Shown piece by piece: positions 1 through 64,000 of a stretch of DNA of 64,000 nucleotides; within the stretch, counting starts at the first letter, position 1; each line of letters begins with the position of its first letter. The translations under genes were made by a program, and so were the position numbers. Under the pieces are notes generated by a model. That model did no database searches. It worked only from the letters and a program-made list of their open reading frames with translations, and was not told the DNA's origin. Where the stretch lies: NCBI GenBank assembly GCA_036172245.1, contig JAYWIR010000045.1, positions 62,001 through 126,000 of the forward strand. Direction: 5' to 3'. The stretch is from Raillietiella orientalis. Taxonomy: Eukaryota.

Positions 1-1256
1 TTCAGGCTCCTACGTCTCCATCTGCAAAAAATCTTTTGGTGACACATTTGGAATCCGGACAGCTATCAGTAATTGTTTTGAATATTTTTGTTCTCTTATT
101 CATGTTTTTTTAAAGAAAGAATTGCTTGCACTCTGTGCTGAAAGGGTTGATATTCTGGCAAAGAGTATTTCTTCAGATAAGCTGTTCCCTCTAATCCAGG
201 AACATTTAATCATTGCTCTTGAAGAAAACAAGGACACTATTTTCAATGCATATTTGAATGGTTTAACAGCTTGTTTGCAGCAGGTGTTTCAACCAAACGA
301 TGAGATATGCTTAGCAAATCTGTTACTACATATTGTCACCAAACTCAGCCAGTGCTGTCCATCACAGGTATATGGGGTGATAAATGGAACATAAATCTTT
401 GTTTCAAGAACTGGCTTAATTCATATCAGAGCTGTGTTGGTGCCATACCAATAACAGTTTGGAATGACGTCATTTCTGAACAGCATTTGGGTGAGAGCTA
501 CAGGGCTGTACGAATCCGTATTGGTTTGGCTTTAATTGCTACCAATTTTCAAAATGGATTTGAGTTTCTGATGCAAGCATTGGATTCAGCTTCAAGACAG
601 AATGAGTGAGTTTGTGTTCCGTCTGTATTTGACTTTGAGGTATTTGTTCAAGTTGGATATGCGTTTGTGGAGATGTTTTGCATGTTCTTGAAAATTGGCA
701 TCAAGATGAGGGACATTTAGTACATTGGACATTCGAATTGTTGTATTGCATACATGTGCGCATCACAAAATGCATGGTAAGTGCATCCACCAGTTTCCCT
801 CAGGATATTTTGATTTTTCAGGATATTGCATTTCATGTGGACTTGTTTGTTCTTATTATAATGGTTTGTTCTACTGTGTACCTCACTTCTTCCCATTTTA
901 CTGCAACCTACTCACTGCAATCTTTTAACTATTCCAATCTTTCTAAAGCACTATCATTACTGTTTGATACAAAGCCATGGAGTCAACATAAAAAAAAGGT
1001 TTTTGTTATTTGTGATGTTTGCAAAGACCAAAGAATTTTTTTAGATGCTGCATTGGATTTTGATTCTTTTACCAAATTTTCAAGGTACGCCATATCTTGA
1101 ACTGTATAGTGCTCTCAGGGAGACATTACCATCATTTCGTTATTTGGAGGAGGTGAAGTCTGCTGAAGTTTGCATCAAACTTTCTTGTTATTATCCCATG
1201 TTTCTCTTACAACCATCATATTATTAGTGAAATGTGAAGAGCTTTCAATTCCATAG
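1..1256 (+). CDS. Partial multi-exon gene, product unknown (helical, HEAT-repeat-like composition); 5' end lies outside the window
   Basis: Successive short ORFs (122-394, 307-609, 678-1100, 1045-1227) separated by ~45-nt GT...AG segments (e.g. 69-115, ~606-652, ~777-821). Leu/Ile-rich helical text with no recognised motif. The 3' end is approximate. Confidence 0.5.
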
Positions 1257-3329
1257 ACAGAAAGTATTTTCTGATTGATTATGAAGCTGATCAGATTTTA
1301 TGAGAATATAAATATTCTTGTATTCATTATATTAGTTTGTTAGATTAGATTAGGTTTTTAAATTACGAAAGAAAACATGAAAACAGTTGACATTTCATAA
1401 GGTGAGCTTTTTATACATTTTATAGATGCATATGTGCATTAGACTGTCAGATGGTTTACAGCACTTGTAGAAACAGCCTGTATGATGTCTGGGGTGGAAT
1501 GTTTTGTTTTGAATCAAACAAAATGATAGCAACTGTGATAGGCATATATGAAATGTAATTGAGAGTAGTGGGTTTTTTCAAAGCATTGTTTACCATGCTT
1601 TATTACTGAGCATGCATTTGCCGAACCTGATGTACTCATAAAAATCTCAAAAGCAGCTCCCTTTTTGATAAGTTTGCAGAGCAATGTATTTCGGATTTCG
1701 CATTTGCGTATGTTAAGTACTAACTAAATTCTGGCATCTCAGCATCATTATATACACAATGATTTCCATGAAATGAATGCGTATATGAGTATTGGATGTC
1801 AAATCGAGTATACAAGGTGATTTATTAGTCATACTTTGGTTTTCCTTGAAATGATGATTTCAACTGTAAAAAAGTGATCCGATTTCATTTTAACAATGAG
1901 TTAGCTCACTGAAATAAAAAAGGTAAGAATTATTCTGTATGCATTAGCAAATTTTTTTTTTTTTCTTTGTGCATTCATGCCCTCCCCCCTTCCCAAATAG
2001 TAATGAATCCATAATTTATCCATAAGCACTTCTCGTAATAAAACCAGATAGCTAAGGGAACATGAAATAATACCGTATAGTCATTTGGAGATACATGCTC
2101 ACAATACTATGTAGCTGTATCCTGTAGACATGTAGTAAAATTTCTGTTAATCTAGAAGTATGCAGAAGGAAAGTCTTGTACACGAACATACTTTTGAGTA
2201 TCTGCGAGAATTTGGAAGCAGAAATCATTTATCACATGCCTGGGAAAATGAAGAAAAACAAGGGAAACAAAAAGAGACCAAAAATTATTGAAACTGTGCT
2301 GCGTATGCATCGCCTTCAGACTGTGTATGAATTCTATTTGCTGTATTTAACACGATTTTCAGTACTTGGATTGCCAGAAGCATTTCCAAATAAACATTCT
2401 TGGATAATTGTGTAGATCTATTTCCAAAAGGCGAACATTCTGTCTTAAGTACATTCGACGTCATTGATGGTCGAAAGCTTCATTCATGTCATGTGTTATT
2501 GTCTCTGTAATTAAAGTTAGATTGTATCTTTTTAGGTATCGTTGTGTGTTTTGTCTTCCATGTATTTCTCCTTTTGGTTACGTAGTTCTTGAATATAAAC
2601 TTTATCGTTAGTGTACCATATTGTGAATAAGTATTGCAGTTATCCTTTGCATAGCTACTGTGCTTCAACTGCAGATAAATCGTTTGTGTTCTCAAGCGCA
2701 CGTGATACTCTCATTCATATGCAATTACTTTTCAGCAAAGAAAGCTAGCTTTTCTTACTTGCTTGTCCAAGTAATTCTTGTTTCGACTCACTTTTGATAG
2801 TGATTCACACCTACTCGGAGAGTAAAGCGTGTCGTGGCGTGCAGTGTTCCCACCCACCAAACTGTCCGTCACGACGGTGTGTTCTCAAAAACTTGTCGGT
2901 GCTCAAAGTGTCGATGTTGGCGAGAGAAACGAAGGGTGCTGTCGCCCTCGCCGCGAGCGTTCCCAGCTCGGCTGCGTACACTCCCTTTCGAAAAGTTGCG
3001 TGCAAGCCCTTTCACGTACGCGTGCCGAATTTCTCGTTAGCGTACTCGAAATGTTCCCATTCGTTTCGTGCCTTCGTTTTTGGGCTTGCAACCGTTCGTC
3101 CGAACGCGGGAAGTATCTCGGAACTCTGCAGAAGGCGAATTTCACGCGATCTTCGAAACGAACACTTGCCTGCGGTTTCTGCACGGATTTTCACCCTTCC
3201 GTGTCCGGTGACCCCTGCTGCGCTGCCCCTCGCTTCTTCCCTCCTTTCCCGTCGCCAAGCTCTGTTTGCTGCTGGGAATGCTCGCCAAGTAAAGAGTTGC
3301 GCTCGCTCGGACGTCGCATTCCGTCCATT

Positions 3330-4517
3330 CACAACTGTGGCTTCCATCTGCGCCAGATGGTCGCCCTGACGAGGGAGAATACCTGCATCTCCTGCCTCCC
3401 CGCGAACAGCACTGCCTGGCTTCAGGAGTCAGTTTCCGCGTGGGCTAAGATCAACGGCACGAGCGAGGCGGAATACAACTGCCTACGTCGAGGACCGTAC
3501 GCTCGACAGTCGCTGCAGGAGATTGTCAACACGCCCCGGAAGTTTCTGTGGCCTTCGTTCAGTCCCCGTTCTGTCCTCCCTGAAGAACGTTAGGAGCAGC
3601 AACGAGGGAGCATCGTGGGAGGTGTCTCCTGCCTCGGACGAGGCAGGAGAAAACCAGTAAAGGCAGCTAGCCACGCCAACGCTGCCACCCCGAGCGTCCC
3701 GCCTCACGGACTTGCGCGCTGGGGAGAGCTGCTCGCAATACCTCCGGAGGAGGTGAAGTGGCCCCCAGCGTGCTGGGATAGCGGCACCCTTCCGTTGACG
3801 TGGCAGGAGACGGCGTTGCTCTTTCTGCATTGGGGACTGTTAAGCAGAGCACGCCTGTCTCACTGGACACTGGCGAATGTGGATGCCCGATGCGTCGAGT
3901 GCGGGGAAAGGGAAACCTTCCCGCATCTTACCCTCGAGCGTGTCGCCCTGGTTGGACTCTGGAGTCGAATCGCCCCGATCCTCCATGTTCCAGTAGGCGA
4001 CCCTAAGGAGATTTACCGACGCCTCTTTCTGCGTAACGGCCTGAGCCCCGCTGCGTCTCTAGCAGTCCTCTGCTGCGTGCGCGGCATCGTGCAAAGGTGG
4101 AACGCAAGAAGAAGAGGCCAAAGATGCAGGGACGCCGTCCACCGGACGACGACCTCCTTGGAGACGGCGACAAGGTGGCGTCTACCAACAACGACAAAAA
4201 CAGAACTTGTCTGCATCCTGGAGAGGATGCAGAGGACCAATCCAGGCGCTCAGTGATCCCTTCCCTGCCCTCCACTCCCCCGTATAACTATTCCCCCCCC
4301 CTCCCGTTCTTTCTCTTTTGGTTTCTTTGTTTTTGATTTTCCCCTTCCCCCGCGCCTGGGGACACAACCTCGCCGGTCTAAGGACCGGGTAACGACAATT
4401 TTGCAGCGTGGGAGAACCGAGTGTTCCCCCACAAAAAAACATTTCTTTAAAGACTTTTATTATCTAATTTTTGTAATAAATTAGAATAAGAAATGCTCCG
4501 GCATATCCTGGTGATAA
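3330..4517 (+). mobile_element. 5'-truncated L1/Tx1-like LINE (ORF2 C-terminus with zinc finger, plus 3'UTR) nested in the H3 element
   Basis: Perfect 12-bp TSD ATTCCGTCCATT at 3318-3329 and 4518-4529. Translation LPLTWQE...CVECGERETFPHL resembles the CxxC-E-H-C finger of L1/Tx1 ORF2. In-frame TAG at 3591-3593. Homologous to many copies at 33-61 kb. Confidence 0.8.
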
Positions 4518-4762
4518 ATTCCGTCCATTGCGGACTGCGCGGCTGCACACGCCAAAAGCAAAAACGAAAACCGAACAGCCGCGTTCCGCTCTCGCCGCTT
4601 AACACGTCCGAGTTTGCCGAGAGTGTATTCTTCGCTGCGTGCGCGTGTCGGGAATGGTGTCGCCACGCCGGGAAATGCAAGGAGCCAGTGCAAGGCAGTC
4701 GGATGGAAGCGGGCACAGGATGGAAGACGCGGGGGTAATTCCGGGGGATGAACGCGGGATAG

Positions 4763-5353
<591 letters not shown>

Positions 5354-5382
5354 GCAAATTGGTCGACGTGGTGGAACGTGGA

Positions 5383-5398
5383 GGCCCTTTTCAGGGCC
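5383..5398 (+). terminator. Histone mRNA 3' stem-loop (SLBP site) followed by a purine-rich downstream element
   Basis: GGCCCT-TTTC-AGGGCC about 30 nt after the stop; GAGAAAGG about 10 nt further downstream. Confidence 0.93.
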
Positions 5399-5646
5399 GT
5401 CAAATGCCGAGAAAGGTTGGCGGTGATAGTATTGCACCCCGTGACGACCGGGGTGCGGGGTGGTGGTTACTCGCGCAGGGTGACCAGCAAAAATGGCGAC
5501 CCGTCGCGGCACGAGCGGTGCGGTCGTTCTGTCCTCTTCCTGTGCTCCTCCGGGTGAACGCCTGGCAACCCGGAGGCTCGCATCGAAGCTCCGCGACCGT
5601 GTTTCGGGGCGCTCCACGGGAAACTCACGATCCTCTTTCTTGTGAC

Positions 5647-7590
5647 TTGACGTGCCCATCCCGGAGGTCACTGCTTGCTCTTGGGTCTCCATTACTCGCT
5701 TCAGAGTTCTCACGCATCCGAGTTGCGTGTTCTTCCTGCTCAACAAACTTTTCTGATTGGATGCGAACCTCTCAGCAGGCGCAGAAAAACTTTGACACGG
5801 TAGCTTATTGAACGCATTCCGCCCCTGGCAGTGTTCGCTGACCCGTGAGCTCGAATCTCACAATCGGTTTGAATTTTGAATTTATGTAACTTATTTCGTG
5901 CTGCTAATGTCACTGGCGATTGGAGATTACACCATTGATTGAGAAAGGTAAATACTAGAGACGAATTAGGAAACTGTGTGTTAGGACTGAATTTATAATA
6001 AGGATGACAAAGCTGTCAATCGGGAATCCCATAACGTATCCTAATAGTGAGATTACAATTACGTGCTGGGCATGTAATGCAAATCTGAAGGAAAAAAAAA
6101 TTAGCAAATGTTTTGCTGCTTTAAACTTGCAGGTGCGTTCTTCGACCAGCAACTTCGTTCATGCTTCTGATAAGTCCACTTACCTACTATTTAGTCTAGT
6201 CGGAGTTTTGTAAAATTGACCCAGTGGCCACATTTTGGGGGCGTATGTTACGGCATATAATACATTTCTGAGTAATACTCGAAAAATTCGATGTATACAT
6301 ATTGCAATAATACAGCTCTGCAAAAATCGTACAGGTAATTTGCTTCCCTTGCCTCTCTTCCAAAAATACATATTTTTATTATTTCCATATTTTAGACGCG
6401 TTTCGAAAAATGCCCCGCAGATGAGGATTCCCTTTGAATTTCACCCCTGATTTCTGTTTTGACCACATGTTGTGAGGAATGCAGAAAATGCACTTTTAGA
6501 ATAATCCACCTAATACTGACAGTTCAACTTCTGAAGTGTGCACGCGGGAAACTTCAAGCATTTCTTTTTGTGCTTGTATTTTGGAATTCAGTGTTTGGCA
6601 TAATTTTCCACAACTCACTTGCAGAGGCTCTTTTTTTCCTTTCTGCGCACTTTTTCGGTATAACAAACTGCGCGAAATGCTAAGAAAATGAGTGAAGAGC
6701 CCTTGGGAACTGCAAGCATATTTTGCAGCATAAAAAAATAGCAAAGAAAAGTTTACCTTGGACAACACTTTTAAGCAGAGTCGGAAGTTTTCACTTTTTT
6801 CCTAATTAGGAATGGAACCAATCACTTCTTTCAACACACGTTTTACAGAAATGCATATCTGGTCCAGCAGTTTATCTTCACGGGATACGTTCCCCTTACA
6901 AACATTGAGATGTCCATTTCTAAAGGACACGTGTGTTTTCTGCAGAGCACCGGAATTCACATAAATTTTGTTTTCGTCACTTTGCATGTGGGGATCTTTT
7001 AGTGAAGAACGCTCGTTCTTCTGGCTTATTTCGGTAGGTGTACTGGGCATCCTTGAATTTGTTTTCTGTTTTTTTTTTTGTAAGGATCCTTTGCCTTTCT
7101 TCTCGCTCTTTGATACACTCTCATTTAAGACGTCCACAACACTTCTGCTTCGTCCCGCATGCAATTTGTTCGTGCGTTTTGGTTCCACTGGGAACTGCTT
7201 CAAACCTGACCCGGAGGTCTCTTTCTGCATCAGAAGCCACTGTTGGTATAGGCTTGAGATCTCACCTTGCAGCTGGTTGCAATAAACTTTCAATTTTTTA
7301 AAACGTTCACATACATCTGAATTATTTCGTAGACTTCGTCAACTTGTTCGCTTTACCTTGCAAGGCACGTTTGGATACCTTGGCGCGTACACGTGACGAT
7401 TTGCACTCTGGTACACCGTGTTCCCTGATCTCCTTTTTTACTTCTACATGCTTCAACTGCGCCTCGAGCCTCTCAAACGCTTCCCTTATGGCTAATCACA
7501 AAGTACAACTGACGGTTCTTTTCATTGTAAGATGCTTACCGTAATAATTGGAATAATACATTGCATTAACAAGATCCAATCGCCCTTGCA
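5647..7590 (-). CDS. Multi-exon gene of unknown function (coiled-coil/charged); probably continues past the H3 element insertion
   Basis: The reading frame stays open across short GT-AG introns (7493-7540, ~7317-7356, ~6802-6846): RLDLVNAMYYSNYY|AIREAFERLEAQLKH...|DVCERFKKLKVYCNQLQGE...|EKSENFRLCLKVLSK. Outer limits are uncertain. Confidence 0.55.
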
Positions 7591-8480
7591 AGCACAAAAA
7601 TTCAACATCGAATTGCGACTTCGCTAATTTTTGGTTGGCAGTCCGACTACATGGTTTGCTGCCACATACACGATGTCCTCATGCGACCTCTAATGACACA
7701 GATTGCTGCTTCATCAAAATAAATGCCAGGCGGTTGCGCACTTTACCCACATGGCTGCTGCATTTTTTTGCATTTATTTTCCCAGCATCAAATTAACCGT
7801 ACGTGCAGGGTGCTGGTAGACCTTGCATGTGTTCGTCACCCTCGCAAGGCATTAGTAGTGCATTGAACTATTTTGCATCTATGCATAAAGAGCAGTTTTT
7901 AACTAGCCCAAATGAACTTACCATAAGAATTGCAAGGAAAGCTTTCTATGCATATTTTTTTCTAGTTTGCAGCACATGCATGCGGAATGTAGTACTGTTC
8001 CGAAAATTTGAACTCTGGGAAAAATTCCGCACTCCGAATGAAATGAATTTCTTTAAATCGAAAAGCAAAAATTGATTCTGTTATAGAAACCGAAAAGCAA
8101 TGTATGTAATGTACCTTCCAAGTATACAAGCACTCCGATTATTTCTCTAATCTTTCAGTTTTTGTACTCCGAAAAACATATTTGAATGCAGTTTGAAGTC
8201 AACACAAACACAACGTGATCATAAAAATAACGTTTGCTCTTTTCGGTACATATCACGTTAAGAAATTTCTGGAATGAAGATTGAAAATCGTTTACAAATG
8301 CTATCAAAACTTTCGTAAATCTTTTCGTCATTCTCCATTTTGCTGCTAGGAATGGATGGCAATGAATTCCACGAACTGAGATAATTTGGAGCAGAAGATC
8401 TCAAGACCAGTTTTTGACGTCATATAGTTTTCGATAATACCTTCTAGCTTAAAACAGTACGATTATCAGTATCCTTTCGT

Positions 8481-8538
8481 CAAAAAGAAATTCTTTTTGT
8501 TCGAATTGGAAGTAAATATTTTACTTCCAATTCGAACA
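8481..8538. repeat. Two abutting perfect palindromes (9-bp arms and 19-bp arms)
   Basis: CAAAAAGAA-A-TTCTTTTTG (8481-8499) and TGTTCGAATTGGAAGTAAA-TAT-TTTACTTCCAATTCGAACA (8498-8538). Confidence 0.95.
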
Positions 8539-10562
8539 CCTGATTATGCATTCGCCAAATTTTCAAATTTTATTTGTGTCTTGCATATAAGCAGTAAATC
8601 TACAAACATTTTTCATTATTCAGGGATCGATTGAAATCATCCCTTGGCAACCTTGAAATTCATGGCGTCCGTTTGCAATATTAAATTCCCTATCATATCA
8701 TTCATTATCATTTGTAACCTCGTTAGTTCTCAGAGTGAAGATAATGTGAGCATTCTTTATATCATTTTCAAATCTTTAAACTATTTGCAGATATCAGGGA
8801 GGGGGGGGGGGAGCAGCAGAAAGTGGGAATTGGGCTTCAACATGATGGTCCAGCAGCTGCGCTTGTTTCAACAAGCAACACCCAGTTTAGAATGCATTTA
8901 TTAGCACAAAAAGGCCTTGAAGTGGAAACCAAATCTCTTTCAAGTTTAAATTTTTCAGCGTTTCTTATCAGTTTCCCTTTCATGATGTCGTGATCTTAAG
9001 GATTCTACAGTCTTCAATTTCTGGATTTAATTGTTTACGGGTCTGCTCCCTAAATTGTCCCAGTGTAATTTCGTTTCCCAAATACGTTTTCAATGTTCTT
9101 AGCCGAATGCTTCTCTTCATTCTTGTGCTTTATTTATTTTACTTTATTTTTGATTTTTCCTCCATCAAAAACAGGTTTAAAAGGAACTCGCTTAGAAACA
9201 GTAATGGTTAGCAACGAAATAGAATGCGTACTTAGTTCTTATAAACTTGGTGTGCTTTCTGTTTTGTATTCAAACTTTGAAGCATACCATTGAACATACG
9301 ATATTTTATTCGTGTATTAATCATTAATTCTGGAATGCAAGACGTATTCTTCACATACTTTTATTCTTGAGTACGTACCAAATGGTACGAATAACTTGAC
9401 TTTGGACTGACGTTGTTCCTACCAAACGTTCATTCACCTAAATTCTTATGGTGGGATCACTCTTATTGAAATCATGCAAATACTGGAAATAGACAAAAAG
9501 AAATCATGCAAATACAGACGAAATGATGGAGGAATAATTAATTAATGCAGACAATGCAATCAATCACTCGCAAAATAGCAATCCAATTCACCAAAGCGTT
9601 TTAATACTAAATTGAAGTTACTTTTTAAAGTATTATGTGAGTGGAATGTAATTAATGATAATTTATGTGAAATGATGTTTTACTTTGTAAAAATTGAAAA
9701 AAATAAATAAATTGTGAGATGGGAAGGAATTTGGCAAGAATTTGTTTAAAATGTTTCTTGAAGATTAGATATAAGACACTGTGTAATCGGCAGGAAACGA
9801 TTAAAAGCAAGGAATTTAATTGGATATCCAACTGAAAAAAAAAAAAAAGACTTGTTAGCAAAGCAAATACACATGTAATGCGAAAATTTCAGGGACACTA
9901 AAGTTCTCTTTTTTTATTTGTGATATTACTATTATCGTGTTTCCTTTCTACGGGAGAAATTACTGCATTTTACCTCCAATATAGTCACTTTGCATGTCTG
10001 AAGAACGGGTAAAAAACGAGTTTCATGGAGGCACTTTGACAAACATCAAAGTTCAAGAAACAGAATCAGACTAGACGTCTCCAGATCCTACAAATATCCA
10101 TAAACGAGCGTTGGAAGACAAAAAACAAGCACCAAGCGGTGGTACACTACTCCATTGCCAAAAGAGGACCTACTACCATAGGACGAGCAATTATGGTGAC
10201 CCTTTCAAGACCCAGGGAGTTAATTACTGAAGAAATAGAAAATTCCTAGACAGGCAGAGCACTTGAGGAATTCAAGACTTTGAATATTGAAGACTGAGGA
10301 TAAGTGGATAAGTGTTGGATGCATCACCGCCGATTACGGAAGCCCTGAAATCACGAGTCGAAAGGAATAGGCAGGGAAAAGTGGCAGAAAATCCTTCTTG
10401 TCACCTCATGGAAACATCCTTTTACGTAGGTTATAATAACCAAATGTAAACAAAAGTGCACCAGAGTTCAACACATTGCATTTTGATTTATTCTCGACTA
10501 TGATCTGTTTTTCGAAATGAGAATTCTCTCAAGAATTTTTTGTTTGCCTGCTCCTTTTTAAG

Positions 10563-10808
10563 CCGAATATGATCTCAACATCCCATCATTGACATCGATA
10601 TTCCGACTCATTAAAGGTAATAAGGACCAGCTGCTTGTGGCTCAAAAATTCTTGCTTCTTCTTAAACGATGCAAGTATAAAACATTAATGTGAACCAGTA
10701 ATTAAAGATAAACGTTGTAGAAGCAAACTGAAGACCCTGCAAGCTTATTTTACCAACCGCATTTTCTTACCACTAAATAGGTTTGTCAATCGGTGCTCTT
10801 CTGGTAAA
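10563..10808 (+). CDS. Two putative exons of an unknown gene, ending at the insertion point of H3 element copy 2
   Basis: The frame is open across a 46-nt GT-AG intron (10675-10720): EYDLNIPSLTSIFRLIKGNKDQLLVAQKFLLLLKRCK|SKLKTLQAYFTNRIFLPLNRFVNRCSSGK. Pyrimidine-rich acceptor before 10563. Confidence 0.4.
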
Positions 10809-11056
10809 GTCACAAGAAAGAGGATCGTGAGTTTCCCGTGGAGCGCCCCGAAACACGGTCGCGGAGCTTCGATGCGAGCCTCCGGGTTGCCAGGCGTTCA
10901 CCCGGAGGAGCACAGGAAGAGGACAGAACGACCGCACCGCTCGTGCCGCGACGGGTCGCCATTTTTGCTGGTCACCCTGCGCGAGTAACCACCACCCCGC
11001 ACCCCGGTCGTCACGGGGTGCAATACTCTCACCGCCAACCTTTCTCGGCATTTGAC

Positions 11057-11072
11057 GGCCCTGAAAAGGGCC
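11057..11072 (-). terminator. Histone mRNA 3' stem-loop, copy 2
   Basis: GGCCCTGAAAAGGGCC on the + strand is the reverse complement of the stem-loop. Confidence 0.93.
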
Positions 11073-11101
11073 TCCACGTTCCACCACGTCGACCAATTTG
11101 C

Positions 11102-11692
<591 letters not shown>

Positions 11693-11937
11693 CTATCCCG
11701 CGTTCATCCCCCGGAATTACCCCCGCGTCTTCCATCCTGTGCCCGCTTCCATCCGACTGCCTTGCACTGGCTCCTTGCATTTCCCGGCGTGGCGACACCA
11801 TTCCCGACACGCGCACGCAGCGAAGAATACACTCTCGGCAAACTCGGACGTGTTAAGCGGCGAGAGCGGAACGCGGCTGTTCGGTTTTCGTTTTTGCTTT
11901 TGGCGTGTGCAGCCGCGCAGTCCGCAATGGACGGAAT

Positions 11938-13125
11938 TTATCACCAGGATATGCCGGAGCATTTCTTATTCTAATTTATTACAAAAATTAGATAATAAAA
12001 GTCTTTAAAGAAATGTTTTTTTGTGGGGGAACACTCGGTTCTCCCACGCTGCAAAATTGTCGTTACCCGGTCCTTAGACCGGCGAGGTTGTGTCCCCAGG
12101 CGCGGGGGAAGGGGAAAATCAAAAACAAAGAAACCAAAAGAGAAAGAACGGGAGGGGGGGGGAATAGTTATACGGGGGAGTGGAGGGCAGGGAAGGGATC
12201 ACTGAGCGCCTGGATTGGTCCTCTGCATCCTCTCCAGGATGCAGACAAGTTCTGTTTTTGTCGTTGTTGGTAGACGCCACCTTGTCGCCGTCTCCAAGGA
12301 GGTCGTCGTCCGGTGGACGGCGTCCCTGCATCTTTGGCCTCTTCTTCTTGCGTTCCACCTTTGCACGATGCCGCGCACGCAGCAGAGGACTGCTAGAGAC
12401 GCAGCGGGGCTCAGGCCGTTACGCAGAAAGAGGCGTCGGTAAATCTCCTTAGGGTCGCCTACTGGAACATGGAGGATCGGGGCGATTCGACTCCAGAGTC
12501 CAACCAGGGCGACACGCTCGAGGGTAAGATGCGGGAAGGTTTCCCTTTCCCCGCACTCGACGCATCGGGCATCCACATTCGCCAGTGTCCAGTGAGACAG
12601 GCGTGCTCTGCTTAACAGTCCCCAATGCAGAAAGAGCAACGCCGTCTCCTGCCACGTCAACGGAAGGGTGCCGCTATCCCAGCACGCTGGGGGCCACTTC
12701 ACCTCCTCCGGAGGTATTGCGAGCAGCTCTCCCCAGCGCGCAAGTCCGTGAGGCGGGACGCTCGGGGTGGCAGCGTTGGCGTGGCTAGCTGCCTTTACTG
12801 GTTTTCTCCTGCCTCGTCCGAGGCAGGAGACACCTCCCACGATGCTCCCTCGTTGCTGCTCCTAACGTTCTTCAGGGAGGACAGAACGGGGACTGAACGA
12901 AGGCCACAGAAACTTCCGGGGCGTGTTGACAATCTCCTGCAGCGACTGTCGAGCGTACGGTCCTCGACGTAGGCAGTTGTATTCCGCCTCGCTCGTGCCG
13001 TTGATCTTAGCCCACGCGGAAACTGACTCCTGAAGCCAGGCAGTGCTGTTCGCGGGGAGGCAGGAGATGCAGGTATTCTCCCTCGTCAGGGCGACCATCT
13101 GGCGCAGATGGAAGCCACAGTTGTG
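11938..13125 (-). mobile_element. 5'-truncated L1/Tx1-like LINE nested in H3 element copy 2
   Basis: Mirror of 3330-4517, including the 12-bp TSD. Confidence 0.8.
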
Positions 13126-16100
13126 AATGGACGGAATGCGACGTCCGAGCGAGCGCAACTCTTTACTTGGCGAGCATTCCCAGCAGCAAACAGAGCTTGG
13201 CGACGGGAAAGGAGGGAAGAAGCGAGGGGCAGCGCAGCAGGGGTCACCGGACACGGAAGGGTGAAAATCCGTGCAGAAACCGCAGGCAAGTGTTCGTTTC
13301 GAAGATCGCGTGAAATTCGCCTTCTGCAGAGTTCCGAGATACTTCCCGCGTTCGGACGAACGGTTGCAAGCCCAAAAACGAAGGCACGAAACGAATGGGA
13401 ACATTTCGAGTACGCTAACGAGAAATTCGGCACGCGTACGTGAAAGGGCTTGCACGCAACTTTTCGAAAGGGAGTGTACGCAGCCGAGCTGGGAACGCTC
13501 GCGGCGAGGGCGACAGCACCCTTCGTTTCTCTCGCCAACATCGACACTTTGAGCACCGACAAGTTTTTGAGAACACACCGTCGTGACGGACAGTTTGGTG
13601 GGTGGGAACACTGCACGCCACGACACGCTTTACTCTCCGAGTAGGTGTGAATCACTATCAAAAGTATGCTAACGATGAATTCGTCACCGATGCGACGTTG
13701 TTAGCAAGAAATGAATCTATGAATTAGTTATCCTCTATGAACCAAGCTTCAGAAGTTATTTCACGAAGTATTTGGTGTCTGTAAAGCAGGCATTTCAATA
13801 TGAAATCAAGTTCCATATGCCAAGAATATATCGTAGTTGAGTGTTAATGGGAATGATTATTCCCTTGTACTTTTTTTATTTCATGTCTATCATTATCATG
13901 TACAGCACAAGACCAATATGGAACAGCATTTTTCTAGCTTCTTCAAATGTTTTCTAAGTCTCCTTAAGAACAAAAAAAAAAATAGGAATTTCCCATTTGA
14001 TGATATTAATTAAATAAATTTCCATAATATAAAGTATAGTGGGCTATGTATTGTCTCCAAGGTATGGAGCTCCTTAGGGGATGCAATAAGATTAGCTCAA
14101 TAGTTCAATCAGAGGAAATAATTTGAATGCACGAAAAACGACGAGCCATCCACTACTGTAAAAGCTCCTGTAAATCCCGGGTTTCCGAGGGGGATGCAAA
14201 GAACTTCGAGCCTCTGCAGGTGCTATGGAAAGTACCGAAAGCACTGCGATTGGGTCAAGACCTATCAAGCTCTTCTGTATACATGACGTGCCAAGGATGT
14301 CAAACGATTAGGGTATTCACTCCTTGTGAAGGAAGGAAATATGGACTATTTGAATCCTGACGTTGCTTCTTCATGTCTGCTTCGTCAAGCTTTCTTGCGG
14401 TACTCCTACTAAACGAGCTCTGGGCTGTTTCTTCGAGCGTACTTTTATATATTTAGCAATAAAGGATCGATGGTTGCGTTGACGTCGAGCAGTGCCTCGG
14501 ATGCGGTGTTTGAGATTGCAGTCTCAGGGTTTTGTCATGTGTCATGTGACTCTGATGTGAGTTTCCTCGGACGCATGCCAGTGAATTCTCCTTACTCTTT
14601 ACTCAGATATGTGGCAGTATAGTACCCCACTTCAGTACAGTGAAAGACTGGAAATCAGAAACGATAGCAGGAAGGAAGGAACGAAAGAGTAGGCGAAAAA
14701 AGACAGATATTGCAACAACGGACTCACACTCTATCCATCTGTCCCCAGCGCCTACGGGAATGGCAACCCGTCAACAAACTGAGATTCGACTTATGTAGAT
14801 TCGGACGCCGCCGTTGCAGCTGTGGTCACCGAACAGCCCTATGAAGCCAACCTCCTCGCCCACTGCAATTACTCTTACTAATGCGTTGCCAGGGTTTCCC
14901 TTACGGCTATCATCGTCATCGTCGCTGCTATTGCTCTTTCCACCCTCATTATCTGGCATTACTGAAGATCAGCAGAAGCAGATGCAACCAATTCTTTGCC
15001 CATGAACATTTTCTGCCCTTCCTCTCGTGCATTCATGGGAATGACTCGTCAGAATGGCAAAAAGTCCAATGCTGCCATATTGTTCCTTAGGTTCACTGTT
15101 TCTGCCACTTGTCTCCTGTGTATGCTTTGCACGAGCATCTTTTACATTTCCAGTATCTTTGTGTTTGAGATCGACTAGGATGTGAACACCATCAGAATCC
15201 TTATTCTTCCCTGCCATCTTCTGATTTCACTTTCCCATGACCATTATAGTAGGTTTTCGGTTTGCCTGGTACAGGACATCCAGAGGCTCATAGGTGCACC
15301 TCGGTACACCTTAGTAATCGAAGTACTTCCCACTTGTAAGTCGATCTCATTTCCATCTAACCGGCGCTTACATATACATCTCCACCTGATTCTCCTCCCT
15401 CTACTACGTATTCTTTTCTTTAAGGAAGAGAAAGAAGACGATTTAACGTTGATAGTCAAACAAAAGAAAAACATTCGACTGCAAATCAGAGACCGACAAC
15501 TCAGAAGATAGGTAAAGGTAATTTGCTATGTAGCAGGGCGGGGATAGAATGGTTGAATGTTCTTACAGTTTTACTCCTAATAATCAGGCCATCAAAGTCA
15601 GATGTAGCCATCGCGTTCACTTTTAATACAGTGAGTGAGCTCTGTGGTAACTTTGTGATCATCGGTATGGGCGATTATGTTCCCCACAGTTCCGTTTGTT
15701 TTCACTCAAAACCCAGGATCATCCGGTTGCATACACATGAAGGGTGAAAACAACCAAAACTACGTTAAACCACGTTACATTGAAAACTATCAAAACTACT
15801 AGAAGAATTCGGAAAAGAAACTAGAGAGTGATACGCGACTACTAAGAAAGCGCAAAGGAGCTGATAATGAAAGAGTTCGTATTTTATCCAGAAGGGAGAA
15901 TCAATTGCAAGAAGCCTACCAACATGGGATCATTGAATAAGTAACTTATGAAAGATGAATAGGAGTGATGTTGCTAGTGTGGATGTAGTGGTTTCGATGA
16001 GGTGTTTCGGAAGACGATGCTTTGAGAGATGCGGAAGGTTGTGACATCTTCAAGTGCTTCGCACTGCTTACGATCAAGTCCGATCGATCAACTTCCCTCC

Positions 16101-17478
16101 ACTCCTATATAAGATTCCCTGAATCCTGATCATTTGCCTTTCACATTGGATTCTGATAAAGGAATTTAGTGTAGAGAAACGGGTTTCCTATAACAACGGG
16201 TCCAGGAAATCAGAAAGAAAAGTATCCATATTAATTAGGTTGGCTTTATGCTACGCAACTTACTGAAATGAGATGCCTGATTCAAGTGGTGTTAATTTAA
16301 TTCAACTGAATTAATACTAAAAACACGCATGCATTAAATTTATAGTTTTGAAAACCTGCAAGGAAGTTGTCAGATTAGGTAGACAGAAAAATGATTCAAG
16401 AATTGTATGCAGTTTCCGAAATCTAATGAACAGTTTAATCGATATAAGATGAGCATTTTATTTCTTATGACAGTAGCCTTAATGTTTAGAGAAAGGCAAA
16501 TCTCTCCAAACATGACTTTTACTTTCACATTTTATAGAATGCAATCCTTGAAAATTTGAGCATGTCTCGCACACACTTTGTTTTTTGAGCTAATTGTGGT
16601 TACGAATTTTAATCTTGTCGATGGCGCGAGCAATACTATGAATGAGTTTTCCACGCATATATCACTGCTCTTATTACATTAATGAATCATCAACTAATTT
16701 TTTTTTTTTTTTTAAAGAAAAAGGAGCCTCCCAGATGTGCTAAGTTATAAATACAAAGGTACTGTTGTACCAAACATACTCTTGATCTGAATTCCTTGGT
16801 ATGGCTTGTTTCCTAACTCCGAGGGCTTGTTATTCAAAAGTTTTGAACTTTCAAATTTGTAAAGGAAGAACATCCCAAATTCATTGTATTATTTTCATAA
16901 CATTCAACTTGCATAACATTCGAAACTTGATCATCGAGATGCTTAAGAATAGATGTCCTATTGATTTGAGAGAGAGAACAAGGTATATCAGCATTTAATA
17001 GAATGCATTTAAATTATGCTGTGAAGTTTTGCATTGTTATCGATACGGAAATATGAATTATGAATTCTGATTATCTTTCATTAATTGGCTGAAAAGTAAC
17101 AAAACTTTTCCAAACAATAGGAATCTCTTTCCATTTGAATTTCTATGAAAAAGTTTTTTTTTTACTTTATTCGACTATATTTATTATACCCAGTTACTAG
17201 CGCATAAAGAACTCTTGCAATCCTGTGCTACAAAAAACATCCAGTTATGGAACGGTTTACAATTAAAGAAGATAAAAGAATTTTCACATTTCCGCGATTT
17301 TCTATCGTTATAGCGTATATGCTTTGATTAGTTTAAACCAATTGAAAGTTCCGTGTTCGAGTAAAGATTTATGTCTACTTTATAAATATACTTCATACTT
17401 GTGGGGATCCATGTATAAGCCCCATCTGTAAGAAAATTCAATTTAAATTTCCCTCATGTATTCAAGCATGTGCTAGTT

Positions 17479-20028
17479 ATGATCAAAAAGAAACTTAAAG
17501 ACATATTTGGTTTTAATGACTTTAAAAGTGAAACTCAAGAAAAAGCAATTGAAGAAATAATCAATGGTAACTTTTTGTCTGTTTTCTTGTTTCGATTGTG
17601 GAGCCTATTTTAAACTTATGGCAAGCTCTTAATCTTCACTATTTATGAAATGCCATGCTTTTTCGAATTATAAAGTGGTTTGTTCTAAAGCATTAGAAAT
17701 TTGTCATCCTTTGTTTACACTGACTCTCGTTTTTTATTACTGTTAATATATATACATATATTAATCAAAGTAATGAATCAGCCCATGCATATCGTTCCCA
17801 TGCTATTCATGTTATTCGCATGTTTGCATAATGTGGCATTGAAGATACACTACAATTTCAGTGTAAGGAGATTTTCACCTATTTCAGGTAAACAAGATGT
17901 TTTTATATCAATGCCCACAGGATCAGGGAAGTCCTTGTGCTATCAGTTGCCAGCAGTTCTGGAAGAAAATTGTGTAACTATAGTGATATCACCATTAATT
18001 GCTTTAATTAAGGTTATTCCAGTTAATGTTAACATTTAAATGATTCATTGTAATTGTTTTTTTTTATAATAAAATTGTTTAAGAAATGTATTCACACATG
18101 CACAAACTTATCTCCATGTAGGATCAGCTTGATCATCTTGCACACTTGAAAATATGTGCTCGATCAATAAATTCAAAAATGAATATGACAGAAAGAAAAG
18201 AGGTATACAGCATTCTGACTAGAAAACAAACTGCTTTAAAACTGTTGTATGTTACACCTGAACAAACAGTTTCTGAAGGATTTCAAGTTGGTATTATTCA
18301 AAAGTGACAACTGTTAATTTCAATGTAGAAAATATTTTCCCATCTGCAACAATTTAAAAAATTAAAGTATATAGTAGTAGATGAAGCACATTGTGTTAGT
18401 CAGTGGGGCCATGATTTCCGCCCTGATTACTTAAAACTTGCCAATTTACATGATAAATGCAAAGGAGTAAAGTGGATTGCTCTTACTGCAACTGCTACAA
18501 GTTTGGTAAAAAGATGAGAATTAGTATGATTAATATTATCTTTTCATATTTTATCAGATGCAAAAAGATATCATAAAACAGTTAGGGCTGCAGATCAATA
18601 CTGTGATGTTTCGTACACCATGTTTTCGTGAAAATTTATTTTATGATGTATTTTACTTGGACAGTTCATTAAATGACCCAGTAGCAAATCTAAGTGATTT
18701 TATTCGAGAATGCCAGAAGAAAAGCTCCTTGTCTACAACACCTTCTGGCATTATATACTGCAGCACCCGAATAAGCACTGAAGATCTTGCTGAGCAATTG
18801 AAGAAGAAACGATGGCCTGTGAAAGCTTATCATGCAGGACTAAGTGCTTTGGAGAGGAATACTATCCAAAATGAATGGCAGGAGGATGTAACACCAATCA
18901 TAACAGCTACTATTAGTTTTGGAATGGGTGTTGATAAAAAGAATGTGAGGTAATTTACACAGGTTTATGCGTGCATCTGGAGAGGGAAATACAGATTTGT
19001 AGTTCACTGGTCTGTGCCACAATCTCTAGCATCTTATTATCAGGAATCTGGGCGTGCAGGGCGAGATGGAAAGTTATCTTGGTGTCGTATATACCATTCA
19101 CAGGAAGACAAAAAGCGTGTGGAATATTTGCTTCGTAATGATGGGGCTGAAAAGGCACTTAACAAGCATCCTGATCATGCTATCAGGAATTTTGAAGTTG
19201 CCATCAAATACTGTGAAAGTTTAAAGTAAAATTATTTGCTTACAACATATGATTTATTTGACTTTTAGATGTCGGCATGCTGCTATTGCTTCCTATTTTG
19301 GAGATGACAAACCAAATTGTAATAAAAAATGCGATGTATGTAAAGACCAGAAAGCTGTGGAAAGATCCTTACAGTACTGGAGACAACCAATACTTGGCAG
19401 TCAATTACAAATGCCTGAATCAACATAGTATGTATAGCAAACAACAGTGTTTTGTAAACAAACAGTAATGGGAAACGGCATCGGAGTATGCAAGCTTTAC
19501 AACCTCAACAAGCATTACAGTTCATACAAGAAGAATTAGCCAAAAGAAGAAAGCATAATAATGATGTGACTCAATCAACTAGAAATGACAATGCAATGCA
19601 GTACACCATCCAGGCAGCAGAAGCAAGTGAAAGAAAGATAATAGGATTGACTGCACAGGTATGTTTCCAGTACCAATGTACAAAACTGTGATGTTACAAC
19701 AAAATAAGTTCTTACACATTCATACAACAAATAATTAAACTCTGTAGACTAGACAGAACTATTTGAATTTATTACAACTGGAGATACAGAAAAATCAGCA
19801 AGTAGCTGATTCTGATATGCAGCTGAGCTCTGAACACACTGTTAGAGCTGAGTATCAGATATTTTCAAAAACTCAAGTTATCACAATGTACAGAAAGAAA
19901 ATGATGGATCTGGTAAGCATTATAATTTAGTATTTATTCCAATTTCTTGTATCATGCAGATAAAGACAATTCGTATGGCAACAGCAAATAATGTGATGTA
20001 TAAATTTTCATTTGAACCTGACCATTAA
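17479..20028 (+). CDS. RECQL5: RecQ5-type ATP-dependent DNA helicase, multi-exon
   Basis: [80 protein letters not shown], Zn-binding CRH...C...CDVC. The C-terminal IIGLTAQTRQNYL...EYQIF...MYRK resembles the RecQ5 IRI/KIX region. TAA at 20026-20028, AATAAA near 20096. Confidence 0.88.
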
Positions 20029-20186
20029 CAAAATTAATTTCAAGCATGAGAACATTTACAATATGTGGTCCAGACTCTGGAAGAATATGTCTATAAATAA
20101 AACAGTGGCAGTTAACATCTATTCAGAATTGTTAATCAACCTGCCACTAAAATTTTGATATGTGAAACTGAATTCTAATAGTCATT

Positions 20187-20500
20187 TCAAACCTTGAGTT
20201 CTCCTTTATTGTTTCTTCTAAACTCTGCACTATCACTTTGTGCATTCTTGATTTGCAATTTTTTTATTTTTTCGACATCCTTTATTCCGCGTGACTCCTC
20301 TTGTTTCTGACGTTCCTCAATTGCATTCAGTATTCTTTCTCTATGCATTCTCTGGAGTAAATCTTAAGTTTACTTCCCGATTTATATACTTATTTCGGGG
20401 ATGATACAAAAACTAATTAATTACTTTGCCAAATGAATAAGCTCTGAATGAATTGATAGATATTTCAAGATAGACGGGCCCCTTTTAACACTTACTATCT
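20187..20500 (-). CDS. 3' exons of a small unknown gene convergent with RecQ5
   Basis: Open, charged exon 20187-20351 (RMHRERILNAIEERQKQEESRG...ELKV*) joined in frame by GT-AG intron 20352-20424 to an upstream exon. The 5' end is not resolved. Confidence 0.4.
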
Positions 20501-22480
20501 CTATGTGAAAAACAATAATACCCGTTCTTTACAGGAAACTTTTGTGGGAAATACAAAGCACCGTGAAACAGTGCATGCAAACAACATGGTCGTTCAAATT
20601 AGGTGCTTTCAAATAGTCGGGAATGCTCATACGGTTCAAACGTGATCATTCTATGAGCAATTGAAATTCTGCATTTTTTTTTCCTTCTCTGCGTTATGAA
20701 TTTGAAATTGTGGACAGGATTTATTTTTTACCCACCATTTTTACATGCACTGCGGTTTTACAAGTAATCAACTTTCTAAACCTCTAATGCCGAAACAAAA
20801 TTACCAATACCAGAAGCAAAAACATAACAGAATATATTTACGGGTGGAGTAGAGTCCTCTACATCGCCAGGAGTAGAAAAACAAATGTTGCCCATTCCAA
20901 GATAACTAAGCAGTAGTACAGCAGGGAGGGGAAGGGGGAACTTACAACTTATTGACTTTGCTTTTTGAAGGTTTGCAAATACACTGATCCCAGTCGAAGA
21001 AATCCAATATTGACACATGCTGGAGACACGCCGTCTCTACGCCATGTTATGGCTAAGGTGTACCTCATATTTCGGAGCATTGCTTTTGCAGAAATTCTCT
21101 CAAAGCATTATGCTGCAGCAATCATACACATTTCTTCGTGCCTTACATTAAAAACGTGAACATTCGAGCCCTCTTTTTTCCATCCTGAAAATTCAAGATC
21201 AGAGGCAAAATTGTGCTCAAACTAAAAAGACGACTCAGACGGCGTGGAATTTTCTCGCGTTTAGAATCTTGTTGGGTGAATAAAATCAAAGAAATTATCC
21301 ATGAAACGAAACGTTAAAGTGCTCGGCACTTCAAGTCAGGAATTCTCAGTTTGTCGATTTTGTTCTTTAAACTATTGCAATATCAAATCTTTGCAAACTC
21401 GCACACTGATCGGGAAGATCATTCGTCCACAAAAAGAATGCACTGATCATTGGAACAATTATTCCTGAATTCCATCAAAAAAGATATGCCTTATTACTCA
21501 TCATACCTTATCACACCTCATTTTTCATATGTATAGTTTTAAAAAGTTACACATACGATAAGTATAAGATAGCAGAAATCAAGAATTTATTGTTTTTGCT
21601 GAAAAGGCATCGAACGAGGTTTTGATACGAGTAATACGAAAAGTCAGTGAACAGATTGATGCCTATATTATGCATTTAGAATGATATCACATATGACATT
21701 CTGTGCATTCTGTCCGATAGCAGGTTCCACATTCAGAGGTTTATCTAGAAAATCTATTTATCTTATAGGCAATTCATTTCCTAGAGCAATATATAATTCT
21801 ATTCTGTGTAGTCTTGGAAATCATATTTCCTTATGCACCAGAAAATATGAAACCAATGTTAAATAAGAATTCCATTATTCTTTGCCTGAGAATTCAATAG
21901 TTCAAAAGCTTTCAAAATCCATTTTGCCATTCATCCTTAAAACTGCTTTCAAGAAGAACAGATATTTTAAAAAGTCTTACGTTAAAAGAATTATGCGAGC
22001 AATGTTTTCTTAAAGATTCAAACCAAATCTGTTTCCTTAAAGAGATTTGTTTTTTTTTTTTAATTAGACATTGAGCAGCTATGGCATGCAAGTTTCTCAT
22101 AACCTCCTTAGCTTTGTTAATAAATACTATGAGATATGTCCTGATTAAACATTATTTCGTGGTTTTGCAGTACACTGGTAAATTTAAAATTTCCAATGGA
22201 TATCTTTTCACGGTTATTTTTGCCTTTTTTTTTCTCTCTCCAATTTTTCCGTTTATTTTTAGAAATCCATTTTTATTTTATAATTTTTATAATTTTATGA
22301 AAACACGCCGTGATACAAACCGTGTATTTACAGTTGATGAGGCGTTTTTAAATTCATTTTTGCATTTCCTTGCTTACCTGGTTTGGGGGAATTCGGTATT
22401 TTTTTTAATATAAATGAAGCATTGATTTATGTTGAAAATAATCTTATAGAGAAAACTTTTCAATATGGGAAAATTGCAAT

Positions 22481-24450
<1,970 letters not shown>

Positions 24451-25296
24451 ACTGATCTCAGAATCTTTTGCTTTTTATTTATGATTATTCCTACATTTCT
24501 CATTCCATCTATTTTGGATAGGATTTTTTTTTTTAAAGTTATAGATCAGCATAGCTAAGCATCCTTTAGTGGTAAAAAAAAAAAGAGATAAATCCATTAC
24601 TTTCAGAATGAATAGAGAAATAAAATTAAATTAAGGAATAAACATCAAGAACAGCTAGTGAAAGATTCATTTTTCCAGTAATACACCATGGGATGCTGAA
24701 ATGCTTTTTGTTGTGATAAACTTTAGACTCATAGTTGTAAAACATACTAATAATTGAATGCCGGAATTTTCCTCAATTTTTTTTTATTAATTTCAATTTT
24801 TTTTAAAAAATGCCTTTTTAGTCACTTCATCAGATCAAGTCACGTTTCTGCTTTATTTATTGTTGCGTTTTCCTAATCCTCTAGCTAGGTATACGTAGAA
24901 TGACAAATGATCATGACTTCTTACATCAATTTTTAAAAATCTCGCTTCAGTTTTGCCTAGAGTAAATATCATTTCAATTCTTTCCCCCTTTTTCCCATTC
25001 ACAGAAGTTTTATTTATGTTTACTGCGTATTTACTCATGCTTCATATTTACTCGTATTTCTCATGAAAATCCACTTGTTTGACCCATAGTATGAGATATT
25101 ACATATATCAATTTTAAAAATGTTATACAAACAATATCTAATTCAGGTTTTGAAACTATGTTGTATACTGTTTGATCTGACGAATATGATAAGATTTTCT
25201 CATGTTGCTGAGACAATTTCGCTTTTGGCAAAGCTGGCAACCTGTTCGAGGAGGACTGTGGTTGTGTGACCTGTGTGTAAATTCGGCATTTTCGAT

Positions 25297-26837
25297 ATGA
25301 CAAGCTTTTATCCTCGAAATGTTGCAGCTTATTTATCGGAAAGACAGCTTTCAGCAAAAAACGAAGAAATTGCTGCCGAATGGAGCTCATTAGAAGAACT
25401 ATATAATAACAGGTTCAACAATGTCTAAAATAGTCATGAAGGGTTTTATCTTCTCACTTATATATATACATTTTTTTCATTTGCATAAATAATTTAAATA
25501 ACAAATTGCAAATAAGCCAAACCTTCTTATGTGTTCTTATCTGTAAATATAATATTGTTAGAGAATTTTATTTCAGATTGTGGCATCAGCTTACATTGAA
25601 ACTTTTAGTACTTATCAAAAACCCAGATTTTTGCAAGGATAATGAGCTCTTGGATCTGTATAACAACTTCATTGCAGATTTCGAAATGAGGTTTGATAGC
25701 CTTGACATGCTTGTATAGATTACCGTTATTTTAGAATTAATCCTCTTTCTTTGGTGGAAATAATTGTGTATGTTCTGAAGCAAATTACGGATTCACGTGA
25801 AGCGATTGCTTTTATAGATAGATTAGAACCCAAAGTAAAATCTAAAAAAGAAGCTGTTATATTGTGTAAAATATTAAAAGGCCAAGTATGTCTACATGGT
25901 TTGCATAGTACTGCAGAATGCAAGGTAGTTTTCTCAGTTCTGTTGATGTTAATAAAGAATGTTTAGAAAATTATTGAAGAAGCTGAACAATTATTAGATG
26001 AATTGGATGGTATATCTGCTGTGCATGCTCGTTTTTATGAACTTACAAGTGATTATTATTGCATACAGGTAAGTAAACAATATGTTTGTAATAATTTCAC
26101 AACCATTGAAAGGCCAAGCATGCAGATTACTATCATAGCGCTTTGAGGTATTTGGGATGTATTGATATCAAAGATTTATCTGAGTCTGAACAATCAGATC
26201 GGGCATTTTACTTAGGACTGGCAGCTTTATTAGGCGAAGATATTTATAATTTTGGAGAATTAGTGAGTAGATGCTAAACTGGGATATGGGTAAATTTACT
26301 ATTCAGTTGATTCATCCTATCCTTTTATCGTTGCAAAATACTGACCGATCCTGGTTGATAGATCTTTTGCATGTTTTCAATGCAGGAGACATTAAAGGAT
26401 TTGAAAAGTTGCAACCTCAGTACCAAACGCAACCTGATCTCCTGGCTCATACATTGCAGTTGCGTCAGAAAATTTGTCTTCTTTGCTTAATGGAGGTATG
26501 TACATGTATTCTGTTATGTTGAGATGTTTGTGATCTATAGATGACATTTAAACGACCTGCATCTGATCGTCAAATGTCATTTGATGAAATTGCTGCTGAA
26601 ACCAAGCTTCCTGTTGATGAAGTGGAACTATTAGTTATGAAAGCTTTATCTTTGGGTCTTGTGCGTGGTTTCATTGATCAAGTGAACAGGAAAGTATATC
26701 TTACTTGGGTGCAACCTCGAGTGCTTAATACAAAGCAAGTGTCAAGTATGATGGAGAAATTGGATTTATGGTGTAAGGAAGTGAACTCCATGGAACTTCT
26801 TATTGAAAAGAATGCAAAAGATATTTTGATATATTGA
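25297..26837 (+). CDS. PSMD13: 26S proteasome non-ATPase regulatory subunit 13 (Rpn9), multi-exon
   Basis: [52 protein letters not shown] domain [22 protein letters not shown]...TWVQPRVL. Canonical short introns. Confidence 0.95.
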
Positions 26838-29800
26838 AAAGCAAAAAAAAAAAATTGGGTTTATCAAATACCAAGTTAAATAAATGTCCATAACATAATG
26901 ATATGAAGAAAGAACTGTATTTTTGCTTTTGTGTGGTTTAATGTGTTTCAGGAAGTTATGGGATCAAGTAAATTCTCGTCACAATTTACTGAATCATTAT
27001 ATAACAGTCAAAAGTACAAAATTCCAAACATTTGCTGTCTTATTGCCCTGGTGGGTTGTTACCTGGGAAATTCTTCATATGCAATCACTAAGACGGATAA
27101 TTTTCTAGCCTGGGTGCACAACAGAAAAAGCATTAATGATTGATTCAGTTTAAAATTTCAAATTCGAAAGTATTCTTCAATCTTCAGTCTTTATTTGGAA
27201 TCTGTGTTTTGTTTATACGATGTTGACAATCAAGTTTTTCGCTTGGTGTGTGGACGTAGGATGCCACTGCATTTTATCGTAATTTTTGGGAATTAATTTT
27301 TGAATTAAGTTCCTTCATCTCATAAAATTAATTTGGCAAAATGCTTATTATTGGTGGATATGATTAGAATTTATCTAATGGCCCTTCCCTTTTTCTGGTA
27401 GCGAAGTGCATCTTTATCTCAAATTTCGAGATAATGGTCTGGAAGGACTTCAGAGATGTATCAGCATCAAGGCGTTTCACCAGTAAATCTGCTCAGTCGT
27501 ACAGCTGCATTGGTTTCAAAGCGCAGATTCCATGTTTCATAAAGCAATGCTCTCTGAAATGCATCAAGTACTTGATAAGGTGTTTAGTTTCTTGTGCAAA
27601 CTTACTAATGTGGTGCAGTCTAAATGGGCATAAATTTTGAATATACAGATTATGCAATCAAACTAAAATCTCGCGATAACACGAAGCCATTAGCGTCGAA
27701 ATTTCCGACTTTTGCTGTTTGTAGCAAAAAAGAAAATGCCTCGTTCCTTTAACCTGCACGGTGTATTTTTTCGTGTACACTTGATGTATGCTGATACTTT
27801 CAAAAAACGCTATGCCTTCAGGAAAGAGGTCTGGTCTATTGCATGATACCAACGGAACGATCGTTTCATGCAATTTTCATGTATTTCCGGCTTGGCATGA
27901 AAATGCTTGATAACTAAGCAAGTACAAACTTCATGAGCATGAAACTGATCGCAGACAGCGGTCAAGGAGCTGTGATATGAGAAACCTTGAGACCTGGACG
28001 CATAACTTTTTTTGGTCCATAGAGATGAAGTTCGGTCATAGGCCGCTAAGTGGTTCAGAACTGTTTCCGTTTTACTCCCAAGGAATCATTAACTTTGGGG
28101 ACAAACTTCAGAGAGGTTTAAGAAAAAAGAAGCAAGTCAATTTGTCACTGTGTAGTGGGATTGCAATCCAGTAACAGATTTTTGGAAGATTTCTGGCAAC
28201 ACTGCCAAATGATGTGACAGCAAGTACAAACTAAGCGGCCGCCATATGATGTACCAAAAACAACTCACTTGGACGTCCTTATTTCTGACTGCAGTAATTA
28301 TGGCCAAAATATTTGTACTTTTCTGGACAAATTCGTCTGTTTCCGTAAATGTGATTTTCTGATTGAGAATCGAGTATTTACTATGCTATAGCAAAGGTCT
28401 CCCGAGAGCCTGCGACGAGATTAATGATTTGCCATCCAAGAAGGACGGCAAGCAGAAGAACCCAAGAGAGAATTAAATGGGAATAAAGTTGACAAAAACC
28501 CCAACGGTTGAGCAGTTGGAGTGTTTAAGAGTTCTGCTATCCATCATCACTTTTCGCGATCACATGCTCAAGATGAACAAGCCTTTGCCTTCGGTCACAT
28601 AATGGGATTATTAATCGTCTGTTCTGAAGACAAAAGGCTAAAAGCTACTTCCAGAAATCCATCGTTCGAACACTCTTGGAATGAAGCACAGTGGGAGACC
28701 CTAAGTGCAAGAAAAAGAGGAACAGCGAGTGAAAATTGCAATGGAAAAACCATTCCTGCAGGAGAGCAGAAAGTGAGGAGTTTCACAGGACAACTCATGC
28801 CGGATTTAAAATCACAATTCATTATTATTAATTTTTTTTTGTATTATTAATTATTAATTATTTTTTATTATTCTTAATTTTTAACCGCACATGTTTAAAG
28901 TAGAAAGTGAATTTGTACGAAGGAGCAAGTTCCTATTCATTAGTACATTCCATTTGAGAGAATTCCTGTGCATGCGGTAAAAGTGACTAATTTTCGAAAT
29001 GCACAGACTTCATTATAGCTGGTAACCCTAATTCCAAGAAACTGTCTCAGTCATTTGGCAAGTGATCCAAGAGTCAGGTTTACAAGATGTCGACATGAGG
29101 CTCCAATCTGATTCTTCATCGCAAAATATCTTTTCAGGAAAATTCATCATCATGAAATTCATCCCACAACTATCCATCATGGGGAAAGGATAAACGATCA
29201 TCATCAGAAGTTTCAATTTCGAAAAACAGGCAGACTCGAAAATCTCATTGCTTATTTTCACTAAAGCCTCTTCCCTACGACTGAGATGTATGAATTTGGA
29301 ACAGAGAGTAAGGAGCAGAGGGTTCTCTCTTCCAAGGATACCTTCGGCTGCAGAGCTTGGAAGTTCGCTGATGGTTCTGTGATGAGAGCCTGAAAGCATT
29401 TGGAAATTAGGAGACTGCGTAAATTCCATCCTGTATTCTGTCTGACACGGTAATACGAGGGCTTCCTCCAGCAACCTTACCTTAGCATTGGTTGGCATTC
29501 CCGGTTACGCTGGCGAATAGAATGTTGAAGGCAGGATGGATTTGGATGGTGTCAGTCATGGGGCCAGCAGACATATAGAGAGAAGCTATTAGCTATCAGG
29601 CAGCTTCGTTGAAAATCAAATCATCGCGCGAGGAGTCACCAACTCATGCATAACATCTTATACATTCATCTTGGAGCCAGTGCAAAGACGAAGCATCGTC
29701 CTCTTTGCACAAGTTTCCAAAGACGGGAAACAAACAAAATCATTAGCTAATAATATAGCTTAAATAAATTGCTGCTGCATGCGGAAAACGTGAAATTTCA

Positions 29801-32800
29801 TACGGAACAGCAGGCCCAAGCACTACTCGAAAGCTTTCTGAAGTCCCTGAGTTTCCAATTTGAACTGTGGAATCCAGGAGCAATTGTTTCCACATCCTGG
29901 GTTCGTTAAGGGAGTTTTGATTAATTCCCGTAGCTCTCCCTACAACGCGGGGGAATGTTCCGCGTTCTGCAAGCCCTACTGCTTATTTTTCCAATGGATA
30001 ATGTAATTATAAAAGATAGAAGATGTGTCTTGAACTGTTATAGCAGTAGAATATTTGTTATTTCATTTTAAACCAAAAAGAAGAAAAAATAAAAACTTGC
30101 TATTTAACTTAAAGTGAGAAAAAAAAATGTAATCTTTCAGAGTGTCTCTGATATTTAATCAATTCACACAATTCTATGGTATATATTCCATAAATAATTC
30201 CTTCAGCTCTACCACTGCTGAGAAATGCATCTTCGTGTGCTGGAAGTGGCTGAAGAAGAAGAAGAAGAAAAGGATTTGTTTATATCGTGGAAATAAGAAA
30301 ATTCAACCTACTTGAATAATATTTTCGTACTGTTTTCAAAAGCAGCTGTACTGACACCGTACCAAAAAGCTGAAATTCGCGGCATCGGAAACGCAGCTGA
30401 TCTACAAGGACTGTCGCAATTTTTCCGTCGCTCTACAGGAGTCCGCGTTATACGAGGGTGTACGGTGCTTCGAGTATGTTGTCCTGGAAACGATTTAGCA
30501 CGAAATGCACCGAGATTGAAAACAGAGAAAGCCAAAGAGAAGAAAAAGTCTGATGCAAGGAGTCACATGATGAACGAAATTATCCCTTTCTTCTCGTGAC
30601 ACATGCAAGAAATCCCCTCTGCTTATGAATTTTCAACGTTTATGCTTTCTGTCCTCTCAGAAGTCTTCCCCTTCAACGGTTGTGTTCTCCGTTTCTTCGG
30701 AACGACTTGCTTCGACCTCTGGCAATCTCGAGATCATGATCCTTCACCACAGAGAGAACCACATGGATGGTGATTGCTCTCGTGTCGGCTGTTTTCTCCC
30801 CGTTCTTGTCATGATAAATCTACAGAGATCACGTCCCAACCTTCCTAGTTCTGAAGCGAACTCTTTAATTAACTTCTGCCCAAAGGTCCCCAGAGACGTC
30901 GTAAGCATCCTGCATTCCAGCATTGGCTCGTTGTCCGGTCGTCTCAATGTGTCACGAGGAGGAGGGTTCGCTGGAGCGAGCGCGAATCGGTGGTGTCCAG
31001 CGAGAGAGTCGAACGGGAACATCGTGTCAGCATTCCAAGGGTCCGTGCAAGGAGGGCGCACGGCTTGTTTTTCAAAGTGAACGCGGCATCTGCAGCAGAG
31101 CAGACGAGTAAAACGCAAGCCTCCAGGATGGCCAGAGGGAATCGAGTTTCCCGAACGCGATCTCCGTCCGTCTCCGCTGCCCGCCTGATTTAATTGGAAG
31201 CTGCTTCTTGACAGTCGCATTTGTCGCCTGCAGAGCAAGTTAATTGATAGCGATTAAAGTGAGATGGCGACTGCAATCAAGGGAATCAAAGGGTTTCGAG
31301 TTCCTCCCCACTCGAGGGTCGTCGAAGGAGGTCCAAGGGATTTCCGCTCCCTTTCCTCGGGCGACAGCCATTCCGGGAAGCGACCCGTTCGGCAGCTCTC
31401 CGTTGTTGCGGGACGGCCGACTGCAGATGACTTGAGATGATGCGGCACCACCTTATCGTCCCGGGCTGTGCTCCCGCGCGGCTGTCCTCTCCGGCGGCCG
31501 GAGGGGAGCTGCAGTTCGGAGGGGTTGGGATGGGACTTGCCTTCCAGTCTAGATGTTTTGCTCTTTCCAAAGGCGACTTCCCATGCCTCAAGTCAAGAGA
31601 GTAGCGCCGTTTCACAGTAACCTTCTGTTTCGGCTGTTGCTCTTGGAAGGTGGTGATGGCGGACTGAGGTGATCCGAAGGCTTGGTGGAGTGATTGGGAA
31701 TTTTTAAGGTGGCGAGAGCTGATGGCAGCAGACCATTTTTATCGGGGGCCGGGAGAGGCGAACAGATGGGAAGTTGTTGAGGTTTGTTTTGTGACCCGGT
31801 CACGCCGATCAGTGCTCTGTCCTGCCCATCTACATTACCCCCGGACTGCCATTTGGTGCACTGGACCGTCTCCCGAAACGAAGAGCGTCGCGACGCCTCA
31901 GAGGGGAGGTTGCGGAAGAGTGGGGACCGTCCAATACTCCTACGTGCTCCTGGGATGCTGAAGGATGGGAGAGAATCACTAAAGCCCTCCAGGCCCCACA
32001 TGACCTGTTACGAGGAATTGACCTGCCCTCTACTTCTCTGGGCATACCAGTGACCTTCGCAGCTGACGATCCTCCTCCACGTGCGAGCAGTAGTGACCAC
32101 CAAGACGGAGGAAAGGAATGATCGTCATCTCAGAGAGCCGTTTCTAACAGTCAACTTCTACACGAGAAGAGCAATCAAATGGTCCAGTCTGGGATGTGAG
32201 GCACAAGGGAACATTCCAGCGATTGTGAACAGACTAGTCCGACACGGGTAAACGCACCCTCCCTCCTTTCCCTTCCTGACGCAAGACCTCGGAAATCGTG
32301 TTTCAGCACCGTGAGACAGGTCTCTTTATGTATTTATTGATCGACCCTTCTCCTTCTATCTCCACTCCATCCTAGTTCTATCTCCTTTGGTTTCGAGCGG
32401 GACCACGTCCGTCCTTTTCCAACTGTGCAAATTCTTGTTTCTTCCTGCGAAATAAATGTCCTCCCTCCTTCGTCCCAACGTGGGAATGAGAAGACACACC
32501 GGAAAGTTTGTTTCTTCATGCAGAGTGATATCACTTAAAACCGACCCGAAAGCCGGTACCGAGGTAGTTTCTTGTATCTGTTTCCTTCCCTGGTTTTCGA
32601 CACGAGGTCAGGTTTGTTCACACCCGGTCACGCCGTCGAGTACCTTGTAAAAATTATTTACAATTTTACAGTCGCGTTCCAAAAAACAAAATCAGAGTTT
32701 TTGGTTTCGCAGAGGGATTGTTACTCCCGTTGCCACCTTCAGAGTGCAGCAGGGGTCTCTCTGCTCTCAAGCAGTTTTTGGCTTCCTCCACAAGGTAAGC

Positions 32801-33008
32801 TGAGGGGTAGAAGAAAAAAAAAGAAAACGATGTTTTTTAAACTCTGGGGAGGAAGGAAGGAAGAATCACAGTAGAATCCCTTTTCCTCGTCTTAAGGATA
32901 CCGGTAAGTTCCTCCTTGTGTACCCTCTCGATTGACCACCTCGTTGAGATGCTGACGAAGGGAGGCGTAATGGGAATTGTGTCTATGTGTATGTTATAGG
33001 TCCTTTTG

Positions 33009-33157
33009 GCCCGCATTGGTGGCCGTGTGGCTGAGGTCTCAAGTAGGGCACCAAGCGTTGCGGGTTCGAATGGAGAATCGTGGAGAATCGATTCCAGAGA
33101 AATGGGTGCGTCGTGGGTTTCGAGTTCCCCCCGCAAGATGACGCTGGTTGGCCTGTA
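33009..33157 (+). mobile_element. tRNA-derived SINE head (diverged copy)
   Basis: GCCCGCATTGGTGGCCGTGTGGCTGAGG...GCGGGTTCGAAT...CGCTGGTTGGCC aligns by eye with the SINE heads at 36176 and 61698. Confidence 0.6.
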
Positions 33158-33174
33158 GGTTTCGAGTGTCACTG

Positions 33175-36100
33175 GTTGACACCCGGTCACTCCGGGGCAT
33201 TTATTCATAAAATAAACACACATATCGGTGGCAGAACGTTTGATCCTGCCACGTTACTTATGAATACGAAAAGGAACCTGCCAGGATCTGGCATGCAGAC
33301 CAGCAGAGTCGCTTCGACAGTACAGGGGAAGGAGTTGGGGAAGGGATCCCTGTGTGCTGGAGGGTGTCCTCTGCATCCTTGCATGGATTCTGGTAAGTTC
33401 AGGATTCCCAGATGGGACCATCTTAACACTGTCCCCATAAAGAGGACAGAAAAATAGATGGCGTCCCTGTGGTTCTGGCCTCCTCTGGCGTTGCTCAATG
33501 CAGCATGATCTTGAGTAGGCAGCAAAGTGCTGCTAGGGATGCGGCCGGCTTGAGGGCGTCGCTCAGGAACAGGCGCTTTACAACGTCTCTGGTGTTGCCC
33601 CCGGGACTCCAAGGGTCGCGGCAAAGCGTCCTCAAAAGGACCAGAGGGCAACACAGTCGATTAGGAGGTGCAGGAGGGATTCCTGCTCCCCATACTTTGC
33701 ACAGTTTGGATCCCCCCCCCGTATCCAATGATGCCAGCGGGCGTTGCACTGCATTGCATTGATGCTGCAGTGCAAAGCCAGAATCAATACCAACTCCTGC
33801 TACTTTAAGGGGAGGGTGCAGGTGTTCATGAGCACTGAAGGTCTTCCTCCGGAATACCCAGTAGCAAACCCCAGTGCAAAAAGTTCATGAAATTGAGCAC
33901 TCGGGGTCGCAGCGTCGGTAAGATCGTCCGTCGTCCACTCGCCTAGTCCTCTTTTCCTTCGCTAGATTTTCACAGTAACTTCCCATCTAGCCGTAAGGCT
34001 GCTGCCCATGTGTTCCCTAAGGGAGGGCAGAGCGGCAGCGAGGGAGGTTTTGCTTGACCACGCACTCGTCGCGGGATCTTCCAGGATCTCTCTGAGGGTG
34101 CAGTTATTGCGCACTTACAGGAAACGCCGCACCTGTTCCGCGCCTGACTCCTGGATCCTCGCACGCGCGAACGGTTTCTTGCAGCCAGGCACTACCATTC
34201 GCAGAGAGAACGGCACGAGATCCATCCCTTTTTCCTTGCCAGCGTGGCCACCTGCCGCAAGTGCAGTCCGCAGTGGCTGAGACTGCGTGGAGGGCACGTA
34301 AAGAGGATGCAAGTCTCATGTTGCCGGTGGCTTGCTGGATGAGAAGGCGCGCAGGTTGGCACCAGGTGGTGCTCCAGAGGTTTGCCACAAGGGCAAGTGG
34401 TCGAAATTGGAGCTGCAGCTCCATTCGCTCCAGCGTCAGGAGGCCTGCGCCTTTCCGAAATGCGCGAGCCTCGGGGAGGAGGCATAAACTTCCGACGCAC
34501 CTCCCCCGGATTGCGGTGGCCTTCGAAACGCCTCGCGGCTGCCCTGCTCTGACCCGAAGACACTCCCGAAGAGCTGCCGTGGCGCTGCTTCACACGGGAC
34601 GAGCTGCCTCCCTCCTCCAAGATCGCTCCATCCCTTATTGCCTCAGGGGGATCGTGACGTTCCGCAGTACCGAGGAGACATCACGATCGTCTGCAAGGAA
34701 GAAGGACCACTCACCTCAGTTCCTCAATACGAGGAGTGGTTCTCCCTGTCTGAGACATGAAGGCCCGGACTAACTGAGCGATAGTGGAGCTGGTGTGAGT
34801 TGCGAGGGACGACCCCACGTGGCAACTGCAACGCTGAGTCCCTGCCTCTTTAGTGGAGCCCTCCGTGAAAACCGTGGGGATCTTCTACGCTTTCCAAGAA
34901 ATCCGCCCAGAGAAGAATCCTTTGAGGTGGGCAGCAGAGGGCGAAGCGTCGTTGAATCGACGTGCTGCCGGGGGCATCCCAGGAGTTCTCTTTTCCTTCA
35001 GTTTCGTAGGTGAGTCCCCCCATGTTACTGGTTGGCAGCTCCATTGTCCTTCCTTAGGGGAGGCAGAGCTGCGACAAGGAAGGGCCTCCAGCCCGCCTGC
35101 CTCTTCCTGGGGTTACTGATGGTTTGCTGCAACGAGCAGCGGACGTCACCAGAGATTGCTCCCTGCAATCATCTTATGAGTTCCCCCTTCTCTCACGTTT
35201 GAACTGCCTCCTGTAACCGGGAGCTGCAGCTCTTGGGGGAGGCGGCGGAGATCCGAGAGTTCACCTTGCTCATCAGGGTGACCATCTGCCAAAGCTGATG
35301 CTCTCAACGGACCAAGCTTCAGTGGCTGCACATGTGGGAAGATCCTTGGCAGCTTGCCACTCTCCTGGAGAGAAGACGGCTGTGACGCACCGGTGGGTGC
35401 AGGTGCTGGACAACCAAGAGCTTGACCACCCATGCTTGGATGCTAGGCTTCAGTGTTTTGAATTGGAGCCGCAGGTCCGCCGCTCCAGTTTCCGGAACCC
35501 AAGTCCTCAATCCCAACGCGCTTCCACCAAATAGAGTGGTACCTCGGTACTCGTCGGCTGACTTGGATACCTGTTATTCTTCAAGATAGGGGGCACCCTG
35601 GAAGGAGGTCCGCCCTATGAATCCAGGAAAGGTTCAAAGTCCGTTCCTCTCACGCTTGGGGAAGGAGGATCGCACCTCCCCCACCCTGGTTCCGAAGGGA
35701 CGCTTCCGAAATTCAGAAGGGACGCTACAGCTTCCCGCAGGGGGATCACTCTCGCTTGCTTCCTTGCACTCTTCTGGAGAGGCGGCGACTCGGAGGATCC
35801 CCCTTGCAACAGGGGGGGTCCGCTTCTTTAAACAACTGGAGAGTTGCCCATGAAGGCTCCTGCTCCATCTTGAAACCGGAGGAGTCCCCCGGTGGGGGGG
35901 TCCGCTCTTCGTTGCACGACAGGAGGGGGAACTCCCCACTCCTTGATTCCTGGGAGGACCCAAAGGTCGACTCCCATTGTTCCGGCCTTCATCGGGGGCC
36001 TCCGGTTTAATCCACCGCCGGTGCCACGCCCGAATGTCTCGGCCAACCAGCGCCATTGCAGGAGAAACTCGGAACCCAAACGACGCAATGGCGTCAAGTT

Positions 36101-37100
36101 ATCTGCCGAAGTATTCGAACCCGCGACGCATGGTGCCACACGCGGAAGCCTTAACCACAAAGCCTCCGACGCGGGCAATCCGGAACTCGTGATGAGTGCG
36201 GAAATCGACGAGTACCGAACAAGTTCCTTTCTAGGCTTCGTGATACGATTTTTGGCCATTTGAGGACCGCACGATTAACGCTTAGAACGATTCGGGAGTC
36301 ACTCTGTGGAAGCGTTCTGTTCGCGAGCTACCATGAGACGAAAGCGTTCACTCGTTTCATCATGAGAGTGGAGTGTCGAGATCCGAGCATGCACCCAGTG
36401 TCGCAACATTTTGTTTCTAGTCAAAATGAGGCGATTACGGAGATGTCACTGTATTTGGGTAACATTGGGACATTTTTGTACCCCACCGGACTTTCCTCTT
36501 GACGTCCGCCGTTTCTTTCTCCACAGTTTTGAGGATGGGAAACCAAGAGGCGGAGGTGAGGATGGTCCCGAAGGGTTCCACACCGCGGCCCGTTAACCCG
36601 CAAGCGAAACTTGCTTTCCAGGAACAGGCCAAGCCCCGACTCTGCCTTTTGGAGGCAGCCGGCCTAAACTTCTGCTAAGCATAATTCCCCCTTCCAGCGG
36701 AACGCCAAGGTACTTAAGGCGCCTTCCCGTGTAGGCACCCAAGCAAATCCAGTACGGTCGTCTAGCCCACGCCTCTCACGGCCACTCACGCCTTCGCTTT
36801 GTAGACGAAGCCACCCGCTCCCGGACGTATCGGCTACTTGAAGGATTCCTCGGGAGATTCGCTGAGAGATGCTGCCGCGCGGTCGATGTCGCCGGGGTGG
36901 ATGGCCGCGGTCAGCAAGAACGGAAGACCGTCGGCTAGGCCGGCACGGCAGGCGGTGTGCCAAGGCACGAACTGGACAAGGTCGACAGAAGCTTGCTCGC
37001 CTCAGCACCAGCTCGAGGTCGGTGCTGAAGAGCACTGAGGCTACCTCCCAGCCGTGTGCCCCGCCTCATCGGCACCCCGCTAACGTGCTGACAGTCGCTT
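33175..37100 (-). mobile_element. Long decayed L1/Tx1-like LINE (ORF2 remnants), interrupted by a SINE
   Basis: Degenerate RT-like motifs in the expected order (GWRP ~35090, DF.KA ~34890, LADD ~34690), zinc finger DPNCAK.G at ~33700, and the family 3' tail at 33175-33350. The 5' limit is uncertain. Confidence 0.6.
35576..36176 (-). mobile_element. tRNA-derived SINE, ~600 bp
   Basis: Head GCCCGCGTCGGAGGCTTTGTGGTTAAGGC (A-box-like) ... GGGTTCGAATAC (B-box-like). Homologous along its length to 60934-61698. Ends TGAAGAATAACA. Confidence 0.75.
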
Positions 37101-37191
37101 CAATTCTCGCATCACGCCAAATGGTGTGCCAGGAAGAAGAAGAGCGGCATAGACCACGAGCTCCAGCAGGAGCTGAAGGACGGTTAGCTTG

Positions 37192-38757
37192 GTTTATCAC
37201 CCGGTCACGCCATGACGTTTATTATAAAAAATCAATATACATGTCTAGGACAATCATGCCTATATCGTCCGAAAATGCACGGAATCTGCTGAGTAACCGA
37301 CACGCAGGCCGGCGAGGTTCGCCTCGGTATCGGAGGGGGAAGGGGAAGGGAGGGCAAACAAAAATAAAAATAAAACAAAAAAATATCTACAAAAAATTGG
37401 GAGGGTTCGGGAAGTAATCACCGGGAGCTAGAAGGTGTCCGCTGAATCCTCTCCAGAATCCAGCAGGTCCCTTCTGAGTATGCCCCAGATGGGGCCATCT
37501 TGCTGCCGTCCACAGGAAGTGTTGGTGTCCCTATCGTGCTGTCCTCCTTTCGCGTATCTCCAGATCGCCACAATCCCTCTTAGGCCGTTCCTCGACACGG
37601 TTCTACGCCACCCGAGGGTGGATAATTCTTCAAAATAGGTGTTACTCCGGGAGGGCTCCATCCTATGGATCCAGGAAGGTCTCGGATCCCGTTCCTCTCA
37701 CGCCTGGAGAGGGATTCCTGGAAACGGAATCACCTCCACCCTGGTTGTCTCCGAAAGGGAATCCAGAAGGATCGAGAAGGCAGCAAAGAGCTGCTAGGGA
37801 TGCGACAGACGAAAGGGCATTGAGCACGAAGAGGAGCTTGAAAACGTCTCTGGGTTGGCCCGTTTGTGCACCTAGGGCCGTTGCGTAACGCAACCAGAAT
37901 GACCGGAGGGTAGCACGGTCTACAAGCAGATGCGAGAGAGATTCCCGTTCCCCGCATCTGCAACAGTTGAGGTCCACAGCCCCCCAGGTCCAGTGAGACC
38001 GGCGGGCGTTGCACAGGGGACCGCAGTACAACAGCAGAAGTGCTGACTCCTTCCACTTGAGGGGGAGGACCTGATTGCTCTTCAGCAACTGGGGGCCACT
38101 CGATGTCTTTCTGTGAGATTTCCAGCAGCTCACCCCAGCGCAATAGTCTTTTCGGTGGGGCACTTCGGTTCGCAACGTCCGTGAACCTGTCCATGGTTCA
38201 ATCATCTAAGCTCTTCGTGTTCTGACTGATTTCGCAACCGACCTCTCATTTGGCCGGCTGGTTACTGACCAGGTGCTCCCTGAGGGTAGGCAGTGCCGTG
38301 GTCGGAGAGGTTCTTTGCGTCCACGCACACTGGTGGGCTGCATGATGACGTCCTTCAGCGAGCAGTTGTAGAAGGAGTGCAGCAGTCGCTGCCTCATCTC
38401 CAGGTTCTCTTCGTTAATCTTGACCCACGTGCGAACGGTTTCCTGCACCCAGGCACTACCGTTCGCGAGCCGGCAGAAGATGCGGTTGTTGGTCCTGGTC
38501 AGCGTGGCCACTCTCTGGAGCTCCAGTCTGCAGCTGGACACGTTGCATCTGCGCCGCCGCGCCAGGAACGAAGACAGTACCGCGTAGCCGGCGGCTGGCT
38601 CGACCAGGTATCTTGCAGACTCGCACCGATTCGTGCTCCTAAGCTACGCCAATAGGGTAAGCGTTCTCCACTGGAGCTGCTGCTCCAGGCGTTCCAACGT
38701 AGGAGGCCGAGGCCTCCGACGCGACGCGGAGCGCACAAGTCCTTCAGGCGGACTCGG
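37192..38757 (-). mobile_element. 5'-truncated L1/Tx1-like LINE with ~10-bp TSD
   Basis: PRRVGGLGL (post-RT motif), LPLKWKE...CCRCGERESLSHLLVD and the family 3' tail. TSD GGTTAGCTTG (37182-37191) / GGTTAGTTTG (38758-38767). Confidence 0.75.
37623..37770 (-). mobile_element. 5'-truncated copy of the SINE inserted in a LINE
   Basis: TAATTCTTCAAAATAGG...CCTATGGATCCAGGAAGG...CCGTTCCTCTCA matches the SINE 3' part at 35576-35700 and 60950-61100. Interrupts the LINE frame after LAALCCLL. Confidence 0.7.
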
Positions 38758-39119
38758 GGTTAGTTTGAAGTGCTCCACCCCACGTAAATCAATAAACATT
38801 CGGGCTATGCACACGCAGCGAATTCGGCAATGGATTTCGCCCATCGACAGGAGCTCGTGCAAGAAAAGACCAGAAAACGGGTGTAGCAAATCGAGGGGGA
38901 GGATAAGGAAGTAAATAAAATGGAATAAAAAAAAAATAATGGCCTAAAGTGTATTTATAAATGGAACAGAGGGAAGTCAAGAATTATCAGGTAAGGGACC
39001 AGTGCCACCACGATTCAGGGAAGAAGGCAATCGGCCGACTGTCCGGCAGGCCGCAGTCCAGGTGTAATCCTCCTTGAGTCCTGGGATGACATGAGGCCAT
39101 CTTTTCTCTCCCCTCGTCG

Positions 39120-39430
39120 ATAGCAGCAGAAGGGCTGACCCGCGTGTGTGCACGCAGGAGGAGGGCGCGTGAGAGGGATGGGCACGCGATCTTCCACGGG
39201 GCGATGGTAGCCAGCCTGTTCCTAAGGAGCAGACCCAGACCCATTGGAAGGTGCCAGGCTGTGCCTCACCATCGTCTCCTCTTCCCTTCCTCCTCTTCCT
39301 CCCTTCTTTCTCCTCCACTTCTCCTCTCCCCTCTTCACCACTTCTTTTCCCTCCTCCTCCTCTTCCTCCTTCTTCTCATTCTGCCTCCTACGCCATCCTT
39401 CCCTCTTCCGGGGGTCGCATCCGGTTGGGA
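39120..39430. repeat. Dispersed repeat, homologous to 49230-49560 (possibly an ORF1-region remnant)
   Basis: Shared blocks in the same order and orientation: CCGCGTGT.TGCACGCAGGA, GAGAGGGATGGGCACGCGAT, GGAAG.TGCCA, GGTCGCAT. Confidence 0.6.
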
Positions 39431-42267
39431 TCAAGGAGGAGTGGGAAGAGAAAAGAGTAACGCTTGGCAATGTGGGTTTTAGGCACCGAGAGCAGTGCGA
39501 TCGAGGTGGTTGCCAGGTGAATGACGAGCGGTTCCAAGGGCATTCGTTCTGAATGAACTTCTGGAGGATCGAGGGGAGGAAGGGGATTCCTGCCGAGTTG
39601 AAAATTGAGAGAAAGGGAATGAGGAATCAGAATGGGGAGGAATGGGAGTGGGGCGAGTGCGGTGTCGCGTGATGCGGTGGGTGGGCTTGTTTGTTTCCGC
39701 GGGGGTGAAGGTCCGCGTGGGGGGAGAGTTGAGTCCAGCGGTCCATGAGAGGATGGCTTCTCTGGGTGTGGAGCGGCGGCTCTTCGCGCTGGATAGGAGG
39801 CCGAGGAAAGCTATGGTTCATCGGATGGGGAGGGAAGCACGGCTATTCCCAGTGAAAGGATTGCTGGAGTGGGGATGGAAATGATGGAGGAGGAGATCGG
39901 AGAAATAATGAGTAGGGACGTTAGCTCCCGCTGGGTAATTACGAGTGCTTGCGAGAAGTTATTAGTGGGGCTAATCTGTGACAAAATAGAAATGACTGTT
40001 GACTTGAAGGTCAGCATTAGTCTAATCGGGTGGGGCGTAGCTGTCAGGTCATAGAAATTCGAAAATCGAAGATTTGAGATGTCTCTGGGGATACCGAAGG
40101 GCTGCTACAGCCGGCATCCGAGGACCTCGGTGCGCCCTCTGCCATCTTTTTCGTCCCGCGATCCTTTCGCAAGAGCGACGTGCTGCCGCGGGCACGTGGA
40201 GGAGGAAATCGGAGGCGAGAGGGGAGGGGAAGGAGTCTCCTCTTTGGTTTCTACTGGAAGAGGAATGGAAATGGGAAGAGGGCTGCCTTAGGCGAGTTTC
40301 CACTCGACCGCTGCTTTCGAGCACGCGCTTCGCTCTCTCTCGTCCTGGACACGGGAGGCGGCGGCCGTTCCCATAGAAATCCGATTTCCGTCTACTGCCG
40401 AAAGGGTCCAATTTTTTCCTCATCGCATTCGATCCCCCGAACGGTACTCGTCCCTTTTCATCTCAGTTCCTCTTCCTCCTATAATGTGACCCTATCCGGG
40501 GTTCTTTTCTTCGCAGGAGGAATCCCTTTTGTTCCTCTCGAATCAGTCTCCGTGCACTTGAGAACATCCATTTTTTATCCGCTCCGTTCCTCTCCGAGTT
40601 CCTCGAGCTACCTCTTTTATTCCCACTGCGAAAACTCCTCCGAGCTCCTCACGTGCGCGGTTTCCTTCACTCCCGCCTCCCCTCCCGGCTCGGGGAGCAA
40701 GGCCCACGAGAGGGACGGCGGCTGGCTCTCGGCCGGAGGTTCGCACGGCTCCCGCAACGAGGCGCGCCAACTCCCCGGCAGAAAAGATGGCTTCTGCGTT
40801 CCGGTTTCGGGCCAGGGACGCAAGGTGGAGCCTTTTCCCGGCTCCCTGACGGTTCCCTGGGTCATCAGGGGCGGTTGCGAGGGGAGAGGGACGAAACATC
40901 CCCACCTCCCTCGGTCTCCGCTCCCGAGGTCCGCCTGCCCGCCCCAAGTTCCGGAAGAGCCAGGAGTTTCTTTTCGTCTCCCCCATGGGGGTATCGGAGT
41001 GATCCTCCTTTCCCCCTCCCTGGTTTCCCCGGGAGACCGCTCCGCCCGCTCTCCAAAGACGCTCGAGCTCGGATACGGTTTCCCCGGCAAGCCGCGAAGG
41101 TCGGCGGCTCTCGGGATGCCTTCGGCGTCTCTCCAGCCGGTGCGCCGAAGAGAAAAAAAGGAGGAAGTCCTCGATCCCGTGGGTTCATCTCCGCGTTCTT
41201 CCCGATGCCTCAAGGATGACGCGGACGGCGGCAGGAGGTAGCCTCCCCCCTGTAGGAGGGAAGGTTCGCGTGCTCTCCGTCTCCCGGGCGCTCGCGTGAG
41301 GACGGAGGGAGCGGAGCGTTCAACCCTGCGAAAGCGGCCGCTTCACCTCTGACTGCCCCTCCGGATCAGGCAGTCCGCTCGTTCACTTCCCTCCTCCTCC
41401 CTTCGATCGCTTCAGGTTCACGCAACTCGATCGGACGGGTTCCCGCTGGGAATTGGCGGGCGATTGGGAAGGGGGGGAGTAGTCGATCTCCCGCTTGCCT
41501 GTGTGTGAACTGCACCTACGACCCCCATCCCTTCCCCGAGGTGACTAGCAATGAGAGGATCGCGCGGCTGGAGGCGACAATGGCACGGAGCCTTCTTCGG
41601 GTGGCTACGAAGCAGCTCGAAAGTTCCGAGGAGCTTCAAGAAGGGATGCGCCAAAGGTCAAGAGGCAGCGACGACTCAGAGCACGCGCGCTCGCGCAGGG
41701 GACGAGCAAAGGGGGCCTGAAATCCAAGGTAACCGGAGAAAAGAAGGGGGAGCGAGGCGGCGCTTCGATTAGAATTACCCTTTTTCCTGTTTTTTTATCC
41801 TCCTCCCTCTTCGGATGCTCAGATTCCTTGGAGGTGGCTGCAAGGCATCAGCGTCGGGGGAGCTGCGAGGCAATTCGCGCGCTCCTTAACAAAAGAGGTC
41901 GTAATGCGCCACCGACCTTCCGTCCCAAGTGGAGTGGATTCACAACGGGAGTCGAAACCACGCTCCCGGGTATGAGCGCGTTCTGTCTCTGACGACACAG
42001 AACGGGCGGAGCACTTAGCGATGGTAACCATGGCGGCGAGAGGGCCGATCGTGGTGGGAGGATTCTTTCAGCCACCTTCCCCGTCTGTGATCCGGTCCGC
42101 TGTCCGCTTCCTTGATCCGGTGCAGAGAGACGATGGGGACACTGGTCATTTTCTCCCTTTTCCCTCCTCCCTTCGTCCCCTCCCTCCGAGTGGGTGGATT
42201 CGCGCGGCAGGAGCGGTGTCCTCCACAGTCTTCGCTTCTCGCGCTGCCCTACTCCTGACGAGCAGTG

Positions 42268-43963
42268 GGGCAGCGGGCCTGTCGAAATCTCCGGTATGAG
42301 AAATAAACTAGGCGAGTGGGTAACGGGCCAGCTCACCGACGCTGCGACTCCGGATGCCCTCCCTCGAGGACTGTTGCTCTCCGAGAGATCCTGGAAAATC
42401 CGGAAAAAAGCGCGTGGGCAGGAAGAACTTCCCTGTTTGCAGCGCTGCAGCTCACCGATGCTGCGATCCCGAGTACACCACGCAGTGAACTCTTACTCTG
42501 GGGCGAGCTGCTGAATGTTCCGTTGGAACATCTGAAGTGGCTCCCAGGTGCTCGTATACACCCGCATCCTCCCCTAGAAATGGCAGTGGACGCCGTTGGT
42601 GCTGCACTGGGGTCTCCCGTGCAGTGCTGCCGTCATCACTGGACGCGTGAGTGTGTGGATCCGAATTGTGTCAGATGCGAGGAGGGTGAATCCCTCTCCC
42701 ACCTGTTAGTGGACTGTTGTGCCCTTCGGCTTCTTTAGGCCGCTTTGCCGCGATCCTTGGAGCCCCGGCAAGCGACGCCGGAGACATCTTAAAGCGCTCT
42801 TTCTGCGAGACGCCTTCAGTCGGCCACATCCCTAGCAGCACTTTGCTGTCTACGTGAGATCGTGGCTGCATAGAACAAGGCAACAAGGGGACCCAGCGAT
42901 AGGTGCCATCTATTTCGCTGTTCGCTTCATGATATGGCAACGCAATGGCCCCACCTTGCCGGCATCCTACAGAGAATGAACAGGACTGTCACCAGCAGAA
43001 CGTGATCCCTTCCCTTACCATCCAAAGTGTATTTACTTTTATTTTTTTTTCTTTTTGTTTGCCCCCTCCCCTCTGCTGCCGTGGTACACTGCGCCGGTCT
43101 GCGAATCTGTGACCCGGCAGGTCTTTATGAAATCGTGCGTGATTGGACCTGCGGTCCAACCACAGTTTTCATGAAATGTTTATTTTTGAATAAACGTCCC
43201 AGCGCACCCGGATGAGAATCGAGGACTTTGCTCTGGGGCATCCTACTGGGTACTCCGGTGGAAGATCTACAGTAGCACCCAGTACTTATGAACACTCGCA
43301 CTCTCCCCTTGAAGTGGCAGGAGTCTGCGTTGATGCTGCTGCACTGTGGCCTTCCGTGCAACGCTCGCCGGCATCACCGGACACGGAGATGTGCGGACCC
43401 AAACTGTGCAAGGTGTGGGGAGCGGGAATCCCTCCCGCGTCTCCAAATGGACTGTGTTGCCCTCCGACCCCATTGGGGACGTTTTGCCACGACCGTTGAA
43501 ACGGCAGAGGAGTGATGCGGCTCCTCTTTGTGCGGGACGCCCTGCAACCAGCCGCAGCCCTTTGCAGCTCTTGGCTGCCTTCGTGAAATCGTGGCGGCGT
43601 GGAGCGAAGCCAACGGCAGGGACGCCACCCACTTCGCTTTCTGCTTTCTGAGGATAGCGATCAGATGGCTCTACCTGCACATCTCCATGAAACAAGACCT
43701 TGCCAGCATCTTCCAAAGGATGCAGAGGACCGCCCGCAGCAGGCTGTGATCCCTTCCCGTAGCCCCCTCAAATCGTTTTCTTTTTCTTTTGTTTGTTTGT
43801 TCGGCCCCTGCCCTCTGCTGCCGTGGCGGACCTCACCGGTCTGCAAACCGGTGACACGGCAGGGTATCTACAGAAAGGACGTGGTTGGACCAGTGATCCA
43901 AGCACAAAAATTGTAAATGTTCATTTTATTTTTGAACAAACGCCCGGTGAACCCGGATGAAAA
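42268..43963 (+). mobile_element. 5'-truncated LINE (copy C) containing a nested same-family insertion
   Basis: TSD ACTCCTGACGA at 42251-42261 and 43963-43973. LPLKWQE...CARCGERESLPRLQMDC. Family 3' tail. Confidence 0.75.
42381..43218 (+). mobile_element. 5'-truncated LINE (copy B) inserted into copy C
   Basis: TSD TCGAGGACTGTTGCTCT (42364-42380) / TCGAGGACTTTGCTCT (43219-43234). CVRCEEGESLSHLLVDC finger. Ends ...CACCCGGATGAGAA. Confidence 0.8.
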
Positions 43964-46131
43964 CTCCTGACGAAGAGTGTCCTCCGGGATTCAGCCTCCT
44001 CCTTGAGCTGGATGGCTGGATGTGCTCTTTCTGCACCTCACCGAAACTCGGACTGAGGTTTCCAGATTGGACGGCGCCGAGGAAAGAATCGTCGCAGGAT
44101 CTGCAGCCGAGATCGGATTCCATCTCTCGACACCGCGCGGAATGGCAGTCCCAGTCGTCGAGAAAGGAGGGAAGGGGTCCACGCTGTGGAAGAGACCTCA
44201 TTCCAGCGGATGAGAACCACCGTCTTCACGCCGCGAAGTCGGACTGGCTGTCGACGCGGGCATCTTGTGATCACTCGTAGCTCCGTTGCAGATCTCTTCC
44301 GGGGTCGTTGGCCTCGTCTGATTCTTTCGATCGAGTTGCGGCCTCAACCGAGTCAGACGGGGCAGAAAGGAGGAGGGGGGAGGGGAGGTTTGAGTGTGTG
44401 TTCTCCTTCCCCCCTTCTTCCTACTACATCTGAGGATGAGTCAAAGGCGGGTCCTCCGCTACGTTCTCAAGGAAAGAGATTAAAAAATTACCTGATGCGG
44501 ATGCTGCGCCACGAGCCAGGTACAGCAAGCAACATCCCATGCGGGTTTATCGCACTCGAAACTCCAATTTTGACATGATGATTCACGACCTACCGAAGAG
44601 CTCTTTGCGGCAGCTGCATCCCATCTCCCCTCCCCTTCTCTTCTGAAGCTGAAAGGCAGTGGGAGGAGGGGCATGAAAAATCAAGGAGACACCCGCGTCT
44701 CCCGCAAACGCCACGAAACTTGCCCGTGGATTGAAAAGACTCGTGGGAGTGAGTGTGAGGAGCTGCTGGAGGCGTTGGCATCGGGAGGACGCGTCCTCGA
44801 ACTTGGGCCGGCAACGACGGGCTCTCGTCCTCATTTGAGGATTCTGTCCGGGAAGAAACGCTCTCCATGAGGAGAGGACGGAGGGTGACCGTTTGGTAAC
44901 CCTCTGGAGGCTTGGAAACAAAGTCTGTCCTGCACCAGGGGGCACCTCTTTTAGCTTCCGCCTCGTTGCCGGGCACCTTTGGGCGCGACCAGGGAGCGAA
45001 GATGCGATTCCGCAATCCCTGGTCCGCAACCTCCGGCGCAGGGCGCCCAGCATATCCGGACGAGAGCTCATGTGCAGCCGTTCCCGTTTTTGGCACGATT
45101 GGCTCTCGCCCCGAACGAAGCAGGGGTCTTTCCGGGAATGAAGGCAGCCTGCATATGCAATCGCTGTTGCTTTTTTTTCTCGAGATTTCATTCATATATC
45201 ATACAATCCCATTCGTCACGCTATTTTGTAGCACTATGTGCTTGACAGCTCCCCCTTTCCTTCCACACTCTTTCCTTTTCCCCCTTTTCTTCCTGCCTCG
45301 CGTTCAGCCTCGTCGCAAGAGGGCTGCGTCTTCGAACACCATCGAGGTCGCATCCTCATCGCGACCTGTGACGTCCTTCTAAGGAGCCGCAGAGAGTTGC
45401 CCACCCACCATCTGCGGCAGCTTCGCCTCGCTGCCTCCTGGCAGAGGACGCCCCTCCTCGCCGCCTCGTAGCTGCCGCCACCATCTGCGGCAGCTCCGCC
45501 TCTCCTACTCCTTGCAGCAGCAGCACTGCCTTTCCTCCTCTTCGCACCGGCCGTCCACCATCCGCGGCAGCCCTACCCCTACACCTCCTCGAAGTTGCCG
45601 CCCACTATCGGCGGCAGCTCCGACTCGCCGCCTACTTGCAGCGGATTTGCATCCAGTGCGGGCTTTACCCTGGTCCCATCTACCAAGCGTCCTCCAGGTT
45701 ACATCTCGGGAATGCAATCCTCCCTCCTTGCCTGCCTTCCACGCGGGATGGATCGAACGGGGCGCTCGTGTACGACGATCAGCAGACATCGGTGTGGCGG
45801 TGGCCATGCGGGCCCGAACGGGCACCTTAGGGGCAAGCGGATGCCCTCTCACGCAGCTCGTAAGAGCTGCCGCCCTCATCCCACAGCTGGGATGCTCGCT
45901 GGATGCTCCTCCCGCTTCCTGTTGCAATTTTCTCGCCCTGGAGGAAGGCGAGGGAAACAGGGAAGGAAGGAAAAGAGGACGTGGATCGTGAGCTTGGGGC
46001 ACGGAGAGGAGTCGCAGCTCCCGGAAGAGTTGCCTGTCGCGAGAGAGCCAAGCAAGTGAGGTCAGAGAGGCATCTCTTTCTCCCTCTCCGGGACGCTTCG
46101 GGTCAGGAGCTCTTGGTGGCGATTGAGCTAT

Positions 46132-46700
46132 TTCCCACCCGGGTGCTCTGGGGCGTTTATTACTAAATTATCCGGGAACTCTGTTCCCGGACAAAGGACA
46201 CAGAAAAAAGAAGGGAGGGTCCCCGACACGCAGGTCGGTAAATATGAAAGTCCGGAAAGGGAGGGAGGGGACCATTTATATTTTTTATACACGTATAAAA
46301 AATATAAATAAAAATATGGGGAGGGTAGGGGACAGAGGTCTTTGGCTTCGGAGGCGATTGAGCTGCTGTTCTGAAAGCGGACCGCGTTGCCGGTCGAGGC
46401 ACAAGGAAGAAGACGGAAGCACCGCTGAGCGACCACATCGAGTTGCGGAGGCAGCAACTCCTTTTTGACCGACCTCAGTTATGTTGTGGCAGTGCCTCTG
46501 TGCCAGCAGGCGCCTTCCGTGCGGGTGGCCGGTGGGACAGCGGCGGGGCAGCGCTGCAGCTGGATGGTTCGCTCAGGGAAGTTTCAAGCCTCCTTACGCC
46601 TCGCCTTCGGCAAAGGTGGAGGTTTGGACTCCAGGCGCGCAGTGATATTGTGCGGCATCTCCATGCGAGGCTGTTGTTGCTGCTCGCTTGAAATCCACCA
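46132..46700 (-). mobile_element. LINE 3' fragment, second subfamily
   Basis: 3' tail AATAAACGCCCCAGAGCACCCGGGTGGGAAA; hairpin CCGAC-CTGCGT-GTCGG shared with 63123-63138. The 5' limit is uncertain. Confidence 0.6.
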
Positions 46701-47769
46701 CGCACCGAAAGGGATGCTATCTATGAGGAACGGCTATTCACGTCCCAGAAGCTGATTCGGAGAGGAAAGGAAGCACCGCATCCGTGAAAATCGGCTTCGG
46801 TAGGGCTTGATGCTTGGATGGGTGAAGGGCTCCCTGTTAACGGTTCTGCAACAGCCCGATGGTCTTCTTCAGGGTGACGGTAACCCCATCATCTTCTGCA
46901 GGACAATGTTGCTGGCGCCGACAGACGTGGACGAGGTCGATGGATACGACGAGCACGGCATTGTTGATCTTCTCCGCTTGCCCAATAGCCGCGAAGAGGG
47001 CAGAAGAGGAGGAAGACGTTCGGTCCTTCTCTGGATCCCCCACCTTACCCGGGAAGATCGCTGGCACCTACGTTTCCCGAGCTGCAGCAGCAGGGACTGC
47101 GCCATCGGTTGTCAGGAGCGTCCAGGTTCCTCGTCAGTTGAGCACGTTGGGAGTCGTGGGGCCAATGGGAGCTTGAGAGAGATGAGTCCCTTCGTCCTCT
47201 CCTGTCTGGAATTCAAGGTGGGTGCGTTCAGCAAGTTTTCTGTCGGGGAGCATCCCGACCGTCCCTGCGAAGGGCTGACTTTCACTTCACGTGGACATGC
47301 GCGCCCCGAATTCGCCCCGGGGAAAGCAGCTGCGGATTCTCAAGGTCAAGGGGAGACCACGCCCTTTGTGTATTTTTGCTTTCGAGCACGAAGAGGCAAA
47401 GCAAGCAAACAACGGAAAGCAATTTCCCAGCCTTCTTGATGAAAGGTGAGAGGGTGGTTCACCATCCAGCAAAGGTCAGGTGGACTTGGTGAGGCCGAAC
47501 GGCCTCACGATATGTGCCTTCGAAGGACGTGGACAGGAGAGGGAGGGAGGAAGACAGTAAGAGAGGAGGGGTCCCTACTTTCGCACAGGAAGTGGGTTGC
47601 CGACCAGGAATGGCGACTCCCGAAGCATCGTCACCCTCCCTGACCAGCAGGCTTAGTGCACAGATGCTGTAAATGCAAAAATCTTTCTGCTGCAGCTCCA
47701 GACAGAAAAACCAGCCTAGGAGCTAGCATCTCCCTGGTGATAATCAAGGAATATTTCAAATCTACTTTC

Positions 47770-47985
47770 AAGATTTTTTATAAATAACATAATTAAAATC
47801 AGGAATGAAATTAATATTATTATATAATGAATAAATTATGCATATAAATATTTTTATGTCACACAATAATATCAAATTATGTAAATTTATGCTAAAATAT
47901 ATTTCTATTAGTTACTTAATTAATATTAAAAATGATAAAACAGAAAATATTTTAACTCCAAATTATTTTAGAATAATTTTAGGAC
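47770..47985. other. Extremely AT-rich, non-periodic island
   Basis: Sharp compositional edges inside GC-rich TE sequence. Confidence 0.85.
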
Positions 47986-48089
47986 TTCAACACAGAATCT
48001 TTTTTAGGGGGGAAGAGAGAGATGGAAGACGGAGAATGGGAGATGGCGACGCATCGGATGGATGGACGAGCAGAAAACCACTGCTATGT

Positions 48090-48610
48090 CATGGTCTCCG
48101 CTCCCTGTGGGAACTCTTTGGCTCGTCCCTGCGGATCCCGAGGGCAGCCCCAGAAACTTCCTGAAGAGCCTCTTCCATCGTGATGCCCTCACAACTACCT
48201 CATCCCTAGCAGCACTTTGCTATCTATGTGGGATCGTGGTTGCATCGAGCAACGCCAGAGGAGGCCACAACGGCAGGGATGCCACCTATCGCCAAGATGG
48301 CACCATCTGGGAGTCTTGAAACAGGAAGTTGCTGGCATCCTTACAAAGATGCAGAAGACGCCCTCCAGCAAACAGTAATCCCTTCCCGAATCCCCTACCC
48401 CCTCACCCCATTTTTCCACTGTATGTTTTGTGTTTTATTTATTTTTTTTATTCCTCTGCTGCCGAGGCGAACCTCACCGGTATGCATGACAGTTCCCGGC
48501 AGGTTCCTTTTCGTATGAATACGTAACGTGACTAGACCAAGCGTCCTGCCTTCGACCTGTATGTTTATTTTTTATATAAGCAAATGCCCCAGCGTGATCG
48601 GGTGTCAAAA
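48090..48610 (+). mobile_element. 5'-truncated LINE (copy D)
   Basis: SLFHRDALTTTSSLAALCYLCGIV matches the family ORF2 end. 3' tail ends GTGATCGGGTGTCAAAA. Confidence 0.75.
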
Positions 48611-49229
48611 CCAGCCGACTGTGGCTGCTGGAAACGGTAGAGAAAATGAGGTTCCGGAGTTTCACCTGGGGCAGATTACAGGAACCGGAAGTACAACGAG
48701 AGCCTTTCTTTCGTAGGGGAAGGGCAGTAGGAAGATGAGCGGGAAGGTTCAGGTGAGAGCCAAAGAGAAACAGAGGGAAGCACGAGAGCGTCAGGCACTC
48801 CTGCAGATCCAGGAGACGCCCTCGGGAAATCTCATGCCTCGCGCCCATTTCTCCTTTTTCAGGCTGTTTTGCCTTCTGGGTGTTTCCGCCTCTGGGCCTC
48901 ACGGAGGCCGTACGTAAATCCGCGCACGTGCATTGCGCCCGTGGGAGGTGTGTGTATGCATCCCTACGCGCGATCCCATGAGCGTGCTGACCTGTCATTA
49001 ACTTACCAGCCAAAGCCTGACACGCCCGCGCACCCCACTATCACAGACGCCGCTCACGAGGAAACAATTGAAAGCACGCATCAGGGAACATGTCCGTTCA
49101 AGTATACTCAGCCTGTACACATAGGTCCACGCACAGGTCCGTGTACGCCGGGAACACGCCTACGTCAGGATACAAGAGCGACGTGTGTACACGCAGAAGC
49201 GGGAAGATTGACCTTCGCTCGCGCGTGCA

Positions 49230-49560
49230 ACAGCAGCAGGGGGACCAAACCGCGTGTATGCACGCAGGAAAAGAGCGCGTAGGAGTGTGAGAGAGGGATG
49301 GGCACGCGATGCTCTACCGGGGGCATTGCGTGCCCATTCCCACGTACACACGCTCATCGGGCGGCCGCAGTCAGTCTGCTGCTAAGGGGACTGCCCGAAG
49401 AGAGGAACCTGTCGGAAGATGCCAAACTGTTGCCTTCCTTCTGAGGGACCCTCGTTCGCACCGTCACCCCTTCATGCTTCCCCCTCCCTCTCCCCTTCCT
49501 CCCTTCTCCCTCCTGCCTTCTGCGCCTTTTCCCCTTCTTCCAGAGGTCGCATTCAATTGA
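49230..49560. repeat. Dispersed repeat homologous to 39120-39430
   Basis: Same shared blocks as listed for 39120-39430. Confidence 0.6.
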
Positions 49561-52500
49561 GAGCGGTTCTCAGGGTCCTCCTCTTCTGTAGAAAAAATTC
49601 TCTTGGATTTGGAAACGGTTCTCGGGACAAACTGTCTTTTCTATCCCCTCTTGGCGGTGAGCGACACCGGAAGAGAAGGCAGCGATCCATTCCCCAAGGC
49701 CCAGAGGTCACGGAAGTCAGGTTCGTCTGTCAGACTTTCCGGCCAATCTGAGAGCCATCACCCGGCGATGCCTCCGGACGGGGGACCCTGATCCTCTCCG
49801 AAGCGCTTGACCTTGAGAGAACGCTCAGAGATTTCGGTCTGGATCAGTCCCCCGGGCAAATTCCATGACAAGAGCACCCCCCGTGCGCGTTCCAGCGCGA
49901 AGTCTGGTAGAGGGACTTTGGAAGATGGGGACAAGAGGGTTTCCTGGTTTCCAGAGGTGGACACCGCCTTCCCCTCCAGTCTCCTCGACTCCCCAAGGGC
50001 TTCACAGCCCCATAAGAGCGCAAGCCGCAAGCGGCCGCCGAGACTCTCTGCACCTACGATCCGAGCCCGCCGGGCGCCGCGGCCAAAGGGCGCAGCAAGA
50101 TGCGGTGGTCTCCTCCTCCAGGCAGGATGGAGGTCATTCTCCGGGAAGGCAGGCAGCGATTGGGGAGTGAGAGCGGAGGGAAAGCAGCGACAGCAGACGG
50201 TCCGGGAGGGTAGGTCCCCGAGATGGGAAGGCGCAGGAAAGTGGCTGCGGCCACTGCAGGTCGGGAAGGAGACATGGGAGATGTCGCAAGGGGAGAAAAC
50301 GACCGTGCGAGGTCCTAGAGGCGCAGCTTCCGAGAGGGAAAGAAAGCCTTCTCTAGGAAAGGTGAGTCCCCCTTCGGCAACGGGGGAAGGGGGCAGCATG
50401 AGGACGAAGGGCGCACCAGTCCCAGAGGATGAGGTAACGGCGAGCTGCGCAGTAGAGCTCGCTTGCAGCGGACTGGAAAGAGCGGGAATGCGTATGCCTG
50501 TTCTCTGCCAGAAGGCGGGAAGGAAGCCGCGTAAGCAATATGGAGCAGCGGGAGCCGCCGTTCGATTCAGTGGGTGGGAAGGGATGGAATATATTCTTGG
50601 CAACCGGAACGAAAAAACATACAAGAGAAGGCGCTTCCGGGAAGTCGGAGCCGAGAGGAGCAAGGAGATCACATTCCGGGAGAAGGCGATCAGGAGCGTC
50701 GGGAGGCGCCAGACGAACTTGGAGGGAACAGAAGACCGTCAGTGCTGCTGGACTTGATACCCTAACATCCGTCGCCCTGGGCAGCGAGGAGGGGAAGGGG
50801 GGGAAGGAGGGACTGGGGCTGGTCCTCCGATGGAGAGGAAGGGGAAGAGGGAGGCGCTCTTTCCTCTCCGGGTGGCTCTGGCGCTCCCCGTGAACTCGTG
50901 AAAGCGAACAGCATCACCAGCCTTGGGGGTGAGGGAGAGAGCCTCCTCCTTCTCCATGCCGTGGGGATGCCCTGAGAGGTCACCCGGAGGAAGAAAGGGA
51001 AGAAGAACGGGGAGGGGACCCTCCCGGTTGCTGCTTCCTGTTTCTTACCGGACCGACAAGGCTCCGCCCGCCGCTTCCCTGCCCGCAGGCCCTCTCTCAC
51101 GTTCCCCGAGCTACCCCTTCCCGTCTGCTGCCCGATCCGCGGTTCCCACCTGGAGTTCGCCCGTGCTGAGCGCCTTTCTGCCGCCCCATGACAGCAGACT
51201 CCCTTCCTCCACCTGCTCCTGACCAGGGCGGGTGGGAGGAGTGAGGTGGTCGCTTTCGCGTGGTCCCCGACCGGCTTCCTCCTGGTGGCTGTTCCAAGGG
51301 TGTCCTGGGAACGCCTCCTTCCCGCCGGTCTCCCTCCGGGAGTCATCCTCGTTGACTGTGGAGGGCGAGGATGCGCTTCAGGCGGGTCATGAGACCTCCA
51401 GAGGGCACACCCGGTCTCCACGGCAGCGAGACGTCGCCGGTAGTCCGAGAATGCTCATTCCCGCATCTTCCCCGGGAGGAAGAAGGCGCGGAGAGCGATT
51501 GTTTCCTGCAAAGCCCCCCACGACCCGTCTCATACACTGAACTCACTCCAATCATCCTTCGGACGGAGCAGGGGGGGAGTCCCCGGTTCCCTCTGTGTTC
51601 TCGGGAAAACGCGTACTGAAAGCTACTCCCGGAGGGGGCGGCCTCGCCGCGCAGCAGACGTTGCCGAACGGAAAGTCATCTGAAAGGCTACCTGGGGCAA
51701 CGGGACGAATCCTGCGCCGCGACCTCTGGTCCTAGAGAGGTGCGTGCCGCTGCTGGCGGGTCCCCGGGTGGACTGAAAGAGAACCACGTGGAGGTCACCC
51801 GGGTCTAGTCGCCTTCGGCACCCGTTCCGGATGGCACCGAGAGAAGACTGTCCGCGGCGCGGCTGCAGGAGAGGGAACTAAGCAAGGAGGGTGACTTCGA
51901 GAGGTCACAGAGGTCGCGACCCCCCTGTCTGTTCCCTTCTGGCATGCTCAGGATGCGATCCCTCCTCCCCCGTAGCCAAAGGCAGCGAATGGGTAGCTGC
52001 AGAAGGGGGCCGCGGAGGGATGGGTCCAAGCCCCCCTCTTGGGCAAGAACGCGTCGGCGCCTTCCTAGCCCGAGGCTATCCCGTGCAAGGAGCCTCAGGA
52101 CGCGAAGGAGAAGACTCTCCTGAAGGTGCCGGAGCAGAGGACCGATATGGCTTCCTGGCATGCCAGCGGGGTTACCTGCAGAACGACTCGCCGTATCCCC
52201 GCAATGATCTCTCTCCAGCTGCTGCAATCTCAGTGCCGACCCACATGCGCGGTGGACGGACCTTTTGGCGACCGAGAGGAACGCGCGGCGACTCTGAGGA
52301 GCGTCCCTGATGACGCCGTCCCAACTCCGGAAGGGACGAGGCCGCCGACTGCGAAGAGGAGGAGGTACAGAGGTCCCTGAAAAGAGGAGGAGGAGGAGAG
52401 GAGGAAGAAGAAAGGGAAGTGGAGGAGGAAAAAGGGAGGAATGGAAGAAAAGCGACTGTCCTGTTTTAAGAAGGCTGACCGTTACTTTGACCCCATCCTT

Positions 52501-52749
52501 CTCCATTTTTTCATTCGATTTTTACTAACCTCTCCTACATCAAAGAGGGGACCTTGCTCGGGGCTCTGCTTGCACTGCATGCCGCCGTTTCCCACCCGGA
52601 CAGCTGTGCCTGGGGCAGGGTCCTCAGTTCTATGTCTTTTATTTCCCCTTTTTCGGTCCATCTGGGGAGTGGACTGGAGTGTGGCACCACCTTCCAATCA
52701 TTCTGAAATTCCGGAACGAATTTATCGATTCCAGTTAGAAGACAAATGA

Positions 52750-52969
52750 ATTTCCACGATAGGAGCGGGAGAAACAGGTGTCAGCCAGAGACGAGAAAAC
52801 GCTGACCTAATGCAGAATCACGAAACTTCATCTGCGCTGCCCAGTAATCCGGCATGGATGACGTCACGCCGATCAGGCCATTTATTCGAGGTTTTACCTT
52901 GAATAAATGGGAATTTTACGATAAGAGCGGGAGAGACAGATGCCGGCCAGAGACGAGAAGACGCTGACC
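52750..52969. repeat. Pair of ~58-bp imperfect direct repeats
   Basis: ACGATAGGAGCGGGAGAAACAGGTGTCAGCCAGAGACGAGAAAACGCTGACC vs ACGATAAGAGCGGGAGAGACAGATGCCGGCCAGAGACGAGAAGACGCTGACC. Confidence 0.85.
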
Positions 52970-55900
52970 CTCCACTGGGGACAGGAGGAACCAGGGAAGG
53001 GCCAACACGTGGATACATAGGAGGAGCACGGTTTCCGAGCGCGGTAAGGGAAACGAGGGCTCTTGCATCTCACATCCCGGGTCCTGGATCCCTCCAAGGG
53101 GGGACGGGGGGTTGCGGACGGCTCGCCGGCAGGCGCTCTCGTTGCTCGGCGGCGACCGCCGTCGCCGAGCGGCGGTCGCCGCTCGGTTCGCACGAGGCCG
53201 AGGGTCGCCCGCGACGTGGGTCTGGAGAAGCGACCACCCCGTTCGGACGAGTGGGTGATGGGATCGATCCCCTGGGATGTCGCCGCCGGAGGGATCGAAG
53301 TGCGCGTCCGCGGTCCGCTGCGGGCTTTAGAGCTTCGGGGAGTGCGCGCAGGCGGGTGGCCGCGGTGCTGCGGCGGGTGCGCCCCTCGGGGATCCTCTCT
53401 GCGGAGGCGTGGTGAAGCCCCTGCTCCTAGAAGGGGAAGGAGGGAGAACGGTCGTGCCGGGATAGCAGGATGGCCAGGTGCTGGTAGCTAAGAGGAAGAA
53501 TAGAAGTGCCGATCAGGAATTCTGGGATCACGAAATTTCCTAGGGAAATTCCAACGGATTTAGACCCTGAGATAGGTCTTTGGAGGTGGCTCGACGTGCT
53601 CCCCCTCCTCCCCTCAAGAAAAAAAAAATCCATAAACCCGTCTAGAGTGCACGTCAGTCGATCTCCTCGACTCCAGCTTGATCCTTACATTACTATGGAT
53701 TCTTCTTCCTTAGAATAACCTGTTTCTACTTTTTTTTTTTTTTTTACTACTCTTTTGAGACTTTTCCAAGTTTTGAAGCCATCTCTGGATGAAAGACATT
53801 GTCGGCGGGTTTCTCTTTTATCCTTTCCCTGCGACTTGAGATTCCCTCTTCTGGGGCTAGCGAGTGAAACGCGAGGATGGGGAGGGACCACACACTTCCA
53901 AGGGGATCGGGAAGAGAAAATTTTCAGAAAAAGATGGAGCAGCCTGTGTGGTTGTGATGCAGAGTGGCCACGTGAGGTGAGGAAACTCGTGCACGTGGTA
54001 GCCCGTCCGCCTCGCATAGAAACCATCTCTCTTTCGTATCCCTTTGCCCCCTCTCAGACATCGATCTCGGCGTGATGGAGCGAAAGTGGTCAAACACCGT
54101 TTGTTTCATTTCTATTTGTTTGTTCTATTTGTTCACTTTTATTTTTTTGTTTTTTTTGCTGTTTTCCTTTTGGTCCGGCGACGTCCCTCGTCTGGAAAAT
54201 CAAGACCCTGGAGCTTGGGAACCCTGAGGTTCAGTAAATCCCTCGTGTGGTAAGTGGATGGAAAAGCCTACGTAGTCCTTGCACATCCGCTCGCAGCTCT
54301 TCCGTTTTCCTTTGCTCATGCAGGTCTCTGTTTTCACAATTGATCGCGTTTCCATGGTTGCCTGCTTCCCTCGGAGCAAGGCGCGTGGAGGAGCCAAAGA
54401 TGCTTCGAAGAAGAAGAAGAGGAGGAAGAAGAAAATTATTTATTTATTTTTCCATTTCCTCCTTTCGCACGCAGGGATTTTATCCCTTCAAGCAGGCTCT
54501 TCCGCCTGCACGGAAGGTCACTCGCCGACAGCGCAACGACGCGCGCAGCCCGCTCAGGGCAGATCAGCTCCCACGGTGAGCGTCCGAATTTCGCATGCGT
54601 CAGTAGGGAGGAATCGCGCGCGCGCCCCATCCCTCTCCGGCGCTCTCGTAGCTCGCACAGGAGCCGAGCAGATGGAAAATCCCGCTCGCACATTCTTCTC
54701 CGCCTCGAGAGACCGAGCACGAAGCCGCGGCAGCGACGAAGGAGAGATGTCCCTGGGAGCCGATGGATCCCGTGGAATCGAAGAGAAAGCTTCGCGAACC
54801 GGCCCCCCCTGTCGGTCGGTTCGCGAAGCTCCCGATGTAGGTAGGAAATTTCCGTAGTGAGGCGGGGGCCAGCGCCTGCAGCCTTCTCGCTCGCGCCCCG
54901 CCTCCCTCTCCACAGTTCTGGGCCACGGCTTGGGTATGTACACAAAAAGCGCTCGCTGCACGAGGGCAGCCTGTCTCAGAGCTCCCGGAAATGAATCTAC
55001 TTCCGTTCTTCTGGTTTCCTTTTCCTCGTTTTCCCGTTCCTTCCCCGTTTTGAGCTCAGTTTTAGATGACGGACGCGGTCGGAGCCTCCTGCTTCCGGGA
55101 TCTCGTAAGCCTCCCATCCTCCAGCGGGGTCCTTGTCCTCGCAGCCTCCAAACAACACACCCAGCGATGGCTAAACTTGGCCTGACCTACGCTCTGATCC
55201 TACCAGAGGATACTTTGGACAGCTTCTTCAGCCTGTTGACCCCTAAGATACCCGGCACTCCAGAATATCACCCGCTGCACAGCTTAAGCAGGGGGTGAGG
55301 AGGAGGTCTCAGATGGTGCCGACGATAGTGACGTAGATAGGTTTACGTCTCCATCGGTCAATGATCACTCTGCTGGTTCTCCTGGTGGAGATGTGAGGAG
55401 TGTGCACTGTAGGAAGGCAGATCTCCAGCCGATCAAGAGCGATTCGGACTCGCGATGGGATGAGACAGCTCGGGATCACCCATGATTAGTGATCCGACTT
55501 TCGATTGTGCGTCGTGTAGTGAAGTGGACCAATCTGGGACATGTGGCTCAAGGAAACCTCCACACATTTGGGCGGATCGGCCCGGAAAACGCACCCTCCA
55601 TCCCTCCCCTCCCCCTGCCCGACACTGGACCTCGGGGATCGCATTCATCACATCCCTTCTTTGCTTATTCATCAGCCCTCTTCTCCGTTCCCCCTCCACT
55701 CTTCCTTGGTTCTGCCTCAAAGGAAGGTTTCGTCCCTTTCATCCCCAGCCCGGCATCCCCAGTCCTTCCTAGACTGTGAAAATCTTATCCGCTTGCTTCA
55801 AACAGGTGACCCGGAAATCCGGGATGAGGGGGTGCGCGCGGATGGTCACTCCTGGCTTGTGCCGTCGCATGTGTCAGTCACCACCGCTCCTTCATCCACT

Positions 55901-56229
55901 TCCCCTTTAGCGGAAGGGAAGGAAGGGAGGCACGTGTGCCTCGGAAACTCCCACAACAGCAACAGTTCACTCGGCCCAGCATGCGCACCGCCTCCCCCCC
56001 TTCCCCTTGACTCTCGTCTTGGGAACTGATAGCGTGTGGGCATTAGTCATTGCGTTCAATGTAGCGACCATACGTACACAGGGGAATGCGAATGAATCTC
56101 TTCGGTTTTGGCTTCTGCTACGGTTTTGCTACAGAAGCAGGTTCCCGGTGGAAGCATCAGGGCTCGGTAGAACACCGTAGACAGCGATGGAAGCAGCCTG
56201 TGCCTTGATCCTGTGCAAGTGGGATAGGT

Positions 56230-57700
56230 TTTTACCCGGTGACGCCGTAAGAAACCGTAAGTCAGAGGGGAACGGCATCCCTTAAATACGAGAAATGCCC
56301 TTCCTCCAAAAAAAAAAAAAGAACAAGTTCATTGCCACGGCACGCAGGCCGGCTTCTGTGGTGGTCAAAAGCGGGAGAAAAGGGACAATAAATAAATTTT
56401 TTAAAAAGGCGGCAGAGTATGGACAGGGGTCATCAGTTTCCATCGTCCCGTTCTTTCTAGAAGCGGCTGCGTATGGTGGCAACCCTCTTGGCGACTTCTG
56501 GAAGCTGAGGCCACCTGGCAGCCGTCCTCATGGAGGCGGCAGCCATGCTGGTGGCCTCCCTTCGCTGCGAACGAGACTCCATCGCCACGCAAACCGTCAC
56601 CATAGCGCGGGAGATGGTTGCGATCACGGAGCCCGTCTTCAGCCCGCCTCACGTGAAGAAGCGCCGCGGCAAGTCCCAAGCGAAGGGGGGTCCCGCGGTC
56701 GACGTAGCGAGTCGCCGCTGCATGTCCTCCAGGACGCTGCGGGAACGGTTCCGTCGGCCGCACTTGAAACAGTTCGGGGAGGCGACTCCCCCAGTAAGCA
56801 CGTGACCACACCGATTGCACTGGATCCTCCCTCCCCTCCATTGCGGCAACGGCAGAACACCCCGTTTCCATCTTAATGGGAACACTGAAGTGTTCGTGCA
56901 CACAAGGAAGGTACCAACACGAGTTCTCCAGGGGATACACACCGAGCAGGTCGCTCCCCTTTTCCCGGAAACGAGGAGTGGCGGGGTTCACCAGCTCGCT
57001 CGTCTTGCAGTGGTCACGGAGCTTCTCGACTCCTACAGCTCTGCAGGAGACCTCCCACCCCGCCGGCTGGCTGCCGCGATCGTTCGCCCTGAGGGCAGAC
57101 AGTGCTGCGGCAACGGATGTGATGGATTCATTTAGAGAATGCAGCAGGGATAAGATAACGAGCCTCTGTTGGGCATCCGGCGGTCGCAGCAAGGTCAAGT
57201 CGCGTACGCGTCTAAACCAGCCAAAGACGAACCAGGTATCCTACAGGAGAGAGGGAGAGAAAGGAGTCTTGTGATCCTCCTGGTCAGGTTGACTGGAAGG
57301 TATCTTGGAAGCAAGTTGTCTCCCAGGGGAGTCTGCCGATCCAAGCTTGTCGTGGTTGCCCTGGATGCGTTGCGTGCTCCTAGGTTGCGAGCCAAGGCGT
57401 TCCTTTTTTACATACCACGGTTGCACTTGCACACATCAGTGCGAGGCGCTCCCTCAGGAAGGAGAGGCACAGCAAAGAAGAGGCCACCTTTCCACTGGAA
57501 CGTGGGCGGAAGGTCGCTTTTCCCTCCCCAAGGGGAACTTTCGGTTGCTCCTCACGCTGCTGGCCTTCCGATGATCGTCGATGCCGTCTCCGCCGACATC
57601 CGCCTGCTGGCGCACGGCTTCCGTCCGATCGGCGCCTGCTGAAGGCGCGAGCGTGAAAACACGCCACAGTGATCCCAGCAAGGAGCCAGCCTTCCCCTAG
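56230..57700 (-). mobile_element. Decayed LINE 3' portion, second subfamily
   Basis: NTSVFPLRWK...SPNCFKCG. GAGGACGGCTGC.AGGTGGCCTC shared with ~62840-62860. Tail GGCGTCACCGGGTAAAAA. Confidence 0.6.
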
Positions 57701-58156
57701 AATCGCACCGCGGATGGAAATCACGTGTGCAAGGCTGATTCCCTGATGGTCCCCTGGGGACAGGAGTGCCAGCGGATCTCACCGCAGGAACCGGAAAAGA
57801 AAAAAAAAGTTCTGAATCTCACACGCGCCTATCTTTGGCTTGTGTTGCTTTCTCGGAGCCTGAAACCTTGGAAACCATAATCCCAGACTTCACCGCTTCG
57901 CTGAATTTTCGATAAAAGAGCTTTTGATGGATGCCACATTGCCTGAAGAGTCGAATGGATTGATCGATAACGGGATGCTCAGTGAGTCGTAAACAGGTGC
58001 TTTCTTCTCCTTGTTAGTTTTGGTGCTCTCCTTTCAAACGAAGTGTGGAGATGACAGTGGTCATGACAACTCGCAGGAACGAGGCATCGCTACTTCAGGG
58101 AATACAGAAAAGGCACTCGGAATCAAAATCCCGAGTCCCTGAAATCCCGAACGGTC

Positions 58157-58628
58157 ATAAATAATAAACGCGTGTGCTTGTTCCACATAGATTAATATAC
58201 AACTTTATTTGAATATGCATATTTTTTCTTTTATTAGCACACGTATTATTAGAAGTTATATTATTGGAACACATATATTTATTAAGATTCAGTGACATAC
58301 ATTTTGTTAATATAATTAATAAGTTGTTGATCATATTGCTGATATATATATTGAAGATTGAAAAAAATAAATACATATATATGTTTATTACATGTATTGA
58401 TATAGATATGTAAAGGTTACTATATGGGTTAATGTATATCATGAAGATTATAAAACATAAACACATATATGCTTATAATATGTATTCATATATAGATATT
58501 AATGTATATAATAAGCAGATAGATTTATTTTCTATAGTCTTTAATACATACATCAACAAAATTAATACAATATATGTCAATAAATCTTAATAAATATATG
58601 TTCCAATAATATTATTGGTAACAATATG
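58157..58628. other. Extremely AT-rich, low-complexity island
   Basis: About 470 bp of AT-rich, non-periodic sequence with abrupt borders. Confidence 0.85.
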
Positions 58629-59127
58629 TATGTTAATAAACATGAATAAGAGACTCAAGAGTGGGTTTAGGGACAGTTGTGGATAGGCTAAGGAACTGAC
58701 AGGGTAATAGCTTTTTACTTCCTCCCCACGGCTCTCTGCACGCGGGCGCTGCGCATCCGCTTCGCTCTGAGACCAGTACTCCGGTCTGTGACCTCTAGAA
58801 ATTTCGAATGATTCGAGTAGCACCAACTGTTAGCTCCAGGGATCTCACCGGCTTTCCCGGACTGTTCCACTTCAAAGCAAGCGGGCTGAAGCATACCGTT
58901 TGTCTGGCAGAATAGGGCTCGGCGATACCGCCGGGCAGGTGGCAGGAAGGTGTTGCCAGCTGGGCGTTGCTGGGTTCCGTTCGCGAGGCGTGGTCCACAG
59001 ACGAAGTACCGCGAGAACTGGTCAGGCTGGTTGTGGTAAAACAGTCCGGAACAACTCATGAAACGGAGCGAGAAAAAGAAGAGAAAGACGTAGGGGAGTT
59101 GGCGCGACTACGGGCATCTGTAGGGAG

Positions 59128-59884
59128 TTTTCATCCGGGTTCACCGGGCGTTTGTTCAAAAATAAAATGAACATTTACAATTTTTGTGCTTGGATCACTG
59201 GTCCAACCACGTCCTTTCTGTAGATACCCTGCCGTGTCACCGGTTTGCAGACCGGTGAGGTCCGCCACGGCAGCAGAGGGCAGGGGCCGAACAAACAAAC
59301 AAAAGAAAAAGAAAACGATTTGAGGGGGCTACGGGAAGGGATCACAGCCTGCTGCGGGCGGTCCTCTGCATCCTTTGGAAGATGCTGGCAAGGTCTTGTT
59401 TCATGGAGATGTGCAGGTAGAGCCATCTGATCGCTATCCTCAGAAAGCAGAAAGCGAAGTGGGTGGCGTCCCTGCCGTTGGCTTCGCTCCACGCCGCCAC
59501 GATTTCACGAAGGCAGCCAAGAGCTGCAAAGGGCTGCGGCTGGTTGCAGGGCGTCCCGCACAAAGAGGAGCCGCATCACTCCTCTGGCGTTTCAACGGTC
59601 GTGGCAAAACGTCCCCAATGGGGTCGGAGGGCAACACAGTCCATTTGGAGACGCGGGAGGGATTCCCGCTCCCCACACCTTGCACAGTTTGGGTCCGCAC
59701 ATCTCCGTGTCCGGTGATGCCGGCGAGCGTTGCACGGAAGGCCACAGTGCAGCAGCATCAACGCAGACTCCTGCCACTTCAAGGGGAGAGTGCGAGTGTT
59801 CATAAGTACTGGGAGCTACTGTAGATCTTCCACCGGAGTACCCACTAGGACGCCCTAGAGCAAAAAGTCCACGAGCGAGAGTGT
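59128..59884 (-). mobile_element. 5'-truncated LINE (copy F), near-identical to the 3' part of copy C
   Basis: Mirrored ORFs (coordinates sum to 103091). TSD core CTGTAGGGAG at 59118-59127 and 59895-59904. Confidence 0.82.
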
Positions 59885-60021
59885 CCATGAGCACCTGTAG
59901 GGAGAGTGTCGATGCATGCGCCCCCGGAAGCGACCTTTCGAGCGCGCTGCCGCACCAAAGTCGTCCGCACGCCGCTGAACGGCAAGGGCGTGTCATCACG
60001 GAGGTGCAGAGGGCGGTGCGC

Positions 60022-60800
60022 TTTCTCACCCGCTTGCACCGGGGCGTTTGTTGCAATCAATAAACGTACAATGGCAGTTGTAGGACTGTCGTTGCTGCCA
60101 CGACCACTGGTCGAAGAACCTGACGAGATGATGGAACGCAGACCAGCGAGGGTCGCCTCGGCAGCAGTTTGAAGGGAAGCAAACAAAAAGAAAAGAAATT
60201 AAAGAAAAGTAAATAGAAGAAGGGGTCACTGCCTGCTCTGGGACGTCCTCTGCGTCCATCCGAGGATGCCGGCAAGTTCGGCTGCGTGCTTCAGGAAACG
60301 CACCGCAAAGTGGGTGCCGTCCCTGTCGTTCTGGCCTCTCTCGGAGGCGCTCCAGGCAACCATAGTCCTGCGGAGACGGCAGAAAACCGCTGGAAAATCG
60401 GCTGGCGATAGGGCATCACGTACGATGAGGCGTCTCCGGGGTTGCTATCGGGGGTCCACAGGATCGTGGCGAAACGTTTCCACAGGGGTCGGAGGGCAAC
60501 ACAGTCCACAAGTAGGTGCGGGAAGGATCCTCGCCTTACGCACCTCTGTAGTTCGGGCTCACTTCCCCCCTTCCCCCCAGGGTCCAGTGATGTCATCGGG
60601 CGTTGCATGGGCGGCCCCAGTGATACGGTGGAAGCTCCAACCTTTGTCAATTGAGAGGGCGTGAGTGCTCCGGAGCACTGGGGGTCCACTCGAGGTGTTA
60701 CTGGAGAATTCCTGGTATAGCTTAAAAGTCCTTTAAATGGGATACTTGGTGTCACAACATCAGTCAGGTGGCCGTGGTCCAACCACCTAGGACTTTTCCT
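60022..60800 (-). mobile_element. 5'-truncated LINE (copy G)
   Basis: RCVRRGSFPHLLVDCVALRPLWKRFA. Tail AACAAACGCCCCGGTGCAAGCGGGTGAGAAA. Confidence 0.7.
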
Positions 60801-60933
60801 TTTTTTTTTTTTTTTGGTTCGCTAAGTACCTCAGAGCCGGTCGCATGCCTCGCGGCTCACGTGGCTCTTTCTAAACATTAAACACACTGTTTTGTTTCCA
60901 CGTCCCTCCGCCCACGGCAGCCCGCAGGGGGGC

Positions 60934-61698
60934 GTGTAATTCTTCAGTGTAATTCTTCAGGATAGGATGCACCCCCGGATGGGGGGGTCCGCCCTATGAA
61001 TCCAGGAAGGGCTCGGAGTCCGTTCCTCTCATGCTTGGGAAGGGATCCCCCGGATGGGGGGGATCGCACCTCCCACCCTGGTTGTCGCCGAAGGGGAACC
61101 GCGAAGGGAATCTCCTCCCTCATTCACTCCGGAGGGACACCCCCCCTTGCGGGGTGGTGGTCCTCTCCATTTCAACTTCTCCGAAGGGGACCCGGAAAGA
61201 ATCCGCTTGTAGGAATTTCTTCTCCGGAGGGAACCCGCAAGGGAACCGCTCCTGTTCCCTCCTCTGAAGAGAACCCCGAAGGGACGCTTCCGAAACTCGG
61301 AAGGGGCGCTGCAGCTTGCTTCCTTGTGCACTCTGTGAAGAGGCGACGACTCGGAAGGTCCCCACCCCCGCAACGGGGAGGGTCCGCTCCTTTGAACAAC
61401 TGGAGAGGTGCCCGTGAGGGCTCCTGTTCCATCTTGAAACTCGGAGGGGGAACTCCCCACTCTTTTATTCCTAGGAAGACCCGAAGGTCAATTTCCCATT
61501 GTTCCGGACTTCATCGGGGGCCTCCGGCTTAATCCACCACCGGTGCCACGTCCGAATGTCTCGGCCAACCAGCGCCATTGCAGGAGAAACTCGGAACCCA
61601 AACGACGCAATGGCGTCAAGTTATCTGCCGAAGTATTCGAACCCGCGACGCATGGTAGCACACGCGGAAGCCTTAACCACAAGGCCTCCGACGCGGGC
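60934..61698 (-). mobile_element. tRNA-derived SINE, ~760 bp, with a 13-bp tandem repeat at its 3' end
   Basis: Head nearly identical to 36020-36176. (GTGTAATTCTTCA)x2 at 60934-60959. Confidence 0.75.
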
Positions 61699-62199
61699 TT
61701 TTCCTTCTTGGACGGCGGTGCGTCTGGGGAACCGCCCGGGTGCGCGCAGTTTCGGAAGGAACCGGGAACCGATAGCACCGTGTTTCGAAGCGACTCGCAG
61801 TGTATTTGGTGATCCCATCCAGCGCCACAGGAAGGATCCCTCAGGCCTGGACTCTTCCGTCCGAATTCTGAACTGCCTGCTCCCCGCAGAGAAAGCGCCA
61901 TTTCGTCCGCAAGCGTCTTCGTCCAGCGCAACGAACCTTTTCGTCCCCGCTCAGTGAACAGCTTCGGGATGGGTCACCCCAGCATCTGGTGACCTCCGAG
62001 GTTCATGGGTGGATTGACTGCTTCATATACGGATGACCAGTGGCACACGAGCTCGAAGTTGACATCGCGCTGTCGGACCGCGCAACCAGGCGAGCAAGAA
62101 CTTGTGGCATCCCGTTTTGTTTTGACAACGGCTTCCGGTAGCGCTCACATAGCCGGGACGGGAGAGGGATTCAGGAGGGCAGCAAGATGATCCGCTTCA

Positions 62200-63170
62200 T
62201 CCGTGTCGATTCGCGCGTTTTCAAAAAACGCTTCCTCCCTCGGATGCCGTGAGACCTTGCACGACAGCCACCCAATCACTCTGGAGCTCTCGATGCACGA
62301 AGACAACGCTGAGAACCAAAATTCCCTGCCTTTGCGCCTGCGCGGTTCCATCCTCTGTAGAAACGAGTAGAGAGCGGGCAAACGTCGGCAGACTTTCGTC
62401 TTCTGACTGTCTCTGTAAGGTGAGGTGCTGTGAGCTCCTGCAGCCTCATATCGTTCCCCGGAGAAGACAGTGGTGGACGGGATAAGCGGGTCGCTGGCTG
62501 CCCACGTGCCCTCGTTTCTCACGTCAAAGACATCAAGGACCTGTGTCTTGATCTGGCATCACGTCTCCGGGGGCCTGCATCCCCGGACTGTGCCATCCTT
62601 GAAGTCGTACCGGCTTTTGAACTACGGATTCCTCCAGGAACTGTGGCGGAGGGCCATCATGTTTCAGCACTCCTGCGCCAGGAGGACACCTTCCGTGACC
62701 TGCCGCAGCGATTCTTCGAGAGTGGCGAGATCCCGACAGGCGCCGGGGTTACATGTTGTATCCACGTTACCGTCATGGTCCTCCACGTTCTGCAGACTTC
62801 GGACGCAACGGAGGGGGGTCACCCGCACGGCACTACGTGAGGACGGCTGCGAGGTGGCCTCGCCTGGAAGAAGAAGCCAAAGAGGAGATCGATGCTCCAC
62901 CGAGCGCCGGTTTCAAGAAGGAGAAACGGCAGAAAGCAGTGACCCCTGCCCTCACGCTCTCCCCTCCACTTGTTTATTCGTTGTCCCTTCCCTTCTGTTC
63001 CGGACTTTTCCCGGTTGTCCGCGAAGGAACGGAACACGAAGCCAAAGAAGTGCCTTCTGGTTCCTTTTTTTATTTTTGTTCATCATCCCCGCCTACCCAT
63101 CGTTCCGGACTTCCTGGAGTGACCGACCTGCGTGTCGGCGCATCCGCCCGGAACGCGTTTTCGTTTTCCA
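62200..63170 (+). mobile_element. Decayed LINE 3' portion, second subfamily
   Basis: Homologous to the reverse complement of 56400-56700. GTGACCCCTG followed by a pyrimidine-rich UTR. Hairpin CCGAC-CTGCGT-GTCGG. Limits are approximate. Confidence 0.55.
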
Positions 63171-64000
63171 TAGGGAACCGCATCCTCCGGCCCAGTTTCC
63201 TCGCCAAGCGAACGGCCCGGCGTGACCAGGTGGCAACGCTCCTGCGGTCTCGCCACTGTGCTCCTCTCCACCCGATGTGCAGATGCGGGGTCGAGTCGAT
63301 TCCTGGGTCCCCCGCGCGTTTCAGCGGGATCCTCAAGAAGAGAGGATCAGGTGCGTAGATCAGCGCGTCCTCTACTGGGGCGAACCGCAACGCGTTTCCC
63401 CCGTTCCCCTCCCGGAGGGGAGGGTTCCGTCACCAGCTCGCCGGCGAGCCCAAACCCTCCGCCCGCTTCGCTCCGTGGGAGCGGAAGCGAGGCGAGCCGC
63501 AGCGGCTACGGATCGGCCGCGTTCCCCGAAGCTGCAGTGGCCCGTCCGGCGCCATGCTCCCGCGGCAGCTCGTCTTCGTCCCCCTCCCCCTCTCTCCTCC
63601 GTGGAGGCTCCCTTGCGGGGCCGCGGAGCGGAGGCAGCTTATCTTCCCATCTCGGATAAGCCATCTGTTGCGGAGGATAAAGTCGAGTCCGGCAGGCTCA
63701 TGGGAACGTCCTTAATTGATCTCTCTTTTCCTTCCGTTCCTGCCGGGAAACCGGACTCCTCCGCCATGCCGGCTCGCATCGCGCCTTCGATCCCGCTGCC
63801 GTCGCTCCCCAGCCTCCCTGCTCCATCGTTGCTTATTCGTAAGTATTATCTATCATCAGCAGACGTGCGAACCTATCCTCTTCAAGTCTCTCACCCTCCT
63901 CCAGCATCAGCAACCGTTGAAATATTCATCGGATTTTCATGGCTCTGTGGAATCCCTTATTGTGAGTTATGGCTAGCCGAAGTCCATCCCTATTTTCGCG

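Follow-up and report, generated by a model that had tools for sequence, protein, structure and literature searches.

Histone orphons are dispersed single histone genes that derive from tandem clusters. A templated patch at a junction is the product of template-switching synthesis and is not made by conservative site-specific recombination. Most of the patches and insertions described for MMBIR, FoSTeS and polymerase-theta joining are tens of bp long.

Where a template switch is primed by microhomology, templated insertions are given as a signature of MMBIR and of polymerase-theta joining (PMC8421209, PMC7165422). The terminal direct repeats of Cryptons (4-6 bp) are thought, in the account of PMC3212892, to be the recombination substrate. 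Replitrons are described as copy-and-paste elements with short direct terminal repeats and variable sequence past the right repeat; animals are not among the hosts reported in that description, which are plants, algae and protists (PMC10288648). The H3-carrying elements of Dothideomycete fungi are described as bona fide hAT transposons with a transposase and tens to hundreds of copies (PMC6710886).

The locus considered here lies in a 64,000-nt stretch of Raillietiella orientalis DNA (contig JAYWIR010000045.1, positions 62,001 to 126,000), hereafter the window. It carries two inverted copies of a unit containing a histone H3 gene. The unit looks more like a recent DNA-repair copying accident than a proven new type of jumping gene.

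The repeated unit and its contents

An inverted-repeat search of positions 1-20000 returned one repeat, with arms at 2790-5651 and 10804-13665. Compared base by base, the 2,862-nt arms differ at two places, i.e., 5427 (T) versus 11028 (G) inside the unit and 5649 (G) versus 10806 (T). The latter mismatch sits outside the unit, and thus the true identity block is 2,859 nt long with one mismatch (Table 1). The spacer between the copies is unique and 5.15 kb in length. Without the nested LINE and one copy of its 12-bp repeat, the unit is a GC-rich segment of 1,659 bp with an intact H3 gene. In base composition the whole unit is foreign to its surroundings, with a CpG o/e of 1.14.

Table 1. Positions of the unit copies, their contents and their junctions in the window; left and right are in element orientation.
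Feature	Position	Strand	Remark
Unit, copy 1	2790-5648	+	Inverted-repeat search, direct reading, base-by-base comparison
Unit, copy 2 (inverted)	10807-13665	-	Same comparison; mismatch 11028 vs 5427
ACTT, copy 1 left end	2790-2793	+	Direct reading
ACTT, copy 1 right end	5645-5648	+	Direct reading
ACTT, copy 2 left end	13662-13665	-	Direct reading
ACTT, copy 2 right end	10807-10810	-	Direct reading
5′-truncated non-LTR retrotransposon	3330-4517	+	Copy 2: 11938-13125 (-)
12-bp target-site duplication ATTCCGTCCATT	3318-3329 (left)	+	Right: 4518-4529
ATTCCGTCCATT pair in copy 2	13126-13137 and 11926-11937	-	Pattern search
CCAAT box	4844-4848	+	~95 nt upstream of H3 ATG
H3 CDS, intact	4943-5353	+	136 aa + stop; copy 2: 11102-11512 (-)
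Histone-type 3′ stem-loop GGCCCTTTTCAGGGCC	5383-5398	+	GGCCCT-TTTC-AGGGCC; sequence reading
Purine-rich GAGAAAGG	5409-5416	+	Downstream of stem-loop; sequence reading
Patch TACCAGAAGAGCACCGA	10790-10806	-	Adjoins copy 2 right-end ACTT; exact direct-orientation copy of H3 codons
Patch template in H3 CDS	5105-5121	+	Copy 2 counterpart 11334-11350; 527 nt upstream of unit right end
GC-rich extension past copy 1 right end	5649-5848	+	~200 bp, 52-55% GC
Copy 2 left flank GTGACGAATTCATCGTTAGCAT	13666-13687	-	Resembles unit 3022-3043, 17/20 over core

The H3 CDS matches the Pfam Histone family (E 1.5e-46, and 4.8e-46 in the scan of the unit ORFs), and its product is identical to database H3 P0070 at 129 of 136 residues. 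Its GC3 is 0.71, versus 0.32-0.41 for the neighbouring DEAD-box exons. It is apparently a functional gene of the replication type, for which the CCAAT box would be a promoter element. The 3′ hairpin is canonical and its flanks are not; a search of Rfam returned no match to the histone 3′ stem-loop at E <= 1.

The nested LINE retains the C-terminal region of ORF2 and a 3′ UTR ending in ...CCTGGTGATAA, without poly(A). Its start was placed by translated similarity to at least five other copies (33-61 kb), which begins at ~3312-3330, and its 3′ end by alignment of the family tails. The zf-RVT match is below the cut-off (E 0.0037); Atlas zf-RVT clusters score 0.97 for this fragment. In the window, ATTCCGTCCATT is found only at the four places next to the LINE in the two copies. 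The LINE is in both copies and is older than the duplication.

The initial annotation had described much of this structure, as follows: a 2,859-bp unit with sharp ends, present twice in opposite orientation and differing solely at 5427 versus 11028; a nested LINE, the removal of which leaves ~1.66 kb; an H3 gene with CCAAT box, stem-loop and downstream element; and ACTT at all four boundaries between otherwise unrelated flanks. These descriptions hold, and the LINE now has precise bounds and its own 12-bp duplication.

Junctions and flanks

Copy 1 reads gactc-ACTT-ttgatag...ttcttgtg-ACTT-gacg; in element orientation, copy 2 reads agcat-ACTT-...-ACTT-tacc. Outside the unit, the flanks of one copy have nothing in common with those of the other beyond chance 10-12-mers. 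ACTT occurs 8 times on the + strand of the unit and 241 times in the window. By an arithmetic estimate, a random segment has the same 4-mer at both ends in ~1/256 of cases, which is unlikely for a single case and not negligible for one chosen from a large scan for that feature.

At the right junction of copy 2, the ACTT is followed first by a copy of H3 codons, and host DNA is reached only beyond this 17-nt patch. The similarity search matched patch and template at 16 of 16 positions, and direct reading extends the match to 17 nt. The alignment score is 34 (shuffles 18.4 +/- 2.1, maximum 28), and the probability that a 17-mer in this place would match the unit anywhere, on either strand, is estimated arithmetically at ~3e-7. 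Past the patch, the host flank begins TTGA, and the unit begins ACTT-TTGA. The position of the patch implies that synthesis ran from left to right, from a defined start to a ragged end.

The flanks are asymmetric. The GC-rich extension beyond the right end of copy 1 has no counterpart in copy 2, nothing similar to it was detected elsewhere in the window, and the other three flanks are 33-40% GC. Copy 1 thus seems to belong to a longer block and not to be an insertion with clean bounds. Its left boundary lies within about 35 nt of the transition between GC-rich and AT-rich DNA, so that this end also looks like an insertion boundary. In the left flank of copy 2, the score of GTGACGAATTCATCGTTAGCAT against unit positions 3022-3043 was reached by 0 of 300 shuffles, a marginal result as one of eight flank/strand tests; the segment may represent another templated patch, imperfectly copied, or the resemblance may be due to chance.

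The two sites had also been proposed to share the motif CnnACTTnAC. The letters are present; as a target consensus the motif does not stand, because the ‘tAC’ of copy 2 is part of the H3-derived patch, which removes the right half. The left-hand C is at chance level on its own. There is no evidence for a target consensus beyond ACTT.

Search for mobile-element features

The first 150 nt of the unit, aligned with the reverse complement of the last 150 nt, score 8, a value reached by 465 of 500 shuffles; that is, no TIRs were found. Neither subterminal repeats nor terminal hairpins were found at the unit ends. Among the 46 stop-to-stop ORFs of at least 50 aa in 2627-6015, two have Pfam matches, i.e., Histone and the sub-threshold zf-RVT. 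No recombinase, Rep or DDE/transposase ORF is present among these 46 or among 148 others scanned in the window. A hypothetical circle junction does not have an inverted-arm recombination-site architecture (56 of 300 shuffles score equally well), and no third copy or solo end was found in the window at up to 3 mismatches. The shuffle test and the Pfam scan thus agree with the annotated lack of TIRs and transposase. The accompanying proposal, in which a tyrosine recombinase mobilises a site-specific, non-autonomous element in trans, is not supported by these tests: neither the additional copies nor the mobilising gene looked for in the window turned up, and the patch, with the loss of half the target motif that it entails, the GC-rich right flank of copy 1 and the circle-junction test count against it.

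A proposed repair-linked duplication

Our tentative first choice is a one-off, synthesis-dependent duplication of copy 1 into copy 2. The starting state would be an orphon replication-type H3 gene in a GC-rich block at ~2.8-5.85 kb, with the LINE already inserted. A single, very recent copying would then have placed an inverted insertion 5 kb away during repair of a break or stalled fork, by template switching of the MMBIR/FoSTeS/SDSA type completed by alternative end-joining. First, a 3′ end at the copy-2 site is proposed to prime on the left ACTT of copy 1, possibly through a microhomology of at least 4 nt. Synthesis would proceed from left to right across the LINE and the H3 gene as far as 5648. 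The polymerase would then fall off, return 543 nt along this template and re-prime there with a 1-nt overlap, copying the 17 nt at 5105-5121. Finally, the new end would be joined to the far side of the break. The ACTT pairs would represent a microhomology used on entry and an exit point that is coincidental or pause-related, not a recombinase core.

Several observations favour this duplication. Foremost is the exact 17-nt patch, which lies directly at the right junction of copy 2, was templated within the copied segment in direct orientation and gives the synthesis its polarity. The distance of 5.15 kb, the inversion and the single difference in 2,859 nt fit a local, very recent event. Copy 1 lies in a longer GC-rich block and copy 2 between flanks of 33-40% GC, which is the pattern that a partial copy of the copy 1 locus would show; copy 1 is probably the parent. 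The searches gave no sign of an element, be it TIRs, recombination-site symmetry, a recombinase/Rep/DDE ORF or a third copy in the window. The segment GTGACGAATTCATCGTTAGCAT, if a second patch, would possibly add to this. The count of two applies to the window, and further copies would presumably be absent.

Other observations pull against it. Unrelated breakpoints give the same terminal 4-mer only ~1/256 of the time. The 1-nt overlap at the switch means that the return did not make use of the right ACTT, so that the ACTT coincidence is left without account, whereas a family with defined ACTT termini explains the matching ends directly. The left end of copy 1, as well as the GC3 and CpG values of the unit, resembles that expected of inserted DNA.

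Alternative explanations

That alternative family would be a non-autonomous, ACTT-bounded one moved in trans, and we consider it doubtful, if a serious contender. In the version of the initial annotation, which is Crypton-like, a tyrosine recombinase acts via a circle. In a Replitron-like version, an HUH/Rep rolling-circle enzyme would start at the left ACTT and stop imprecisely at the right one, the patch and the 200-bp GC-rich extension being ‘fuzzy’ right ends from parental flanks, or cleavage-repair scars. Both draw on the ACTT at four boundaries with unrelated flanks and without TIRs, on the sharp switch to AT-rich DNA at three of four flanks and on the foreign composition of the unit. 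Both copies have extra sequence precisely at their right end, as would fit an enzyme working there. The likeness of such ends to those of Cryptons, which the annotation had pointed out, agrees with the terminal direct repeats of 4 or 6 bp and lack of TIRs described in PMC3212892; the features of Replitrons given in PMC10288648 fit as well, and capture and amplification of H3 by a fungal hAT transposon is on record (PMC6710886). Nevertheless, only two copies, 5 kb apart, are seen in the window, with no enzyme ORF there; the circle junction has no inverted-arm site and the right end no hairpin. A templated 17-nt patch is not what a precise recombinase leaves, and ACTT, which occurs eight times inside the unit, cannot confer specificity alone. 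Extra sequence of the Replitron kind derives from the downstream flank of the parent; the patch does not match the flank of copy 1, so that the Replitron-like version needs one or more unseen parents that had inserted into an H3 gene, and animals are outside the reported Replitron hosts.

An enzyme-free circle is improbable. In the manner of tandem histone repeats, the segment would be looped out, or copied as an extrachromosomal circle, closed at the ACTT microhomology and illegitimately re-integrated at a site with ACTT (possibly ACTTTTGA) matching the circle junction; joining at the right side would be error-prone. For the histone cluster of Drosophila, both circles and rolling-circle intermediates are on record, and illegitimate re-integration of circles is proposed there as an origin of orphons (PMC3225859). 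A circle accounts for the identical short repeat at both segment ends and, minus the patch, the right junction of copy 2 would have the same 8-mer, ACTT-TTGA, as the left. Yet the TTGA match is a 1-in-256 event spotted post hoc, and the right flank of copy 1, ACTT-GACG, does not fit the 8-mer. Random opening would give a permuted copy; the same ends require recombination precisely at a 4-8-bp junction, an improbable event if no enzyme takes part. In addition, no tandem H3 array is evident in the window.

A retrocopy is very improbable. Here, a unit-spanning RNA, antisense to H3 and with its 3′ end at the left end of the unit, would be reverse-transcribed by LINE machinery, copy 2 being 5′-truncated with a template-jump patch at its 5′ junction. 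The LINE family has been recently active in the window, where two 741-nt, 5′-truncated copies differ at 5 positions. The polarity fits target-primed reverse transcription, in that the left end is fixed and the right end is variable with extra templated nucleotides. Neither end has poly(A) or the conserved 3′ hairpin/TGAnAA tail of the family, however, and no target-site duplication surrounds the unit plus patch (no shared 6-mer or longer). Sense-direction LINE 3′ transduction of H3 is excluded; the 12-bp duplication of the LINE is hard against its 3′ end.

There is equally little to suggest that the assembler misplaced or duplicated one copy: near-identity (1/2,859) and short-range inversion are typical of collapsed or mis-joined repeats, but the unique flanks on both sides of each copy and the unique spacer are not those of a fold-back chimera, and an assembler would not invent the private patch and private base difference of one copy.

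Comparison with known systems

The hAT-mediated capture of H3 in Dothideomycete fungi also involves mobile DNA that carries and multiplies a housekeeping H3 gene, whereas the unit has no TIRs, 8-bp duplications or transposase and is present in only two copies in the window. With Replitrons, the likeness lies in short direct terminal repeats, copy-and-paste duplication and variable sequence past the right repeat; unlike them, the unit has neither a Rep gene nor a right-end palindrome, and its extra sequence is not from the flank of the other copy. Cryptons also lack TIRs and carry short direct repeats at each end, but unit and window are without a recombinase gene and one junction has a 17-nt templated patch. 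We know of no non-autonomous, cargo-only Crypton of such a kind.

The likeness to histone orphons is that of a lone, apparently functional replication-type H3 gene among unrelated genes, with promoter box and 3′ stem-loop, in a unit whose base composition differs from its surroundings. The local re-copying, the sharp ACTT-bounded ends and the templated junction patch set it apart from them. For MMBIR/FoSTeS or polymerase-theta joining, a 2.86-kb insertion with the same 4-mer at both ends would be unusual. In contrast, the local, inverted and recent nature of the duplication is as in these processes, as is a patch from a nearby template exactly at the junction, with a 1-nt overlap at the switch.

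The Duplicated Unit and Its Ends

An inverted-repeat search of the first 20 kb of the window returns one long inverted repeat. By base-by-base comparison, bp 2790–5648 (copy 1, + strand) are the reverse complement of bp 10807–13665 (copy 2, − strand) over 2,859 nt, with a single difference, T at bp 5427 versus G at bp 11028. Identity stops sharply: the adjacent outward base differs at both sides of the unit. Reading the sequence in element orientation, ACTT opens and closes the unit in copy 1 as well as in copy 2, and the four outer flanks share with one another only 10–12-mers expected by chance. In these respects, i.e., the 2,859-nt length, the one difference, the ACTT ends and the unrelated flanks, the initial annotation described the repeat correctly. 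The unrelated flanks also led us to reject a larger diverged palindrome homogenized by gene conversion.

The ends carry little else. Beyond the window, the 25-nt right end has no exact match in metagenome contigs, and neither of the 25-nt ends has one in prokaryote-genome or viral contigs. No terminal inverted repeats (TIRs) are found in the unit (the score of 8 is reached by 465 of 500 shuffles), nor are subterminal direct repeats (101 of 500 shuffles equal the score) or notable terminal hairpins, the DNA folds of the terminal 80 nt being weak and unremarkable. The unit ends show no LINE-type tail or target-site duplication, and no longer target-site duplication was found bracketing either bp 2790–~5860 or copy 2 plus the sequence that adjoins it.

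The unit is compositionally foreign to its neighbors, with a CpG observed/expected ratio of 1.14 versus 0.64–0.85 around it, and the GC3 of its histone H3 gene is 0.71 versus 0.32–0.41 in neighboring DEAD-box exons. The flanks of copy 1 are asymmetric, with 38% GC on the left and, on the right, 52–55% GC for ~200 bp followed by 35–38%. Both flanks of copy 2 are 33–40% GC. The GC-rich extension to the right of copy 1 has no match elsewhere in the window; a by-eye match of this flank to an inverted LINE tail proved unsupported, with nothing at E ≤ 1.

Features of the duplicated unit, in copy 1 coordinates
Feature	Position (bp)	Remarks
Left arm of unit	2794–3317	56% GC
5′-truncated non-LTR retrotransposon fragment	3330–4517	Translated similarity to family copies
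H3 region of unit	4530–5648	
CCAAT box	4844	Upstream of H3
Intact H3 CDS, 136 codons	4943–5353	Pfam Histone, E 1.5e-46; uninterrupted ORF, no intron
Stem-loop, 6 bp/4 nt	5383–5398	30 nt past the H3 stop
Purine-rich GAGAAAGG	5409–5416	Downstream of stem-loop

The H3 Gene

The encoded protein is identical to a database H3 protein (P0070) at 129 of 136 residues (95%), with every tail lysine retained. Judged by its sequence features, namely an intact fold and tail, the lack of introns, and a 3′ stem-loop in place of a poly(A) signal, the gene qualifies as a putative replication-dependent H3 gene. Rfam reported no histone stem-loop match at E ≤ 1, and only two far-sub-threshold matches in all; thus, the context of the hairpin is not canonical. 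A protein search in which 8,000 candidates were scored gave a best identity of 96%, with no taxon signal, and the exact H3 protein sequence is absent among about 15 billion proteins. A metagenome search based on H3 found 79 loci, with amino acid identities of at most 95%, and all 83 blastn matches of these loci to the unit lie within the CDS, with none outside it.

Two stop-free frames, of 402 codons (bp 4603–5811, + strand) and 317 codons (bp 4904–5857, − strand), run across the H3 gene, the first in a frame other than that of H3 and the second antisense to it; neither has a Pfam hit. In the GC-rich, stop-poor sequence around H3, ORF length is no evidence of coding. The left arm of the unit has no ORF with a Pfam hit and no protein-like signal in the Atlas, where its ORF at bp 2826–3317 gave no usable hit.

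The Nested LINE

Translated similarity of the nested LINE to at least five family copies in the GC-rich 33–61 kb segment begins at ~3312–3330. Two other copies of the family stay mutually alignable for ~150 nt further 5′, and the unit does not; hence the nested LINE is truncated at ~3312–3330, and the idea that it reaches the unit's left end is rejected on the same comparison. Its ORF has a sub-threshold Pfam match to zf-RVT (E 0.0037), and its closest Atlas clusters are likewise zf-RVT (score 0.97), with a recognition of 2127, under the 2300 mark. No longer relative of the LINE tail was found by word search. A full HMMER scan gave two matches, one an 87-residue unnamed JGI fragment (E 2.3e-13) and the other a 1,732-residue repetitive protein (E 2.5e-5) that we regard as spurious.

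When family tails are aligned, the conserved 3′ end consists of AATAAA, a CCCGG...CCGGG hairpin and then TGAnAA, without poly(A), and in the unit it ends at bp 4517. The 12-mer ATTCCGTCCATT adjoins both ends of the LINE, at bp 3318–3329 and 4518–4529, and elsewhere in the window is found only at the two corresponding places in copy 2. It is the LINE's own target-site duplication. Thus, the 1,659-bp segment already existed when the LINE inserted into it, and its duplication came later. It also follows that H3 was not carried along by LINE 3′ transduction, a route we reject because the LINE's 12-bp duplication lies directly after its 3′ end.

A 34-kb GC-rich block at bp 30000–64000, which has 47–64% GC in 2-kb windows versus ~35% in the AT-rich part to its left, is crowded with fragments from a single non-LTR retrotransposon family. 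At least seven LINE tails in the block share a 3′ end made up of GTGATCCCTTCCC, a T-rich run, AATAAA, the CCCGG...CCGGG hairpin and TGAnAA, again without poly(A). None of the 127 ORFs of at least 110 residues in the 14–64 kb segment has a reverse transcriptase or endonuclease domain, so the LINE copies seem to be 3′ fragments. A 741-nt 5′-truncated form occurs at bp 43227–43967 (+ strand) and 59124–59864 (− strand), with five differences and a common 5′ start (...GGACTTT...); the first of these copies adjoins the 3′ end of another LINE copy. The pair represents a short subfamily that has become fixed or, alternatively, a further inverted duplication of recent date.

A Templated Patch at the Right Junction of Copy 2

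In element orientation, the right ACTT of copy 2 is followed by TACCAGAAGAGCACCGA (bp 10790–10806, − strand), and AT-rich host DNA begins only beyond it. TACCAGAAGAGCACCGA reproduces H3 codons at bp 5105–5121 exactly and in the same orientation; this template lies 527 nt from the end of the unit. By simple arithmetic, a match between the 17 nt adjoining a junction and any place in the 2.86-kb unit would arise by chance with a probability of about 3e-7. Read from the sequence, the unit end and the patch overlap by 1 nt.

The flanks were also compared with the unit by local alignment, each 80-nt flank on both strands, giving eight tests with 200 shuffles each. The right flank of copy 2 scores 34, against 18.4 ± 2.1 for its shuffles, whose maximum is 28. 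Six of the remaining seven tests fall well inside the shuffles, and the left flank of copy 2 is borderline, at 25 versus a shuffle maximum of 26. This left flank, GTGACGAATTCATCGTTAGCAT (bp 13666–13687, − strand), resembles bp 3022–3043 (+ strand) of the unit, a segment itself followed by ACTC. The match to bp 3022–3041 is 17 of 20, and its soft-scored alignment was reached by 0 of 300 shuffles, which is marginal given eight tests; the flank could be another templated patch that contains errors, or the resemblance could be chance. An H3 origin for it was rejected, as its score is equaled in 30 of 2,000 shuffles and bp 3022–3041 match better.

The right-hand patch bears directly on the shared target motif CnnACTTnAC of the initial annotation. 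With the patch present, the right half of that motif in copy 2 is not host sequence.

Origin of the Duplication

Most likely, template-switching repair recently duplicated a histone orphon, i.e., a stray single histone gene, over a short distance. We tentatively propose, at somewhat less than even confidence, a single duplicative insertion in which the repair of a broken site or a stalled fork recently copied a pre-existing H3 orphon from copy 1 to copy 2; we infer that copying went this way, that there was a break and that it happened only once. The patch lies at copy 2's right junction, which fixes the polarity of copying. Copying would start at the left ACTT, and synthesis would pass through the LINE and H3 to bp 5648. 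It would then jump back 543 nt and copy 17 nt, and host DNA would be attached to the resulting end. Such a combination of a fixed starting point, a stuttering end and a templated patch is the recognized scar of microhomology-primed template switching and polymerase-theta end joining (PMC8421209, PMC7165422). The insertion templated from nearby sequence by which MMBIR, FoSTeS and TMEJ junctions are identified is present here as the 17-nt exact patch. The 5.15-kb spacing between the copies, their inverted orientation, the one difference in 2,859 positions, and the longer GC-rich context found around copy 1 only all point the same way, to a one-off duplication.

The weak point of a one-off duplication is that the right-hand ACTT is not used as return microhomology. 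It must therefore be accepted that the same 4-mer stands at the start and the end by chance, about 1 in 256. Because the case was picked for its matching terminal 4-mers out of a large scan, this objection is softened but not removed.

ACTT at both ends of the unit is accounted for directly if the copies belong to a mobile family. The element would be an undescribed, non-autonomous DNA element of animals without inverted repeats, having 4-bp ACTT terminal direct repeats only, copied and pasted by an enzyme encoded elsewhere, either a tyrosine recombinase or a rolling-circle enzyme of the Rep type, and carrying as sole cargo a complete, expressible replication-type H3 gene. We consider such a family rather unlikely. 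Cryptons have 4- or 6-bp terminal direct repeats without TIRs according to PMC3212892, and Replitrons have short direct terminal repeats and variable extra sequence past the right repeat (PMC10288648). The sequence after the right ACTT is private in each copy, and in this it resembles the extra right-end sequence of Replitrons; in such a family, the H3-derived 17 nt of copy 2 and the ~200 GC-rich bp of copy 1 would be "fuzzy" right ends or cleavage scars. However, the 17 nt of copy 2 match the H3 CDS rather than the flank of copy 1, so that a Replitron-like history requires unseen parents, and templated patches are not left by a conservative recombinase.

The ORF content, the circle junction and the number of ends in the window also count against a mobile family. 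No recombinase, Rep or transposase was found in any of 46 ORFs of at least 50 residues in bp 2627–6015, or in 148 further ORFs, of which 127 are of at least 110 residues in the 14–64 kb segment and 21 lie near the copies. An inverted-arm site is lacking at the would-be circle junction, where 56 of 300 shuffles score equally well. The unit ends are found only twice in the window with up to three mismatches allowed. The junction patch weakens the reading of the initial annotation, a new site-specific element mobilized by a tyrosine recombinase in trans, which is conceivable but lacks support.

An enzyme-free route, in which a circle of histone repeats re-integrated, is improbable. Such circles are documented, and their re-integration has been proposed as an origin of orphons (PMC3225859); moreover, TTGA comes next both after the left ACTT and after the patch. 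Against this, the route demands recombination exactly at a 4–8-bp match. A LINE-mediated antisense retrocopy is very unlikely, there being neither a tail nor a target-site duplication, and misassembly is just as hard to credit because both copies have unique flanks and the patch is private to one of them.

Other Features of the Window

DEAD-box helicase exons, with DEAD and Helicase_C domains, form two sets ~4 kb apart on the same strand, at bp 17689–18950 and 22620–23641 (both + strand). The second is DDX3/PL10-like, with identity to many invertebrates of at most about 60%, and places the host among the invertebrate animals. The two sets could belong to tandem genes or to a single gene interrupted by a large intron. 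Within the GC-rich block, a 205-nt direct repeat (bp 35972–36176 and 61494–61698) has 97% identity over a distance of 25.5 kb; together with other matches between 33–38 kb and 59–62 kb, it hints at duplication on a larger scale there. At bp 45405–45674 a 73-nt unit is present in three diverged copies, the other two being 71% and 62% identical to the first, with two adjacent and one 124 nt on; this sequence is GC-rich, with long overlapping ORFs on both strands. A tRNA scan of the window found none.

Significance

As a one-off event, the duplication would be a clean natural example of core histone gene duplication, a case study rather than new biology, in which the junction scar records the direction of the copying polymerase and its stuttering. 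If instead the ACTT ends mark a family, the unit would be the first cargo-only Crypton- or Replitron-like element in an animal, one that spreads a functional histone gene. Such a family would bear on how the number and the variants of histone genes evolve, and on how diverse the mechanisms of transposition in eukaryotes are.

Comparison with Known Systems

Helitrons are recognized by 5′-TC and CTRR-3′ ends, a 3′ hairpin and insertion between A and T. The unit, which has ends ACTTTTGA.../...GTGACTT on one strand and AAGTCAC.../...CAAAAGT on the other, shows neither the TC/CTRR ends nor the hairpin on either strand and was rejected as a Helitron. The Helitron insertion target is AT/TT (PMC10288648).

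Like Cryptons, the unit has no TIRs and bears 4-bp direct repeats at the termini of both copies. It differs from them in that no tyrosine recombinase ORF is present in the unit or among the window ORFs scanned, and in that the right junction of copy 2 is imprecise, with a 17-nt copy of H3 between ACTT and host DNA. Replitrons differ from the unit in two ways, as no Rep HUH endonuclease match is found in the unit or the window ORFs scanned and the unit has no palindrome or hairpin near its right end; what the unit shares with them is the short direct terminal repeats, ACTT...ACTT.
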